Source: Escherichia coli | GTDB taxonomy: Bacteria > Pseudomonadota > Gammaproteobacteria > Enterobacterales > Enterobacteriaceae | Assembly (NCBI RefSeq): GCF_022846255.1 | Contig: NZ_AP025682.1 | DNA length: 64,000 nt | Strand: one strand, 5' to 3' | Shown: piece after piece, positions 1 to 64,000 of the stretch | Position numbering within the stretch: the first letter of the stretch is position 1 | How the letters are laid out: every line of letters begins with the position of its first letter | Notes under the pieces: generated by a model | Database searches by the model: none | The model's input: only the letters and a program-made list of their open reading frames with translations | What the model was told of the DNA's origin: nothing | Program-made: the position numbers and the translations under genes

Positions 1-210
1 CGAGTTACATTTAGTTACATGTTTAACACTTGATTTAAGATTTGTAATGGCTAGATTGAAATCAGATGTAATCCATTAGTTTTATATTTTACCCATTTAG
101 GGCTGATTTATTACTACACACAGCAGTGCAACATCTGTCAGTACTTCTGGTGCTTCTATTTTAGAAGCAGCTGTCAGGTGTGCGATCAATAAAAAAAGCG
201 GGGTTTCATC
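1..210. promoter_or_regulatory. Partial csgD upstream control region and 5' leader (the csgB-csgD intergenic region continues left of the window)
   Basis: Non-coding AT-rich sequence immediately 5' of the csgD start at 211. The long divergent csgBAC/csgDEFG control region is established knowledge; individual sites were not mapped. Confidence 0.5.
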
Positions 211-861
<651 letters not shown>

Positions 862-865
862 AGCC

Positions 866-1255
866 ATGAAACGTTATTTACGCTGGATTGTGGCGGCAGA
901 ATTTCTGTTCGCCGCAGGGAATCTTCACGCCGTTGAGGTAGAAGTCCCGGGATTGTTAACTGACCATACTGTTTCATCTATTGGCCATGATTTTTACCGA
1001 GCCTTTAGTGATAAATGGGAAAGTGACTATACGGGTAACTTAACGATTAATGAAAGGCCCAGTGCACGATGGGGAAGTTGGATCACTATAACGGTCAATC
1101 AGGACGTTATTTTCCAGACTTTTTTATTCCCGTTGAAAAGAGACTTCGAAAAAACTGTCGTCTTTGCACTGATTCAAACTGAAGAAGCACTAAATCGTCG
1201 CCAGATAAATCAGGCGTTATTGAGTACGGGCGATTTGGCGCATGATGAATTCTAA
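866..1255 (+). CDS. csgE: Curli secretion specificity factor CsgE
   Basis: 129-aa ORF with a signal peptide, in the csgDEFG operon position. Confidence 0.93.
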
Positions 1256-1279
1256 ATAAAAAATTGTTCGGAGGCTGCA

Positions 1280-1696
1280 ATGCGTGTCAAACATGCAGTA
1301 GTTCTACTCATGCTTATTTCGCCATTAAGTTGGGCTGGAACCATGACTTTCCAGTTCCGTAATCCAAACTTTGGTGGTAACCCAAATAATGGCGCTTTTT
1401 TATTAAATAGCGCCCAGGCACAAAACTCTTATAAAGATCCGAGCTATAACGATGACTTTGGTATTGAAACGCCATCAGCGTTAGATAACTTTACTCAGGC
1501 CATCCAGTCACAAATTTTAGGTGGGCTACTGTCGAATATTAATACCGGTAAACCGGGCCGCATGGTGACCAACGATTATATTGTTGATATTGCTAACCGC
1601 GATGGTCAATTGCAGTTGAACGTGACAGATCGTAAAACCGGACAAACCTCGACCATCCAGGTTTCGGGTTTACAAAATAACTCAACCGATTTTTAA
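1280..1696 (+). CDS. csgF: Curli assembly/nucleation factor CsgF
   Basis: 138-aa ORF with a signal peptide, between csgE and csgG. Confidence 0.93.
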
Positions 1697-1722
1697 GCCC
1701 CAGCTTCATAAGGAAAATAATC

Positions 1723-2556
1723 ATGCAGCGCTTATTTCTTTTGGTTGCCGTCATGTTACTGAGCGGATGCTTAACCGCCCCGCCTAAAGAAGCCGCCAGA
1801 CCGACATTAATGCCTCGTGCTCAGAGCTACAAAGATTTGACCCATCTGCCAGCGCCGACGGGTAAGATCTTTGTTTCGGTATACAACATTCAGGACGAAA
1901 CCGGGCAATTTAAACCCTACCCGGCAAGTAACTTCTCCACTGCTGTTCCGCAAAGCGCCACGGCAATGCTGGTCACGGCATTGAAAGATTCTCGCTGGTT
2001 TATACCGCTGGAGCGCCAGGGCTTACAAAATCTGCTTAACGAGCGCAAGATTATTCGTGCGGCACAAGAAAACGGCACAGTTGCCATTAATAACCGAATC
2101 CCGCTGCAATCTTTAACGGCGGCAAATATCATGGTTGAAGGTTCGATTATCGGTTATGAAAGCAACGTCAAATCGGGCGGGGTTGGGGCAAGATATTTTG
2201 GGATCGGTGCCGACACGCAATACCAGCTCGATCAGATTGCCGTGAACCTGCGCGTCGTCAATGTGAGTACCGGTGAGATCCTCTCCTCGGTGAACACCAG
2301 TAAGACGATACTTTCTTATGAAGTTCAGGCCGGGGTTTTCCGCTTTATTGACTACCAGCGCTTGCTGGAAGGGGAAGTGGGTTACACCTCGAACGAACCT
2401 GTTATGCTGTGCCTGATGTCGGCTATCGAAACAGGGGTCATTTTCCTGATTAATGATGGTATCGACCGTGGTCTGTGGGATTTGCAAAATAAAGCAGAAC
2501 GGCAGAATGACATTCTGGTGAAATACCGCCATATGTCGGTTCCACCGGAATCCTGA
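1723..2556 (+). CDS. csgG: Curli outer-membrane secretion channel lipoprotein CsgG
   Basis: 277-aa ORF with an N-terminal lipoprotein signal (LLSGC lipobox) at the end of the operon. Confidence 0.95.
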   Translation: MQRLFLLVAVMLLSGCLTAPPKEAARPTLMPRAQSYKDLTHLPAPTGKIFVSVYNIQDETGQFKPYPASNFSTAVPQSATAMLVTALKDSRWFIPLERQGLQNLLNERKIIRAAQENGTVAINNRIPLQSLTAANIMVEGSIIGYESNVKSGGVGARYFGIGADTQYQLDQIAVNLRVVNVSTGEILSSVNTSKTILSYEVQAGVFRFIDYQRLLEGEVGYTSNEPVMLCLMSAIETGVIFLINDGIDRGLWDLQNKAERQNDILVKYRHMSVPPES

Positions 2557-2619
2557 TAGATAAAAAAGCCGGAATTATCATCCGGCATTTTACGGTTTAA
2601 GCGAAAGCGTGAGTGCCCC

Positions 2620-3111
2620 TCACGCTTTATTTTTGATTTGCTGCTCACGGTGAGCTGTCTTTGCACTACGCGCCGCCAACCACAGGCCGCTGTTTTTCAT
2701 TGCGTAACCAAATACCAGTCCAAGCGCCAGCGAAGGTAACACCAGTTTCCAGTCACCCTGCCCGGCAAACGTCGCGCATGCGCCTATAAACGTCCCCGGA
2801 ACAAATGAAAGCAGCAGCTGTTTGGCCTGGATACACATCAGAAACGCGACAATACCGGTTATGACATAACCGAGTATTTCCAGATGTGGTGCCAATGCAC
2901 TACCGTAAATAATGACCATCGCCCACACCACGCCACTAAGCAGGGTTGCAGCGGAGATCGCCAGCCCTTTCAGCCCACCTTGCGGGCAGGCAAAGTAGGC
3001 CGTACAGCCCAGGAAGCCCGCCCAGCTTAGTAAGCCCAGGGAAACAGCCACCCATCCCCAGATACCGGAGAGAATGCCTGTTGTGATTGCAATAGAGAGA
3101 AGTATGTTCAT
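2620..3111 (-). CDS. ycdZ: Inner membrane protein YcdZ (DUF1097)
   Basis: The ORF is 179 aa. The likely start is the internal MNILLSIAITTG, giving about 163 aa; the product is multi-TM and hydrophobic. Confidence 0.85.
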   Translation of the reverse strand: MNILLSIAITTGILSGIWGWVAVSLGLLSWAGFLGCTAYFACPQGGLKGLAISAATLLSGVVWAMVIIYGSALAPHLEILGYVITGIVAFLMCIQAKQLLLSFVPGTFIGACATFAGQGDWKLVLPSLALGLVFGYAMKNSGLWLAARSAKTAHREQQIKNKA

Positions 3112-3212
3112 GCCGCGCATGATAGCAGAAAACGCGGCCATGAATGAGATCGAGCACACATTTTATGCAACAACAAATTACCCGTTGCAGTTATGAGTGA
3201 TGCAGATCACAT

Positions 3213-3767
3213 TTACTCTTCAGAATCTTCTTCCAGCTCGTCCCACATTGCACTAATAGCATCGCGGGTTAGCGGTGCCATGGTGCGCCAGAAAGGCGTA
3301 GTTGCATGGGCCTCCACTTTGCCAAGGAACGCACCACACCAGGGTAACAGATACTCACTGAACAGTGTTTCCAGTGCTTCGCTCTCATCTTCCGTTGACT
3401 GATCTTCCAGCCAGGAAGCCGCAAGCAGCAATGTGCCGATGTGATCGGCTGGCGTATCCGCTAGTGGCATCCCTCGTTCGGAAAGAAAAGCGCGCACTTC
3501 CGCTTCCGTTGCGCCCTCAACCCATGCGCTACGATATGGCGGCACAGCACATTCATCGCCGATAAACAACGCATTGTAATCGGCAGAGACTTGCGTCATA
3601 TCACAGCTTTTCTGTAAACGCGTCAGTAACTCATCCTGCTCCAGTGGCCAGTTCGCAGCCAGTTTCCCCTCACGAATCAGGGTAAACAACGGCACCAGTA
3701 AAGGATCTTGCGGTTGGCGGTAATAGAGCGAACCCAGCACACGACAGAGGATAGAAAACTCATTCAT
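3213..3767 (-). CDS. ycdY: TorD-family redox enzyme maturation chaperone YcdY
   Basis: 184-aa ORF in the conserved position upstream of ycdX. Confidence 0.88.
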   Translation of the reverse strand: MNEFSILCRVLGSLYYRQPQDPLLVPLFTLIREGKLAANWPLEQDELLTRLQKSCDMTQVSADYNALFIGDECAVPPYRSAWVEGATEAEVRAFLSERGMPLADTPADHIGTLLLAASWLEDQSTEDESEALETLFSEYLLPWCGAFLGKVEAHATTPFWRTMAPLTRDAISAMWDELEEDSEE

Positions 3768-3790
3768 TAATATATTTCCATTACTAGTAA

Positions 3791-4528
3791 TTAAAGGTCT
3801 GCAAATTCCGCAATCGGTGCCATACCGCGAGATTCAAGGAAGTTAAGTAAGCGGCGCGGAGAAACATTCAAAATGCGCTCTGGCGGAAAATCTACCGCGT
3901 CGAGGATTTTAAGACACTCTTCAAATTCCCCCATGGTAAACGCAGTGTGAGAATCCGAGCCTAATGCCACCCAACCTCCAGCGTCACGTACCGCTGCGGC
4001 TATCGCACGACAGTTGTCTTCACTGCCCTTACGTGAGTGTAAAAATGAGGAATTATTGATTTCCAGCGCCACCTGATGTTTCGCGGCTGCTTCAGCAACG
4101 GCTTTAACATCTATCTCATATTTCGGATTTCCGGGATGGCTTATTATATGCACATTGCCGCTGGCGATAGTGGCGATCATCGCTTGTGTATTGGTCGCTT
4201 TGTCATGTGGCGCAAAAACCGGCTCATGAAAACCGGCAATAATCAGATCCAGCGAATCAAACATTTTGCCGCTGCAGTCAATTTCACCATCAACATTTTT
4301 AATGTTAGCTTCGATGCCGCGCAGGATCCCTACCCCATCAACCACTCGCGGCCAGATACGCATGTTAATGAAGTGCCAGTGATGCGGCGCATCTTCCATA
4401 TCCGGGCCATGATCGGTGATAGCAAAAAGTTTAATGCCCTTTTGTTTGGCCTGGGCAATGTAATCACTCAATGTGCTATATGCATGCGTGCTGGCAACGG
4501 TATGCATATGAAGGTCGACGGGATACAT
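3791..4528 (-). CDS. ycdX: PHP-domain zinc phosphatase YcdX
   Basis: 245 aa with an N-terminal [13 protein letters not shown] His motif typical of the PHP fold. Confidence 0.9.
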
Positions 4529-4582
4529 AACTCTCTCCTGTATTCAATTCCCGCCAAGGATAGCAGGAAACCTGATGCTTTA

Positions 4583-5572
<990 letters not shown>

Positions 5573-5753
5573 CTACAAAGACCACCAGCATAACAAATCC
5601 GTGGTCGGTGGCAAAAAAAGCAAATTTCGCTTATTAAAACTGCATATTGATTGAAGTTTGAATAATCGAGCGGTTTTTTAAAAAAGTTTGTTGACCTCAG
5701 GTCATGATTTCCCTAAATTAGCGCCCGTTCCAGCAAGACAGGAACGACAATTT

Positions 5754-5841
5754 GGTGAGGTGTCCGAGTGGCTGAAGGAGCACGCCTGGAAAGTGTGTAT
5801 ACGGCAACGTATCGGGGGTTCGAATCCCCCCCTCACCGCCA
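5754..5841 (+). tRNA. serX: tRNA-Ser (anticodon GGA) with long variable arm
   Basis: GGTGAGGTGTCCGAGTGGCTGAAGGAGCACGCCTGGAAAGTGTGTATACGGCAACGTATCGGGGGTTCGAATCCCCCCCTCACCGCCA: acceptor stem pairs, the anticodon loop carries GGA, and a T-loop GGTTCGAATCC is followed by CCA. Confidence 0.93.
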
Positions 5842-5932
5842 TATTTAAAGAAGAGCTCGTACGAAAGTGCGAGTTTTTTTTCGTCTATTGCATACACCGG
5901 GGGGATGAGAAGCCCCGACCGGGGATACCTGG

Positions 5933-6619
5933 TTAATGCAACGGTTCACTCTTTGTCGCCGCGACTAATGGGCGAATTTTGTCACGGGTATCCCAGACCG
6001 GAGGGATTTCCTCCAATTTAGTGACAGAAGCTCGTACAAAAGGCACCCGAGCAAGAGTCATAATCGTATCCAACCAATGGTCACGAATAATGCGATCTGC
6101 CCTTTCATGACTCGGATCATCCAGCTCAATAACACCGACTATTTTATTGTTCTTCTTTGAAACCAGCACATAATCCATTGCCATGCCATTATAAATAGCA
6201 AAGAAACGCTTTCTTTCTTCTTCGCTAAACTCGGGTTGTTCTGGAAAGTTGATCAAGCGCCCCAGAGAGACCTGGCAATGGATATGGCAATAATGTCCAA
6301 ACCATTTCTCCAGATTATCGAAATAGATTTTCTCACAACGCGTAATTAACCACTCTTTTCCTTCCAATAAAATGCCTTCGGCAACCATTCCCTGAAATAA
6401 CTCATCTCGTTCTTGCCAACGAGAATCACGATAGGTTTTCTGCGGTGTATAGCTCCTTGTCGACGCCTTAGCTGCAGGGGGAGTTGCAGATGAAGGGACT
6501 GGTTGCGATTTAGAGATGATCACCGATGAGGCAACTTTTCGGAGTGTCAATTTTCTGGCAACAACAAAACCGGCGACAAATGCAATTGTCAAACAAGTTA
6601 CAAAAGCCATAAAGCTCAT
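5933..6619 (-). CDS. Membrane-anchored DUF2726/NERD-like (PD-(D/E)xK-like) protein; strain-specific, occupying the position of ycdU/ymdE/ycdT/pgaABCD in K-12
   Basis: 228-aa ORF with an N-terminal TM helix (FVTCLTIAFVAGFVVARKL), an S/P/T-rich linker and a C-terminal domain carrying a nuclease-like VIELDD...SHE motif; flanked by AT-rich non-coding DNA next to tRNA-Ser. Confidence 0.55.
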   Translation of the reverse strand: MSFMAFVTCLTIAFVAGFVVARKLTLRKVASSVIISKSQPVPSSATPPAAKASTRSYTPQKTYRDSRWQERDELFQGMVAEGILLEGKEWLITRCEKIYFDNLEKWFGHYCHIHCQVSLGRLINFPEQPEFSEEERKRFFAIYNGMAMDYVLVSKKNNKIVGVIELDDPSHERADRIIRDHWLDTIMTLARVPFVRASVTKLEEIPPVWDTRDKIRPLVAATKSEPLH

Positions 6620-7159
6620 AATTAATTTTCACCTATCCATGTTGATTATATTTCATTACCAACGTTACTCGCTGTAGCGTGTTACATGCCAACAATTCAA
6701 CGATCAATATATAGTTAGTATCATGTTTTTATTATTACAACCACCCCTATTTTGCCATTGCGGCTTGCCTTCCACAAAAAATAACAACACAAAATATTAG
6801 CCAAAGAATTAATTAAGATTAACCTGACATTTTTAATGTTATCCCTAAAAAATATAATCAGGGGAATGTATTCGGTGTTAATCAGTCAGTCAAATTATGG
6901 TCCATTATTGATGGAACCTCATACGCAAAATTGGCACCAGACCTCCTGTACAGGTTGAATGGCTGAAAAAAGATAGGCAGATGCTCGATTTTTGGGCTTC
7001 TGAAAGAAAAACTCTCCGCACTGGCGGTATTACACTGGTCTGGTGCTATGACGACAAATGCCCGGTAAGAGTATCTAAACCTGAATTCATTTCAGCTTAT
7101 CAACACGCTCAAAGTCGCCCCCTGAACGTTAACCTGAAGTGAAAATCTTTGCTGTTAAT

Positions 7160-7190
7160 GAAATAAAACAAAGCCCGGTTCGCCCGGGCT
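7160..7190 (-). terminator. Rho-independent terminator of phoH
   Basis: Hairpin AGCCCGG-TTCG-CCGGGCT followed on the minus strand by TTTGTTTTATTT, just 3' of the phoH stop. Confidence 0.7.
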
Positions 7191-7207
7191 CTGCACCGAT
7201 AATACAC

Positions 7208-8272
7208 TTAACTGTATGCATGTAGCGTACGTTGGCAAAGTGCCGAACGTACGCAATCCTCTTTACCGAATCGGACGATCCCGACCATTTCATCCTCTTC
7301 GAAACGTTCCAGCGCGTCACTTAATCCGGAGCGCACGCCGCGAGGCAAATCGCATTGCGTGATATCACCGTTGACGATAACCGTCACGTTCTCCCCGAGG
7401 CGGGTTAAAAACATTTTCATTTGCGCGGCAGTCACATTCTGCGCCTCGTCAAGAATGACGACTGCATTTTCAAAGGTACGTCCACGCATATAGGCGAACG
7501 GCGCAATTTCCACCTTCCCTATTTCCGGTCGCAGGCAGTACTGCATAAAGGAAGCCCCTAAGCGACGGACCAGCACGTCGTAGACCGGGCGAAAATAGGG
7601 AGCAAACTTTTCTGCGATATCACCAGGTAAGAAACCAAGATCTTCATCGGCTTGCAGAACTGGACGGGTAACGATAATCCTGTCGACATCCTTATGTATC
7701 AGGGCCTCTGCCGCTTTTGCTGCGCTGATCCAGGTTTTTCCGCACCCGGCTTCGCCCGTGGCAAATATCAGCTGCTTACTCTCAATAGCCTTCAGATAGT
7801 GCAATTGCGCTTCATTTCGCGCGAGGATGGGCGAGGTATCGCGACTGTCGCGGGCCATACCAATGGCTTCTACGCCGCTCATCTGCACAAGCGAGGTGAC
7901 CGATTCTTCTTCACGCTGCTTATGGCTGCGCGAATCCCGTCTCAGCACACGTTTTGCCTCGCGACGAGCTTTGATCACTGCTTTTTGTCTTCCCATGGAG
8001 AGCACCTTGAGTTGTTTGTATTCATCACACGCGCCGTTGGCAGCGCGATTATGCGCACGAACATCAGAGGGTTGGCTTCCTTGTAAGCCATAGTTTGCTT
8101 TTGGATAAAATGCCGAAAAACGGCTACGCGCACCGTTTACGGCGTCGGTAACACATGAAAAGAAAGGATGAGGTTGAAAATACAAAGTGACGAGATGACT
8201 ACCGGAGGAGAAATCTCCGCGAGTGGTGGCGCGCTGATTATCTGAAACATGTCCAGTACAGGACGTTACCAT
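7208..8272 (-). CDS. phoH: Phosphate-starvation-inducible ATPase PhoH
   Basis: 354 aa with a Walker A motif (GEAGCGKT) and a PhoH-family C-terminal domain. Confidence 0.93.
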   Translation of the reverse strand: MVTSCTGHVSDNQRATTRGDFSSGSHLVTLYFQPHPFFSCVTDAVNGARSRFSAFYPKANYGLQGSQPSDVRAHNRAANGACDEYKQLKVLSMGRQKAVIKARREAKRVLRRDSRSHKQREEESVTSLVQMSGVEAIGMARDSRDTSPILARNEAQLHYLKAIESKQLIFATGEAGCGKTWISAAKAAEALIHKDVDRIIVTRPVLQADEDLGFLPGDIAEKFAPYFRPVYDVLVRRLGASFMQYCLRPEIGKVEIAPFAYMRGRTFENAVVILDEAQNVTAAQMKMFLTRLGENVTVIVNGDITQCDLPRGVRSGLSDALERFEEDEMVGIVRFGKEDCVRSALCQRTLHAYS

Positions 8273-8420
8273 CCGCGATCTCCATAGTGACTGACTATCA
8301 CTGCCGGGAACTTCCGCTGCTACTTAATAAGTACAACAGATTTCGCATTCATTGCAACAATATATTCACTTATATTTAACTATAAAACACCATTTCAGTG
8401 ACATTAGTTTCTACCGGAAA

Positions 8421-8440
8421 GATGACAGAGTGATGACAGT
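8421..8440 (-). promoter_or_regulatory. Pho box (PhoB binding site) upstream of phoH
   Basis: On the phoH strand this reads CTGTCATCACTCTGTCAT, two CTGTCAT direct repeats with the 7-4-7 spacing typical of PhoB boxes, about 150 bp upstream of the start. Confidence 0.6.
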
Positions 8441-8464
8441 GATGAAAAAAGCTGTGTGCTTTCA

Positions 8465-8625
8465 GCAGGATTCGCAGTACTGGTAAAAGCTTGCCGGATG
8501 CGGCTTGAACGCCTTATCCAACCTACCGACCCGCACCGATTGTAGGCATGATAAGACGCGCAAGCGTCGCATCAGCGCACGAACGCCTGGTGCGGCGTAA
8601 ACGCCTTATCCGCCTAAAAACATTA
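8465..8625. repeat. REP/BIME cluster between phoH and efeB
   Basis: Imperfect palindromes of the gccggatgcgg...cgccttatcc and gtaggcatgataagacgcg...cgtcgcatcag types, characteristic of E. coli REP elements. Confidence 0.7.
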
Positions 8626-9894
8626 AACCCGCAATAATGCGCTTCCGAGATAATCGTTCGCGTCCTTCACACCCGGCAGCGCAAAGAAATAGCCGCCACC
8701 GATAGGTTTGACATATTCCTCCAGCGCCTCGCCATTCAACCTTTTTTGTACTGTCAGGAAGCCCTTTTCCAGATCGTGTTGGTAGCAGACAAACAGTAGC
8801 CCCATATCGAGTTGCCCGGAATTGGTGACGCCCAACGAATAACTGTAGCCACGACGCAGCATCAGGCTGGACTCGCTCTCCGCCGTGCGGGGATTCGCCA
8901 GCCGGATATGGCTGTCCAGCGCAATCACCTTCCCTTCCGGATCGCTAGCGTAATCGGGAACATCATGCTCATGCAGCATGCCCAGCGGCGCACCGGTTTG
9001 CTTATCACGACCAAATATCGTCTGCTGCTCTTTCAGCGGCGTTCTGTCCCAAAATTCCACTCGAAACTGAATCAAGCGTACTGCCTGATAGCTGCCACCG
9101 ATTGTCCACGCAGGCTCCTGCTGATCTGCCGTCACCCACACCACTTTTTGCATCAACTTCGCATTCTGGCTATCGGGATTGGCGGTGCCGTCTTTAAAGC
9201 CCAGCAAATTTATCGGCGTCTCTTTGCCTTTACTACGCGCTGCGTGGTCGGAAATAAACCCTTCCCGCTTCCAGCGCACGCTGAGCAAATCCGGCGTGTG
9301 TTTGATGATATCGCGCAGCGCATGGATCACCGTGTCCTGGGTGTTGGCGCAAATTTGTAGCAACACATCACCATGACATAACGCCGCATCCAGCGAGTCG
9401 TTAGGGAAACGCGTCATCTTCTGCAACTTTTTTGGCATCTGTGGCGCAAGGCCAAAGCGCTCATCAAACAATGAGTGACCCACCGATAACGTGATGGTGA
9501 GATTATCGGGCGCAATGTAGCCGCCAAGAATGCCGGAATCGAGTGGTGGCAGGCGCGGATTTGGCGTTTCTGGTGCAGCTCCGCCCTGAGTCAGAAAAGC
9601 AAAACGCTGAGTCAACAAGCGAAACAACCGTTCAAGATCGGCTTTATCGCTGGCAAGCACATCAAACGCCACCAGCATCATTGCAGCCTGTTGTGGTGTC
9701 AGGATCCCTGCCTGATGCTCACCATAAAACGGCTGTTTCTCATTGCGTGCATCCGGTGAAAGCGTACCCGGCGCACTTTGCGTTTTTTGTGCATGAGCGA
9801 CCGGACAACTTCCCGCCAGCGCCAGCGCACCAATCCCTTTCAGTAAATGTCGGCGTGACGGTTCATTCACGCCGTTTTCATCTTCATACTGCAT
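8623..9894 (-). CDS. efeB: Dye-decolorizing heme peroxidase/deferrochelatase EfeB (Tat substrate)
   Basis: 423 aa with a twin-arginine signal ([16 protein letters not shown]). Confidence 0.93.
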
Positions 9895-9899
9895 AACGC

Positions 9900-11027
9900 T
9901 TAGTCCAGTCCCAGCACACCGCGAAGTTGCGCCAGATCTTCCGCCAGCGCAGTAATCGGTCCTTTCAGTGCATTCCGGTCGGCATCGGTCAGTTTGTCGT
10001 AATTTTCAAAACCCTCTTTAGTGCGGTATTTCGCCAGAATAGTATCGACCTTTTTGAAGTTGGCATCGACTTTTGCCAGCAGTTCCGGATTCGCTTTTTG
10101 TAGTTGTGGACGCAGCAGATCGACAATTTTCTGCGAGCCTTCAACGTTAGCCTGGAAATCCCACAGATCGGTGTGGCTGTAGCGATCTTCTTCACCGCTG
10201 ATTTTGCTGGCCGCCACTTCCTCAATCAGTCCGGCTGCACCGCCGACCACTTTTGAAGGTGGGAAAGCCAGTTCACTGATGCGTTTTTGCAAATCGACCA
10301 CATCGGTATAAAGCTGGTCAGCATACTTATCCATCCCTTTGGTGGTGTTATCGCCAAACAATGCTTTTTCCAGACGGTGGAAACCGGTGAATTTTGGATC
10401 GGCGGCTTTTTGCTCGTAATCATCTTCACGGGCGTCAATGCTGCCATCCAGATCGGAGAACAGTTCAGCAATCGGTTCGATGCGCTCATAGTGCTGGCGC
10501 GTCGGCGCATACAGTGCTTTCGCTTTTTCGATATCGCCTGCTTTAATAGCGTCGGTAAAGGCTTTGGTGTCGGTCACCAATTGCGTGGTTTCCGCCATGA
10601 CATACGCTTTATATGCAGTAATTGCACCACCAAGACTTAACAGCGCATCACTTTGCGCCGCATCCGCCGTTGCTTCACCTTTGACGATCAACTTCCCTTT
10701 CGGGTTAGTCAGCAGACCGCAGGTCATATCGTATTCGCCAGGCTGTAAATTCGCCGTCATTTTCTGGCTAAAACCAGGGGCGATATTTTCCCGCTCTTCC
10801 ACCACCATCACGCCTTTGAGGATCTCCCACTCCAGCGCCTTCTGGCTGTGGTTCTGAATAATGAACTGTGTTTTCCCGGCGTTAACCGTAATGGTCATCG
10901 GCTCGCACTGTTTATCTGTCACAGTGACTTTGACTTGCGGAATATCGGCGGCGTTAGCCATAAAAGCAGAAGAGAACAGCGCAGCCACGCTCAACTGCAA
11001 TGCGTTACGGCGGAAGTTAATGGTCAT
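9900..11027 (-). CDS. efeO: Periplasmic iron uptake protein EfeO (cupredoxin/M75 domains)
   Basis: 375-aa ORF with a signal peptide, lying between efeU and efeB. Confidence 0.92.
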
Positions 11028-11084
11028 GACGAGACTATCCCTTTAAAGTATGTTGTAACTAAGCAAGAGTTTGCGTCGTATTTG

Positions 11085-11924
11085 CTACGCGGAGCGAGAC
11101 GCTGTCGCCCCTGCACGTGGTGGCAGGGCAAATGCCACCAGCGCCGGGATGAGATAAATAAACCAGACGGCGACTTCGCTGACGCTCGGCGCTTCCTGAT
11201 AGCCAAAAATCCCTTCCATCAGCGTGCCAAACAGCGAGTGAGTTGAGAGCACCGCGCTCATATCGAAGGCGATTTCCTGAAAGTGGTTCCACAATCCGGC
11301 TTCATGAAATGCGCGAATGGCACCAGCCGCCAGCCCTGCGGCGACGAAGAGAATAAACAGGCTGGTCCATTTAAAAAATGCACCAAGATTGAGGCGAATA
11401 CCGCCCCAGTAGAGCAGGAAGCCAAGCACCACGGCTGTAGCAAGACCGAGCATTGCACCCAGCGGCGGCCAGATCCCGACATCTTGTTGAAATGCCGCCA
11501 GCAGGAAAAAGACCGACTCCAGCCCTTCCCTTGCAACGGCAAAAAAAACCATCATCACCAGCGCCCAGCCATGATGATTTCCACGCTGCAATGCGCTATC
11601 GACTGCCTGCTCCAGTTGTACTTTGACGTTGCGCGACACTTTGCGCATCCAGAAAACCATCCAGGTAAGGATCACCACGGCGATCACCGCCACGATACCT
11701 TCAAACAGTTCCTGTTCTTTTTGCGGAAATTCGCCGGTGGTTTCGTTAATGAAGATACCCAAGCCCAGGCACAACGCAGCGGCAAGCAACACGCCAATCC
11801 ACATCACACCAATCCATCGGCCTCGCTGGGTACGCTTAAGATAGCTGGCAATCAAACTGACAATCAGCGCGGCTTCAAGTCCTTCGCGCAACATAATGAG
11901 AAACGGAACAAACATGCCACCCAC
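11085..11924 (-). CDS. efeU: Ferrous iron permease EfeU (FTR1 family), apparently intact
   Basis: Uninterrupted 279-aa ORF (the true start is probably the internal MFVPFLIM, about 276 aa) with two REGLE motifs (REGLEAA, REGLESV). Confidence 0.9.
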   Translation of the reverse strand: MGGMFVPFLIMLREGLEAALIVSLIASYLKRTQRGRWIGVMWIGVLLAAALCLGLGIFINETTGEFPQKEQELFEGIVAVIAVVILTWMVFWMRKVSRNVKVQLEQAVDSALQRGNHHGWALVMMVFFAVAREGLESVFFLLAAFQQDVGIWPPLGAMLGLATAVVLGFLLYWGGIRLNLGAFFKWTSLFILFVAAGLAAGAIRAFHEAGLWNHFQEIAFDMSAVLSTHSLFGTLMEGIFGYQEAPSVSEVAVWFIYLIPALVAFALPPRAGATASRSA

Positions 11925-12134
11925 CCTTAAACGTTTTTCTGAGTCAATCTATGCAAAGAAAAGTAAATCGCAGTGATAGCGATTATCATTACGATGAAGA
12001 AAAATACAAGTGGAATGTAGTGATAATGATGAGAAGATGTAAAAATATTTTGAGAAAAAACGCAGAGGGCAATCACTGATTGCCCTCTGCCTGCTTCCTG
12101 TTATGACGTGAAATTTCCGGTAAAACGCCTTCCC

Positions 12135-13643
<1,509 letters not shown>

Positions 13644-13829
13644 CTAAAGTCTCCAAAAAATTATTATCGGCAATGTCGAAACTTGCCGTTATATCTGCCA
13701 CCGGAACGGGGTAACAGAGTTTATGTTTTACCAGGGCGACCGTATCCTGCCGGAAGCGCTGGTTATTCACAATCGATTTAACACACCATTTACATTAAAT
13801 TTTAGTGCTCAGCGACACTATTTTTCATC

Positions 13830-14040
13830 AGGTTGCACTCTCTCACATTTTTTGCGGTTGCACCTTTCAAAAATGTTAACTGCCGCAGAGAAAAAGTCTG
13901 AGTTATTTTTTTAATCCCTGTCATATCGATTTCTTTTATTAACATTTCATTCATTTTTAAGCTTGCTACGCAGGTCACATTTAACATGGTTGCACAAAGT
14001 TGCAACATCATGGATATTTCACGATAACGTTAAGTTGCAC
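13830..14040. promoter_or_regulatory. put control region with five PutA operator motifs (GTTGCA)
   Basis: GTTGCA occurs at 13832, 13857, 13989, 13999 and 14034 in the putP-putA divergent intergenic region, matching the known PutA operator half-site. Confidence 0.8.
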
Positions 14041-14065
14041 CTTTCAGAACAACAGGAGTAATGGC

Positions 14066-17000
14066 ATGGGAACCACCACCATGGGGGTTAAGCTGGACGA
14101 CGCGACGCGTGAGCGTATTAAGTCTGCCGCGACACGTATCGATCGCACGCCACACTGGTTAATCAAACAGGCGATTTTTTCTTATCTTGAACAACTGGAA
14201 AACAGCGATACTCTGCCGGAGCTACCTGCGCTGCTTTCTGGCGCTGCCAATGAGAGCGATGAAGCACCGACTCCGGCAGAGGAACCACACCAGCCTTTCC
14301 TCGACTTTGCCGAGCAAATTTTGCCCCAGTCGGTTTCCCGCGCCGCGATCACCGCGGCCTATCGCCGCCCGGAAACCGAAGCGGTTTCTATGCTGCTGGA
14401 ACAAGCTCGCCTGCCGCAGCCAGTTGCTGAACAGGCGCACAAACTGGCGTATCAACTGGCCGATAAACTGCGTAATCAAAAAAACGCCAGTGGTCGCGCA
14501 GGTATGGTTCAGGGGTTATTGCAGGAGTTTTCGTTGTCATCGCAGGAAGGCGTGGCGCTGATGTGTCTGGCGGAAGCGTTGTTGCGTATTCCCGACAAAG
14601 CCACCCGTGACGCGTTAATTCGCGACAAAATCAGTAACGGTAACTGGCAGTCACACATTGGTCGTAGCCCGTCCCTGTTTGTTAATGCCGCTACCTGGGG
14701 GCTGCTGTTTACCGGCAAACTGGTTTCCACCCATAACGAAGCCAGCCTCTCCCGCTCGCTGAACCGCATTATCGGTAAGAGCGGTGAACCGCTGATCCGC
14801 AAAGGTGTGGATATGGCGATGCGCCTGATGGGCGAGCAGTTCGTCACGGGCGAAACCATCGCGGAAGCGTTAGCCAATGCCCGCAAACTGGAAGAGAAAG
14901 GTTTCCGTTACTCTTACGATATGCTGGGCGAAGCCGCACTGACTGCCGCAGATGCACAAGCGTATATGGTTTCCTATCAGCAGGCGATTCACGCCATTGG
15001 TAAAGCGTCTAACGGTCGTGGCATCTATGAAGGTCCGGGCATTTCAATCAAGCTGTCGGCGCTACATCCGCGTTATAGCCGCGCCCAGTATGACCGGGTA
15101 ATGGAAGAGCTTTACCCGCGTCTGAAATCACTCACCCTGCTGGCGCGTCAGTACGATATTGGTATTAACATCGATGCCGAAGAGGCCGATCGTCTGGAGA
15201 TCTCCCTCGATCTGCTGGAAAAACTCTGTTTCGAGCCGGAACTGGCAGGCTGGAACGGCATCGGTTTTGTTATTCAGGCTTATCAAAAACGCTGCCCACT
15301 GGTGATTGATTACCTGATTGATCTCGCCACCCGCAGCCGTCGCCGTCTGATGATTCGCCTGGTGAAAGGCGCGTACTGGGATAGTGAAATCAAGCGCGCA
15401 CAGATGGACGGCCTTGAAGGTTATCCGGTTTATACCCGCAAGGTGTATACCGACGTTTCTTATCTTGCCTGTGCGAAAAAACTGCTGGCGGTGCCAAATC
15501 TAATCTACCCGCAGTTCGCGACGCACAACGCCCATACGCTGGCGGCAATTTATCAACTGGCGGGTCAAAACTACTACCCGGGTCAGTACGAGTTCCAGTG
15601 CCTGCATGGTATGGGCGAGCCACTGTATGAGCAGGTCACCGGGAAAGTTGCCGACGGCAAACTTAACCGTCCGTGTCGTATTTATGCTCCGGTCGGTACA
15701 CATGAAACGCTGCTGGCATATCTGGTGCGCCGCCTGCTGGAAAACGGTGCTAACACCTCGTTTGTTAACCGTATTGCCGACACCTCTTTGCCACTGGATG
15801 AACTGGTCGCCGATCCAGTCACTGCTGTAGAAAAACTGGCGCAACAGGAAGGGCAAACTGGATTACCGCATCCGAAAATTCCCCTGCCGCGCGATCTTTA
15901 CGGTCACGGGCGCGACAACTCGGCAGGGCTGGATCTCGCTAACGAACACCGTCTGTCCTCGCTCTCTTCAGCCCTGCTCAATAGTGCACTGCAAAAATGG
16001 CAGTCCTTGCCAATGCTGGAACAATCGGTCGCGGCTGGTGAGATGTCGCCCGTTATTAACCCTGCGGAACCGAAAGATATTGTGGGCTATGTGCGTGAAG
16101 CCACGCCGCGTGAAGTAGAACAGGCGCTGGAAAGTGCGGTTAATAACGCGCCAATCTGGTTTGCCACTCCTCCGGCTGAACGCGCGGCGATTTTGCATCG
16201 CGCTGCCGTGCTAATGGAAAGCCAGATGCAGCAACTGATTGGTATTCTGGTGCGTGAAGCCGGAAAAACCTTCAGTAACGCCATTGCCGAAGTGCGCGAA
16301 GCGGTCGATTTTCTCCACTACTATGCCGGACAGGTGCGGGATGATTTCGCTAACGAAACCCACCGTCCATTAGGGCCTGTGGTATGTATCAGTCCGTGGA
16401 ACTTCCCGCTGGCTATTTTCACCGGACAGATCGCTGCCGCACTGGCGGCAGGTAACAGCGTGCTGGCAAAACCGGCAGAACAAACGCCGCTGATTGCCGC
16501 GCAAGGGATCGCCATTTTGCTGGAAGCGGGTGTACCGCCAGGCGTGGTGCAATTGCTGCCAGGTCGGGGTGAAACCGTGGGCGCGCAACTGACGGGTGAT
16601 GATCGCGTGCGCGGGGTGATGTTTACCGGTTCAACCGAAGTCGCTACGTTACTGCAGCGCAATATCGCCAGCCGCCTGGACGCTCAGGGTCGCCCTATTC
16701 CGCTCATCGCTGAAACCGGCGGCATGAACGCGATGATTGTCGATTCTTCAGCACTGACCGAACAAGTCGTAATAGATGTGCTGGCCTCGGCGTTCGACAG
16801 TGCAGGTCAGCGTTGTTCGGCACTGCGCGTGCTGTGCCTGCAAGATGAGATTGCCGACCACACGCTGAAAATGCTGCGCGGCGCAATGGCCGAATGCCGG
16901 ATGGGTAATCCGGGTCGCCTGACCACCGATATCGGTCCGGTGATTGATAGCGAAGCGAAAGCCAATATCGAGCGTCATATTCAGACCATGCGTAGTAAAG

Positions 17001-18028
17001 GCCGTCAGGTGTTCCAGGCGGTGCGGGAAAACAGCGAAGATGCCCGTGAATGGCAAAGCGGCACCTTTGTCGCTCCGACGCTGATCGAACTGGATGACTT
17101 TGCCGAATTACAAAAAGAGGTCTTTGGTCCGGTGTTGCATGTGGTGCGTTACAACCGTAACCAGCTGCCGGCGCTGATCGAGCAGATTAACGCTTCCGGT
17201 TATGGTCTGACGCTTGGCGTCCATACGCGCATTGATGAAACCATCGCCCAGGTCACTGGCTCGGCGCATGTCGGTAATCTGTACGTTAACCGTAATATGG
17301 TGGGCGCGGTGGTTGGGGTGCAACCGTTCGGCGGCGAAGGGTTGTCCGGTACCGGGCCGAAAGCAGGCGGTCCGCTCTATCTCTACCGTCTGCTGGCGAA
17401 TCGCCCGGAAAGTGCGCTGGCGGTGACGCTCGCGCGTCAGGATGCGGAGTATCCGGTCGATGCGCAGTTGAAAGCCGCATTGACTCAGCCGCTAAATGCA
17501 CTGCGGGAATGGGCGGCAAACCGTCCAGAATTGCAGGCGTTATGTACGCAATATGGCGAGTTGGCGCAGGCAGGAACACAACGATTGTTGCCAGGGCCGA
17601 CGGGTGAACGCAACACCTGGACGCTGCTGCCGCGTGAGCGCGTGTTGTGTATTGCGGATGATGAACAGGATGCGCTGACTCAGCTCGCCGCCGTGCTGGC
17701 GGTGGGTAGCCAGGTGCTGTGGCCGGATGATGCGCTGCATCGTCAGTTAGTGAAGGCATTGCCATCGGCAGTCAGCGAACGTATTCAACTGGCGAAAGCG
17801 GAAAATATAACCGCTCAACCGTTTGATGCGGTGATCTTCCACGGTGATTCGGATCAGCTTCGCGCATTGTGTGAAGCCGTTGCCGCGCGGGATGGTGCAA
17901 TTGTTTCGGTGCAGGGTTTTGCCCGTGGCGAAAGCAATATCCTTCTGGAACGGCTGTATATCGAGCGTTCGCTGAGTGTGAATACCGCTGCTGCTGGCGG
18001 TAACGCCAGTTTAATGACGATCGGTTAA
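14066..18028 (+). CDS. putA: Bifunctional proline dehydrogenase/P5C dehydrogenase and transcriptional repressor PutA
   Basis: The track ORF begins at 14000. The conserved start is MGTTTMGVKLDD at 14066, giving 1320 aa with an N-terminal ribbon-helix-helix, a PRODH domain and an ALDH domain. Confidence 0.95.
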   Translation: MGTTTMGVKLDDATRERIKSAATRIDRTPHWLIKQAIFSYLEQLENSDTLPELPALLSGAANESDEAPTPAEEPHQPFLDFAEQILPQSVSRAAITAAYRRPETEAVSMLLEQARLPQPVAEQAHKLAYQLADKLRNQKNASGRAGMVQGLLQEFSLSSQEGVALMCLAEALLRIPDKATRDALIRDKISNGNWQSHIGRSPSLFVNAATWGLLFTGKLVSTHNEASLSRSLNRIIGKSGEPLIRKGVDMAMRLMGEQFVTGETIAEALANARKLEEKGFRYSYDMLGEAALTAADAQAYMVSYQQAIHAIGKASNGRGIYEGPGISIKLSALHPRYSRAQYDRVMEELYPRLKSLTLLARQYDIGINIDAEEADRLEISLDLLEKLCFEPELAGWNGIGFVIQAYQKRCPLVIDYLIDLATRSRRRLMIRLVKGAYWDSEIKRAQMDGLEGYPVYTRKVYTDVSYLACAKKLLAVPNLIYPQFATHNAHTLAAIYQLAGQNYYPGQYEFQCLHGMGEPLYEQVTGKVADGKLNRPCRIYAPVGTHETLLAYLVRRLLENGANTSFVNRIADTSLPLDELVADPVTAVEKLAQQEGQTGLPHPKIPLPRDLYGHGRDNSAGLDLANEHRLSSLSSALLNSALQKWQSLPMLEQSVAAGEMSPVINPAEPKDIVGYVREATPREVEQALESAVNNAPIWFATPPAERAAILHRAAVLMESQMQQLIGILVREAGKTFSNAIAEVREAVDFLHYYAGQVRDDFANETHRPLGPVVCISPWNFPLAIFTGQIAAALAAGNSVLAKPAEQTPLIAAQGIAILLEAGVPPGVVQLLPGRGETVGAQLTGDDRVRGVMFTGSTEVATLLQRNIASRLDAQGRPIPLIAETGGMNAMIVDSSALTEQVVIDVLASAFDSAGQRCSALRVLCLQDEIADHTLKMLRGAMAECRMGNPGRLTTDIGPVIDSEAKANIERHIQTMRSKGRQVFQAVRENSEDAREWQSGTFVAPTLIELDDFAELQKEVFGPVLHVVRYNRNQLPALIEQINASGYGLTLGVHTRIDETIAQVTGSAHVGNLYVNRNMVGAVVGVQPFGGEGLSGTGPKAGGPLYLYRLLANRPESALAVTLARQDAEYPVDAQLKAALTQPLNALREWAANRPELQALCTQYGELAQAGTQRLLPGPTGERNTWTLLPRERVLCIADDEQDALTQLAAVLAVGSQVLWPDDALHRQLVKALPSAVSERIQLAKAENITAQPFDAVIFHGDSDQLRALCEAVAARDGAIVSVQGFARGESNILLERLYIERSLSVNTAAAGGNASLMTIG

Positions 18029-18067
18029 ACAGGTAGCCGGAGGATGTTACAACCTCCTCCGGCATCT

Positions 18068-18706
18068 TTAACGTGGTCGAATCCCCTCAATAATAATCCG
18101 CTGCACGTTTTCAACCGTTTGATTGAAAAACACCTCATCGCGCAACGTCGCGCCTGTCACCGCCTCCACCTGAGGGGCAAAATCGGCGTAATGTTGAGTG
18201 GAAGCCCAAATCATAAAAATCAAATGCTGCGGGTCAATCGGCGCGAGTTTGCCGCTTTTAACCCAACCGGCAATGAGCGCCGATTTCTCATCAATTAATG
18301 CCTTCAAATCGCCCGTCAGTTCATCCATTAACAGCGGTGCACCTGCCAGCATCTCCATACAGAACAGGCGCGAAGCCTGCGGATAATCGCGGGAAACTTC
18401 CAGCTTCAGACGGATGTATTCTTTGATCGCCGCCAGCGGGGCGAAATCTTCTCGAAACGCTTTTAACGGTGCCAGCCAGATATCGAGAATCTGCCGCAGT
18501 ACGGCTATATACAGCGCCTCTTTTGACGGAAAGTAATACAGCAGATTGGTTTTTGAAACACCCGCCAACTCCGCGATCTGCTCCAGCCTTGTGCCGTGAA
18601 AACCGAATTGTGAAAAAGTGTCCAGTGCTGCGCTAAGAATCGCTTTTTTCTTCGCGCTTACTGCGCGCGAACGCTTACCCGTTGTTTTCACTGCGCCTTG
18701 CGTCAT
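18068..18706 (-). CDS. rutR: TetR-family pyrimidine utilization regulator RutR
   Basis: The start is the internal MTQGAVKTTGKR, giving 212 aa with a TetR HTH (LEQIAELAGVSKTNLLYYFPSKEALY); divergent from rutA. Confidence 0.9.
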   Translation of the reverse strand: MTQGAVKTTGKRSRAVSAKKKAILSAALDTFSQFGFHGTRLEQIAELAGVSKTNLLYYFPSKEALYIAVLRQILDIWLAPLKAFREDFAPLAAIKEYIRLKLEVSRDYPQASRLFCMEMLAGAPLLMDELTGDLKALIDEKSALIAGWVKSGKLAPIDPQHLIFMIWASTQHYADFAPQVEAVTGATLRDEVFFNQTVENVQRIIIEGIRPR

Positions 18707-18812
18707 GCGCTCTCCCCTCTTGTTGATTGGCAACAGGATAGCAAAACCCCCGCCCGGCCTCGACCTTCTGCACTCTCATCGCGCACGAATGCATGTTTTA
18801 TGTGCAACTGTT

Positions 18813-18828
18813 TTGACCGTTTAGTCCA
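18813..18828. promoter_or_regulatory. Candidate RutR operator
   Basis: TTGACCGTTTAGTCCA resembles the RutR consensus TTGACCAnnTGGTCAA and lies in the rutR-rutA intergenic region. Confidence 0.5.
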
Positions 18829-18892
18829 CTTTTTTTCAGGCATTTTAGACAACTTAACATTAACACATTAATAACATTCACTTTTTAAAAAC

Positions 18893-18908
18893 TGGCATCC
18901 GCTTTGCA
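18893..18908 (+). promoter_or_regulatory. Sigma54 (-24/-12) promoter of rutA
   Basis: TGGCATccgctTTGCA with GG and GC spaced by 12 nt, about 30 nt upstream of the rutA start; the rut operon is known to be NtrC/sigma54 dependent. Confidence 0.7.
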
Positions 18909-18936
18909 AACAAGCCATTACGCGGCTGAAAAGGAT

Positions 18937-20777
<1,841 letters not shown>

Positions 20778-20788
20778 GGAGTTTAACG

Positions 20789-21175
20789 ATGCCAAAATCC
20801 GTAATTATTCCTGCTGGCAGCAGCACACCGCTGGCCCCCTTCGTTCCCGGCACGCTGGCTGATGGCGTGGTGTATGTCTCCGGTACGCTGGCTTTTGATC
20901 AACATAACAACGTGCTGTTTGCCGATGACCCAAAGGCGCAAACCCGCCACGTTCTGGAAACCATCCGCAAGGTCATCGAGACGGCGGGTGGCACGATGGC
21001 GGATGTGACCTTCAACAGCATCTTTATTACCGACTGGAAAAATTACGCCGCGATTAACGAAATCTACGCCGAGTTTTTCCCGGGTGACAAACCGGCGCGA
21101 TTCTGCATTCAGTGCGGACTGGTAAAACCTGACGCGCTGGTGGAAATCGCCACAATTGCGCATATCGCCAAGTGA
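20789..21175 (+). CDS. rutC: Aminoacrylate peracid reductase RutC (YjgF/RidA family)
   Basis: 128-aa ORF. Confidence 0.92.
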
Positions 21176-21182
21176 GGCCGCG

Positions 21183-21983
21183 ATGAAACTTTCACTCTCA
21201 CCTCCCCCTTATGCTGATGCGCCCGTAGTGGTGTTGATTTCGGGTCTTGGCGGTAGCGGCAGTTACTGGTTACCGCAACTGGCGGTGCTGGATCAGGAGT
21301 ATCAGGTAGTCTGTTACGACCAGCGCGGCACCGGCAATAATCCCGACACGCTGGCAGAAGATTACAGTATCGCCCAGATGGCAGCGGAACTGCATCAGGC
21401 GCTGGTAGCCGCAGGGATTGAGCGTTACGCGGTGATCGGCCATGCGCTCGGTGCGCTGGTGGGAATGCAGCTGGCGCTGGATTATCCCGCGTCGGTAACT
21501 GTGCTGGTCAGCGTTAACGGCTGGCTACGAATAAACGCCCATACGCGCCGCTGTTTTCAGGTTCGCGAACAGTTACTACATAGCGGCGGCGCGCAGGCAT
21601 GGGTGGAAGCGCAGCCGTTGTTCCTCTATCCCGCCGACTGGATGGCGGCCCGCGCACCTCGCCTTGAGGCAGAAGACGCGCTGGCACTGGCGCATTTTCA
21701 GGGCAAAAATAATTTACTGCGTCGACTTAACGCCCTCAAACGCGCTGACTTTAGTCGCCATGCGGATCGTATCCGCTGCCCGGTGCAAATCATCTGCGCC
21801 AGTGATGATCTGCTGGTGCCATCAGCATGTTCCAGTGAACTTCATGCCGCTCTGCCCGATAGCCAGAAAATGGTGATGCGCTATGGCGGACACGCCTGCA
21901 ACGTGACCGATCCCGAAACGTTTAATGCTCTGTTACTCAACGGGCTTGCCAGCCTGTTACATCACCGTGAAGCCGCCCTGTAA
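21183..21983 (+). CDS. rutD: Alpha/beta hydrolase RutD
   Basis: Start at the internal [12 protein letters not shown], about 266 aa, with a GHALG nucleophile elbow. Confidence 0.9.
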
Positions 21984-21992
21984 GGAATTGCT

Positions 21993-22583
21993 ATGAACGA
22001 AGCCGTTAGCCCAGGTGCGCTTAGCACCCTGTTCACCGATGCCCGCACTCACAACGGCTGGCGGGAGCCCCCCGTCAGCGATGAGACGTTACGGGAGATT
22101 TATGCCCAGATGAAATGGGGGCCGACATCAGCTAACTGTTCTCCGGCACGGATCGTGTTTATCCGCACTGCAGAAGGAAAAGAACGTCTGCGCCCGGCGC
22201 TTTCCAGCGGCAATCTGCAAAAAACCCTGACCGCGCCCGTCACCGCTATCGTCGCCTGGGACAGTGAATTTTATGAACGGTTACCACAGCTGTTTCCTCA
22301 CGGCGATGCCCGCAGTTGGTTTACCTCCAGCCCACAACTTGCCGAAGAAACAGCGTTTCGCAACAGTTCCATGCAGGCGGCTTATCTGATCGTCGCCTGC
22401 CGCTCGCTGGGGCTGGATACCGGCCCGATGTCGGGCTTTGACCGTCAACACGTGGACGACGCCTTTTTTACGGGCAGCACGCTGAAGAGCAATCTGCTGA
22501 TTAATATCGGCTATGGCGATAGCAGCAAGCTTTATGCGCGCCTGCCACGTCTGTCCTTTGAAGAAGCCTGCGGGCTGTTGTAA
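21993..22583 (+). CDS. rutE: Malonic semialdehyde reductase RutE (nitroreductase family)
   Basis: 196-aa ORF. Confidence 0.92.
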
Positions 22584-22593
22584 GGAGCAAACT

Positions 22594-23088
22594 ATGAACA
22601 TTGTCGATCAACAAACTTTTCGCGATGCGATGTCCTGCATGGGCGCGGCGGTCAATATCATCACCACGGACGGTCCAGCCGGGCGCGCCGGGTTCACCGC
22701 CAGCGCCGTCTGCAGCGTGACCGATACGCCGCCCACATTACTGGTGTGCCTGAATCGTGGGGCGTCCGTCTGGCCGGTATTCAATGAAAATCGAACGCTG
22801 TGTGTAAATACACTTAGCGCCGGGCAGGAGCCGCTTTCAAACCTTTTTGGCGGCAAAACGCCCATGGAACACCGCTTTGCCGCCGCCCGCTGGCAGACGG
22901 GTGTGACCGGATGCCCGCAACTGGAAGAAGCACTGGTTTCGTTTGACTGCCGTATCAGCCAGGTGGTGAGCGTCGGCACCCACGACATTTTGTTTTGCGC
23001 CATCGAAGCGATTCATCGTCACGCCACCCCCTACGGGCTGGTGTGGTTTGATCGCAGTTATCACGCGCTGATGCGCCCTGCTTGTTAA
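22594..23088 (+). CDS. rutF: FMN reductase RutF
   Basis: Start at the internal [11 protein letters not shown], 164 aa, flavin reductase-like. Confidence 0.9.
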
Positions 23089-23108
23089 CCTCCTTAAGGA
23101 GACAGCTG

Positions 23109-24437
23109 ATGGCAATGTTCGGTTTTCCTCACTGGCAGTTAAAATCGACCTCTACAGAGAGCGGCGTGGTCGCGCCGGATGAACGATTGCCGTTTGCTCA
23201 AACGGCAGTAATGGGCGTTCAACACGCGGTGGCGATGTTTGGCGCGACGGTGTTAATGCCGATTCTGATGGGGCTGGATCCCAATCTTTCCATTTTAATG
23301 TCGGGGATCGGCACGTTACTGTTTTTCTTTATTACCGGCGGGCGCGTGCCCAGTTATCTCGGTTCCAGCGCGGCTTTTGTCGGCGTGGTGATTGCCGCGA
23401 CGGGCTTTAATGGTCAGGGAATTAATCCGAATATCGGCATCGCGCTGGGCGGGATTATCGCCTGTGGGCTGGTTTATACCGTCATTGGCCTGGTGGTGAT
23501 GAAAATCGGTACGCGCTGGATTGAACGACTAATGCCGCCGGTTGTGACGGGTGCGGTAGTGATGGCGATTGGCCTGAACTTAGCGCCTATCGCAGTGAAA
23601 AATGTATCGGCTTCGGCCTTTGATAGCTGGATGGCGGTAATGACGGTGCTGTGTATTGGGCTGGTGGCCGTATTTACCCGTGGCATGATCCAGCGATTAT
23701 TGATTCTCGTAGGATTAATTGTTGCCTGTCTGCTGTATGGCGTGATGACCAACGTTTTAGGGCTGGGAAAAGCCGTCGATTTTACTCTCGTCAGCCATGC
23801 TGCCTGGTTCGGTCTGCCACATTTTTCCACTCCTGCTTTTAATGGTCAGGCAATGATGCTGATTGCGCCCGTGGCGGTGATTCTGGTGGCGGAAAACTTA
23901 GGTCATCTCAAGGCGGTCGCCGGGATGACCGGACGCAATATGGACCCGTATATGGGGCGGGCATTCGTAGGCGATGGGCTGGCGACGATGCTTTCTGGCT
24001 CTGTCGGCGGTAGCGGCGTAACCACCTACGCCGAGAATATCGGTGTGATGGCCGTGACAAAAGTCTACTCGACGCTGGTGTTTGTTGCCGCTGCCGTCAT
24101 CGCCATGCTGTTGGGCTTTTCGCCGAAATTTGGCGCGCTGATCCATACTATTCCGGCTGCGGTGATTGGTGGTGCATCAATTGTTGTGTTCGGGCTGATT
24201 GCCGTCGCAGGCGCACGGATCTGGGTACAAAACAGTGTGGATTTAAGCCAGAACGGTAATTTGATTATGGTCGCAGTAACCTTAGTGCTGGGTGCGGGTG
24301 ATTTTGCTCTCACACTGGGCGGTTTTACGTTGGGAGGGATCGGTACAGCCACCTTTGGCGCGATTTTACTCAATGCGTTGTTAAGCAGAAGGTTGGTTGA
24401 CGTTCCACCGCCAGAAGTTGTTCATCAGGAGCCATAA
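23109..24437 (+). CDS. rutG: Pyrimidine permease RutG (NCS2 family)
   Basis: Start at the internal MAMFGFPHW, 442 aa, polytopic. Confidence 0.92.
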   Translation: MAMFGFPHWQLKSTSTESGVVAPDERLPFAQTAVMGVQHAVAMFGATVLMPILMGLDPNLSILMSGIGTLLFFFITGGRVPSYLGSSAAFVGVVIAATGFNGQGINPNIGIALGGIIACGLVYTVIGLVVMKIGTRWIERLMPPVVTGAVVMAIGLNLAPIAVKNVSASAFDSWMAVMTVLCIGLVAVFTRGMIQRLLILVGLIVACLLYGVMTNVLGLGKAVDFTLVSHAAWFGLPHFSTPAFNGQAMMLIAPVAVILVAENLGHLKAVAGMTGRNMDPYMGRAFVGDGLATMLSGSVGGSGVTTYAENIGVMAVTKVYSTLVFVAAAVIAMLLGFSPKFGALIHTIPAAVIGGASIVVFGLIAVAGARIWVQNSVDLSQNGNLIMVAVTLVLGAGDFALTLGGFTLGGIGTATFGAILLNALLSRRLVDVPPPEVVHQEP

Positions 24438-24519
24438 ACAGAAAACCGCCGGGGTAACCGGCGGTGATGGCGTTTTGACGAGCTACAGACAAAAATGCAT
24501 GCGTCATTGATTAGCCCGG

Positions 24520-24693
24520 CTAGTTGTCGCTTTTACCGTGACTGCTCTTGCCACCTTTTTTACCTGCTTCAGATGCGCGCTGCGGGTCATTTTTGAAATT
24601 ACCCCCGCTGTGCTGTCCACCTTTTTTACCTGCTTCTGATGCTCTTTCGCGGTCTTCTGCAAAATTGCCGGAACCGCCTCGATGGTTTGCCAT
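24520..24693 (-). CDS. ymdF: KGG-repeat general stress protein YmdF
   Basis: 57 aa (MANHRGGSG...) with repeated RASEAGKKGG units. Confidence 0.85.
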   Translation of the reverse strand: MANHRGGSGNFAEDRERASEAGKKGGQHSGGNFKNDPQRASEAGKKGGKSSHGKSDN

Positions 24694-25047
24694 TACTGAC
24701 CTCCGTCTGGGTATAGACATCATATTGCATAGAATTAACGCGGCGTATGGCGGCTGCCATATTTTCGCTACGTGGGACTAAGCTTAGTGAACTGACGCGG
24801 GCAGACCCGCGTTTGGTAATATCCTGCAACAGCTTCTTAGCGAGAATAGATATCATCTCCAATAATTATCCATAAGCCGCTCTTATGATTAAAAAAACGC
24901 GATGAGATAAAAATGTGTCATTTTGCGACAAAATTACGTGCTTGTGAAAGTTGTTATAAATCAAATAAGTGGTTGTGAAATTTGCACTCTGAAAAGGACG
25001 TCTTATCTTTAAATAAGTGGTAGCGAATCGCTACGGAATAGAGATAA

Positions 25048-25662
<615 letters not shown>

Positions 25663-25682
25663 TCTTCAACAGGAGGATACGC

Positions 25683-25910
25683 ATGCCAACTCAAGAAGCG
25701 AAAGCTCATCACGTCGGTGAATGGGCATCTCTGCGCAATACGTCGCCGGAAATAGCCGAGGCCATTTTCGAAGTCGCCGGGTACGACGAAAAAATGGCGG
25801 AAAAGATTTGGGAAGAAGGTAGCGATGAAGTGTTAGTCAAAGCCTTTGCTAAGACCGATAAAGATTCGCTTTTTTGGGGCGAACAGACCATCGAACGTAA
25901 AAACGTTTAA
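25683..25910 (+). CDS. yccJ: Small protein YccJ
   Basis: 75-aa ORF immediately downstream of wrbA. Confidence 0.9.
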
Positions 25911-25914
25911 CCAG

Positions 25915-25950
25915 CGACTCCCCCGCTTCACGCGGGGGAGTTTTCTGTTA
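25915..25950 (+). terminator. Rho-independent terminator after yccJ (convergent with the agp end)
   Basis: CCCCGCTTCACGCGGGGG hairpin followed by AGTTTTCTGTTATTT. Confidence 0.75.
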
Positions 25951-27189
25951 TTTCACCGCTTCATTCAATACGCTATCAAACTTATCCATTGGGCAAAAAC
26001 CGTTGGCATCTATCGGGCAACCGCTTAATTCCAGCGTCACGCGCTGCGCAGGTGCCTGCAGGGTTAACGCATCGGCATTACGTAACTGTTCCGCACTCTG
26101 GTACACATATTCAATTTTCATCAGGTCGCGATTGGCTTTGCTGTCATGCCAACGCTGGAAAACGATTTTGCCGCCAATCGGCGTGCGTTCGTTCTGGTCA
26201 TGCAACTGATACGGTTTGAAATCCAGCGCCGTTAACAGAGAGGCAATGTTGGAGTCGTGCCCAACTAATACCGTGATTTTCGGAGCACTGGTGCGATCGG
26301 TGACCAGGGCTTTGTCGATATAACTGACCAGCGGTTTCGCAACATTGCGCGCCACTTCCGGTGAGGTAAACAGGCTGTCCTGGTAACCGTTTTTCAGCTT
26401 CGACAACACCTTCCACTGCTGGTCAGATTTGATTTCTCCCCAGGCCACCTGATCCATCGGAAAACCTTCGTAGTATTGCAAAGTAAACGCATCTACCAGC
26501 GAGTTGCCGACTTTCAGCGGCCCGGAAACGCCCGGTTCTTGTTGATACTTCGCGCTAAAGGTATTTTTGCCATCTACAAGCGAACATTGTTGCTTCTCTT
26601 TACACGCAGGAGAATCTTTATAGTTAACGATTTGTTCCAGTAGCTTGTAGCTGTCGGTAAGCTGGAGTTTGCTGAGCTCTTTCTCCATTGCCGCCACCGC
26701 CTGTTCACTGAATGCGGCGGAATCATCGGTGATCACTGGGTTAAAGGTGGGGTCCATAGTGCCCATTTTTTCCTGGTGATGAACAGGAATATCACACCCA
26801 GGGAATGCGCCAGTAATAAAGAACTGCGCGGTCGCGACGGTGCGTTGCAGACTATTGGCATAGGCATAAACGGTGTCCGGTGGCGGGCATTCCCCTGATT
26901 TCACCATCCCCTGTTCTGCCAGCCATTCACGCATATAATGGCCCATATACACTTCGAGCACGCCCCCTTTAGTGGTGAGCTGCCCACCGGGGACGTCCCA
27001 TTCAGGCCATTTATTCGGCGTCGACTGCTCCAGCACACTGCCATTGTTCGCCAGCGGCGCACGTAAGTTATGGCGGCTCATCATGAGCACTTGCTGTAGC
27101 TGATAGCCTTCCGGTACGGTTTGTGCCTAAGCATTTGAAGCGAGTAAAACTATCCCTGCCACAGTTGCGGCGATTAGCGTTTTGTTCAT
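25948..27189 (-). pseudogene. agp: Periplasmic glucose-1-phosphatase Agp, interrupted by an in-frame amber (TAG) codon at position 22 in the signal peptide
   Basis: Reading from the ATG at 27189 gives MNKTLIAATVAGIVLLASNA, then TAG (27127..27129), then [24 protein letters not shown], continuing without further interruption into the 380-aa histidine acid phosphatase body (RHNLRAP motif). Confidence 0.8.
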
Positions 27190-27723
27190 TCCTCACACCT
27201 CTTTTGTTATCAATAATTAAAGAGTGTGACAGAAATATGTCATTTTTCCGGGAACAGGTTCGCAAAATGGCTCGTTGAACGCCTGTTTTTCTATATTCTC
27301 CTTTAAAAACAGGCAAGTTTTGACGCAAACTATGCCTGATTAGCCCCGGCCTCGTTTACGCCGCTAATGATTACATCAGTAGCTATAAAGAAAATCAGCG
27401 GCGTTACCATTACCAATAAAAAAAGAATGTGAGACTAATAGAAATGGTTTTTAGCACATGTCTTTATCATTAAATTGCATAACGATTTAAATAGTCGAGT
27501 TGTGCATTCCTTTCCTTATTGTTTAACTTGTAAGCATGAGCCAAAAGTTCAGGAGGGAGGTAAATAAAATATGTTCCTCCCACCTTGAGGCGACCTCCCC
27601 TCCGCGATGATTTCAATAACATATTCTGTGTTGGCATATGAAATTTTGAGGATTACCCTACACTTATAGGAGTTACCTTACAGGGGTTCCTTCAATTTGT
27701 GTTGATTTACGCGAGATAACGCT

Positions 27724-28644
27724 ATGGAATTAAAGGATTATTACGCCATCATGGGCGTGAAACCGACGGACGATCTCAAGACAATCAAGACCGCCTATCG
27801 TCGACTGGCCCGCAAATACCATCCTGATGTCAGCAAAGAACCTGATGCCGAAGCCCGCTTCAAAGAGGTCGCTGAAGCCTGGGAAGTGTTAAGTGATGAA
27901 CAACGTCGCGCTGAGTATGATCAGATGTGGCAACATCGCAACGATCCGCAATTTAACCGTCAGTTCCATCATGGCGACGGTCAGAGTTTTAACGCCGAAG
28001 ATTTTGACGATATCTTCTCGTCAATTTTCGGTCAGCATGCCCGCCAGAGCCGTCAACGCCCCGCCACACGCGGCCACGATATTGAAATCGAAGTGGCGGT
28101 TTTCCTCGAAGAAACGCTTACTGAGCATAAGCGTACCATCAGCTATAACCTGCCGGTTTATAACGCCTTTGGCATGATCGAACAGGAAATCCCGAAAACG
28201 CTGAATGTGAAGATCCCGGCGGGCGTCGGCAATGGTCAACGCATCCGCCTGAAAGGCCAGGGGACGCCGGGCGAAAACGGCGGTCCAAATGGCGACCTGT
28301 GGCTGGTGATTCACATTGCGCCACATCCGCTGTTTGATATTGTCGGCCAGGATCTGGAAATAGTGGTGCCGGTTAGCCCGTGGGAAGCGGCGCTGGGTAC
28401 TAAAGTCACCGTTCCAACACTGAAAGAAAGCATTTTGCTGACTATCCCGCCTGGCAGCCAGGCCGGGCAACGATTGCGCGTTAAAGGCAAAGGTCTGGTG
28501 AGCAAAAAACAGACCGGCGATCTGTATGCGGTACTGAAAATCGTGATGCCGCCGAAACCGGATGAAAACACTGCCGCGCTGTGGCAGCAACTGGCAGACG
28601 CCCAGTCGTCTTTTGATCCACGTAAAGATTGGGGGAAAGCATAA
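27724..28644 (+). CDS. cbpA: Curved-DNA-binding DnaJ homologue CbpA
   Basis: 306 aa with an N-terminal J domain (YYAIMGV...HPDV). Confidence 0.95.
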
Positions 28645-28949
28645 TGGCTAATGTTACGGTGACTTTTACTATTACCGAATTTTGCCTGCATACCGGCATC
28701 TCTGAAGAGGAGTTGAATGAAATTGTCGGTTTGGGGGTGGTTGAACCGCGGGAGATCCAGGAGACAACCTGGGTATTTGACGACCATGCCGCCATTGTGG
28801 TGCAACGCGCGGTACGCCTGCGTCATGAACTGGCTCTGGACTGGCCGGGGATCGCGGTGGCGCTGACGTTAATGGATGATATTGCGCACCTGAAGCAGGA
28901 AAACCGCCTGCTGCGCCAGCGGCTTTCCCGGTTTGTGGCTCACCCGTGA
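28644..28949 (+). CDS. cbpM: CbpA modulator CbpM (MerR-like)
   Basis: 101 aa starting MANVTVTF at an ATG overlapping the cbpA stop. Confidence 0.9.
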
Positions 28950-29100
28950 GTTTGTTGCCTGATACGACGCTTAACGCATCTTATCAGGCCCACAAAAAGC
29001 ACTGTTCCCGTAGGCCGGATAAGGCGTTCTCGCCGCATCCGGCAACTGCGCACTAATGCCTGATGCGACGCCTGCCGCGTCTTATCAGGCCTACAAACGG
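28950..29100. repeat. REP elements downstream of cbpM
   Basis: Two or three copies of the GCCTGATGCGACGC...GCGTCTTATCAGGCCTAC-type palindrome. Confidence 0.8.
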
Positions 29101-29102
29101 CA

Positions 29103-29702
29103 TTATCTTTTTTGGTAGTCACACTCCACTAACACCAGCAATAACTGGCTTAGTGCCGCGTAAAAACCAAAGCTGTCATACTGTCGACAACGCGCAGCAA
29201 ACTCTGGTAACCATTCCCGCAGCGCCGTCAGTGTTTTTTGCCGCAAACCGTCGATTCTTCGCGCAGGAACGGTCCCCTCTCCCAGCGAAAAATGCAGATG
29301 ACTCAACAACTCGAGATAGATCGCCAGATGATCTGCCGGTTCGTTGAAATTGCCGCTGGTCTCCATCCCTGCCTCAACTAACAAGCGTTTAATCTCTTGC
29401 TCGTCCTGTTTGTAGGCCGATGCATACGGCAGCGCCGCTTGTTTGTCGGTCATCAGAAACAGGCCGCAAAAGTCAGCGGCCAGTTCCAGACGGGCATCGT
29501 CACGTACTGTCAGAGTGGCAATACTGTTTTCCAGCCCATTCACCGCCGCAGTGAGCGGAGGTTCGCTTTTCAGCAACGAAAACCATTCAGCCATCTGCGC
29601 ACTGGCGATTTGCGTCAGTTGTTCATCGTCCAGTTCACGGGAGAACAACTGCGCCAGCCAGGCGTAAACACAGGCAATCTGTTGTGCTGTCAGCGTGGTC
29701 AT
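29103..29702 (-). CDS. torD: TMAO reductase maturation chaperone TorD
   Basis: Start at the internal [16 protein letters not shown], 199 aa, overlapping the end of torA. Confidence 0.92.
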
Positions 29703-32245
29703 GATTTCACCTGCGACGCGGGAACATATTCGCACTGCGCCACCATCTCCACGGGGCCGTTAAACGCCGTCACCTGCTCCACTGTTCCGTTGTACTTCTC
29801 AATTTCCACCAGCGTAGTGTGCGCACTGGTCGCCTGCGCCAGCTGCGAAGTACCGATGTCGATGGTCAACACGTTGGGGTTACCGTATTTGCACAGCGCC
29901 CCTGGCTCGCCGCCTTTGTCCGGATCGTACCATGCCCCTTCGTGAATTCGCGCCACGCCGGGTGCATAACGGTCAGAAACCACTGCTCCAGCCAACACCT
30001 GACCACGAACGTTAAAGACGCGTACCACATCACCGTGACGAATACCGCGCGCGCTGGCATCCTGCGGGCTAATAAATACTGGCTCTTTACCCGCTACGGT
30101 ATATTGCTGACGCAGAGTTTCCGACTCACATAACTGCGAGTGAAGTCGGAAATCCGGATGCACAGATTGCAGATGCAACGGATACTTCTGCGAGCCAGGC
30201 CCACCGTGGGAGCGTTCGATTTTCTCAAACCACATCGGATGCCCCTGACAATCGTCGTAGTTCATGTCGGCGATGGTTTTCGAGTAGATCTCAATCAGGC
30301 CACTCGGCGTGCCCAGCGGTTCGAGATCCGGATCTTCGCGGAATGCCTGGTGGCGAACAAACATCTGCGGATGGTCAAACTCGACGTACTCTTTGTTATT
30401 CCAGAAGTCATCAAACGCTGGCAGATGAACGCCGCGTCCTTTGCCCTGTTGTACACCTTCCTGCCAGATGCGTTTCAGCCAGCCCATTTCGTCCAGCCCT
30501 TCGGTAAAGGCTTCTTCGCGATTAAAGCGACGGCACAGCTCGCGGAAAATATCAAAGTCGTTGCGCGCCTCGAACTGCGGCGGCACGACCTGTTTCATGG
30601 CGATGATGCCACGATTGGAGTGGTTGCCGTACTGGTCGAGATCGTTACGCTCAAACTGCGTGGTCGCAGGCAGCACGATATCGGCAAAGCGGCAGGTTGA
30701 GGTCCACTGGTTATCTATGGCGATAACCGTTTCCAGCTTGCGCCAGCCTTCAATAATGCGGTTGATCTGCTGATGGCGATGGAACGGGTTAGTTCCGGCA
30801 AAAATACACATTTTCAGCGGCGGCAGTTTTACCGATTTACCGTTCCAGTTGATTACTTTCCCCGGTTCGAGGATCGCATCGATAAAACGGGCAATCGGAA
30901 TGGTGCTGCTGTAGCCTTTGTAGTCACTGTTGTCGTGAACAGGCGGAATCGACGTAGAGCCGGAGAAACCACTCAAAATAACGCCTTTACGCCCCGGCGT
31001 GCCTGCGCCGTTATAGTGCCAGCCAAAACCAAAACCACCACCTGGCAGGCCAATTTGCCCCAGCATCGCCGCCAGAACGACAATCATCCACGCCCACTGT
31101 TCACCGTGCTGCATACGCTGTACGCACCAGCCAGCAATAATCTGCGTTCTGTTCGCCGCCATCTGCCGTGCCAGCCCACGAATGGTTTCGGCATCAATGC
31201 CGGTCAGTTTTTCTGCCCATGCGGCATCTTTCGGCTGACCGTCTTTCTCACCCAGCAGATACGGCAGGAACTGCTCAAAACCTACACAGTAGTTAGCGAG
31301 GAAGTTTTTGTCGTACAGGTTTTCACTGTACAGCGTATGCGCCAGAGCCAGTTGCAGCGGCACGTCAGTTTGCGGGTTAACCGCAATGTGCTTCACATGC
31401 TCGCCCCCCAGATACTCATGGGTGGATGTGACAACCGGATCGATGCTGATGACCTCAATTTCACCGGCGGCGACTTTCGCTTTTAGCTGCTCGTAATATT
31501 CATAAACATCGTGATCCGGGCACCACCAGTTCGCTTGCTGGTTTTTCAGCAAATCGGAGCCCCACAGCACAATGGTTTTGCTGTTCTGCAATACCAGCGG
31601 CCAGGAGGTTTGCTGTTCATACACTTCCATCGAACCGACTACGCGCGGCAGGATCACCTGCGCAGCCCCGGTAGAGTAATCTCCGCCTGTACCAACGCTA
31701 TTACCATGCAAGGCAATCGCTTTCGCCAGCATCCCCGAAGCGTTATGGAACATCCCCGTCGATTGCCAACCACTGGCGGTCAGCAAGGCACTCGGCCCGT
31801 GAGTTTTCTGTACGCGTTCCAGTTCTTCATAGAACATGTCGAGGGCTTCATCCCAGCTCACGCGCACAAAACGGTTATCACCGCGCTGGGAGGTGTCGCT
31901 CAGATGGCGCTTACGTAGCCAGTCCACGCGTACCATCGGATAACGAATACGCGCCGCGTTGTGTACATGATCCGGCAATCCGGCGATCATTTTCGACGGA
32001 TATTTATCCAGTTCGAACGGTTTTGCTGCCACGAAGCGACCCTCCTTCACCGTCGCGCGGATAGCCCCCCAGTGCGACCCGGTAAGAATGCCCTCTTTCG
32101 AGATGACAGCCTCAGTCGCCGCTTGCGCCGCAGTCGCACGGCGCGGCGTTAACAATGACGGCCCCAGCATCCCGGCGACGGTTAAGCCGCCGAGTTGTGC
32201 CAGAAAACGCCGACGTGATGCCTGAAAGAGATCGTTATTGTTCAT
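29699..32245 (-). CDS. torA: Trimethylamine-N-oxide reductase TorA (molybdoenzyme, Tat signal)
   Basis: 848 aa with a twin-arginine signal ([11 protein letters not shown]). Confidence 0.95.
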
Positions 32246-33417
32246 TATTTTTCTTCCTTCTTATCGCCGTGAGCTTTACCTGCGGTGTCAGACGCATTCA
32301 TTTGCAGATATTTCAACAAGGTGCGTTCTTCACGTTTATCGAGGCTGGTAAAGCCAATCATGCCGTTGAGCGTGCCGATCCAACCGTTAGCGTCAAAGTG
32401 GGATATTTCCGGTGCGCCGTGGCACTGGTTACAGGTGCCGTTGTACAGCGAATCCGCATAAGCCCAGATCGGTTTGATATCGTTCACCATGTCGCCTTTC
32501 TTCATCCACGCAGTGGCCTGCAACTTGCTCCACTCGGTATTGGTGTCGGCAACGGTGGTTTTCTCCAGTGTTTTCACCTGCTGCTGCACATCACCACGAA
32601 TCGAGGCAACAAAGATGCGTTTACCTGGGAATTGGGTGAGTACACGCTGACGTCCTGCACTTTCCGTCCAGCCAGTGATTTCAATTTGCAGCCAGTCGCC
32701 GTCACGTTTAAGGACTTTCACTTCCGAAGCAGGCAGCAGAGAACCAGACGCTTCTTTATCGCCTTTCGCCGCATAAATCGGCTTAATATCAATGGAGTAC
32801 AGCGTGTCACCACTATCATTAGCACTGGCGCGCAGCTCATCGAACTGCTTACGGAAGCCACTACTCATATCCGGTAACTGGTGGGCAATACCTTTATGAC
32901 AGTCGATGCAGGATTGATTATCTTTCGCTGCCACCTTCATCTGACGCGCCGCTTCAGGATGCTGCTTCGCATGATCCATCGCATCGTAGTTATGGCAGGA
33001 GCGGCAGGTTGCCGAGTTGTTTTCTTTCATTCGCGCCCATTCACGCTCGGCAAGTTCCGCGCGTTTGGCTTCAAATTTCTCAGGTGTATCAATGGAGTGG
33101 GCAATAAAGGTCTGGTAAATGTCGTTGCTCGCTTCCAGTTTGCGCTTCACCATGCCTGGAATATCCGGCGGGATATGACAGTCATGGCATTCAGCTCGCA
33201 CGCCGGAGGCGTTCTGGAAATGCACCGACTGTTTATATTCTTCATACACCGGTTGCATACTGTGGCAACTGACACAAAATTCGGTTGTGCTGGTGACTTT
33301 GATCCCAACGTGTGGCAATACAATCAGCGCAATGCCAATCACAATCCCAGTAGCGACCAGCGCCAGTACCGACCAACGAGCACTGGGTCGGCGTAGCGCG
33401 TTCCAGAGTTTCCGCAT
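32245..33417 (-). CDS. torC: Pentahaem c-type cytochrome TorC
   Basis: Start at the internal MRKLWNALRRP, 390 aa, with multiple CxxCH motifs. Confidence 0.93.
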   Translation of the reverse strand: MRKLWNALRRPSARWSVLALVATGIVIGIALIVLPHVGIKVTSTTEFCVSCHSMQPVYEEYKQSVHFQNASGVRAECHDCHIPPDIPGMVKRKLEASNDIYQTFIAHSIDTPEKFEAKRAELAEREWARMKENNSATCRSCHNYDAMDHAKQHPEAARQMKVAAKDNQSCIDCHKGIAHQLPDMSSGFRKQFDELRASANDSGDTLYSIDIKPIYAAKGDKEASGSLLPASEVKVLKRDGDWLQIEITGWTESAGRQRVLTQFPGKRIFVASIRGDVQQQVKTLEKTTVADTNTEWSKLQATAWMKKGDMVNDIKPIWAYADSLYNGTCNQCHGAPEISHFDANGWIGTLNGMIGFTSLDKREERTLLKYLQMNASDTAGKAHGDKKEEK

Positions 33418-33465
33418 AATAGCCCCTGTAAAATTATGGTTTAGTGAAGCGATCTTAATGAGCAA

Positions 33466-33528
33466 ATATGAACAGCGGCACTGGTCAGGATGAACGGCTT
33501 ACGGCAGAATATGAACAGATATGAACAG
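33466..33528. promoter_or_regulatory. tor boxes (TorR binding decamers) in the torC-torR intergenic region
   Basis: ATATGAACAG, the reverse complement of CTGTTCATAT, occurs at 33466, 33509 and 33519, with a degenerate copy near 33488. Confidence 0.85.
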
Positions 33529-33546
33529 AATGAGTAAAACCCTCTG

Positions 33547-34239
33547 ATGCCACATCACATTGTTATTGTTGAAGATGAGCCGGTTACCCAGGCGCGATTA
33601 CAATCTTACTTCACTCAGGAGGGGTATACCGTTTCCGTTACGGCGAGCGGTGCCGGGCTGCGGGAAATTATGCAGAATCAGCCGGTGGATTTGATTCTGC
33701 TGGATATCAATTTGCCCGATGAAAATGGCCTGATGTTAACCCGCGCCCTGCGAGAACGCTCAACGGTGGGGATTATTCTGGTTACCGGACGCAGCGATCG
33801 GATTGACCGTATTGTTGGGCTGGAAATGGGCGCAGACGATTACGTCACCAAACCGCTGGAGCTGCGCGAACTGGTGGTACGAGTGAAAAATTTGCTCTGG
33901 CGAATCGACCTCGCGCGACAGGCGCAACCGCACACTCAGGACAACTGCTATCGCTTTGCCGGTTATTGCCTGAATGTGTCGCGCCATACGCTGGAGCGGG
34001 ATGGAGAGCCGATTAAACTGACCCGCGCAGAGTATGAAATGCTGGTGGCGTTTGTGACCAATCCCGGCGAAATTCTCAGCCGTGAACGTCTGCTGCGTAT
34101 GCTCTCTGCGCGTCGGGTGGAAAACCCTGACCTGCGCACCGTCGATGTGTTAATTCGTCGTTTACGCCATAAACTCAGTGCAGATTTACTGGTGACACAA
34201 CATGGCGAAGGTTATTTCTTAGCCGCTGATGTGTGCTGA
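33547..34239 (+). CDS. torR: Response regulator TorR (OmpR family)
   Basis: 230 aa with a receiver domain and a winged-helix domain. Confidence 0.95.
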   Translation: MPHHIVIVEDEPVTQARLQSYFTQEGYTVSVTASGAGLREIMQNQPVDLILLDINLPDENGLMLTRALRERSTVGIILVTGRSDRIDRIVGLEMGADDYVTKPLELRELVVRVKNLLWRIDLARQAQPHTQDNCYRFAGYCLNVSRHTLERDGEPIKLTRAEYEMLVAFVTNPGEILSRERLLRMLSARRVENPDLRTVDVLIRRLRHKLSADLLVTQHGEGYFLAADVC

Positions 34240-35240
34240 TAAAAATAGACCGGACGAAATCCCCCTGGTGACAGCGAGCGACGGATATGTTCGCGGTCGG
34301 CATTTTTCGGCGTCATGACTAAAATCGGTGGGCTGACATTATCAGACACCGATTGCCCCTGTAATTGCCTGATAGCCTGCTCAACCGCCAGTTCCCCCTG
34401 CCAGACCATTTGATCGCTGGCTGCCATAATCACTCTTCCCCGCTTCAACCCGCGATACACCTGATGTGAAAGATAAAACGACACCACGGTAAGCGGCGTT
34501 TTCAGGTTGCGCCCTTCCCCCATTGCCGCCTCTGCCGCAATGGCCGTTCCGGCAACGACGTCGATTTCTGGATGGCGTTCCAGCATCTCCTGCAACAGGT
34601 TACGCTGGATTTCAATATCGTTATCACCGAGCGCAATATCAACAATACGTACCGGGCTTCCGGCAATGGCTGCGCGAAAACCCTCTACCATCTCCTTACT
34701 GCCCCCGGCGTTATCGGGGCCGGGCATCAACAGCACGTTCAGTGGTTTACCGTGCGCCCATTGCACCAGATATCGCCCTGGTTGATAGCCCATCTGAAAC
34801 CAGGGCACACCAACGCGGCTTTTCACCTGGGGAGCATCAATAGCATTCACCAGTTCGATCACCGGCAGATTTGCTACCTGCTTTTGCAGATCGGGAAATG
34901 ACGTCGTGCTACTACCGAGCAAAATGGCCTCTGCGCCCCACTGTTTACATTGGTCGATTTGTGCTTGCTGGGTAGCCAACTGGCTGTAGCCGCCTGCCTC
35001 CAGCACTTTTAAATCCACACCGTAGCGGCGAGCAGCCTCCTGCATACCATAGTTCAACGATAACCAGTATGAATCTTTCAGGCTGGGATAAAGCGCGCAC
35101 AGTTTCCATGCGCGTTTGGCTTTAAGCGGCGTAGAGGCTTGCACCGTGTAATGCTGCGCATCATGCCAGCGCAACAGGTTATCAGCCGAAAATGCCGATA
35201 ACATGAAAAGGGAAAGAAGTAAAAATAGCAGTACGCGCAT
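34212..35240 (-). CDS. torT: Periplasmic TMAO-binding protein TorT
   Basis: 342-aa ORF with a signal peptide. Confidence 0.93.
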   Translation of the reverse strand: MRVLLFLLLSLFMLSAFSADNLLRWHDAQHYTVQASTPLKAKRAWKLCALYPSLKDSYWLSLNYGMQEAARRYGVDLKVLEAGGYSQLATQQAQIDQCKQWGAEAILLGSSTTSFPDLQKQVANLPVIELVNAIDAPQVKSRVGVPWFQMGYQPGRYLVQWAHGKPLNVLLMPGPDNAGGSKEMVEGFRAAIAGSPVRIVDIALGDNDIEIQRNLLQEMLERHPEIDVVAGTAIAAEAAMGEGRNLKTPLTVVSFYLSHQVYRGLKRGRVIMAASDQMVWQGELAVEQAIRQLQGQSVSDNVSPPILVMTPKNADREHIRRSLSPGGFRPVYFYQHTSAAKK

Positions 35241-35766
35241 GATAGCCTCATCAATAATAAGGCTTTATGCTAGATGCATTCTGCTTTGCGACTCAACCTT
35301 TTTCACCTAAAGGATGACAAAATCACATAAATAATTTAAAAATCATAGCATTAGATTACTTAATGATTAAATAATAGACTGCAAAACGCGACAAAACACA
35401 ACATATCCAGTCACTATGAATCAACTACTTAGATGGTATTAGTGACCTGTAGCAGAGCATTAGCGCAAGGTGATTTTTGTCTTCTTGCGCTAATTTTTTG
35501 TCATCAAACCTGTCGCACTCCAGAGAAGCGCAACGCCTCGCAATCCAGTGCAAAGCTTTGCGTGCCCCCACTACGACCTGCATAACCAGTAAGAAGATAG
35601 CAGTGATGTCAAACGACGCAGCTGACTTCTTTTCTTTCACGACTTCCCCACACCCAGCATGCATACCTTTCTGCCATAACTGTAGTGAATGTCTGCTATG
35701 AGCGAGGAGTGATCATTAGCCTCTCAGCCGGATGCCTTAGAGTACGCCAGAAATAAAAGGATTGCG

Positions 35767-36960
35767 CTACTGCGCCTTCCTGTTTTGACGGGATGTGGCA
35801 TATGTCATCGCTACCGCTCCCAGAAGTAACAAACCACTTAAACCAAAAGCACTTCTCCATCCCAGACTGTCGAATACCAGACCTCCAGCTGTTGAACCAA
35901 GTGCAATAAATAACTGAATCACCGCAACCATGAGGCCTCCCCCCGTCTCTGCATCTTCGGGTAACGCGCGTGCTATCCATGTCCACCACCCCGTTGGCGC
36001 AGCTGTCGCAAGTAGCCCCCACAGGCTGAGTAGAACGGCAACAGCCCAGATATGGTGTCCGACCAGCAGTAGCGCACCGGTAATCGCTGCCATAAGCAAC
36101 GGGATCATGATTAAGGTCTTATAAAATGTGGTGTTCAGGAATGTTGAGACGATCATTGTGCCGACAAAACCTGCTACGCCTATTGCGAGCAAAATCAGAG
36201 AAAGATCAGAAGGTCCCACTCTGGTGACGCTCTCCAGAAAGGGGCGCACGTAGGTAAATAAAGCAAACTGTCCCATAAAGAAGAGTCCGCAGGCCAGCAG
36301 TCCCGTTGGTACGATGGCAACGCTGAACAGGCGAAGCACAGATCTCTGTGGCTTTTGTGTTTTATCACTTTCCATCGGAGGCAGACTGACCCATTGCCAG
36401 ATGAACGCAGCTATCGCAAGGGGGACCAGACATAAAAAGGCCCCACGCCAACCGATGGTTGTCCCCAGATAGCTACCAAGCGGCGCTGCTACAACGGTGG
36501 CCAGCGCGTTGCCGCCGTTAAAAATTGCCAGTGCGCGGGAAACCTGGTGCTGCGGCACGAGCCGAATGGCGGTTGCAGCCGACATTGACCAGAACCCTCC
36601 GATGACAACACCAATCAGAGCCCTCCCCAGCATATAAATCGGATAGTCAGGTGCTATAGTGATAATTATTCCCGATATGGCCATTAAGACCGTCAGTCCT
36701 AGCAAAAGATATTTTCGATCCAGGTCTCCGACAATACGGGAGATAGTCAGACTGGTAAGCACCGCCAGCGCACCAGAGACAGCAATTCCTTGCCCTGCCA
36801 GCCCTTCGGTAACGTGCAAATCATGGGCAATGAGCGTAAGCAGGCTGACTGGCATAAACTCAGAAGCGATCAGCACAAACACGCAAAGCGTCATGGCGAA
36901 TACGCCGCTCCAGTATGCATGCGTTTTTCCGTATGATTGTTTGAGACTTACAGTGGACAT
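35767..36960 (-). CDS. MFS transporter (12-TM, DHA1-like), strain-specific accessory gene
   Basis: 397-aa polytopic ORF with MFS signature-like GRALIGVVIGG; it lies where torS would be in K-12. Confidence 0.75.
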   Translation of the reverse strand: MSTVSLKQSYGKTHAYWSGVFAMTLCVFVLIASEFMPVSLLTLIAHDLHVTEGLAGQGIAVSGALAVLTSLTISRIVGDLDRKYLLLGLTVLMAISGIIITIAPDYPIYMLGRALIGVVIGGFWSMSAATAIRLVPQHQVSRALAIFNGGNALATVVAAPLGSYLGTTIGWRGAFLCLVPLAIAAFIWQWVSLPPMESDKTQKPQRSVLRLFSVAIVPTGLLACGLFFMGQFALFTYVRPFLESVTRVGPSDLSLILLAIGVAGFVGTMIVSTFLNTTFYKTLIMIPLLMAAITGALLLVGHHIWAVAVLLSLWGLLATAAPTGWWTWIARALPEDAETGGGLMVAVIQLFIALGSTAGGLVFDSLGWRSAFGLSGLLLLGAVAMTYATSRQNRKAQ

Positions 36961-37137
36961 TATTAGCCCCCCTTAATATCGAACCAGCCAGATTCAGGCG
37001 CAGTCGGGTCAGAAGTTATTCAGGGAATAACGACATAATAGTTGGGTGAGAATAGAGGGCGATGCGGCATATTCTGCATCACACCAGACAGTTAAAAGCC
37101 ACCCGTTTACGACAGGTGGCCTGGTAAACCTTTCGGG

Positions 37138-38289
37138 TTATCTTAAGTTTGCCTTGAAAAATTGCTCAAATTTGGCAAATGGGATCTTACCCGCAACGTT
37201 GTCGTACAGATCAACATGGTTTGCCCCGGGGACAATCACTAACTCTTTCTCTTTGCTGCCGATTGCCTTAAAGGCATCTTCAGCAAAATAGCGTGAATGG
37301 GCTTTTTCACCGGTCACGATGAGTGTAGGGATAGTAACTTCATTAGCATAACTCAGCAGCGGCATATTCATAAATGACAGCGGCATGGTTGCATTCCAAG
37401 CACTGGTTGAGTTGACCGAACGCGCATGGAAACCACGCGGCATGCGGTAATAATCAAAGAACTCTTTCAATACCGGATTTGGATTCGCTGGCAGAGTTTC
37501 CGGCAAAATACGATCGGAAGCGGTGACGTTGCCCTTCTCATCAACGTAAATATCATGCCCGCCTGGCGCGAAAGCGCCATTTTCAGCATCCTTCCAGCGC
37601 TGCATGTTCAGATACTGCAATACGGCACGACGATCGGCAGTGGTGTAGCGGTCTTTGCCATCGCCCACGCCATGCCCCATTGCACGGCTCATGTCATACA
37701 TCACGCTGCTCGCCACCGCCTTGACACGTGTGTCCATCGCGGCGTCGTTTAAGGCCATGCCACCCCATCCGCAGATGCCGAGCAACCCGATACGGTTGCG
37801 ATCCACCTCTTTTTGCAGGCCTAAGAAATCAACCGCCGCGCTGAAATCCTCGGTGTTGATATCCGGAGATGCGACGTTTCGCGGGTAGCCGCCGCTTTCA
37901 CCCGTGTATGAAGGGTCAAAAGCCAGAGTGACAAACCCCCGTTCAGCCAGCGTCTGCGCATACAGGCCACTGGATTGCTCTTTCACCGCCCCGAAGGGGC
38001 CACTAACAGCAATAGCTGCCAGCTTGCGATCGCCACGATCCTTCGGTATATAGAGATCCCCGACTAAGGTGATCCCGTACCGGTTCGGAAAGGTCACCTT
38101 ACGGTGATCAACTTTCGTGCTCTCAGCAAACGTTTTATCCCATTTCTCGACCTGCGAAACGGGCGCGTTCGGATTGGTTGTATCAGCGTAACTCATATTT
38201 GTGACTCCATTTAATGATACGCATAACAGCATGGCGGGTATCGCAGCTGTCAATTTTTGGGTGAAAGCAGTCATCAAAATTCCCCTCAT
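37138..38289 (-). CDS. Secreted alpha/beta hydrolase, dienelactone-hydrolase-like, with a Cys nucleophile
   Basis: 383 aa with an N-terminal signal peptide and a nucleophile elbow GICGWGG (GxCxG), co-directional with the MFS gene. Confidence 0.6.
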   Translation of the reverse strand: MRGILMTAFTQKLTAAIPAMLLCVSLNGVTNMSYADTTNPNAPVSQVEKWDKTFAESTKVDHRKVTFPNRYGITLVGDLYIPKDRGDRKLAAIAVSGPFGAVKEQSSGLYAQTLAERGFVTLAFDPSYTGESGGYPRNVASPDINTEDFSAAVDFLGLQKEVDRNRIGLLGICGWGGMALNDAAMDTRVKAVASSVMYDMSRAMGHGVGDGKDRYTTADRRAVLQYLNMQRWKDAENGAFAPGGHDIYVDEKGNVTASDRILPETLPANPNPVLKEFFDYYRMPRGFHARSVNSTSAWNATMPLSFMNMPLLSYANEVTIPTLIVTGEKAHSRYFAEDAFKAIGSKEKELVIVPGANHVDLYDNVAGKIPFAKFEQFFKANLR

Positions 38290-38444
38290 AAAATGTGCCA
38301 GATACTGGTTTCAGACGGATAACACTGCTGTGCTTTGTTGCAACGTGCACATTATAGTTAGCATTAATAGTGCTAATTAGAGGGTAAAAAATGCTAAGAT
38401 TAATAACATATTGTTCTTAATCGTGATGCAGCAGCAGAGGAAGG

Positions 38445-39332
38445 ATGATGGCGAAACGGGAAAACTATAACGATCTCTATCTGTTTATGAAGGTCGTGCG
38501 AGAAGGGAGTTTTACCGCCGCCGCGCAGAGGCTTGGCCTGGCGCAGTCAGGAATTAGCCGTGCAGTGCGCGAGCTGGAAGAGCGACTGGGCGTGCAGCTT
38601 CTAGTACGCACCACGCGCAAGTTATCGCTCACCCATGCCGGCGAGTTATTCTATCGAAACGTCGAATCTGGATTTGACGCCTTAGATATGGGGCTTGCCA
38701 CGCTGGCCCATTATCGCCATACACCATCGGGTACGGTCCGAATTAATGCGAGCCAGCATGCCATTGATAAAGTGCTTCTGCCGAAGCTGGCGGTGTTTAA
38801 ACAACGATACCCGGATATTCGGCTGGAGCTCATCAGCGAAAGCCGGTTTGTCGATATTATTACTGAGCGCTTCGATGCCGGTATACGTCTGGGCTCGGAA
38901 GTGGATAGCGGTATGGTTGCGGTGCGCATTTCGCCCGATATGGAGATGGCCGTTGTCGGCACACCCGAGCACTTTCGTCGCTACGGATTTCCGCAAACCC
39001 CCACCGATTTAGTGGGTCATCCCTGCATCGCTTACCAGTTCGGCGACGGCAGCCTGTATGCCTGGGAACTCAATCAGGACGGTAAAAAGATCACCCATCA
39101 GCCTCAGGGACAATGGGCCTTTGCTGACAGTTATATGGAAGCCAAAGCCGCGAGGCTAGGTCTGGGACTGGCTTATGTTCCGGAGGAATTGGTGTCTGAT
39201 GATATAGAACAGGGGGCGCTGATCAGAGTTTTGCAATGCTACAGCCAACGCCTGGCAGGTTCATATATCTATTATCCGCACAGAAATGTGTCACCCGCTC
39301 TACGAGCGGTTATCGATACATTGAGAATTTAA
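38445..39332 (+). CDS. LysR-type transcriptional regulator, divergent from the hydrolase-MFS pair
   Basis: 295 aa with an N-terminal LysR HTH (FTAAAQRLGLAQSGISRAVRELEERLGVQLL). Confidence 0.85.
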   Translation: MMAKRENYNDLYLFMKVVREGSFTAAAQRLGLAQSGISRAVRELEERLGVQLLVRTTRKLSLTHAGELFYRNVESGFDALDMGLATLAHYRHTPSGTVRINASQHAIDKVLLPKLAVFKQRYPDIRLELISESRFVDIITERFDAGIRLGSEVDSGMVAVRISPDMEMAVVGTPEHFRRYGFPQTPTDLVGHPCIAYQFGDGSLYAWELNQDGKKITHQPQGQWAFADSYMEAKAARLGLGLAYVPEELVSDDIEQGALIRVLQCYSQRLAGSYIYYPHRNVSPALRAVIDTLRI

Positions 39333-40099
39333 GGGATGAAGATGAGATGATTCGCAGGCCTGGGTAATAGTTGGAAAACAACGTCCGTTCCTGGCACAGA
39401 GCAGACCATCGGACTAAACTGAAGGTCCTCTCTGTGCGAGAAACGGAAGTTAGCAATTGTGATACAGACGTGGGGCATTACTCGCTTTACAGTGTGTTAA
39501 TCAATTGGAAACAGGTCAGAATTTATTGGGTGGAATGACACCTTTAAACTTCTTGCGCATCGCAAGGAATATCTCCACCAGACGGTAAGACAGTAGATTG
39601 CGCCACAAGTCCTCAGAATGCCCTTTGCTGGGTTAACCACACGTCGTAATCATCCTTCCAGTGCAGCGGATCAAGATCCGTAATGCTCATAGTCACGCGA
39701 TTTCAAATACAAGCCCAGTGGTGTTATCCGTGAGCTGGACAGTGCTTCCGGCAACATGACTGAGACAGACAAAAAATCAGTTAGTACAGCATTGACTCAG
39801 GTTGAGCAGGAGTTAAAACAAACTGGGCTGGAGCAGTAGAAGCCTGCAGTGAATTCCCTGAATCAGGCGATTAAGTTGGCTTAAGAGTCCGTGTATGCCA
39901 TGTGCCGCGAGATGTCGTGCTATACGTGAAAGTCAGCGATATATATCGTTTTGAAGATGATTTAGGTTACGGGAGTGTCTCTGGGTGATGTATTACTTCA
40001 TCGACATCGGCTACGCACGGGTTGCCGCGATGCAGCGGATGGAAGCTGTCTGGGAAAAGAAAGCTCCGCTTGCTAATATTAGTACATCCGATGAAAAAT

Positions 40100-42797
40100 C
40101 GTGTGTGAAAGTTGCAGATTCGTAATATACTAATGAAGAATGGAGATGTATTTTATATAATAAAAACATCTAAGTAGAGCTTTTTATTTTAAATCCTTCA
40201 TTATTACTGGAGATTTTATGGGTTTTTATAATGACGCACTGAGTAAAATATATAGTGAAGATGATGATTTCCTAATTATAGGATTAACAGGGAGGACGGG
40301 GTCAGGCTGTTCAACAGTTTCTAATATACTGTCATCAGAATCAAGTGAGATAAAGCATTCTCTATTTAACGGTGATTACCCTAAGTCGAATGAAGAAAGA
40401 AAAGAGCGGGTTCTATTTAAATATTTTTCCGTGTCATGGGTTCCATTTATAAAGATACAAGCAAGTTCCATACTGACATTGTGTTTATCAAAGGACTTTG
40501 ATGGTAAGCTGAATAAATTTATTCGGGAAGTGACGGAGTTAGGTAATGACCAAAGAATCCTAGAGTCAACAGTTAATGATCTTGAATCTATACTAAAAGA
40601 AATTAAAGCTAAAGATGAAAGCTCTGATCATGATATAGATGATAAGATAAAATTCATAAATGAATATCTAATAAAAGCGAATACACAAATTAAATCCATA
40701 TTTAAGAACAAGGCTGACTATATAAAACTATATCAAGCTATAGGTAATAATTATAGATCTAGTGGGATGTACCATGACAGTTCATTTAGTGATGATTTCC
40801 ATGGTTTTTTTCTTCCTAAAAAAATAAATGATATAATTCAAAGATTAAGAACCTTAGCAAAAGAAAAGAACACAAAAACTGGAGAAAAGAAACCTATTTA
40901 TATAGTTATTGATGCTATAAGAAATCCGTTCGAAGCAACATACTTCCAAGATAGATACTCATCATTTTATTTAATGGCTGTTTCTACAGAAGAGCATTAC
41001 AGGCATCAAAGGCTTAGAGAACAAGGTTTAACTGATGCTGAGATAAAAGATATTGATGCAAAAGAATACCGTAAATCATCTTTGGATGAGAAGTCATCAT
41101 ATATATATCAGAATATACAGTCTTGTTTAGAAATATCAGACATCTATGTTGAGAATCCGGAAGAGGAAAATGTTGTTTGTCGGTACTCAGGATTGGCTAA
41201 TCAATTAATTAAATTCACTTCATTAATGAAGCGTCCCGGTATAATAACTCCATCAAATGTTGAACGTTGCATGCAGATAGCATATACAGCTAAGTTGAAC
41301 TCTGGTTGTATATCCAGGCAGGTAGGCGCTGCAGTATCTGATAGTTCATTTTCAATTAAGTCTATTGGTTGGAATGATGTACCAAGTGGTCAAGTTCCTT
41401 GCTCTTTAAGGGATAGGTTTGATTTGTCTGAGGGGATTGATGATATTGCTTACTCTGAATTCGAAAAGAACGAAAATAGTTTCATTCGAAAAATAGATAG
41501 CACTAAGATTATTTTTTTAGATGTTAAAAATAAAGGAATGAGAGCTCCATTTTGTTTTAAAACAGAATGGAATAATATCCTTGATGATAAATACAAAGAA
41601 GATCTACGGGTCGAGCATAAGTTAAATGATGATGAGTTTGCTATTATTGACAAAATAAAGTCTAACGCTAATCAAGTTTTTACAAGATCACTTCATGCTG
41701 AAGAGAATGCTTTCTTACAAATATCTAAGTATGGTGGCGTTGGTATACAGAATGGTTTTTTGTTCACAACAGCAAGCCCTTGTGAATTATGTTCTAAAAA
41801 AGCGTATCAATTAGGGATCAAACAAATATATTACATAGATCCATACCCTGGTATAGCAATGAGGAATATTTTAAACGCAGGGAGCAATAAACCATTGCTT
41901 AAGCTTTTCAATGGTGCAATAGGTAAGGCATTCCATAATTTTTACACGCCAAGAATGGCTTATAAAGATGAGCTTTCAGCAAGATCTAGGGGGTGAAAAT
42001 ATTGATACAGGTAAAGGCAACGAACCAGAAATGCTCGAGACTATTCTGGCTAAGTCTGCCGGGCGATAAGCACGAGTGCATATGCTGTTCCAAAAGTCTT
42101 CTATTCAATAAATTACGAAGTGCTAACTAACTGACCATGTACAATAAGAACAAATCGCCTTGAATTGCTCTTGATTGAATGGTGAAGAATTATGAGGGTG
42201 ATAGTCCTTACCACCCTCAATTAAAATTAAAGGTATTTACGTGAGAAATTTTTCTTAACCACACTACTAATAAAACTATTTAGTCCATGCCCATCCTGGG
42301 CTAGCGCTTTCATCTTAGAGACCGTTGAAGCACCCAGTTTTGTAGAATCGTAACGTATTTCCATCCATCTTTAAACTGTACTGTGATAACATCGGGAGTA
42401 ATCTCATAAAACACTATTCCCGAATTACCGCCTTAATTAGCATAAGTTGGCATTTTTAATTCTTATTAAATTATTGCAGCAAGTCGCTGCACTCTAGTCA
42501 TATGACCCCATGCTAAACCTAATTGTTGAGCTAAGTCATAATTTCGATTATTTGATGAACGTAAGTTATTTGACAGGCAGAATTAACCATACACAGTAAT
42601 ATCCGTTTCTGGCACATAGCAGTCCTATAGATAGTGGCATACAGTCATAGATGGTCGATTGGAGGAGGTGCAAATTCTCCCATACAAAAAATACGTAAAA
42701 TCAATAACAGCTGGAAATTATTTAATAATCAAATTATCGGAAGTTCACCAGCCAGCCGCAGTATTCTGCCACGACAAGTTGCTGCGGCTTTTTATGT
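40100..42797. mobile_element. AT-rich accessory insertion (moron / b-region-like) between the core accessory genes and the prophage tail-fibre end
   Basis: Composition is visibly more AT-rich than both flanks. It holds a single long ORF with AT-biased K/N/I/D-rich codons and no other ORF of 60 aa or more, and it is bounded on the right by a terminator and the prophage gene at 42798. Confidence 0.6.
40218..41996 (+). CDS. P-loop nucleotide kinase-like domain fused to dCMP/cytidine deaminase domain (AvcD/DCD-family-like candidate anti-phage deaminase)
   Basis: 592 aa. The N-terminus carries a Walker A-like GLTGRTGSGCST (residues 22-33) and a CoaE/nucleotide-kinase-like hhhhD motif, IYIVIDAIRNPFE (around 230). 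The C-terminus carries a CDA-fold zinc-binding signature, RQVGAAV ... HAEENAF (H493-A-E495) ... PCELC (C522, C525). An RBS, GGAG, lies 7 nt upstream of the ATG. Confidence 0.75.
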   Translation: MGFYNDALSKIYSEDDDFLIIGLTGRTGSGCSTVSNILSSESSEIKHSLFNGDYPKSNEERKERVLFKYFSVSWVPFIKIQASSILTLCLSKDFDGKLNKFIREVTELGNDQRILESTVNDLESILKEIKAKDESSDHDIDDKIKFINEYLIKANTQIKSIFKNKADYIKLYQAIGNNYRSSGMYHDSSFSDDFHGFFLPKKINDIIQRLRTLAKEKNTKTGEKKPIYIVIDAIRNPFEATYFQDRYSSFYLMAVSTEEHYRHQRLREQGLTDAEIKDIDAKEYRKSSLDEKSSYIYQNIQSCLEISDIYVENPEEENVVCRYSGLANQLIKFTSLMKRPGIITPSNVERCMQIAYTAKLNSGCISRQVGAAVSDSSFSIKSIGWNDVPSGQVPCSLRDRFDLSEGIDDIAYSEFEKNENSFIRKIDSTKIIFLDVKNKGMRAPFCFKTEWNNILDDKYKEDLRVEHKLNDDEFAIIDKIKSNANQVFTRSLHAEENAFLQISKYGGVGIQNGFLFTTASPCELCSKKAYQLGIKQIYYIDPYPGIAMRNILNAGSNKPLLKLFNGAIGKAFHNFYTPRMAYKDELSARSRG

Positions 42798-42799
42798 TT
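42755..42799 (+). terminator. Rho-independent terminator at the right edge of the AT-rich segment
   Basis: GCCGCAG ... CTGCGGC stem followed by TTTTTATGTTT on the + strand; no matching T-run on the minus strand. Confidence 0.55.
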
Positions 42800-43109
42800 A
42801 ACGGATAAACAGCCAGACCAGCAGACACGCCACCGCGGGCACCGCAAAATCCATCAGACTTGCCACATCCCATGCACGAGGATCAAAACCGCCCCACCAC
42901 GGCATGTTAATCCGCTTGCCATGCCCGAACATTTCAATCCAGCGATATTCTGCCTGGGTGTGTTCACGCGCAATGAAGAACGTACAACCGGCTATCGCCC
43001 CGTAAGCCCAGTTTCCGGTAAAAAGACCAATCAGTAGCTGCGCAGCCACAGCACAAAGTGCATGAAGGAAAGGTGTTATATCCATTACTCCTCCTTTATC
43101 AGATATCAC
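42798..43109 (-). CDS. Small inner-membrane protein (prophage moron-like, last gene of the late operon)
   Basis: 103 aa with two hydrophobic helices, overlapping the upstream gene by 11 nt. Confidence 0.5.
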   Translation of the reverse strand: MISDKGGVMDITPFLHALCAVAAQLLIGLFTGNWAYGAIAGCTFFIAREHTQAEYRWIEMFGHGKRINMPWWGGFDPRAWDVASLMDFAVPAVACLLVWLFIR

Positions 43110-43800
43110 TTCGGGAAGTTGATAACAACTTTAATTCTGACTCAAGTTCATCAACTCTTTCAGTCAGTTTCTGGATATGGTGAATCAGTGGAACAACCAG
43201 ACGTTCGTACATTACACCTTCGACAACAAGGCCATTGCTGGAAATAGCTTCAGGAGCATCATCTTCGTTAGCTGGTCGCCAGTGTACAAACTGAGGAGCA
43301 ATTTCTCCCACTTCCTCGGCAATCAATCCGTAGAATCCCCAGTCACTCCTGTCATTTTCGCATTGCGACCTGTACCACACAGGGCGCATCCTGAAAATGA
43401 GATCGGCGTGCTCTGAATCTATTGTCTCTACTGAATGTTTATAGCGAATAGACGATGTTGACCGCAGTACAGACGAAATTGCAGGGTCAGGATTAAGATA
43501 AAGATTTGCCGCCGCTGTAGTCGTGCCCAATTCCCATAAATAAAACGCTTCACGGCCAGTCAGCGGGTAAAAATCTCCACCATAACGACCGCTTTCCAGA
43601 TCGTTCACTTCCAGTTTGTTTTTCAGCTTATTATCAACTTCAGTTTTTGTGTATCTGGTGCTGATATCCTGCTTTGCACTGGTCATATCAGTCTGAAGCG
43701 TTGATACTTTTCCGTTAATTGAGGAAATATCTTCCTTAGTTTTACTGACATCTCCCTTTAGCGTGGTGATATCTCCTGGAATTACTGTCGATGTAGCCAT
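43099..43800 (-). CDS. Tail-fibre-associated protein with a C-terminal peptidase-S74 intramolecular-chaperone domain (Tfa position)
   Basis: 233 aa with an N-terminal coiled coil (repeated ...KxDISS/T...), then an S74 Ser-Lys motif SSIRYK and GLIAEEV (compare SDxRxK / GFIAQEV in T5 pb1 and the K1F endosialidase C-terminal domains). Confidence 0.65.
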   Translation of the reverse strand: MATSTVIPGDITTLKGDVSKTKEDISSINGKVSTLQTDMTSAKQDISTRYTKTEVDNKLKNKLEVNDLESGRYGGDFYPLTGREAFYLWELGTTTAAANLYLNPDPAISSVLRSTSSIRYKHSVETIDSEHADLIFRMRPVWYRSQCENDRSDWGFYGLIAEEVGEIAPQFVHWRPANEDDAPEAISSNGLVVEGVMYERLVVPLIHHIQKLTERVDELESELKLLSTSRSDI

Positions 43801-43809
43801 TTGTCTCCC

Positions 43810-44091
43810 TCACATCCAGCCACGAAGTTGATGCTCAACAACAACCGCATATTTATCGAATATTGACGATTTTTTTGCATCATTAATGATGCGCACGTTT
43901 ACAAAATATCCGTCTTCCTTAACACATACCGGTTCGCCATCTTCAGTCAGTTCTCCGGTTTCTTTGTACACGTTACCTATCACGTCAATAAGAATATTAT
44001 CCTGCATCGACTCGTCATCATAATAGCCAGTGCTCTCCATAAAGGCCGAAAAGTCGGCCCTGTCTGCAAATTTGAGTGTTAAATCTTTCAT
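43810..44091 (-). CDS. Hypothetical acidic small protein between stf and the S74 protein
   Basis: 93-aa ORF, start codon overlaps the stf stop. Confidence 0.4.
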   Translation of the reverse strand: MKDLTLKFADRADFSAFMESTGYYDDESMQDNILIDVIGNVYKETGELTEDGEPVCVKEDGYFVNVRIINDAKKSSIFDKYAVVVEHQLRGWM

Positions 44092-46472
44092 TAGATTGAC
44101 TCCCCCACCTGAGCATCAGTCAATGCCTTGTGCCATATTCTGAAATTCCTGACATGACCAAATAAATGACGTAACCCGGCAGTAGTCTGGCCTCCAATAC
44201 GGATAATTGCGGTGTTCTGAATACAGGACCATGTGGTTTTTGTTTCGCTGGATATACGCCCGTTACTTACTGAGCACGTAGACTGATCTGACTTTACACG
44301 CATCCCCATAACCATTTTTTCAAGCGATGCGTTTTCGTTTACCCGTCTGTTAGCTCCTCCAATATCGCAATAAGGAAATCCGTCGTAATCTGTTGAACGA
44401 CCGAAGCCAAGAATAATAGCCGCTCCGGTTTGATGACCGCCGGTGTCAAAAACACGCGGAGCTGCATTTGGCGTTTTATACCAGTTCTTATGTACCTCAC
44501 AAAGAACCGTAAAAGGAAGATTATAAAGATTATTCTTAATGGGAACTGTAACTATATCGCTTGCGCGGGTCGCCGCCGTCGTTCCTGATATAATAAAAGA
44601 TGATACACAAGGCCCATTTTCTACTTGTGGGGTGGCCAGATAAATATAGTCACCAGATACGGTTGCCCCGCCCTGCTTAGGAGAATACTGTATCTGAGAA
44701 CCTATTTTTAACTCCCCATCAATTGCCTGAATTGTTGCCTCTGCAAAAATCCATCCGGTAGCTTCGTCCTTTCTGACTCTCGCAGTAATCCTTGAGGCAG
44801 CACCGCCTGTCATATTAATTTCAAGCGTTTGTGTATCAATATACGCATCACCAAGAAAAGTTGTTGCGCTACCGTCATATTTATCAAACCGGATACGCAA
44901 CCTTACCTGCAGTTCTGTTTTAAAACGACATGAGGTTGTCACGTGTTTATTATCGCCTGAGACATCAACTGACTTTGTTGCAGCAATTGATGCCATATTA
45001 ATGGCTGAGGTTTGCCCAATCAGAGAATCGTTGCAGACAAACTTTCCATAGGTAAAACCAAAACTATCCGTCCCTGTTTCGGGCACATCCATATTTGACG
45101 ATCGCCCCCAACTGGCAGGGTTTTCCGAATTGAGCATGTAGTTTGTTCTTTGCCCCTCAATAAGCAGGCCATCACGTTCAAACCGTGGCTCGTCAATGGC
45201 AGCCTCTGTCAGCACACCAGATTTATTAATGTAAGTTGCTTTTGATGCGCGTTTAAACTTTACAACCTTATCGCCAGGCATCGTTATTTCATCATCACCA
45301 ATAACAATCTTTTTATATGACGGCGAAAAGCCCGTAATCATATCCAGTGAATCGTTAAACGGTATCCACACATCGGGAAGCGGCTGCAATACTTGTTTAT
45401 ACGGCTCCGCAGCCTGGCTTGCATACTCTCTGGCTGCGTCTTCACTTGCTTTTGCAGCCGTCTGGCTTGCAGCGGATGCTTTCGCCGAGTTAGCCGCCGC
45501 AGTCTCGCTCGCCTTTGCGTTGGTTTCACTGGTTTTTGCAGCTTTTTGACTGTTGGCTGATGCAGTGGCAGAAGCAGCCGCCGCGCTTGCAGAGCCAGCT
45601 GCAGCACTCTCGCTTTCGGCTGCTGCATCCTGACTGCTTTTCGCCGCAGTTTCACTGGCTTTGGCATTCGTTTCGCTGGTTTTCGCTGCCGTCTGGCTGG
45701 ACTTTGCGTTGGTTTCGCTGGTTTTTGCAGCTTTTTGACTGTTGGCTGATGCAGTGGCAGAAGAAGCCGCCGCACTTGCAGAACCAGCTGCAGCACTCTC
45801 GCTTTCGGCTGCTGCATCCTGACTGCTTTTCGCCGCAGTTTCACTGGCTTTGGCATTCGTTTCGCTGGTTTTCGCTGCCGTCTGGCTGGACTTTGCGTTG
45901 GTTTCGCTCGTCTTTGCGGCTGTCTCGCTGTTTTTCGCATTGGTTTCTGATTTTTTGGCTGCTGTCGCGGAGTTTGCCGATGCAGTCTGTGAGGTCGCTG
46001 CCGCCTGTGCGCTGTTAGCTGCATTCGTTTCTGAGGTTTTCGCCGCGTTCTTCGATGATGCCGCTGCAGTTTCGGATTTCTTTGCCGCCGCTGCGCTCTG
46101 AGAGGCGGCTTCGGCGTTGCGTGCCGCTTCTTCCACCATTTCCTGAAAACGGCGCAATGCCTCCGGCATGACATCATCTTCCGTCATGGCACCGAGAAAA
46201 TCATTCAGCGTCCCCGGACTGGAACCTTCATAGACGGTAATGGTCCCAACATGTGATGGCTGAGAACCCTCAATCCACAGGATGACGCTGTACTGACCAT
46301 ACTCAACGTCCATACTGTAACGCCCGGCTTCATCAGGATTTTCAGAGGTCACCGTGTTCACCAATACCGTGGTGCTGTTACGCTTTGCCTTCAGTTGAAT
46401 AGTGCAGTTCTGTATTGGTTTTCCCGCACCATCTTTCAGCACACCTGAGATTTTTACTGCTGCCATATCCAC
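44091..46472 (-). CDS. stf: Side tail fibre Stf with collagen/Ala-Ser-rich tandem repeats and a LamG/ConA-like C-terminal domain
   Basis: 793 aa. The N-terminus matches lambda Stf (KISGVLKDGAGKPIQNCTIQLKA...GRYSMDVEYGQYSV). The centre has in-frame 65-aa repeats (KTSETNAKSSQTAAKTSETNAKASETAAKSSQDAAAESESAAAGSASAAA...). The C-terminus has LamG-like motifs (RHLFGHVRNFRIWHKALTDAQV). Confidence 0.85.
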   Translation of the reverse strand: MDMAAVKISGVLKDGAGKPIQNCTIQLKAKRNSTTVLVNTVTSENPDEAGRYSMDVEYGQYSVILWIEGSQPSHVGTITVYEGSSPGTLNDFLGAMTEDDVMPEALRRFQEMVEEAARNAEAASQSAAAAKKSETAAASSKNAAKTSETNAANSAQAAATSQTASANSATAAKKSETNAKNSETAAKTSETNAKSSQTAAKTSETNAKASETAAKSSQDAAAESESAAAGSASAAASSATASANSQKAAKTSETNAKSSQTAAKTSETNAKASETAAKSSQDAAAESESAAAGSASAAAASATASANSQKAAKTSETNAKASETAAANSAKASAASQTAAKASEDAAREYASQAAEPYKQVLQPLPDVWIPFNDSLDMITGFSPSYKKIVIGDDEITMPGDKVVKFKRASKATYINKSGVLTEAAIDEPRFERDGLLIEGQRTNYMLNSENPASWGRSSNMDVPETGTDSFGFTYGKFVCNDSLIGQTSAINMASIAATKSVDVSGDNKHVTTSCRFKTELQVRLRIRFDKYDGSATTFLGDAYIDTQTLEINMTGGAASRITARVRKDEATGWIFAEATIQAIDGELKIGSQIQYSPKQGGATVSGDYIYLATPQVENGPCVSSFIISGTTAATRASDIVTVPIKNNLYNLPFTVLCEVHKNWYKTPNAAPRVFDTGGHQTGAAIILGFGRSTDYDGFPYCDIGGANRRVNENASLEKMVMGMRVKSDQSTCSVSNGRISSETKTTWSCIQNTAIIRIGGQTTAGLRHLFGHVRNFRIWHKALTDAQVGESI
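45516..45906. repeat. 195-bp near-perfect tandem direct repeat (x2, with flanking partial copies) inside stf
   Basis: The units 45516-45710 and 45711-45905 differ at only a few positions and are in frame (65 aa). Confidence 0.8.
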
Positions 46473-46530
46473 TCCACAAAAAAGCCCGCCTGAACCGGCG
46501 GGCTGTCATAACACTGTGTTACCTGGCTAA

Positions 46531-47130
46531 TCAGAACTTATAACCGACACCCACGATGAAACCGTCAGTGCGCCAGTCGCCACTGCCGGAGCCTTCATAA
46601 GCAATATCAATGGCCACGGATTCGGTCGGGTTAAACTGCACGCCAGCTCCCCACGCCAGAGACGTGTTGCTGTGGCGATCGTCATCACTTCCGGTCAGCA
46701 CATCGTGCGTTTTCCCCTTGTTGTCAGTTACGCGGAGATAATCCCCGGAGAACGTCGAAACACGGCTGTAAGCCACACCTGCCATCGCATAAGCACTGAA
46801 CCATTCATTCACGCGTACAGATGGCCCCGCCATCATGCTGAACCAGCGGTTACGCACTGAATCTTCATGCCAGCGGGTATCGCTGTAATGCGTTTTTTGC
46901 TCATCTTTGGCATTGGCATAACTGAATGACGTCACCAGCCCCAGCGTGTCCGTAAACTCATAACGGTATTTCACGTTAATCCCGTTCAGATCATCGCTGC
47001 CTGGCATATCAGTATGGGTCTGAAGATACCCGGCGCTTAGTGTGGACTGATGCTCTGCTGCGCTTGCTGGCGTACCAGCGGCAACCAGCCAGACTACTGC
47101 GGACAGAATAACAGCACATAATTTACGCAT
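46531..47130 (-). CDS. lom: Outer-membrane protein Lom (Ail/OmpX family)
   Basis: 199-aa ORF with a signal peptide and beta-barrel character, in the lambda lom position. Confidence 0.85.
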   Translation of the reverse strand: MRKLCAVILSAVVWLVAAGTPASAAEHQSTLSAGYLQTHTDMPGSDDLNGINVKYRYEFTDTLGLVTSFSYANAKDEQKTHYSDTRWHEDSVRNRWFSMMAGPSVRVNEWFSAYAMAGVAYSRVSTFSGDYLRVTDNKGKTHDVLTGSDDDRHSNTSLAWGAGVQFNPTESVAIDIAYEGSGSGDWRTDGFIVGVGYKF

Positions 47131-47197
47131 AATTACCTCTCGCTTTTCTGCAATAAAAAAGGCGTCATTTCTGACGCCCGTATTGGGGTTATAAAAT

Positions 47198-50100
47198 TCA
47201 GCTGATACTGATGCCTGCGGTGGCTTTCTTCATCACCACAACCAGCAAATCGCTGATACTTGCTGTGGGATACCAGTCATTTACCAGCCATGCTGACACC
47301 GAAAACTCCAGCGTCATGTGACCGTGACCGGCAGGCATATCAATAACGCCACTGTAAATCAGCGTATTATCCAACGCGGTACGGTTATAAATTTCAGCAC
47401 CGTTTTTCCGCACTATCAGACGGCATGAGGAGTAAATATCAGTATGCTCTCTCTCATGTTTAGCGCCGCTGAATGCCACCGCCGGAATAACAATCTGCCG
47501 GTCAAACGGCTGATCGTCATAAATCCTGACGGTAATGGTCCCTGATGGCCACCGTTCCGGTGCACGGGAGTCCCGGGGGAAAGCTTTGCCCACTGTTTTA
47601 ACGAGATCGCCTTCAATCTGGTTCGCGGACAGTTTTCCCAGAACCCGGCAGTTCTCGTTAATCGTGACGTTGTTGAGCGTCCCGGAGTTCGCATTCACGT
47701 TACCGCTGATATCGGCATTTTTCGCCGTCAGCCGCCCGTCCGGTGTCAGGGAAAATGCCGGAGGATTACCGCCGCTGGTAATGGTGGGAGCCGTCAGATA
47801 TTTCAGGAACACTTCGTTCATGAATATCTGATCGCCCTGACCAACAAACATCGGCTTTGTGTTGCCATTTGCAGGATTAACCATCGCAATCCTGTCCGCC
47901 GCCAGCAGCACCTGACTCTGCATGCCGTCAGGGGTGTTCTCAATACCGGCACCAATACCCGCGATATAAAGGCGTCCGTCCCGCATCTGCTGCAGCTTCA
48001 CAGCCCACATGCTGTTCAGGTTATTATTTGTATCAACCTGAACCTTCTGTATCTGCTGAATTGCCGCACTCTGGTCTTCCAGTTTCTTATTGACGGTCTG
48101 CGTGATTTCATTGCTGACACCCGTAATGGACGTCCTGATTTCAGCCAGGTCAGGCGCAAGCTGACCGTTATCAATCTGCGTCCACAACTCCTGAGCCAGA
48201 TGGGTTTTCCCTATCTCTCCTTTGAAAAAATTCAGATAGCCGGATGCATCATCACTCGGCTGGCCAACAGCCTCCACAAATGCCGATTTGCCAACGGTGT
48301 TCACACTGCGGATGTAAAAATAATAATCATGGCCCGGTTTGATATTGATACTGGCGGCTATCCAGTACAGCGCCGTGCCAAGATAGCGTGCTGTGGTTTC
48401 AACCTGCCTGATATCCGCAATCCGCTTTTCCGAGAACCAGAACTCAAACTGTACCGTCGGATCATAAACCGCAAGATGCGGCGTGGCGGTTATCTGAAAA
48501 TACCCCGGTGTCAGCTCAATCTGCGACGGCGCTGCCGGTGCGGCAATCCGGAACGATACCGATGCCGGATCGCCCTGCTGCCCCCACGCATTTACCGCCC
48601 GGACTGTCAGCCTGTAGTTCCCCAGCGCCAGTTGCCTGAAGCGGTATGTGGTTTCCGTCGTCCGGGCCATGCTGACCAGCCGCTCACTGCCGTCGTCCGC
48701 TGCCACGGTAAGGCGAAGCAGGAAGCTCACGCCCTTCACCACCTTCGGCGTGTCCCATCGCGCCAGCACCTGATATTCCCCGCTGTCTGCGGTGACTTCG
48801 GCGGTCAGGTGCTGCACCGCTGGCGGCGTGACACCATTCACCGTGCCGCTCTGGTCGCCGTCAAAGTGCGCCCCGTTATCCACGATGGCTTCTTTTTCCG
48901 GTACATGCTGCACGGCGGTGATGGCATACGTACCGTCATCGTTCTCCCGGATACTCACACAGCGGAACAGGCGCTGGCGCAGCGTCGGCAGCTTCAGCCC
49001 CCATACGCTGTATTCAGCAACACCGTCAGGAACACGGCTCACTTTCACCTTCACGCCGTCGGTGACGGACTGAACCTCCACGCTGACCGGACTCCCCTGC
49101 CCGTCAACCAGGCTTATCAGCGTGGTGCCGGAGGATGGCAGCGTGATTTCACGGTCGAGCGTCAGCGTCCGGGTCTGGCTGTTTACCGCCAGCACGCGCC
49201 CGCCGGTGCTGATACCGGCATAGTCATCATCACAGATTTCAATGACATCGCCCGGCACATGGCGAAGCCCTTCTGCGCCCACGCTGAAGTCCACGGTCTG
49301 CGTTTCCAGCAGTTCTGTTTTAATCAGCCACAGCCCGGCGCGGTGTGCCTGCCCCCGGCTGGTACAGCCAAAAGCATCCATCTTCGTGACGTTACGACCG
49401 TAACGGGCAATGGCCTGCGTGTCCTCCACAAGCTCTGTCGCCGTCTCCCAGCCGTTGTTCGGGTCAATCCAGTTCACCTCAACGGCATTATGGCGGTCTT
49501 TCAGGGCGCTGAAGCTGTAGCGGAACGGCGCGCCATCATCCGGCATCACCACATTACTGCGGTTATAGGTCCACACCTTATCCGACGGTCGGTCCTGCAC
49601 GAACGTCAGCGTCTGCCCGTTCCATACCGGCATACAGCGCATCGCCGAGCAGAAATCACTGAGCACATCCCACGCCTTGCGCTGTGTGGTCAGGTACGCA
49701 TTACAGGTGATGCGCGGCTCCGTGCCGCCAAAACCGTCCGGCACTGACTGGTCGCAATACTGGCCGATGACATACAGCGCCCATTTATCCACATCTGCCG
49801 CACCAAGACGTTTCCCCATGCCGTAGCGCGGGTGGGTCAGCATATCCCACAGACACCAGGCCATGTTGTTGCTGTATGCTGGCTTAAACGTTCCGTCCCA
49901 GATACCGCTGTATTGCCGCGTCTGCGGGTTATAGTTCGACGGCACCTGCAGAATACGCCCGCGCAGATGATAATTACGGCTCACCTGCTGGCTGCCGAAC
50001 TGCTCCGAATCCACCTGCACGCCGACCAGTGCCGTGTTCGGGTAGCACTGTTTCACATCGATGATTTCGGTGTATGACGACCAGAGCGTTTTGTTCTGCA

Positions 50101-50677
50101 GCTGGTCTGTGGTGCTGTCCGGCGTCATCCTGCGCATCCGGATATTAAACGGGCGCGGCGGCAGGTTATCCACCACCACCGAGGCCAGATACTGCGAGGT
50201 GGTTTTGCCCTTAATGGTGATGTCTTTTTCCGTCACCCAGCCACCGTTACGTTGTATCTGAACCAGCAGGCGGACTTCCGATGGATTCCTGTCCCCCTTT
50301 GAGGTGGTTTCCACCAGTGCCTGCACACCGAAGGTAAAGCGCAGACGGTCGATGTTTGCCGACGTGATGGTGCGGGTGATCGGCGTGTCGTATTTCACTT
50401 CCGTACCCAGCACCGTCTCGGAACCGGAGGATTCAAATCCCTCCGGCGGTGTCTGCTCCTGCTCACCTGCCCGGAACACCACCGTGACACCGGAGATGTT
50501 GGTATTCCCCTCACTGTCCAGCACCGGCGTACTGTTCAGCAGCACGCTTTTTAATCCATCCACCGGACCTTCAACCGGCCCTTCACTGATGGCATCAATC
50601 ACACTCAGCAACTGCGTGGATTTCAGGTTGTCCTTCGCTTCGCGCGGGGTATGCCCCTTACTGCTGCCTTTACCCAT
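47198..50677 (-). CDS. J: Tail tip host-specificity protein J
   Basis: 1159 aa ([24 protein letters not shown]...). It is collinear with lambda J, but the C-terminal part diverges. Confidence 0.9.
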
Positions 50678-50737
50678 TCGTCATGCTCCATAAACGACAA
50701 AACCGCCCGGAGGCGGTTTCACATAAAACATTTTGCA

Positions 50738-51409
50738 TCAGCGACCAATCACCACAACCTGACCACCGTCCCCTTCGTCTGCCGTGCTGATCTCCTGAGA
50801 AACCACGCGTGACCCCACGCGCATTTCCCCGTACAGAACAGGCAGAACATTGCCCTGGGCAACCATGTTATCCAGTGACGAGAAATACGTGTTCTGTTTG
50901 CCGTTATCTGTACTGGCTGCCGTGGGCGTCCTGGCTTTCGGTGCCAGCATCTGCGCCACACCACCAAGTACCATACTGGCACCGAGAGAAAACAGGATAC
51001 CGGTCATACCACCGGCCCCAATGGCTGCCCCCCATGCTGCAAGGGTGGCTCCGGCAGTAAAGAATGATCCGGCAATGGCGGCAGCCCCCAGAACAATCTG
51101 GAATACGCCCCCTGACTTGGCCCCGGCGACTCTGGGAACAATATGAATCACAGCGCCGTCAGGCAGAACCTCATGTAACTGCGCCGTCAATCCGGACGTG
51201 CTGACGTCCCGCCCGGAAATCCGTACCTGATACCAGCCGTCGCTCAGTTTCTGACGAAACGCCGGGAGCTGTGTGGCCAGCGCCCGAATGGCTTCAGCCC
51301 CCGTTTTCACACGAAGGTCGATGCGGCGGCCAAATCGTTGTAAATCCCCGTAAAGGCAGATGCGCGCCATGCCCGGTGACGCCAGAGGGAGTGTGTGCGT
51401 CGCTGCCAT
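50738..51409 (-). CDS. I: Tail tip assembly protein I
   Basis: 223-aa ORF, lambda gpI-like. Confidence 0.88.
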   Translation of the reverse strand: MAATHTLPLASPGMARICLYGDLQRFGRRIDLRVKTGAEAIRALATQLPAFRQKLSDGWYQVRISGRDVSTSGLTAQLHEVLPDGAVIHIVPRVAGAKSGGVFQIVLGAAAIAGSFFTAGATLAAWGAAIGAGGMTGILFSLGASMVLGGVAQMLAPKARTPTAASTDNGKQNTYFSSLDNMVAQGNVLPVLYGEMRVGSRVVSQEISTADEGDGGQVVVIGR

Positions 51410-52050
51410 TTGTCGGTATACCTCTCTCGTTTGCTCAGTTGTTCAGGAATATGGTGCAGCAGCTCGCCGTCGCCGCAGTAAATAGCGGCATGATTCGGCA
51501 CCGATGAACCAAAACAGCACAGCAGCACATCGCCCGGCTGCGCCGCTGACAACGGCACCTGATACAGCCCCGTTGCCTCCAGATTATCCAGATAGAGATT
51601 CTGACCGTGACGCCACCAGTCATCCTCACGATGAAAATCCGGCATCTCAATCCCCGCCAGATGATAAGCATCCCGGAACAGCGTGTAACAGTCCGTCACC
51701 CCGTGCTCAAAGCGCCGCCCGGTGAGATGCGGCACACAGCGGAACTTATGAATCGCCCCCCGGCAGACCAGCAACCACGGCAAATCACTCTGCACCTGCA
51801 GCCGCCGGTCGGCCTCACTCAGCCAGGGCAGACCACCGGGGTGGCTGTGGACCAGCGCCACAATCTCACCCTGCATTTCTGCCTGCAGCCAGTCTTCCGG
51901 CGACATACGGAAATACGCCTCCGGCTCACCGGAGATATTCACGCAGGGGAAATATCTTTCCCCCTCCGGCGTGCTTACCACGAAGCCGCACGACTCCGCT
52001 GGCGCACATCGCCGGGCGTGCGCCAGAATCGCTGATTCTGCCTGTGTCAT
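51307..52050 (-). CDS. K: Tail tip assembly protein K (NlpC/P60 + JAB/MPN); the true start is probably the internal MSPEDW
   Basis: The ORF is 247 aa; lambda gpK corresponds to its C-terminal part of about 199 aa (HSHPGG JAB motif). Confidence 0.8.
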   Translation of the reverse strand: MTQAESAILAHARRCAPAESCGFVVSTPEGERYFPCVNISGEPEAYFRMSPEDWLQAEMQGEIVALVHSHPGGLPWLSEADRRLQVQSDLPWLLVCRGAIHKFRCVPHLTGRRFEHGVTDCYTLFRDAYHLAGIEMPDFHREDDWWRHGQNLYLDNLEATGLYQVPLSAAQPGDVLLCCFGSSVPNHAAIYCGDGELLHHIPEQLSKRERYTDKWQRRTHSLWRHRAWRASAFTGIYNDLAAASTFV

Positions 52051-52055
52051 GGGAT

Positions 52056-52754
52056 TTACTGCGAAAGTTTGTTAATGGAAAGGAAGCCGCCAAAGTTGCC
52101 GACGTTATTGCGGAACTTACAACCGCTCAGGCATTTGCTGCATTTATCCTTCGTGATATCGGACGTTGGCTGGTCATATTCATCCGCGACCGCCGGACCG
52201 TGATAACCGCACTCATCGCCGCGATAGGTCCAGGTGCAGGTGTTGGCCAGCATGATGCGCCCCGGAAAAACGGCACCATCCGTTTCCGTCGGTGTGGACA
52301 GTACAAAGGAGGCACTGACCGCACTCAGTTCGCTGCACTGCTCGATGCGCCAGCGGCTGATCACCTCCTGCTCCGGATCGGCGTCGCTGTTTCCGTTGAC
52401 GAAGTTCACCGCATCCAGAAAACGGGCGTAAACCTTACGCCTGACCACCGTTCCGCCGACCAGACTCTGCAGATCTTCCACCATCCCGGTGACCATACCG
52501 TACAGGTTAGAAACCGTCAGCGTGGGGCGCGTACTGGTGCCTTTGCCATTCAGTTCAAAACTACTCCCCTGAATGGGATACGGCTGATACTGTCGCCCCT
52601 GCCAGGTGACCGGCTCACCTTTTTCGTTCTGCTCATTACAGAAAAAATAACGTTCTCCACCGACCTCTGTCAGATCGATTTCCCAGAGCACCACGCTGGC
52701 CGACTGCTCCGCACGGGTGCATTCATTCAATGTTTCCTGCCGGATATCCTGCAT
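52056..52754 (-). CDS. L: Tail tip protein L
   Basis: 232-aa ORF, lambda gpL-like. Confidence 0.88.
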   Translation of the reverse strand: MQDIRQETLNECTRAEQSASVVLWEIDLTEVGGERYFFCNEQNEKGEPVTWQGRQYQPYPIQGSSFELNGKGTSTRPTLTVSNLYGMVTGMVEDLQSLVGGTVVRRKVYARFLDAVNFVNGNSDADPEQEVISRWRIEQCSELSAVSASFVLSTPTETDGAVFPGRIMLANTCTWTYRGDECGYHGPAVADEYDQPTSDITKDKCSKCLSGCKFRNNVGNFGGFLSINKLSQ

Positions 52755-53083
52755 CAGTTCACCACCTGTTCAAACTCTGCGCTGAACTCAACACGCAGCA
52801 TACTGACCCGCGACGACCATTTTGCGCAGGTCACCTTTATCTGCCGCCACTCATAAGGCGGCGTCCACAGAAAGGATTTCCAGCCCCCGTGCTCAGCCAG
52901 AAACGACTCCAGCGCCGTGGGCTCCCAACGGGGGACAGAAAGCGTCACGCTGTACGTTTTCAGGTTGGCATTCAGCCCGGCAGGCGCTCGCTGGGAATAG
53001 CCATCACCAAAGCGCACCTTTCTTACAGAAGGGGCCGAAGCCACATCCATACCGGGTTTCACTTTCCAGCGGAAGGTTTTCAT
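52754..53083 (-). CDS. M: Tail tip protein M
   Basis: 109-aa ORF, lambda gpM-like. Confidence 0.88.
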   Translation of the reverse strand: MKTFRWKVKPGMDVASAPSVRKVRFGDGYSQRAPAGLNANLKTYSVTLSVPRWEPTALESFLAEHGGWKSFLWTPPYEWRQIKVTCAKWSSRVSMLRVEFSAEFEQVVN

Positions 53084-55641
53084 CGTCCACCTCCGGAGAA
53101 CAGGCCACCATCACGCATCTGTGTCTGAATTTCATCACGGGCACCCTTGCGGGCCATGTCATACACTGCCTTCATCATCTGTGGACCTGGCAGACCATTC
53201 GTACCGTCGTTCTGAATCACCACGTGATTGTTCTGATTAAAATTAATGCCTTCAGCCCGCCGCATCTGCGCCGGACTTCCGGCACCGCCCACATAACCAC
53301 CTTCCGCATAGCCCCGCATTAGGCGGTACAGGTTGCCGACACCAATCCGGCTGGTTGCCTCCTTCGTGAAGACAAACTCACCACGGTGAACAATCCCCGC
53401 TGGCTCATATTTGCCGCCGGTTCCCGTAAATCCTCCGGTTGCAAAATGGAATTTCGCCGCAGCGGCCTGAATGGCTGTACCGCCTGACGCGGATGCGCCG
53501 CCACCAACAGCCCCGCCAATGGCGCTGCCGATACTCCCGACAATCCCCACCATTGCCTGCTTAAGCAGAATTTCTGTCATCATGGACAGCACGGAACGGG
53601 TGAAGCTTCGCCAGTTCTGCTCACTGCCGGTCAGCATCGCCGCCATATTATGCGCAATACCATCAAAGGTCTGCGTGGCAGCACTTTTAACCTGCGACAT
53701 ACTGTCCGTGGCACTCTCTTTCCACTCGCTCCAGCCGGACCTGAGGCCTGCCATCCAGTTCCCGCGAAGCAGGTCTTCAGCCGCCCAGGTCTTTTTCTGC
53801 TCTGACATGACGTTATTCAGCGCCAGAGGATTATCGCCATACTGTTCCTTCAGGCGCTGTTCCGTGGCGTCCCGCGCTGCCTGCCGGTCAGTCAGCCCCC
53901 GGTTTTTCGCCTCAATGGCTGCCCGTTTTGCCCGTTGTTGCTGTGCGAATTTATCCGCCTGCTGCGCCAGCGCGTTCAGGCGCTCCTGATACGTAACCTT
54001 GTCGCCAAGTGCAGCCAGCTGGCGTTTGTACTCCAGCGTCTCATCTTTATGCGCCAGCAGGGATTTCTCCTGTACAGACAGCTGGCGACGTTGCGCCGCC
54101 TCCTCCAGTACCGCGAACTGACTCTCCGCCTTCCACAAATCCCGGCGCTGCTGGCTGATTTTCTCATTTGCTCCGGCATGCTTCTCCAGCGTCCGGAGTT
54201 CAGCCTGAAGCGTCAGCAGGGCAGCATGAGCACTGTCTTCCTGACGATCGCCCGCAGACACCTTCACGCCGGACTGTTTCGGCTTTTTCAGCGTCGCTTC
54301 ATAGTCCTTTTTCGCCGCCGCCATCAGCGTGTTGTAATCTGCCTGCAGAATTTTCCCGTCCTTCAGTGCCTTGTTCAGTTCTTCCTGACGGGCGGTATAT
54401 TTCTCCAGCGGCGTCTGCAGCCGTTCGTAAGCCTTCTGCGCCTCTTCGGTATATTTCAGCCGTGACGCTTCAGTATCGCTCTGCTGCTGCGCATTTTTGT
54501 CCTGTTGACTCTGCTGCTCAGCCTTCTTTCTCGCGGCTTCAAGCGCAAGACGGGCCTTTTCACGATCATCCCAGTAACGCGCCCGCGCTTCATCGTTAAC
54601 AAAATAATCATCCTTGCGCAGACTCCAGATGTCGTCCGCTTTCTTAAACGCAGCCTCTGCCTTAATCAGCATCTCCTGCGCGGTATCAGGACGACCAATA
54701 TCCAGCACCGCATCCCACATGGATTTGAATGCCCGCGCTGTCCTGTCTGCCCAGGTCTCCAGCGTACCCATGTTCTCTTTCAGGCGGCGGGTCTGGTCAT
54801 CAAACCCTTTCGTCGCGGCCTCGTTCGCCGCCTGCAATGCCCCGGCTTCATCGCCGGAACGCTGCAACTGAGCAACATACGCAATCTGCTCCGTCGTCAC
54901 GTTATGGAACTGGCGTGCCATCGCTGTCAGCCCTGACGTCGGGTCTGTGGTCAGCTTCCCGAAGGCTTCAGCGACCTTGTCCACCTCCACGCCGGATGCA
55001 GAGGAGAAACGCGCCACACTCTGGCTGATGGATGCAATCTGAGCCTCACCGCTTACTCCCGCCTTAACCAGTGCGCTGAGTGACTCGCTGGTCTGGTTAA
55101 ACGTCAGCCCTGCCGCCTGCCCGGCTCTGGACAGGACCAGCATGCGATCTGCCGTCAGACCCGACTGATTGCCGGAAAGGACCAGCGTTTTGTTGAAATC
55201 GGACAGGGTTGAGTTGCCCTGATACCAGGCATACGCCAGCGCACCGGTCGCCACCGCCAGCGAGGTGGCCCCGACCATCGGCAGGGTGATCGCACCGGCA
55301 AGCCCCCTGAACATGGGGATCATCCCGCCGAAGGAGTCCTTCACCTGCCCCCCCTGTTGCAGCAGGATCAGCCACGGACTTTGCCCGCCTGCAAGCTGCG
55401 TGGCCACGTCGGTGAACTGCGCAGGCAGCATACGCATGGCAGCTTTATACTGCCCGACGGAAATCCCCGCTTTCTGTGCAGCCAGTGCCTGTCGGCTCAG
55501 CGACTGTTCAACGACTGCCGCTGTTTTTTTCGCATCACTTTCCGTACCGGAAAAATGACGCCTGACTCTGGCCATCTGCTCGTCAAATCTGGCCGCATCC
55601 AGACTCAAATCAACGACCAGATCGCCTACCGGTTCAGCCAT
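53080..55641 (-). CDS. H: Tail tape measure protein H
   Basis: 853 aa, the same length as lambda gpH, coiled-coil rich. Confidence 0.9.
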   Translation of the reverse strand: MAEPVGDLVVDLSLDAARFDEQMARVRRHFSGTESDAKKTAAVVEQSLSRQALAAQKAGISVGQYKAAMRMLPAQFTDVATQLAGGQSPWLILLQQGGQVKDSFGGMIPMFRGLAGAITLPMVGATSLAVATGALAYAWYQGNSTLSDFNKTLVLSGNQSGLTADRMLVLSRAGQAAGLTFNQTSESLSALVKAGVSGEAQIASISQSVARFSSASGVEVDKVAEAFGKLTTDPTSGLTAMARQFHNVTTEQIAYVAQLQRSGDEAGALQAANEAATKGFDDQTRRLKENMGTLETWADRTARAFKSMWDAVLDIGRPDTAQEMLIKAEAAFKKADDIWSLRKDDYFVNDEARARYWDDREKARLALEAARKKAEQQSQQDKNAQQQSDTEASRLKYTEEAQKAYERLQTPLEKYTARQEELNKALKDGKILQADYNTLMAAAKKDYEATLKKPKQSGVKVSAGDRQEDSAHAALLTLQAELRTLEKHAGANEKISQQRRDLWKAESQFAVLEEAAQRRQLSVQEKSLLAHKDETLEYKRQLAALGDKVTYQERLNALAQQADKFAQQQRAKRAAIEAKNRGLTDRQAARDATEQRLKEQYGDNPLALNNVMSEQKKTWAAEDLLRGNWMAGLRSGWSEWKESATDSMSQVKSAATQTFDGIAHNMAAMLTGSEQNWRSFTRSVLSMMTEILLKQAMVGIVGSIGSAIGGAVGGGASASGGTAIQAAAAKFHFATGGFTGTGGKYEPAGIVHRGEFVFTKEATSRIGVGNLYRLMRGYAEGGYVGGAGSPAQMRRAEGINFNQNNHVVIQNDGTNGLPGPQMMKAVYDMARKGARDEIQTQMRDGGLFSGGGR

Positions 55642-56068
55642 ACCGGACTCCTCCTGCGATCCCTTCTGATACTGTCATCAGCATTACGTCATCCTCCGTC
55701 ATGTCCGCCACATCCGGGGAAGCGGGGATAACTTCATTCCCGTCCGGGCCAAAGCGGACACCTCCGGCAAGCCCTGCCGCTTTCTGCATCAGCACATCAT
55801 CTTCAGGCTCTTCGTCAGCCTCGCGCCGGTTCAGCAGACTGAAATCCAGCGGATGCATATCCGGATCGCTGAAAAACAGGCTGAGTACGGTGTACGTCAG
55901 CCCGGAAAAGTGCATATCCAGCAGAACATCATGAAAATAATGGGTACTGTAAAAGCGGTGCCAGTCGGCATACTCCGTGGATGACATCCCGGCAAGCATG
56001 GCACGCCAGTCGGGTCGCCCCATCTCGCGCGCCAGTTTCAGGGCAAAACTCAGCTCACCGTCGAACAC
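55634..56068 (-). CDS. T: Tail assembly chaperone T frame (expressed as a G-T fusion via -1 frameshift)
   Basis: 144-aa ORF in the -1 frame relative to G, beginning at the slippery site. Confidence 0.8.
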   Translation of the reverse strand: MFDGELSFALKLAREMGRPDWRAMLAGMSSTEYADWHRFYSTHYFHDVLLDMHFSGLTYTVLSLFFSDPDMHPLDFSLLNRREADEEPEDDVLMQKAAGLAGGVRFGPDGNEVIPASPDVADMTEDDVMLMTVSEGIAGGVRYG

Positions 56069-56472
56069 TTTCCCGCAGAAACAGGCTCTGCAGGCCCGGC
56101 GTCCTCTGCCTGTTCAGGAGCATCATTCACCACAAACTCATACATACCGGACAGCCGGTACACCACGTTTTCAGCATGAGAAATTGCCTCTGTGGGCCAG
56201 GTGGTAAGCACTTCCCGCTCAATCTGTTTAACGGCTTCATTCATGGAAGGCAGCTTTGTCTTCTTCGGATGGTTATGCCACAGGGACATCGCCACCAGAA
56301 ACGCGCCGGTTCTGATGGCGTCTTCCACAGTAAACTTCCGGTTGCTGTCTGACTCCGCCTGTTCTGCCTGCCGTTTCATCAGGGCGAGATGCTCAATACG
56401 CTGCAGGGCTGACAGTTCAGAAAGCGTGACGGTCACACCGTTATGTTCAAATGATTCGGTTTTCAGGAACAT
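56050..56472 (-). CDS. G: Tail assembly chaperone G
   Basis: 140 aa (MFLKTESFEHNGVTVTLSELSALQRIEHLALMKRQAEQAES...), lambda gpG-like. Confidence 0.9.
   Translation of the reverse strand: MFLKTESFEHNGVTVTLSELSALQRIEHLALMKRQAEQAESDSNRKFTVEDAIRTGAFLVAMSLWHNHPKKTKLPSMNEAVKQIEREVLTTWPTEAISHAENVVYRLSGMYEFVVNDAPEQAEDAGPAEPVSAGKCSTVS
56068..56074 (-). other. Programmed -1 ribosomal frameshift slippery heptamer (GGGAAAG) for the G-T fusion
   Basis: The minus strand reads CTGCGGGAAAGTG at the G/T overlap, identical to the lambda G-T slip site. Confidence 0.8.
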
Positions 56473-56487
56473 CGCTGACTCTCCGGA

Positions 56488-57228
56488 TTAACTGGCGGTG
56501 ACGTTGATTTCTGCAACCGCAGCAAGTTCACCATTACCGGATACGACCGGAATGTTGACCTTGCCTGCAGCAACACCTTTCACGGTGATGGTCATACCAC
56601 TGACCGACACGGTGGCTTTTGTTTTATCCGCAGACACCGCACGGAAGCTCTTGTCGGTTGCGCCCTCCGGCTGGAATGCCACGGTCAGCGTGGTGCTCTG
56701 CCCTTTCACTACGGAAGCACTGGCGGGTGTCACCGTCATGCCGGTTGTCGCCGTCACCGTGCTGCGATCTTCTGCCATCGACGGACGTCCCACATTGGTG
56801 ACCTTCACCGTGCGGGTAATCACTTCCTTCGCCGTCACCGCCTTACCGATACTGCTGACCCAGCCACGGAACACATCGACCGTGCCGTTCGGGAAGCGGA
56901 TTTTATAGGCACGGATATCACCTTCATTAAACCACGCCAGCAGCGCCTGCTGCCCCTGCTCTCCGGGCATCCACGCCAGCGTGAAGCTGGTATCTCCGGC
57001 AGATTTCTGCCCCTGCCCGGTCGCAGTCCAGTCTGCATCTTCATCATCGAGATAGCTGTCGTCATAGGACTCAGCGGTCAGTTCGCCGGGCGTCAGGTCT
57101 TTAACTTTTGCCAGACGCGACCAGTCAACGTCTGAAAGCGGGTTCGCATAAGGGTCACCGCTCCCCTTATAAACCCACAGGGTGGTCCCGGCACCTTTCA
57201 CCGGCATTGTAGGATTTGGTACAGGCAT
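56488..57228 (-). CDS. V: Major tail protein V (with C-terminal Ig-like domain)
   Basis: Start at the internal [16 protein letters not shown], 246 aa. Confidence 0.9.
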
Positions 57229-57235
57229 AGCGTCC

Positions 57236-57631
57236 TCACATTTCATAGGTAATGACATAAGTCAGATCGGCTGAACTCCACAGGCCCGCATCATCGTCGC
57301 GCCGGTAGTCATAGCCGCTGGCCACCATACTGGTGATCAAATCTGACAGTGCCGGGATATCGCTCATCACCGGGTAAATCCGGGACTCCATCCACGAATC
57401 CAGCTCTGAATCCGGCACCTGAGCAGGCAGGAAAACTTCGATATGCAGCTCCGCCTGCCAGGTATCGCTGTCCAGCTCTTCGCCCGTGTATTCAGCGCCG
57501 GTGAGATAAACGGCAACTGCCGGAAAATCCGCCTCATCAAAAACAGCGGGGCGACCATCAAAAAACGTCGCCCCGGTGTCATGCTTCTCCAGTGCATCCA
57601 GTACGGCTGCACGGAGTTCAGTATGTTTCAT
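57236..57631 (-). CDS. U: Tail terminator protein U
   Basis: 131-aa ORF, lambda gpU-like. Confidence 0.9.
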
Positions 57632-58206
57632 CGCTTTATTACCATCCTCAGTTGATGCTGCAGCGCATAGCCCAGCTCTTTCGGAAGACGTTCACGCCGT
57701 ATCCGCTCAATATTTTGTTTAAACGCCGTGGTCAGCGGCACCGCCATCGGGATTTTCACTACATCAATGGGGTAACGGTTTTTCCCGGCCACACGCTGCA
57801 TGACATGCCACCGGCCATTTTTCAGTTGCTGAATAAACGCGCCGGGAATACGACGGTTACCCACCACAAGCACGCTGCCGCCACCTTTCAGGGATGAACG
57901 CTGCCCCTTTTTACGACGCCTGCGTCGGGACAGGACAATCCGCGCGTTACCCAGCTTTATTACGGGCAAATCCCCCCGGTTAACCCTGATTCTGGCCTGC
58001 GGATTTTTGACCGTGGCCCTTTTCAGCCTGGCCCTTTCCTTTACCAGTTTCCGGCGTACCTTTGTCTCACGGGCAACCTGTGACGCCGACTGCGATATCG
58101 CGGATGAAGCAACGCGGTTAATGGCCATTGCGGCGGCACCGGGCACCGCCGTTCTGCTGATACGGCTGAGGTTTTCAACGGCCTGCTCAAGACCTTTTAT
58201 GGCCAT
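57628..58206 (-). CDS. Z: Tail completion protein Z
   Basis: 192-aa ORF, lambda gpZ-like. Confidence 0.88.
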   Translation of the reverse strand: MAIKGLEQAVENLSRISRTAVPGAAAMAINRVASSAISQSASQVARETKVRRKLVKERARLKRATVKNPQARIRVNRGDLPVIKLGNARIVLSRRRRRKKGQRSSLKGGGSVLVVGNRRIPGAFIQQLKNGRWHVMQRVAGKNRYPIDVVKIPMAVPLTTAFKQNIERIRRERLPKELGYALQHQLRMVIKR

Positions 58207-58217
58207 ACATCCCCCTT

Positions 58218-58571
58218 TCAGCGGCGACGGTTAACGGCAGGCGGTACGCCCCGCCCAAGCCAGAGATGACAGCTTCCGCCATCATCCGGCGAAATCCGGT
58301 CTATCCAGAAGTTTTCCTCACCGATGGTCAGCGTGTCGCCGCGCCGCAGCTGCCGCACATCATCAGTCCGGACAAACAGGGACGGGCTGGAGCCTTCAAC
58401 GCGCACGCCCTGTCCGGCATAGCTGATATTTTCAGGGTCATCAAAAACACCACGTATCACAGCACCGGACTGCTCACCGGATGTCATGGTGGCTGACGTT
58501 CCCATGTACCCGCGTATCGTTTCATCGGCGCGGGCAATGGCAGCATCGAACAGGTTATCGAAATCAGCCAC
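58218..58571 (-). CDS. FII: Head-tail joining protein FII
   Basis: 117-aa ORF, lambda gpFII-like. Confidence 0.88.
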   Translation of the reverse strand: MADFDNLFDAAIARADETIRGYMGTSATMTSGEQSGAVIRGVFDDPENISYAGQGVRVEGSSPSLFVRTDDVRQLRRGDTLTIGEENFWIDRISPDDGGSCHLWLGRGVPPAVNRRR

Positions 58572-58582
58572 AGCGCCTCCCG

Positions 58583-58978
58583 TTATTGCATTCTGGCCAG
58601 GCCGCGCTCTGTCATTTCGGCTGCCACACCGGCAGAGACACGAAACGCCGTTCCCGGCAGCACAAATGCCACAGGTTCATCCCGCGTGGCGTGAAGTGCA
58701 TCAGTATGCAGCGTCACCAGTGCCACAACCGTGACCAGATCAGCCGTATCAGTCACGGTATCCGGCTGCGCTGATACCACCTCATTTTCATGTCCGGTCA
58801 GCGCATTTTCCGGGCTGACAGATGTGTCCTGACCGGCAGCGTCATCCGTGTCATCAAGCTCCTCTTCCAGCTCTGCCACACGGAGCACCAGTTCTTCTTT
58901 CGTCCCCGTCAGGCTGACATCACGGTTCAGTTGTTCACCCAGCGAGCGGAGACGGGCAATCAGTTCATCTTTCGTCAT
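58583..58978 (-). CDS. FI: DNA packaging protein FI
   Basis: Start at the internal MTKDELIARLRSLGEQL, 132 aa. Confidence 0.85.
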   Translation of the reverse strand: MTKDELIARLRSLGEQLNRDVSLTGTKEELVLRVAELEEELDDTDDAAGQDTSVSPENALTGHENEVVSAQPDTVTDTADLVTVVALVTLHTDALHATRDEPVAFVLPGTAFRVSAGVAAEMTERGLARMQ

Positions 58979-59018
58979 GGACTCCTCCACAGAGAGAAAT
59001 GGCCCCGAAGGGCCATGA

Positions 59019-60044
59019 TTACGCCAGTTGTACGGACACGAACTCATCAGGATCAGCCAGCAGCATTAGCGGTGCTGACTGAATCATGGTGAACTCACGC
59101 GCCGGATCGCCGGATGTCTTCCAGTTTTTCGGATAACGAGGAGACGCATTAATACCCTCACTCAATGCATCCGCATCCTGAATACAGCCATAGGTGCGCA
59201 GACCGCGAGCCTGAGTGTTCCCCAGCACCATCGTGTTGTCCGGCAGGAAGTTCTTTTTGACGCCGTTTTCCACGTACTGTCCGGAATACACGACGATGGC
59301 CACATCGCCATACATTCCCTTATAGGACACCGCTTTGCCCAGGTCTTTTACCGCTGTCTCCAGCTCGGAATGAGAGCCGCGACGGGTATCCAGCTTCTCC
59401 CTGACGGCTTTGAAGGAACGGAACAGCGCCCAGCCTTTCGGATCGAACACGATGATATTCACCACACCGCTGGCGTTCAGCGCGTAGGCTTCGATATCGT
59501 CGGTCGGGTCATACGTGGACTTGTCACGCTTGCTCCACTCCGTGCCGCCGGACTGCGTGATGTTATTCGCCGCACTGCGGCCCATATCCACCTCAACCGG
59601 ATCGAAGGCTTCACCGGTCATGGTGTATTTGCCCTTAAGCACGGCAGAAACTGCCTGCATCTCTTCGACCTGGGCAATGGCCAGCTCTTCGTCACGCATG
59701 TTCTGCATGATGATGCGACGGCGACGGTAAGCCGGATCCGCCAGATTCTGCGGATCTTCATCCGGCAGGCGACGCAGGGTCATCTGCGGATTCACTTCAT
59801 GCTTCGGCTTGACATATCCCGGCGTAAATTCAGAGGTGGAGCCGCCACGGGAGCGGATAACCTCACCGGAAACAATCGGCGAAACGTACAGCGCCATGTT
59901 TACCAGTCCCGGAATTTGTGAGAGATAGACTTTCTCCGTGGTGAAGGGATAGCTCTCACGGAAAAAGAGGCGCAGAAACAGCGGATCAAACTTAAATTTC
60001 TGCTCATTTGCCGCCAGCAGCTGGGCGGTTGTGTACATCGACAT
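59019..60044 (-). CDS. E: Major capsid protein E (HK97 fold)
   Basis: Start at the internal MSMYTTAQLLAANEQKF, 341 aa. Confidence 0.92.
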   Translation of the reverse strand: MSMYTTAQLLAANEQKFKFDPLFLRLFFRESYPFTTEKVYLSQIPGLVNMALYVSPIVSGEVIRSRGGSTSEFTPGYVKPKHEVNPQMTLRRLPDEDPQNLADPAYRRRRIIMQNMRDEELAIAQVEEMQAVSAVLKGKYTMTGEAFDPVEVDMGRSAANNITQSGGTEWSKRDKSTYDPTDDIEAYALNASGVVNIIVFDPKGWALFRSFKAVREKLDTRRGSHSELETAVKDLGKAVSYKGMYGDVAIVVYSGQYVENGVKKNFLPDNTMVLGNTQARGLRTYGCIQDADALSEGINASPRYPKNWKTSGDPAREFTMIQSAPLMLLADPDEFVSVQLA

Positions 60045-60099
60045 AAAAAAATCCCGTAAAAAAAGCCGCACAGGCGGCCTTTAGTGATGAAGGGTAAGG

Positions 60100-60432
60100 T
60101 TAAACGATGCTGATTGCCGTTCCGGCAAACGCGGTCCGTTTTTTCGTCTCATCGCTGGCAGCCTCCGGCCAGAGCACATCCTCATAACGGAACGTGCCGG
60201 ACTTGTAGAACGTCAGCGTGGTGCTGGTCTGGTCAGCATCAACCGCCAGAATGCCAACGGCAGCACCGTCGGTGGTGCCATCCCACGCAACCAGCTTACG
60301 GGTGGAGGTGTCCAGCATCAGCGGGGTCATTGCAGGCGCTTTCGCACTCAATCCGCCGGGCGCGGTTGCGGTATGAGCCGGGTCACTGTTGCCCAGCGGC
60401 TGGTAATGGGTAAAGGTTTCTTTGCTCGTCAT
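60100..60432 (-). CDS. D: Head decoration protein D
   Basis: Start [12 protein letters not shown], 110 aa. Confidence 0.9.
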
Positions 60433-60441
60433 AAACATCCC

Positions 60442-61741
60442 TTACACTGGTGTGTTCAGCAAATCGTTAACGGCATCAGATGCCGGGTTACCTGCAGCCA
60501 GCGGTGCCGGTGCCCCCTGCATCAGACGATCCAGCGCAGTGTCACTGCGCGCCTGTGCACTCTGTGGTGCTGCGGCCAGAATGCGGCGGGCCGTTTCCAC
60601 GGTCATTCCGGGGGTTTCTGCCAGCACGCGTGCCTGTTCTTCGCGTCCGTGAGCCTCCTCACAGTTGAGGATCCCCATAATGCGGCTGTTTTCTGCCGCA
60701 ACCGCTGCGGTGATCTGCGCGTTCACGTCCGGCTGCGCCGCGCTGGCGTTCTCGCCCTCCGTCGCTGGCACCACGCCAGTAACGTCAGCCTGCGAAGCAG
60801 TGGCTGAAACAGTTGTTGATTGAGTCTCTTTGGTCATTCGCCCTCCTGAGAGACGGGATTTACGTGCATCCAGTGCATCACGCATGACGGTGATCGCATC
60901 GGTACTGTTAACAAGTTCATCAGCCAGTCCGGCATCAATGGCCTCCTGACCGCTGTACACTGCAGCCTCGGTATCCAGCACAGCCTGCACGGACAGGCCG
61001 GTATATGCCGACACCTTCTGTGCAAACATCCGGCGGGTTGCATCCATCCGGGACTGCAGTGTTTCCCGGACATCATCCGGTAGATGGCTGTAGGGGTTGC
61101 CATCCACCTTATGGCTGCCGCTGTAAATCAGCGTGATTTCCACGCCCTGTTTCTCCAGCGCAGCACCGTAATTACTGTGAGCCATCATGACGCCGATGGA
61201 GCCTGTCCGGGCGGTCTGCGTGACCAGACGTCGGGAGGCGGCGCTGGCAAGCAACTGACCTGCACTGCAGTTCATGTCGTTGGCCAGCGCCCATACCGGC
61301 TTTATGTCACGCACACGGGCGATGATGTCAGCGCAGTCAAATGCCCCTGCCACCATCCCGCCTGGCGTATCCATATCGAGCAGAATGCCGTCCACCATCG
61401 GGTCGCTGGCAGCCTGTTGCAGACGGGCGATAATGCCGTTGTAACCGGTCATCCCCGAATACGGCTGCAGCGCTCGCGTCCGACTGACCAGCGTGCCGGA
61501 CACCGGCAGCACGGCGATGCCGTTCATGACCTGATAACTGCGGGCCTGTCGTGGTCCGTCATCATCAACGGATAACGCCAGCGCCGCGGGTGCCTCTCCG
61601 GCAGTCAGGCTGTCGCCGGATACCGCATCCGTCATGCGGCTGATCCCAAGCTGGCCTGCAAGCGCACAAAAGAAAACCCGCGCATAGGCGGGTTCAAGCA
61701 TCAGCGGCTCATTAAAGGCCATACTGGCAATATGCGGGAGA

Positions 61742-61761
<20 letters not shown>
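60442..61761 (-). CDS. C: Prohead protease/minor capsid protein C (S49 family), with the Nu3 scaffold nested in frame in its 3' part
   Basis: GTG start (VTAELRNLPHIASMAF), 439 aa; the track ORF extends further upstream into B. Confidence 0.85.

Positions 61762-64000
<2,239 letters not shown>

Follow-up and report, generated by a model that had tools for sequence, protein, structure and literature searches.

Does an in-frame amber codon within the signal peptide of agp, the gene of the periplasmic glucose-1-phosphatase, reflect a real loss of this enzyme in an Escherichia coli lineage, or is the codon an artefact, or a stop which the cell is able to circumvent? The question is raised by a stretch of 64,000 nucleotides of E. 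coli DNA (contig NZ_AP025682.1), which is called the window throughout. The gene order in this region is standard and reads torCAD - cbpMA - agp - yccJ - wrbA - ymdF - rutGFEDCBA - rutR - putA, as annotated in the loci L001 and L019. Translation of the minus strand from the ATG at 27189 leads to an in-frame TAG at 27129-27127, as the initial annotation of this DNA had noticed. On the coding strand the sequence comprises AGAGGTGTGAGGA followed by ATG AAC AAA ... AAT GCT TAG GCA CAA ACC, and past the TAG the frame is open down to a TAA at 25950-25948. Two features define the case:

25948-27189, minus strand: whole reading frame of agp, 413 codons plus TAA, intact except for codon 21

27127-27129, minus strand: amber codon TAG in place of CAG (Gln21) of pre-Agp, the sole mismatch to NZ_CP031215.1

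The uninterrupted frame of Agp, comprising signal peptide and mature enzyme, is broken at this codon. Comparison with an intact allele places the stop at codon 21 and not, as first numbered, at codon 22, and the number of sense codons following it is 392 instead of 390.

To which gene the broken frame belongs can be read from a conceptual protein with Gln at codon 21. This repaired protein reaches 826.4 bits against the NCBIfam model NF007553 (cutoff 425, coverage 1-413 of 413), an equivalog for the bifunctional glucose-1-phosphatase/inositol phosphatase, and stays below the cutoff of the AppA model NF007552 (283 vs 585). Agp is a member of branch 2 of the histidine acid phosphatase family, and both elements of the RHxxRxP and HD signature are present, as RHNLRAP at residues 39-45 and as GHDSN further on in frame. 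Over residues 23-413 the repaired protein is near-identical to the solved structures 1NT4 and 6RMR (99% identity); in 6RMR the residue aligned to His40 (mature His18) is an engineered Asp. Since the chains of both structures, which represent the mature enzyme, start at precursor residue 23 (QTVPEGY...), the signal peptide corresponds to residues 1-22 with cleavage after Ala22. The stop is located at position -2 of the A-Q-A signal-peptidase cleavage site. The positions of these elements in the window are as follows:

27124-27189, minus strand: 22-residue Sec signal peptide (MNKTLIAATVAGIVLLASNA-Q-A), upstream of the first residue of the mature PDB chains

27055-27075, minus strand: catalytic RHNLRAP motif recognized in the sequence, in which His40 is mature His18

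The well-known E. coli Agp (WP_001044300.1) and the window gene have in common the length of 413 codons, the locus cbpA - agp - yccJ - wrbA, the RHNLRAP and GHDSN histidine-acid-phosphatase motifs, the signal peptide sequence, and 412 of 413 residues, so that the conceptual protein equals the database entry apart from codon 21. In contrast to the E. coli protein, codon 21 of the window is TAG and not CAG, and normal decoding cannot give the full-length precursor. Judged by sequence comparison, the gene is agp by descent, though not intact.

The ancestral state of codon 21 was deduced from related genomes. A query of 1,321 nt, consisting of agp and 71 nt upstream, differs from NZ_CP031215.1 at a single position, with T instead of C at 27129, and the codon of this relative is CAG (Gln). 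The mutation is a C to T change on the coding strand and a G to A change on the plus strand. Over the same 1,321 nt, identity to the window reaches 99.9% in the best-matching complete genomes; the strains carrying the closest agp alleles, such as 536 and F11, belong to phylogroup B2. The gene itself is near-universal, at least 80% of the gene query being covered in 5,414 of 5,426 complete genomes. When 61 nt centred on 27129 were used as a probe, 5,368 records from 5,366 RefSeq complete E. coli genomes were matched, none of them exactly and 5,367 at 60 of 61 positions. An exact match to the allele was likewise missing from the GTDB species representatives and the JGI metagenomes. All 15 other examined loci covering the site show CAG, so the premature stop is found where orthologues hold a sense codon, and TAG was seen in two loci only (L003 and L027). 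The presence of CAG in relatives, together with the missing exact match in complete genomes, marks the TAG as derived and rare, and the lack of any second change in agp indicates that the mutation is also recent. Of the three readings which the initial annotation had offered without choosing among them, these results support the first, in which a gene without other decay was inactivated by a recent point mutation.

Both additional carriers of the TAG are independent sequence data, in which the lesion is thus reproducible. One is the GenBank draft GCA_005387665.1 (L003, contig BFRP01000187.1), which is 100% identical to the window over 15948-35312, and the other is a Logan assembly of the raw run DRR102846 (L027), which is 100% identical over 12067-28028. 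This bears directly on the possibility that the true base is C and agp is intact, the true codon being CAG and the TAG an error of sequencing or assembly. Such an error could be suspected because no artefact can be smaller than the substitution of one base, and because no RefSeq complete genome contains the allele. The base-call error named in the initial annotation as a refutation is not borne out: the draft and the assembly of DRR102846, which was made by a separate pipeline, have the identical TAG. Furthermore, the site lies in the context GCTCAGGC, which is not homopolymeric and contains no Dcm site (CCWGG). From phoH to torT, the remaining 25 conserved genes are essentially full-length without gaps or stops (tblastn with MS15236 proteins), which argues against an error-prone assembly in this region, and the draft is structurally unlike the window at 35312. 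An erroneous base is therefore hardly credible. A Dcm hot spot was also considered as the cause of the C to T change and was discarded, as the site reads CTCAGG and not CCWGG.

The structural difference from the draft is informative on the origin of the allele. In GCA_005387665.1, torS follows torT without interruption; in the window, the sequence from 35313 onwards is that of an island. The MFS protein of this island and its prophage J-like tail protein are not on record for the samples of GCA_005387665.1 and DRR102846. Taken together, this suggests that the window most likely stems from another isolate of this clone and that the allele was inherited, and by these sequence comparisons it seems to be common to two or more distinct genomes of one clone. 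In principle, the window and the draft might also derive from a single strain that was assembled twice, in different states of lysogeny; the base call would still be doubly confirmed, but inheritance by several isolates would then not follow.

The island occupies the remainder of the window (35313-64000), in which the usual torS context is left at the torS-torT spacer and torS is absent. Its junction is supported by two Logan assemblies (L006 and L007), and the segment 35000-43000 is not covered to 80% or more at a single place in any RefSeq complete E. coli genome. Three genes lie in its first part:

35767-36960, minus strand: MFS transporter, an ORF of 397 aa

37138-38289, minus strand: alpha/beta hydrolase

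38445-39332, plus strand: LysR regulator

The 397-aa ORF was at first regarded as a prophage integrase, an assignment which was rejected when a look-up identified an MFS transporter. Lambdoid prophage tail genes follow the LysR regulator. At 40218-41996 (plus strand) a protein of 592 aa with AAA and dCMP-deaminase domains is encoded, which matches the PADLOC dCTP-deaminase anti-phage defence model PDLC02373 (E = 5e-127). It adjoins phage tail-fibre genes in other genomes too and therefore looks like prophage cargo.

Some further observations concern the neighbourhood of agp. The genes pgaABCD, which adjoin phoH in the relative MS15236, gave no tblastn match anywhere in the window, and between phoH (7211-7996) and tRNA-Ser(GGA) (5754-5841) there is only an ORF of 228 aa (5933-6619, minus strand). 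Between cbpM and torD, the Rfam family naRNA4 (CssrE, nucleoid-associated RNA) was found at 29013-29091 with 81 bits, a known element. Among the relatives, rutG is split into 176 and 230 aa in L030 (OZ040287.1, 14116-15338), and torC into 158 and 231 aa in L002 (3806-4974). Such private lesions suggest that sporadic gene breaks are a common background in E. coli assemblies.

For agp, we consider it very probable from the sequence data that a genuine, recent and inherited nonsense mutation (CAG to TAG, Gln21 to amber) has made the gene a pseudogene in one small clone. The predicted consequences depend on the signals at both ends of the gene:

27190-27202, minus strand: native Shine-Dalgarno region (AGAGGTGTGAGGA), with a predicted duplex to the 16S 3′-end of -7.1 kcal/mol, unchanged from relatives

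25916-25942, no strand assigned: GC-rich terminator-like hairpin separating agp from the convergent yccJ, with yccJ and wrbA on the opposite strand

Within the 71 nt compared upstream of the agp ATG there are 0 differences from L001. Because neither the promoter-proximal sequence nor the Shine-Dalgarno region has changed, ribosomes should start normally at the ATG at 27189. At the TAG, RF1 would release a signal-peptide fragment of 20 residues. Translation of the remaining mRNA would not follow, which would probably leave this mRNA open to Rho termination and to decay, and essentially no periplasmic glucose-1-phosphatase/inositol phosphatase would be produced. The expected phenotype is a loss of growth on glucose-1-phosphate as carbon source. 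Polar effects on other genes are not expected, since agp is monocistronic, last in its transcript, and convergent with yccJ. In Rfam, no family overlaps the site or the 5′-end of agp.

Translation could also resume downstream of the stop. Internal reinitiation at GTG34, Met36 or Met37 would yield a cytoplasmic phosphatase without signal peptide, possibly with a new role, and an in-frame start codon is indeed available soon after the stop:

27079-27090, minus strand: candidate in-frame restart codons GTG34 (27090-27088), ATG36 (27084-27082) and ATG37 (27081-27079), 36-45 nt past the TAG

The 380-aa ORF of the initial annotation, described there as beginning at an internal Met, in reality starts with the GTG of Val34 (window 27090). 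The methionines numbered 35/36 in the same place are Met36 and Met37, as 413 minus 378 residues puts the start of MMSRH... at residue 36. Early amber mutations in lacI reportedly activate downstream restarts (Files, Weber and Miller, and Steege, in the 1970s). The present case resembles these restart proteins in that an early stop is followed, within about 45 nt, by in-frame GTG or ATG codons. In contrast to lacI, the restart codons of agp are without Shine-Dalgarno help: the anti-Shine-Dalgarno duplex amounts to -0.2 kcal/mol each for ATG36 and ATG37 and to -2.9 kcal/mol for GTG34, ending 15 nt upstream, compared with the -7.1 kcal/mol of the native start. The next start with a good Shine-Dalgarno sequence is GTG80, which is located beyond the catalytic motif. 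The predicted product would differ from lacI restart proteins also in lacking export and part of the first structural segment. It would be devoid of the signal peptide and of 11-13 N-terminal residues of the mature enzyme (13 for Met36), beginning 2-5 residues before the RH motif, and in the case of Met36 three residues before RHNLRAP. Folding in the AppA/Agp family depends on the formation of disulfides in the periplasm, and an enzyme with six cysteines should accordingly fold poorly in the reducing cytoplasm. The weak pairing and the missing signal peptide and mature N-terminus make a working cytoplasmic enzyme unlikely, and the cytoplasmic phosphatase made by reinitiation which the initial annotation had offered is, in our view, very improbable. 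Literature searches on agp pseudogenes and on bacterial restarts after nonsense codons returned nothing specific, and the review of restarts that was found is mostly eukaryotic.

A further point which might be taken in favour of reinitiation is that gene callers annotate a 378-aa product, the start of which they place at ATG36. This truncated product (MMSRHNL...) is on record exactly as GDA41723.1 and BDH33912.1. However, an exact match to the truncated protein is in itself no evidence of the TAG allele, since runs of N over an intact agp also lead to 378-aa calls. Three further exact 378-aa calls were dismissed as artefacts. In L002 (GCA_006232115.1), a run of N at 9928-10000 covers the 5′-end of agp, and in L004 (JGI 3300056410) the same is true of a run at about 1650-1700; codon 21 is CAG in both. 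In L005, the 378-aa call is due to the end of the contig. The genome encoding BDH33912.1 (4.94 Mb) is without the exact PutA of the window, and behind this entry there may be either the same TAG or a start that was mis-called. Look-ups of torT and rutA returned only widely shared contexts with an intact 413-aa agp. Entries of a 378-aa 'glucose-1-phosphatase' (GDA41723.1 and possibly BDH33912.1) should be regarded as pseudogene fragments and not as a short isoform.

The TAG might also be decoded as a sense codon. Glutamine-inserting supE suppressors are known to repair CAG to TAG ambers, and an amber suppressor tRNA in the clone (e.g. of the glnV/supE type with a CUA anticodon), as also proposed in the initial annotation, would place Gln at codon 21 and so give wild-type pre-Agp again. 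The lesion belongs to exactly the amber class which such a suppressor repairs perfectly, and nothing within the window speaks against the existence of the tRNA. On the other hand, positive indications of it are missing, the only tRNA in the 64-kb window being Ser-GGA, and strong amber suppressors are features of laboratory strains which are rare in natural isolates because natural TAG stops get read through. A suppressor of this kind is consequently highly improbable. The classical supE (glnV44)-suppressible CAG to TAG mutants are of the same mutation class, and there, too, insertion of Gln or near-cognate decoding by Gln-tRNA restores the wild-type sequence; they differ from the window in being laboratory constructs and not natural isolates. 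In E. coli, Gln is among the amino acids inserted at UAG by near-cognate tRNAs (PMC4333366). Such insertion of Gln at codon 21 would likewise recreate the wild-type protein, but only at a trace or background level while RF1 is present. That the clone keeps agp in use through a natural Gln-inserting suppressor or through unusually high near-cognate read-through of UAG has, in our opinion, very little probability; if true, the clone would be one of the few documented instances in which a wild lineage of E. coli keeps a gene working by amber suppression.

If agp has been inactivated, the loss might have been adaptive in the niche of the clone and not a case of neutral decay. In a study of within-host diversity, agp is listed as one of the genes affected in two patients, through a SNP and a large deletion (PMC7845604), which supports selection weakly at most. 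Against it stand the occurrence of the allele in one clone only, the retention of at least 80% of agp in nearly all complete genomes (5,414 of 5,426), the CAG in every one of the 15 other loci covering the site, and the lack of any sign of recurrent independent hits. Selected loss is therefore improbable.

The nonsense mutation in agp is best compared with the strain-specific nonsense pseudogenes found in E. coli. Like these, it amounts to one premature stop in a conserved, non-essential gene which is intact elsewhere, relatives retain the ancestral sense codon, and a truncated CDS is already present in GenBank. There is no difference of substance; the position of the stop inside the signal peptide merely means that not even a fragment of the mature enzyme results. 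It is an ordinary nonsense pseudogene, already known in kind, and not a new biological mechanism.

The finding has little importance beyond annotation. The TAG allele provides a convenient single-base marker of the clone. Because the stop arose by a CAG to TAG change, one transition would suffice for reversion under selection on glucose-1-phosphate. Metabolic models and predictions of phenotype should treat the clone as agp-negative, with neither periplasmic glucose-1-phosphatase nor inositol phosphatase of the Agp type.

Follow-up and report, generated by a model that had tools for sequence, protein, structure and literature searches.

A lambda-like prophage at the torT-torS attachment site of Escherichia coli with a mobile MFS/hydrolase/LysR cassette as cargo

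Introduction

The phage attachment site attB(HK022) lies between torS and torT and is occupied by prophages in about 5% of the complete E. coli genomes (Carey et al. 2019, eLife 8:e49081). According to the same study, attL adjoins torS at the same position for every prophage at this site and torS is transcribed from a phage promoter, i.e., its expression is rewired while the gene is kept; rearrangements of the region occur in some strains. The P2/P4 hotspots are defined by their flanking core genes, and the mechanism by which their content is swapped is left as an open question (Rousset 2022; Moura de Sousa 2026); palindromes, hairpins, inverted repeats and motifs go unmentioned in these papers. 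For T4-type phages, PeSL (promoter-early stem-loop) mobile regulatory cassettes have been described, in which conserved short stem-loops flank variable genes and are proposed to mediate modular shuffling (Arbiol et al. 2010, PMC2839356).

Here, we investigate a stretch of 64,000 nucleotides from E. coli (the window) in which torT is followed by an MFS transporter, an alpha/beta hydrolase and a LysR-family regulator (the trio). A preliminary description had considered torS to be replaced by this block, with the prophage placed to the right of it, and had offered displacement of torS by integration or its loss as explanations.

Results

Tor locus and attachment site

Searches with K-12 proteins (tblastn) yield full-length matches for TorT (342/342 aa, 98.8% identity), TorR (230/230 aa, 99.6%), TorC (390/390 aa, 99.5%) and TorA (848/848 aa, 99.1%). 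TorD is full length as well, and the torD/torA/torC matches (K-12/B7A proteins) span 94.5-99.5% identity. In contrast, TorS, YccM, GnsA and CspG (K-12 queries) have no tblastn match within the 64-kb window. The preliminary description was right on both points, i.e., intact torCAD, torR and torT, and no torS beside torT. The respective features are as follows.

29106-29702, minus strand: torD, intact (tblastn, K-12/B7A proteins)
29702-32245, minus strand: torA, intact (tblastn, K-12/B7A proteins)
32248-33417, minus strand: torC, intact (tblastn; the torDAC block as a whole spans 29103-33417)
33547-34239, plus strand: torR, intact (tblastn vs. K-12 TorR)
34212-35240, minus strand: torT, intact (tblastn vs. 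K-12; Pfam Peripla_BP_1, E 5e-87)
35241-35312: what remains, on the torT side, of the 82-bp torT-torS intergenic region (72 bp; aligned to K-12 and B7A)
35294-35312: attR core, CAACCTTTTTCACCTAAAG (HK022 attB/attP type)
35313-35690, plus strand: phage P arm with Int arm-type sites, sib/tI and the end of the b region (identity to lambda and HK022)
35408-35417, plus strand: Int arm-type site P2, CAGTCACTAT (readable in the sequence)
35438-35448, plus strand: Int arm-type site P1 (readable in the sequence)
35416-35442, plus strand: spurious 8-codon ORF (ATG AAT CAA CTA CTT AGA TGG TAT TAG) overlying the Int arm-type sites
35460-35499, plus strand: sib/tI terminator hairpin of the P arm

As an observation on the wider region, yccE, which lies close to the tor locus, is deleted in the source strain.

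The segment 35201-35312 is 99.1% identical to K-12 (blastn). At 35312, within the HK022-type att core of 19 bp, the homology breaks off, 11 nt short of the expected torS start; in K-12, the torS GTG start is found 11 nt past the core. This core is the sole stretch common to the attR of the window, the K-12 attB and the B7A attL and, read on the opposite strand, agrees with the HK022 attP core CTTTAGGTGAATAAGTTG. Directly beyond it follows phage sequence: positions 35329-35709 show 91.9% identity to lambda 27327-27708, a stretch in which the binding sites 'int 1' and 'int 2' are annotated, and positions 35298-35503 show 89% identity to the HK022 attP arm. The arm-type sequences CAGTCACTAT and AGGTCACTAAT can be read within 35408-35448. 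Both a break in the att core and an adjoining P arm with Int sites and sib/tI, as expected of a prophage at attB(HK022), are thus found.

The gap between torT and the MFS gene (35241-35766) measures 526 bp with a GC content of 0.42. The earlier account of an AT-rich non-coding region of about 530 bp missed its nature as a phage attachment arm. Its dismissal of the 8-codon ORF holds, since this ORF lies on the Int arm-type sites and the homologous lambda stretch is non-coding. Because the junction at 35312 is attR, all of 35313-64000 is prophage. That is, the boundary (35312/35313) is located to the left of the trio and not to its right, and the trio does not replace torS: it is part of the prophage, with attR on one side and the tail-fibre genes on the other.

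The other side of the cargo is formed by a lambda-like late region.

42798-64000, minus strand: lambda-like late region, runs off the end of the window (ORF map, as for the following)
42798-46472, minus strand: tail-fibre assembly and fibre genes
46531-47130, minus strand: lom
47198-50677, minus strand: J
53080-55641, minus strand: tape measure
61742-63343, minus strand: portal

The lambda-type late genes (J, lom, stf, tape measure, portal) are contiguous up to the end of the window. The region is about 96% identical to annotated lambdoid prophages and its gene order is that of B7A. No integrase gene is found between 35313 and 64000 in the ORF map. Strain B7A shares the junction at 99.7% identity, carries a lambdoid prophage of 54 kb and retains an intact 914-aa torS directly beside int, at attL.

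Cargo genes

The window holds two gene blocks between the P arm and the tail-fibre genes.

35767-36960, minus strand: MFS transporter, 397 aa (Pfam MFS_1, E 9e-39; about 12 hydrophobic segments; RefSeq homologues annotated as MFS transporter)
37138-38274, minus strand: PA2218/YcjY-family alpha/beta hydrolase (378 aa when counted from the RefSeq start; longer ORF up to 38289)
38358-38376: candidate LysR box TTAGCA-N7-TGCTAA (TTAGCAttaatagTGCTAA) of the T-N11-A type, read from the sequence in the putative divergent hydrolase/LysR promoter region
38445-39332, plus strand: LysR-family regulator, divergent from the hydrolase (Pfam HTH_1, E 6e-24; LysR_substrate, E 3e-36)
40218-41996, plus strand: dCTP-deaminase-type anti-phage defence gene, 592 aa, GC 0.33 (PADLOC dCTPase, E 5e-127; Pfam dCMP_cyt_deam_1, E 2.5e-12)

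The hydrolase starts with a signal-like segment and has the elbow G-I-C-G-W-G at residues 171-176 with Cys173. It resembles PA2218 (PDB 2HDW, E 6e-123) over the whole protein with a conserved GICGWGG elbow, and YcjY (PDB 5XB6, E 2e-42). Among Pfam models, PETase reaches 33.7 bits (cut-off 28) and DLH is borderline (21.7 bits, cut-off 21). The G-x-C-x-G elbow on an alpha/beta-hydrolase fold argues, at the sequence level, for membership in the PA2218/YcjY family; the two PDB entries carry a hypothetical or uncharacterised label and hence do not point to a substrate. Likewise, the two domains, the divergent neighbour and the candidate T-N11-A box are consistent with a LysR-type regulator. These data bear out what the preliminary description had said of the genes, i.e., a 12-TM MFS transporter, a secreted hydrolase with a Cys elbow and a divergent LysR regulator, and its characterization as a self-contained module of unknown substrate is reasonable. 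We suggest a LysR-controlled module in which an exported, presumably esterase- or lactonase-like Cys-nucleophile hydrolase would act together with a transporter. The trio has no PADLOC match and is not a defence system.

The deaminase gene fits the dCTP-deaminase defence family, given its model match and the dCMP_cyt_deam_1 domain above cut-off; for the N-terminal P-loop/kinase-like part expected of this family, AAA_18 stays below its cut-off (24.6 vs. 29.4).

Flanking sites and mobility

The trio and the dCTPase gene each lie between a pair of 24-bp sites in inverted orientation, one of type L and one of type R.

35691-35714, plus strand: L-type site of the trio cassette, GTCTGCTA TGAGCGAG GAGTGATC (junction alignments)
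39383-39406, minus strand: R-type site of the trio cassette, top strand GTCCGTTC CTGGCACA GAGCAGAC (junction comparison)
39407-39424: inter-cassette linker of 18 bp between the trio R site and the L site of the second cassette
39425-39448, plus strand: L-type site of the second cassette (site comparison)
42601-42624, minus strand: R-type site closing the second cassette, also present in SF-468 (L006, 11220-11243)

Each site consists of 8-bp inverted arms (GTCCGCTN/NAGCGGAC) around an 8-bp asymmetric spacer, which reads TGAGCGAR in L and TGTGCCAG in R sites (consensus GTCCGCT-N-TGAGCGA/TGTGCCAG-N-AGCGGAC). This pair is also found around P2 fun(Z), lambda ea31-ea59 (R site at 24327, L site at 27345) and hundreds of further cassettes, whose proteins often match defence models. 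The arrangement is strict: convergent L..R pairs outnumber homotypic ones by 112 to 0 in viral loci and by 51 to 1 in genomes. Both 8-bp arms and both 8-bp spacers are highly informative in more than 120 distinct sites with unrelated flanks. Where a cassette has passed between unrelated backbones, the sequence in common is limited to about 15 bp on either side. Within the arms, positions 4 and 21 vary independently, i.e., there is no stem covariation. R site, linker and L site together form one long hairpin (DNA fold of -20.3 kcal/mol, z = -4.9), and linkers of 12-18 bp recur elsewhere. The same stem also forms REP-like clusters in Alphaproteobacteria, there without the L/R grammar. We found no description of the L/R sites in the literature.

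The trio block (35691-39406) spans 3.7 kb with a GC content of 0.515. At 97-99% identity it is present in 102 of 5426 complete genomes, where it occupies another mobile context each time, namely a P2-like Z/fun slot, a CP4-like island, or next to int of another prophage; strain CFIAFB20120266 carries an identical trio in the P2 G-FI (Z/fun) slot. Across four unrelated mobile contexts in total, the L and R sites mark the two ends of the block in every case. The junctions within the window agree with such a transfer. At the L site, lambda and B7A have the same outer arm and spacer, the inner part being shared with every trio copy, and the R site is a hybrid whose inner arm is that of the other trio copies and whose outer arm is that of the SF-468 prophage. 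The trio is mobile. A paralogue of 78% identity resides in the chromosome next to paoABCD in 828 genomes.

Discussion

Compared to the HK022 prophages (Carey 2019), the locus agrees in site, core and orientation, with attR at torT and int/attL at torS in the comparators, and in the P arm (the above 89% identity). Differences concern the late region, which is lambda-like and not HK97/HK022-like, and the cargo. The latter occupies the place of the lambda b region (ea47, ea31, ea59) or 'moron', from the tail-fibre genes to sib/attP, which is likewise dispensable and variable between related phages; here, the ea genes are absent and LysR/hydrolase/MFS plus dCTP deaminase are found instead.

We are highly confident that a lambda-like phage with HK022-type specificity occupies the torT-torS attB, that the trio is cargo of its b region and that torS has been displaced but not lost. 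A temperate phage would have integrated at its usual attB within the 82-bp intergenic region, giving the order torT, 72 bp of intergenic sequence with the 19-bp core, P arm with sib/tI, b-region cargo, and tail-fibre, tail and head genes. An intact torS, as inferred from the comparators for the source strain, would then be expected about 45-55 kb further on, 11 nt past attL (predicted as ...TTCACCTTAAG-TGCACCGACC-GTGAATTTAACC) and immediately downstream of int. Separated from its own promoter and IscR site, it would probably be driven by a phage promoter, such that TMAO-reductase regulation may be changed and not abolished. This predicts an altered oxygen control of torCAD, i.e., a loss of aerobic bet-hedging, with TMAO sensing kept. 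By itself, the integration adds little, being one more example of a documented phage site.

A deletion of torS, and perhaps of its neighbours, which would leave the Tor system without sensor kinase, could be read from the lack of torS, yccM, gnsA and cspG in the window, from the rearrangements seen at the locus in some strains (Carey 2019) and from the deletion of nearby yccE. We nevertheless regard it as very unlikely, since the break falls exactly at the att core next to a complete P arm, the signature of conservative site-specific integration, which removes nothing; moreover, B7A has the same junction and keeps an intact torS at attL, where torS is located for every prophage at this site (Carey 2019). 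Of the two earlier explanations, displacement to the far side of the prophage is hence supported by the precise HK022/lambda-type attR abutting torT and by the same layout in B7A and in Carey 2019, while loss and replacement are not. The notion that the trio is a chromosomal island in its own right, or accessory DNA of ancestral origin between torT and prophage, is hardly credible in our view. Its chromosome-like GC content, its metabolic, not phage-like genes and the paralogue beside paoABCD would fit, but the block is found past attR in the direction of the phage, following sib/tI and preceding the tail-fibre genes, B7A and SF-468 carry different cargo in that very slot, and elsewhere the trio is located within a P2-like prophage or adjoins the integrase of a different phage. 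It is prophage-associated cargo and no deletion trace, the outcome that the preliminary description had itself named as contradicting it.

As to how the cargo moved, the trio, one of two cassettes that occupy the b region, was presumably swapped into the phage by exchange at the conserved 24-bp palindromic L and R sites through a putative exchange enzyme. We find it slightly more probable than not that the palindromes are just short shared patches (e.g., insulating hairpins or REP-like elements) at which general, Red/RecET or illegitimate crossover occasionally acts, no dedicated recombinase being involved. This agrees with our finding no recombinase gene that recurs in lambda, P2, islands and chromosomes alike, with the alphaproteobacterial clusters of the same stem and with arms that lack covariation, and illegitimate recombination is kept as an option in the current literature. 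Difficulties for short patches are the strict L/R grammar and the merely ~15 bp shared per end, as RecA-dependent exchange is usually quoted as needing roughly 23-27 bp. Furthermore, because arms and spacers are informative across sites with unrelated flanks, their conservation resembles the outcome of selection for protein recognition. We therefore also consider, tentatively and as rather doubtful, that trio and dCTPase gene are two units of an undescribed Enterobacterales cassette-exchange system, with L and R as heterospecific recombinase targets (RMCE-like). If true, this would explain the movement of both defence and metabolic cargo among the P2 Z/fun, lambda b-region, lambdoid ren/nin and integrase-adjacent slots, genomic islands and the cassette arrays in Pantoea and Erwinia chromosomes. 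If the L/R sites do make cargo exchangeable, they offer a concrete mutable sequence for testing content swaps of defence hotspots as well as a simple computational way to delimit cargo cassettes.

Known cassette systems share some of these properties. Like integron cassettes (attC) and Acinetobacter pdif modules, the units are promoter-independent, 0.1-6 kb long, bounded by short imperfect palindromes and found in tandem arrays; the inter-cassette element folds into a hairpin as for attC, and the bounding sites are inverted as for pdif. In contrast, there is no IntI, no R''/R' GTTRRRY box and no XerC/D consensus, and each cassette has two heterotypic sites plus a linker and not one shared site. 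An integron cassette was rejected based on the consensus without GTTRRRY boxes and the missing integrase in 35313-64000. A Xer-dependent (pdif/IMEX) module was rejected as well: comparison by eye revealed no similarity to dif, GGTGCGCATAA-TGTATA-TTATGTTAAAT (XerC arm, 6-bp spacer, XerD arm; 28 bp), and the spacer is 8 and not 6 bp long. The same holds for a structured RNA family, given the independence of positions 4 and 21 and the fact that the long hairpin yields only sub-threshold, miRNA-like matches to Rfam covariance models. The alternating L/R units, the 12-18-bp linkers and the REP-like clusters resemble REP/BIME/REPIN repeats; the L/R sequence differs from the E. coli REP. The PeSL cassettes (PMC2839356) occur in virulent phages of the T4 type, comprise a promoter and differ in sequence. 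With the P2 Z/fun hotspot there is direct overlap, given the trio in the G-FI slot of CFIAFB20120266 and the R/L pair around fun(Z); differing from the P2/P4 defence hotspots, the trio itself is not defence.

Past position 64000, the prophage might turn out to be defective or truncated. In the complete-genome collection, a coverage of at least 80% of the exact prophage and trio combination is reached by 0 records, and none of the genomes carries this cargo at this site. Against the 5426 complete genomes it is the only case of this metabolic/transport cassette carried in a lambdoid b region. The order torT-MFS-hydrolase-LysR-dCTPase was seen again in two independent sequencing runs.

Attachment site at torT and the fate of torS

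We compared K-12 proteins with the window using tblastn. TorT, TorR, TorC and TorA are full length at 98.8-99.6% identity, as is TorD in length, and TorS, YccM, GnsA and CspG have no match anywhere in the 64 kb. The gene order is putA, rut, wrbA, agp, cbpAM, torDAC, torR, torT, in reversed orientation with respect to the K-12 map. Between agp and cbpA (about 27190-27723), yccE is missing except for a remnant of its C-terminal 42 codons (27473-27598, 64% identity). The preliminary description of intact tor genes, of torS missing beside torT, and of a trio of genes and an 8-codon ORF beyond torT is thus borne out by tblastn and sequence. The respective features are:

35416-35442: 8-codon ORF, overlapping Int arm-type sites
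35767-36960, minus strand: MFS transporter, 397 aa
37138-38274, minus strand: alpha/beta hydrolase, 378/383 aa
38445-39332, plus strand: LysR regulator, 295 aa
40218-41996, plus strand: dCTP-deaminase anti-phage defence gene, 592 aa, GC 0.33 (PADLOC dCTPase model, E 5e-127)

The 526-bp stretch after the torT start codon (35240) is AT-rich as described (GC 0.42). It is not a plain non-coding gap: lambda and HK022 alignments identify it as a phage attachment arm. This region was compared by alignment to the torS-torT intergenic region of K-12 and to the two prophage ends of B7A, an E. coli strain with a lambdoid prophage. Chromosomal homology ends at 35312, and CAACCTTTTTCACCTAAAG (35294-35312) is the sole stretch common to attB, attR and attL; in K-12, this att core precedes the torS GTG by 11 nt. 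Window positions 35329-35709 are 91.9% identical to phage lambda 27327-27708, which holds the attP P arm, where Int binding sites are annotated, and the sib/tI region. Direct reading of 35408-35499 shows the arm-type sites CAGTCACTAT and AGGTCACTAAT as well as the tI hairpin. The HK022 attP arm is 89% identical; the core of HK022, CTTTAGGTGAATAAGTTG, equals that of the window on the opposite strand. Because the core is common to all three att sites and is joined to a lambda/HK022 P arm, the torT-adjacent junction is, judged by its sequence, the attR of a lambdoid prophage that integrates with HK022 specificity.

The prophage extends from 35313 to the window end and includes lom, J and the genes for tape measure and portal; its late region is at best ~96% identical to other prophages. 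The trio had been placed before the prophage. Instead, the prophage starts to the left of it, which puts the trio on the phage side of attR, where lambda has its b region. None of 5426 complete E. coli genomes covers the stretch from torR to the dCTP-deaminase gene. In an exact-protein look-up, the only carriers of the same torT/trio/dCTPase arrangement were short-read contigs from 2 sequencing runs, ERR11777836 and ERR11777840; these contigs are at most 27 kb long and end inside the prophage.

Since site-specific integration removes no DNA, torS is expected past the opposite prophage end. The order there, about 45-55 kb past window position 64000, would be xis-int, attL (...AACTTATTCACCTTAAG), TGCACCGACC, torS starting GTG AAT TTA ACC and encoding all 914 aa of TorS, and then yccM. 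B7A, whose torT-attR junction is 99.7% identical to that of the window, carries a lambdoid prophage of 54 kb; its torS (2745 bp) is intact and lies 95 bp away from the end of int. (Unlike torA in the window, which is intact, that of B7A, L003 14600-17146, is annotated as a pseudogene interrupted by an internal stop.) The empty HK022 site, attB(HK022), is located between torS and torT and is occupied by a prophage in ~5% of complete E. coli genomes, with attL next to torS in every case; the prophage cuts torS off from its IscR site, a phage promoter drives torS, and aerobic torCAD expression and bet-hedging are abolished (Carey et al. 2019, PMC6814406). For the present lysogen, the prediction is that heterogeneous torCAD expression under aerobic conditions is lost. 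Of the two fates considered for torS in the preliminary description, displacement by prophage integration is supported by the attR anatomy of the window, by torS beside int in B7A and by Carey et al. (2019). Loss of torS, leaving the TMAO system without its sensor, finds no support, given that B7A keeps an intact torS at the same junction, and given Carey et al. (2019). The torS-torT split is ordinary and already explained by a prophage at a known site with its cargo inside. The noteworthy result is not the absence of torS, it is the bounded-cassette architecture exposed by the locus.

Cassettes bounded by L and R sites

The slot occupied by the trio holds other cargo in B7A and in SF-468, a further strain with a lambdoid prophage. 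The cargo is bounded by 24-bp imperfect palindromes, which come in two types and have arms of 8 bp each and an asymmetric spacer of the same length. The L type reads GTCYGCT-N-TGAGCGA-RR-AGCGGAC (spacer TGAGCGAR) and the R type GTCYGCT-N-TGTGCCAG-R-AGCGGAC (spacer TGTGCCAG). The window holds four copies, where none is expected by chance, and the dCTP-deaminase gene forms a cassette of its own:

35691-35714 (L) and 39383-39406 (R): sites of the trio cassette
39425-39448 (L) and 42601-42624 (R): sites of the dCTP-deaminase cassette

The two cassettes are separated by an 18-bp linker, which folds together with the R and L sites on either side of it into a single long hairpin.

At the left trio junction, the window equals B7A up to GTCTGCTATGAGCGA and diverges afterwards, and every trio copy is identical from GGAGTGATC on. 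At the right junction, ...GTCCG(C/T)TC CTGGCACA is common to every trio copy. Beyond it, the window reads GAGCAGAC-CATCGGACT as does SF-468, whose prophage shares the dCTP-deaminase segment from 39381 onwards; other trio copies differ. Since its inner part is trio-type and its outer part SF-468-type, the right-hand site is a hybrid. The trio was swapped in for another cassette by exchange within both the L and the R site.

The 3.7-kb trio block is present at >=95% identity in 102/5426 complete genomes, never in the present context. It is found in the Z/fun slot of a P2-like prophage (between tail-sheath and tail-fibre-assembly genes), beside GTPase and Ag43 genes in a CP4-like island, and immediately adjoining the integrase gene of a further prophage, located at yjjG. 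A paralogous chromosomal MFS/hydrolase/LysR locus, ~78% identical at the DNA level across its hydrolase and LysR genes, adjoins paoABCD/ykgR in 828 genomes. O157:H7 is among its carriers; one example (L130, NZ_CP017251.1 4318685-4322160) has an L-like site after its LysR gene.

L and R sites in other genomes

L/R pairs bracket fun(Z) of P2 (NC_001895 15335/17455), ea31-ea59 of lambda (NC_001416 24327/27345), two cassettes each in B7A and SF-468, and cassettes in the lambdoid ren/nin region. In P2, tin/old (TO) is a region without the motif. Among 221 viral contigs retrieved by either half-motif, we counted 112 convergent L...R pairs vs. 0 convergent homotypic ones, as well as 37 back-to-back junctions. 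Viral cassettes span 0.1-4.7 kb, mostly with low GC, and 5 of the 10 largest cassette proteins match defence models. One cassette (L208, about 1946-2046) is near-empty, with L and R sites 53 bp apart (101 bp in total), so sites can persist without cargo.

In species-representative bacterial genomes, matches to the R 23-mer number more than 120, compared to ~1 expected by chance according to our own estimate. For Enterobacterales (Pantoea, Erwinia, Klebsiella, Citrobacter and others), 51 pairs are heterotypic and 1 is homotypic, tandem arrays occur, and the cassettes encode regulators and transporters, a cargo of the trio's kind. Chromosomal arrays with 12-18-bp linkers are seen in Pantoea, Erwinia, Mixta and other Enterobacterales, e.g., [Erwinia] mediterraneensis (L264, 548-5900); array cargo comprises ArsR, LysR, LysE and TauE-type regulators and transporters. 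These tandem arrays resemble integrons, but no integrase is evident within the 8-kb loci. Alphaproteobacteria show R-type hairpins only, on the same strand and within REP-like clusters. The identical R-type 23-mer occurs in Alpha- and Betaproteobacteria (among others Pseudolabrys, Xanthobacteraceae, Hyphomicrobiales and Nitrosomonadaceae; L237, L284, L330, L343), always same-strand, in hairpin clusters with stem ATGTCCGCT..AGCGGACAT and other loops (REP-like).

Nature of the sites and candidate mechanisms of exchange

An RNA structure was rejected: the arms show no covariation, and we thus consider L and R to be DNA sites. Within 35200-43200, no Rfam family matches; the inter-cassette hairpin yields only sub-threshold miRNA-like matches. 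The motif does not fit the consensus sequences of Ogr/Delta late-promoter boxes (TGT-N12-ACA), sigma-54, CRP, Int core sites, dif/cer, attC or ERIC/REP. In P2, the annotated pF activator site (17555-83) lies outside the motif (17441-64). In studies of P2/P4 hotspots (Rousset 2022; Moura de Sousa 2026), neither palindromes or hairpins nor inverted repeats or motifs are mentioned, and the recombination process behind hotspot swaps 'still need[s] to be elucidated' (Moura de Sousa 2026). Motif strings and keywords gave no description in the literature searched; an earlier account is possible, e.g., in Nilsson et al. 2004.

We infer two candidate mechanisms for cassette exchange. A dedicated recombinase using L and R as heterospecific sites is favoured by the strict L...R pairing, by arms and spacers both being information-rich, and by cross-backbone junctions that share only ~15 bp. 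Recombination of the short-homology or illegitimate type, acting on conserved REP-like hairpins, seems somewhat more likely to us, given that no common recombinase gene was found and that the stem is very widespread.

Proteins of the trio

None of the three trio proteins matches a defence-family model (PADLOC). The hydrolase has a signal-like N-terminus and the nucleophile elbow GICGWG with Cys173. It is closely related to P. aeruginosa PA2218 (PDB 2HDW, E 6e-123), which keeps the Cys elbow, and also to E. coli YcjY (5XB6), both uncharacterised. The divergent hydrolase/LysR promoter region, 38290-38444, contains a T-N11-A type palindrome. The trio is most likely a LysR-induced module in which an exported enzyme of the Cys esterase/lactonase type works alongside a transporter of its substrate or product. 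A terminator-like hairpin (37085-37125, G+C-rich, followed by a T run on the minus strand) lies between the hydrolase and MFS genes, which may therefore be separate transcription units.

Follow-up and report, generated by a model that had tools for sequence, protein, structure and literature searches.

A divergent AvcD-type dCTP deaminase gene, probable anti-phage cargo of a lambda-like prophage of Escherichia coli

Since 2022, dCTP deaminases have been an established means of immunity through nucleotide depletion. Prophage accessory regions, for example the lambda b region and the P2 accessory loci, are known to hold swappable defence cargo, and the stand-alone dCMP deaminases are under allosteric control by dCTP and dTTP. 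Among the characterised enzymes of the immune type, the dCTP deaminase of E. coli AW1.7 (WP_045268677.1, 576 aa) depletes dCTP and protects against phages; the substitutions G29A/C30A abolish both defence and dCTP depletion, and mutation of C370/C401 likewise kills defence (Tal et al., bioRxiv 10.1101/2021.04.26.441389). For the AvcD-AvcI pair of Vibrio cholerae (DcdV-DifV), the RNA partner AvcI has a minimal length of 152-174 nt and a full transcript of ~300 nt, and the S52K substitution, which restores the Lys of the Walker A motif, inactivates the enzyme (Hsueh et al., bioRxiv 10.1101/2021.03.31.437871; PMC10511110). The AvcI of V. cholerae, V. parahaemolyticus, P. mirabilis and ETEC is encoded on the same strand as the deaminase gene and directly 5' of it; these RNAs often overlap a small annotated ORF and are unconserved in sequence between species (PMC10511110).

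The window analysed here is a 64,000-nt stretch of an E. coli genome (NZ_AP025682.1). An earlier note, made from the letters alone, had reported a single 592-aa ORF at 40218..41996 on the plus strand, and the ORF is present exactly there, with an ATG start and, on direct reading of the sequence, a GGAG Shine-Dalgarno element at 40209-40212. The AT-rich, foreign composition attributed to it is also evident, in that the GC content is 0.29-0.36 over ~40.0-42.7 kb as against ~0.45-0.58 on either side. The gene was found in 5 of 5,426 complete E. coli genomes, and in all five the ORF is intact and 99.6-99.7 % identical. The cluster formed with this protein at 90 % spans E. coli, Proteus terrae and Yersinia enterocolitica; since some E. 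coli in it carry split copies, with fragments of 340 and 202 aa, the gene can evidently decay.

Judged by its sequence, the gene, though divergent and unlabelled, is intact and belongs to the dCTP-deaminase (AvcD-type) family known from bacteria. The earlier note had proposed this family from the kinase-deaminase fusion, and family profiles, the alignment to the AW1.7 enzyme, fold comparison and genomic context agree on this reading. The protein is matched by the PADLOC dCTPase profile PDLC02373 (E=5.3e-127) and, over the full length of the profile (1-437/437), by NCBIfam NF041025 (E=1e-110). With 370.7 bits it misses the equivalog cut-off of 400 bits of the latter, as do its whole clade (366-386 bits) and Pseudomonas relatives (386-392 bits), whereas E. 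coli proteins of the validated clade score 416-449 bits. This near miss reflects divergence rather than a different architecture, and the RefSeq name "hypothetical protein" is explained by the clade scoring just below the NCBI family cut-off. Homology to the E. coli deaminases, which the note had asked to be checked, extends end to end in the case of the AW1.7 protein (38 % identity, E=6e-123, residues 8-586). Its defence-required G29/C30 and C370/C401 correspond to G30/C31 and C364/C395 here, all of them conserved, and the equivalents of E384 and C411/C414 of the V. cholerae enzyme are E495 and C522/C525. With more than 4,500 homologues recovered besides these profile matches, the identification stands far above chance. 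A scan with one genome per species found only three loci, with 43-44 % identity to the protein. One relative with 71 % identity (L006) has ~40 % GC and lies in a gmk-rpoZ-spoT neighbourhood.

Every motif listed for the 592-aa protein was recovered at its reported position, and the two-domain architecture of the AvcD family, a P-loop kinase-like domain followed by a zinc dCMP-type deaminase, is present. In the predicted structure (pLDDT 84, pTM 0.82) the protein is confidently modelled as an adenylate/dephospho-CoA-kinase-like domain joined to a dCMP-deaminase domain. The N-terminal P-loop nucleotide-kinase-like domain spans ~residues 18-340 (40269..41237, plus strand). It contains a Walker-A-like loop, GLTGRTGSGCST, at residues 22-33 (40281..40316, plus strand), in which Cys31 replaces the canonical Lys, and an hhhhD motif, IYIVIDAIRNPFE, at residues 227-239. 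The K/N/D/I-rich middle that the note called low-complexity (~98-225) is predicted as four long helices with pLDDT 82-95, and thus as a folded helical insert of the kinase-like domain rather than a disordered stretch. The non-canonical loop had been read as a hint of a regulatory role. G28-S29-G30-C31 are invariant in all 62 aligned family members and the equivalent G29A/C30A change kills defence in AW1.7; as the Cys is both family-invariant and needed for defence there, Cys31 offers no argument for a merely regulatory copy.

The C-terminal zinc dCMP/dCTP-deaminase domain occupies ~residues 345-592 (41250..41993, plus strand) and carries RQVGAAV (residues 367-373), HAEEN (residues 493-497, nt 41694-41708, plus strand) and PCELC (residues 521-525, nt 41778-41792, plus strand). 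Its model resembles dCMP deaminases, so that the deaminase fold expected around these residues is indeed predicted; dCMP deaminases of the PDB align to this domain only, and no solved AvcD structure was found in the literature or the PDB. The Pfam dCMP_cyt_deam_1 match covers 193 residues (347-539) for 98 profile positions, which puts an insertion of ~95 residues into the deaminase core, close to the ~100 first estimated to split the signature. Within this family-wide helical insert, a further ~26-residue insertion (~453-478; 41574..41651, plus strand) was seen only in the window protein and three relatives (P0002, P0003 and P0004) in the family alignment (A1), and is modelled as helices with lower confidence (pLDDT ~69-78). 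In the 62-sequence alignment H493, A494, E495, P521, C522 and C525 are invariant, as are C364 and C395, which may form a second zinc site. At residue 488 the window clade has Phe, whereas at least 90 % of the family keep a His there. Either the ~26-residue insertion or Phe488 could alter activity or regulation.

By homology, the prophage is lambda-like and the gene lies in what corresponds to the b region. The core homology common to 5,419 of the 5,426 E. coli genomes stops at ~35312, beside torT, and 35313..35709 (minus strand) is the attR region of the prophage: past the chromosome/prophage junction come a P arm of the lambda attP type, which contains Int sites, and the b-region end. Within it, 35329-35709 has 91.9 % identity to lambda J02459 27327-27708, annotated as 'int 1' and 'int 2'. 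With the P arm at ~35.3 kb, the deaminase gene is thus ~5 kb inside the prophage accessory region. The intervening module at 35691..39406, identified by Pfam as an MFS transporter, an alpha-beta hydrolase and a LysR regulator, is b-region accessory cargo; strain CFIAFB20120266 has the module at 99 % identity within a P2-like prophage, flanked there by the sheath and tail-fibre-assembly genes. We considered these genes as host DNA and rejected this, as the core homology ends at ~35312 with the lambda P arm there. Hence the original placement in a b-region equivalent stands, but the host DNA it assumed on the left is prophage cargo, with attR at ~35.3 kb. On the other side, 42798..50677 (minus strand) is a lambda-like tail end with a membrane ORF, an S74-chaperone tail-fibre protein, a Stf-like fibre, Lom and J, as indicated by Pfam matches to Peptidase_S74, phage_tail_N, Ail_Lom and GpJ domains and in agreement with the RefSeq annotation of the same prophage arm in SF-468. 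The deaminase gene is antisense to these late genes and next to other swapped cargo, and other E. coli dCTP deaminases are also located at prophage ends.

The gene and a short leader make up a cassette of ~1.9 kb (40089-41996). Homology to a 90 %-identical plasmid copy (L012), which adjoins a restriction-modification system, begins at 40089 and ends at 41988. To the left the cassette still adjoins a decayed gene for plasmid mobilisation, mobX (39717..40113, plus strand), which marks it as being of plasmid ancestry. This remnant has 70-73 % identity in blastn to mobX genes at 127 plasmid places and, in tblastn, 68-78 % identity to MobX residues 46-176 with three in-frame stops and one frameshift; a 46-codon ORF at 39985-40125 represents its C-terminal fragment. 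To the right, an OLD-family ATP-dependent nuclease gene survives only as its final ~57 nt (42012..42068, plus strand), 93 % identical to L002 8001-8058, which is the 3' end of the gene for WP_044866928.1, a protein matching the PADLOC profiles Old (E=1.3e-55) and AriA (5e-45). Beyond it, at 42227..42446 (minus strand), lies a decayed copy, with an early stop, of a 75-aa ORF that goes with the OLD nuclease slot and is homologous to WP_001557863.1. Homology over 42012-42619 is common to ~124 E. coli genomes, and the slot is occupied by the OLD-family nuclease in ~124 other E. coli genomes and by the deaminase in 5; the deaminase cassette has displaced the nuclease, leaving its 3' stub. The left junction of the island is marked by a stable 82-nt hairpin (39375..39456; MFE -39.3 kcal/mol, z=-7.0), the 24-nt left arm of which (39384-39407) recurs with 88 % identity at 42602..42625 on the plus strand (repeat family D1, inverted pair I1), at the right edge of the island where homology to L002 ends. 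Two matches to this motif were found against 0.02 expected, and the homology breakpoints fall at 39381, 39406 and 42616-42619.

From these comparisons we consider it quite probable that the product of the gene is functional, acting on its own as an anti-phage dCTP deaminase of the family described by Tal and Hsueh, and that the gene serves as lysogen-protecting cargo of the lambda-like prophage. The mechanism of the window protein is inferred from its characterised relatives. The lysogen would express the deaminase from the gene's own promoter but keep it inactive; a superinfecting lytic phage would shut down host transcription, upon which a labile inhibitor would be lost. The freed enzyme would then convert dCTP, and also dCDP and dCMP, to deoxyuridine nucleotides until dCTP is exhausted and phage DNA replication stalls, giving fewer or defective virions. 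Both domains would be needed, the P-loop domain probably binding a nucleotide or phosphate moiety or controlling assembly, and probably not transferring phosphate. Several observations count against this explanation: the nearest tested enzyme is only 38 % identical, the protein is below the NF041025 cut-off, it has the clade-specific insertion and Phe488, split copies exist, and the leader lacks a strong predicted sigma-70 promoter. AvcD enzymes characterised so far prove toxic when their RNA partner is missing (PMC10511110); that no such partner is visible at the window locus also counts against it.

How such an enzyme would be kept inactive bears on a related reading, in which the locus is a full AvcID type III toxin-antitoxin pair: a non-coding RNA transcribed from the same strand just upstream, somewhere in 39381-40217 and across the mobX remnant and the 46-codon ORF, would inhibit the deaminase, and its rapid loss once the phage shuts off transcription would be the trigger. 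The gene is preceded by 837 nt of non-coding DNA with the same-strand 46-codon ORF, which accords with known inhibitor RNAs being immediately 5', on the same strand and often over a small ORF. However, this ORF, when considered as an AvcI-type small ORF, was rejected as a fragment of the decaying mobX gene. The DNA co-travelling with the gene and shared with the 90 % plasmid copy is a leader of only 129 nt (40089..40217, plus strand), less than the 152-174 nt of a minimal AvcI or its ~300-nt transcript. It includes the 3' tail of mobX, a TATAAT at 40156-40161 and the Shine-Dalgarno element, the latter two also kept in the plasmid copy. The 71 % relative has 60 nt between the stop of the preceding gene and the ATG, and a 59 % relative a leader of ~150 nt after a terminator hairpin; comparison of the regions upstream of the 90 %, 71 % and 59 % relatives showed nothing in common beyond the 129 nt. 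The leader folds no more stably than shuffled sequences (z=-0.3), and searching 38.5-43.5 kb against Rfam at E<=1 gave no relevant family, the three microRNA-precursor matches being to the long hairpin at 39379-39454 only. Synonymous-codon identity in sliding windows along the gene was nowhere elevated, and the 5' coding region has no excess constraint. The AvcI analogy drawn in the note thus found no support in the co-travelling DNA, Rfam, leader fold, mobX or synonymous sites. Conservation alone cannot decide the matter, since upstream regions in the validated E. coli clade are likewise unconserved between cassettes, and homology is no guide to an AvcI either, given that these RNAs lack sequence conservation between species. 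Taken together, a canonical upstream AvcI of 150-300 nt is unlikely to be the inhibitor in the window clade, and we regard the toxin-antitoxin pair as a whole as doubtful. A shorter transcript, or one that overlaps the gene, may act as the inhibitor; alternatively, the protein may carry its own control. A tentative proposal, which we hold to be on the unlikely side, is that the small window clade (the window protein and P0002-P0004, found in Escherichia, Proteus, Yersinia and plasmids) is a self-contained dCTP deaminase needing no RNA antitoxin; the switch would then lie within the protein, where the 453-478 insertion, H488F and nucleotide sensing by the Cys-containing P-loop domain may be candidates.

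That the gene might be a decaying or silent passenger, a plasmid gene fragment trapped in the prophage and either not expressed or inactive, is suggested by the wreckage around it (the mobX pseudogene, the OLD nuclease stub and the decayed small ORF), by the split copies in some E. coli, by Phe in place of the family-conserved His488, and by the want of a strong predicted promoter. The promoter scan gave no 9/12 match in the leader and fewer promoter-like matches than in shuffles, and on direct reading the TATAAT has only a 3/6 -35 box, so that the leader promoter is putative. Yet 592 codons are intact in 31 % GC DNA, where stops arise easily, the catalytic residues and those defined by mutation are all kept, and the conservation of the Shine-Dalgarno and TATAAT elements with the plasmid copy also speaks against it. 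F488 is present in all four clade members, at 59-90 % identity and in four different genomic contexts, and is therefore no recent lesion but a trait of the lineage that is under selection. We judge the passenger explanation highly unlikely. More improbable still is an enzyme of nucleotide metabolism for the prophage's own replication, supplying dUMP for thymidylate synthesis like T4 Cd or the chlorovirus bi-DCD, rather than defence. The gene is phage-borne, and its deaminase domain is structurally nearest to phage and cellular dCMP deaminases, including the PBCV-1 bi-DCD, which also accepts dCTP. However, metabolic dCMP deaminases are single-domain proteins of ~130-190 aa as against two domains and 592 aa here, the ComEB profile TIGR02571 gives 36.6 bits against a cut-off of 219, and the full-length homology is to a family shown to block phages. 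Moreover, tblastn against 50,697 phage genomes found no full-length match, only four weak partial ones (25-27 % identity), the best spanning 53-61 % of the protein, and the gene lies in the dispensable b region, antisense to late genes and beside swapped cargo.

Another E. coli prophage copy of an anti-phage dCTP deaminase leaves the picture of nucleotide-depletion immunity unchanged. The locus exposes an annotation gap, in that the whole sub-clade, like many relatives in Pseudomonas, misses the NCBI threshold by 8-34 bits, and these proteins are "hypothetical protein" in RefSeq while being recognised by PADLOC; surveys by RefSeq name consequently undercount the system. A clade with a leader of only 60-150 nt also lends itself to testing whether control by an AvcI-type RNA holds throughout the family. 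If the self-contained form were true, a whole immune function would fit a 1.9-kb promoter-plus-gene cassette hopping between plasmids, chromosomes and prophages. Lastly, the locus is a readable case of defence-cargo replacement in a lambdoid b region, with a plasmid-derived cassette over an OLD nuclease and breakpoints on a 24-nt motif.

Set against the known systems, the window protein is most directly comparable to the AW1.7 dCTP deaminase, with which it shares the two-domain architecture, the G-S-G-C P-loop, the experimentally mutated cysteines and a location at the edge of an integrated mobile element. It differs in belonging to another sub-clade (371 bits against 449 for AW1.7 with NF041025), in the extra ~26-residue insertion at 453-478, in F488 for His and in a shorter helical insert in the kinase-like domain; upstream, 129 nt co-travel here, in contrast to an intergenic region of 524 nt in AW1.7. 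The V. cholerae AvcD, compared through its published residues, is likewise a fusion of a P-loop kinase-like and a dCMP-deaminase domain on a mobile island, with the catalytic Glu and two zinc Cys in common and a non-canonical Walker A in both, Ser there and Cys here. Its AvcI partner was undetected at the window locus, where the co-travelling DNA is too short for a canonical AvcI. Relative to the stand-alone dCMP deaminases (T4 Cd 1vq2, cyanophage S-TIM5 4p9c, S. mutans 2hvv and chlorovirus bi-DCD 7fh4), which are single-domain, metabolic and of 126-173 aa, the window protein adds the 340-residue kinase-like domain and the ~95-residue helical insert; C19 and C49 of T4 Cd align with C364 and C395. 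The slot itself resembles other swappable prophage defence cargo, being filled elsewhere by the OLD-family nuclease, with the LysR module recurring in a P2-like prophage. It stands apart from these in that the scars of replacement, the nuclease stub and the mobX pseudogene, are visible and the module junctions coincide with the repeated 24-nt motif and the hairpin.

The deaminase ORF (40218..41996, + strand) opens with an ATG preceded by GGAG five bases upstream and encodes 592 residues; the gene thus has a ribosome-binding site, and it also has a conserved TATAAT box. The ORF and motifs that the earlier note had singled out were all recovered at the same residue numbers, namely the P-loop (residues 22-33), the IYIVIDAIRNPFE motif (227-239), RQVGAAV (367-373), HAEEN (493-497) and PCELC (521-525). 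In profile searches the window protein matched the PADLOC "dCTPase" model with E=5.3e-127, and all 437 positions of the NCBIfam model NF041025, "anti-phage dCTP deaminase", were aligned to it with a score of 370.7 bits. Our genome collection included E. coli AW1.7, whose 576-aa gene encodes the protein on which Tal et al. worked, and the alignment of the window protein with this validated enzyme covers residues 8-586, with 38 % identity (E=6e-123). An AlphaFold2 model computed from a 62-sequence alignment had a mean pLDDT of 84 and a pTM of 0.82, and a Foldseek search with this model returned the same two groups. Three independent lines, the family profiles, the alignment to a validated enzyme and the structure, therefore agree on the identity of the protein, and the proposal that it is of the AvcD/DCD type is correct; given this agreement, both the CDA fold and the AvcD/DCD homology on which that proposal hung are present. 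The enzyme has both domains intact and retains every catalytic and mutationally defined residue.

The curated cut-off of NF041025 is 400 bits, and the window clade falls just short of it with 366-386 bits, as against 386-392 for relatives from Pseudomonas, 401 for a Neisseria protein and 416-449 for the validated E. coli clade. The RefSeq name "hypothetical protein" thus follows from the clade scoring under the cut-off; the same name is carried by many sub-cut-off homologues, and the exact sequence of the window protein is deposited under it (e.g. ALD26572.1). Yet the clade and its Pseudomonas homologues align over the whole profile with all key residues kept. The gene is rare, being found in 5 of 5,426 complete E. 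coli genomes, and the 90 % cluster of the window protein also has members in Proteus terrae and Yersinia enterocolitica. Some E. coli, including O25b:H4-ST131, have split copies (pieces of 340 and 202 aa), so some lineages are losing the gene. A tblastn search of 50,697 sequenced phage genomes found no full-length match to the window protein.

We then separated features shared by the whole family from those restricted to the clade. The Walker-A residues G28-S29-G30-C31 are invariant in the 62-sequence alignment, and G30 and C31 correspond in a pairwise alignment to G29 and C30 of the AW1.7 protein. The substitutions G29A and C30A in the latter abolish both defence and dCTP depletion, and the zinc-site substitutions C370A and C401A were made in the same protein (Tal et al., bioRxiv 10.1101/2021.04.26.441389). 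The Walker-A cysteine is therefore a functionally required hallmark of the family. Consistent with this, V. cholerae AvcD is inactivated by S52K, a change that restores a lysine at the corresponding position (Hsueh et al., bioRxiv 10.1101/2021.03.31.437871; PMC10511110). Since C31 is invariant and the AW1.7 mutants lose defence, the cysteine does not mark the kinase domain of this particular copy as degenerate or only regulatory. The zinc-site residues C370 and C401 of AW1.7 correspond to C364 and C395 of the window protein, which are likewise invariant and align with C19 and C49 of T4 Cd.

The middle of the protein, previously described as low-complexity, is predicted to be folded: residues ~98-225 form four long helices in the model with a pLDDT of 82-95. 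They make up a folded insertion within the kinase-like domain, and the sequence of this insertion varies across the family. In the deaminase core, the Pfam dCMP_cyt_deam_1 match spans 193 residues for 98 profile positions, implying an insertion of ~95 residues, close to the earlier estimate of about 100. This insertion is mostly family-wide, with ~26 extra residues at 453-478 specific to the window protein and its three closest relatives (P0002, P0003 and P0004; 90 %, 71 % and 59 % identical). The same four proteins have a Phe at residue 488 (nt 41679-41681), a position that is His in 90 % or more of family members; it lies just before the HAE motif, near the point at which H94 of T4 Cd aligns. 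The substitution could bear on a putative second zinc site, structural in nature and formed with C364, C395 and C446.

[quoted passage not shown] In the characterised systems AvcI lies immediately 5' on the same strand, with 152-174 nt needed for function and ~300 nt transcribed, and its sequence is not conserved between species (Hsueh et al., bioRxiv 10.1101/2021.03.31.437871; PMC10511110). Homology is therefore unable to settle its presence, and no Rfam family exists for this type of RNA. The indirect tests all argue against a canonical AvcI. The leader that travels with the 90 %-identical protein is only 129 nt long. In the 71 % relative, 60 nt separate the stop codon of the preceding gene from the ATG, the AT-rich cassette starting exactly there, and the 59 % relative has ~150 nt of leader following a terminator hairpin. 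The ORF upstream of the deaminase is a pseudogene fragment (mobX), the leader folds no better than its shuffles (z=-0.3), and we detected no excess of synonymous conservation in any part of the deaminase coding sequence. We consider an AvcI-like partner somewhat unlikely.

On its left side the window carries the chromosomal segment rut-wrbA-agp-cbpA-torDAC-torR-torT. Homology common to 5,419 of 5,426 E. coli genomes ends at ~35312, just past torT. The 380 nt that follow (35329-35709) share 91.9 % identity with lambda 27327-27708, which is the P arm of attP with its annotated Int sites. This juxtaposition places the prophage end (attR, P-O-B') at ~35.3 kb and marks 35.7-42.8 kb as the equivalent of the lambda b-region. 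The b-region placement in the earlier note is thereby upheld, but not the border with host DNA, as the gene lies ~5 kb inside the prophage. To its right, on the minus strand, are lambda-type J, Lom, an Stf-like fibre, an S74-chaperone tail-fibre protein and a small membrane ORF. The integration site beside torT (attR region 35313-35709), where torS follows in the K-12 gene order, differs from the gal-bio site of lambda, despite the 92 % identical P arm. The Stf-like ORF (44091-46472, - strand) has long Ala/Ser/Thr-rich internal repeats (SETNAK/SQTAAK units) and an extreme AT skew (-0.56 at 45.5-46.0 kb); its counterpart in SF-468 is annotated as several fragments and aligns with internal repeat shifts.

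The MFS, alpha/beta-hydrolase and LysR genes (35691-39406) were considered as host DNA, which is ruled out by the end of core homology at ~35312 and the lambda P arm at 35329-35709. The trio is mobile cargo: strain CFIAFB20120266 has it at 99 % identity within a P2-like prophage, flanked by the tail sheath gene on one side and the tail-fibre-assembly genes on the other. A 78 %-identical copy occurs in ~828 further genomes.

The GC content drops to 0.29-0.36 over ~40.0-42.7 kb, against 0.45-0.58 on either side. The 90 %-identical copy of the deaminase is on a Rep3/TraM plasmid, adjoining a restriction-modification system, and its homology to the window runs from 40089 to 41988 only, i.e. the 129 nt leader and the gene. 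Upstream lies a decayed mobX mobilisation gene (39717-40113; protein 68-78 % identical, three stops, one frameshift), of which a 46-codon ORF at 39985-40125 is a C-terminal fragment. Directly downstream, an OLD-family nuclease gene is represented by its final ~57 nt (42012-42068; the nuclease matches PADLOC Old with E=1e-55 and AriA with 5e-45), and its 75-aa companion ORF is present in decayed form within 42012-42446. In ~124 other E. coli genomes this slot is occupied by the nuclease gene, followed by the same flank of 600 nt. Taken together, the plasmid copy, mobX remnant and nuclease stub show that a plasmid-derived deaminase cassette overwrote an earlier defence gene. In these ~124 E. coli genomes the nuclease and 75-aa pair is intact (L002, 6178-8439) and lies within the early part of a Qin/Rac-like prophage, with hokD on one side and DUF977/replisome-organiser genes on the other; the same module is thus used in different prophage positions.

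The breakpoints of homology to three unrelated genomes (39381, 39406 and ~42619) coincide with copies of a 24-nt motif, TCCGTTYCTGGCACAKAGCAG, found at 39384 and 42602 (2 matches versus 0.02 expected). Just 3' of the LysR gene is a very stable 82-nt hairpin (39375-39456; MFE -39.3 kcal/mol, z=-7), whose left arm, formed by the first copy of the motif, is the 24-nt TCCGTTCCTGGCACAGAGCAGACC, recurring at 88 % 3.2 kb away (42602-42625); a related hairpin occurs at 7378-7432 of locus L013. The hairpin and motif may mark a site at which cargo modules are joined by recombination in the accessory regions of prophages. The five genomes that share the deaminase arm differ from the window to the left of 39381. 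In SF-468 it encodes (9137-11873) a 372-aa hypothetical protein, an integrase fragment and a DUF4365 protein matching PADLOC Aga_REase-PNTD1-PNTD2 (8.5e-22), possibly another defence gene beside the deaminase. The dCTP deaminases of AW1.7, LF4-1 and CV839-06 likewise lie at the outer margin of integrated elements: two of these E. coli genes adjoin a P2-like prophage integrase beside ypjA and one an integrase near tRNA-Phe. Members of the family therefore seem typically to occupy the ends of prophages or islands.

By extension from the family, the deaminase, sitting in swappable prophage cargo, would be present in the lysogen in an inactive state, until phage-induced shut-off of host transcription removed a labile inhibitor. 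The enzyme would then deaminate dCTP, dCDP and dCMP to deoxyuridine nucleotides, which host dUTPase would funnel to dUMP, and with dCTP exhausted phage DNA replication would fail. The possible independence from AvcI, the clade-specific insertion and the boundary motif merit modest follow-up; alone, they do not amount to a surprising finding. In relation to the known systems, the gene is a divergent, unlabelled member of the defence family described in 2022, rather than something categorically new.
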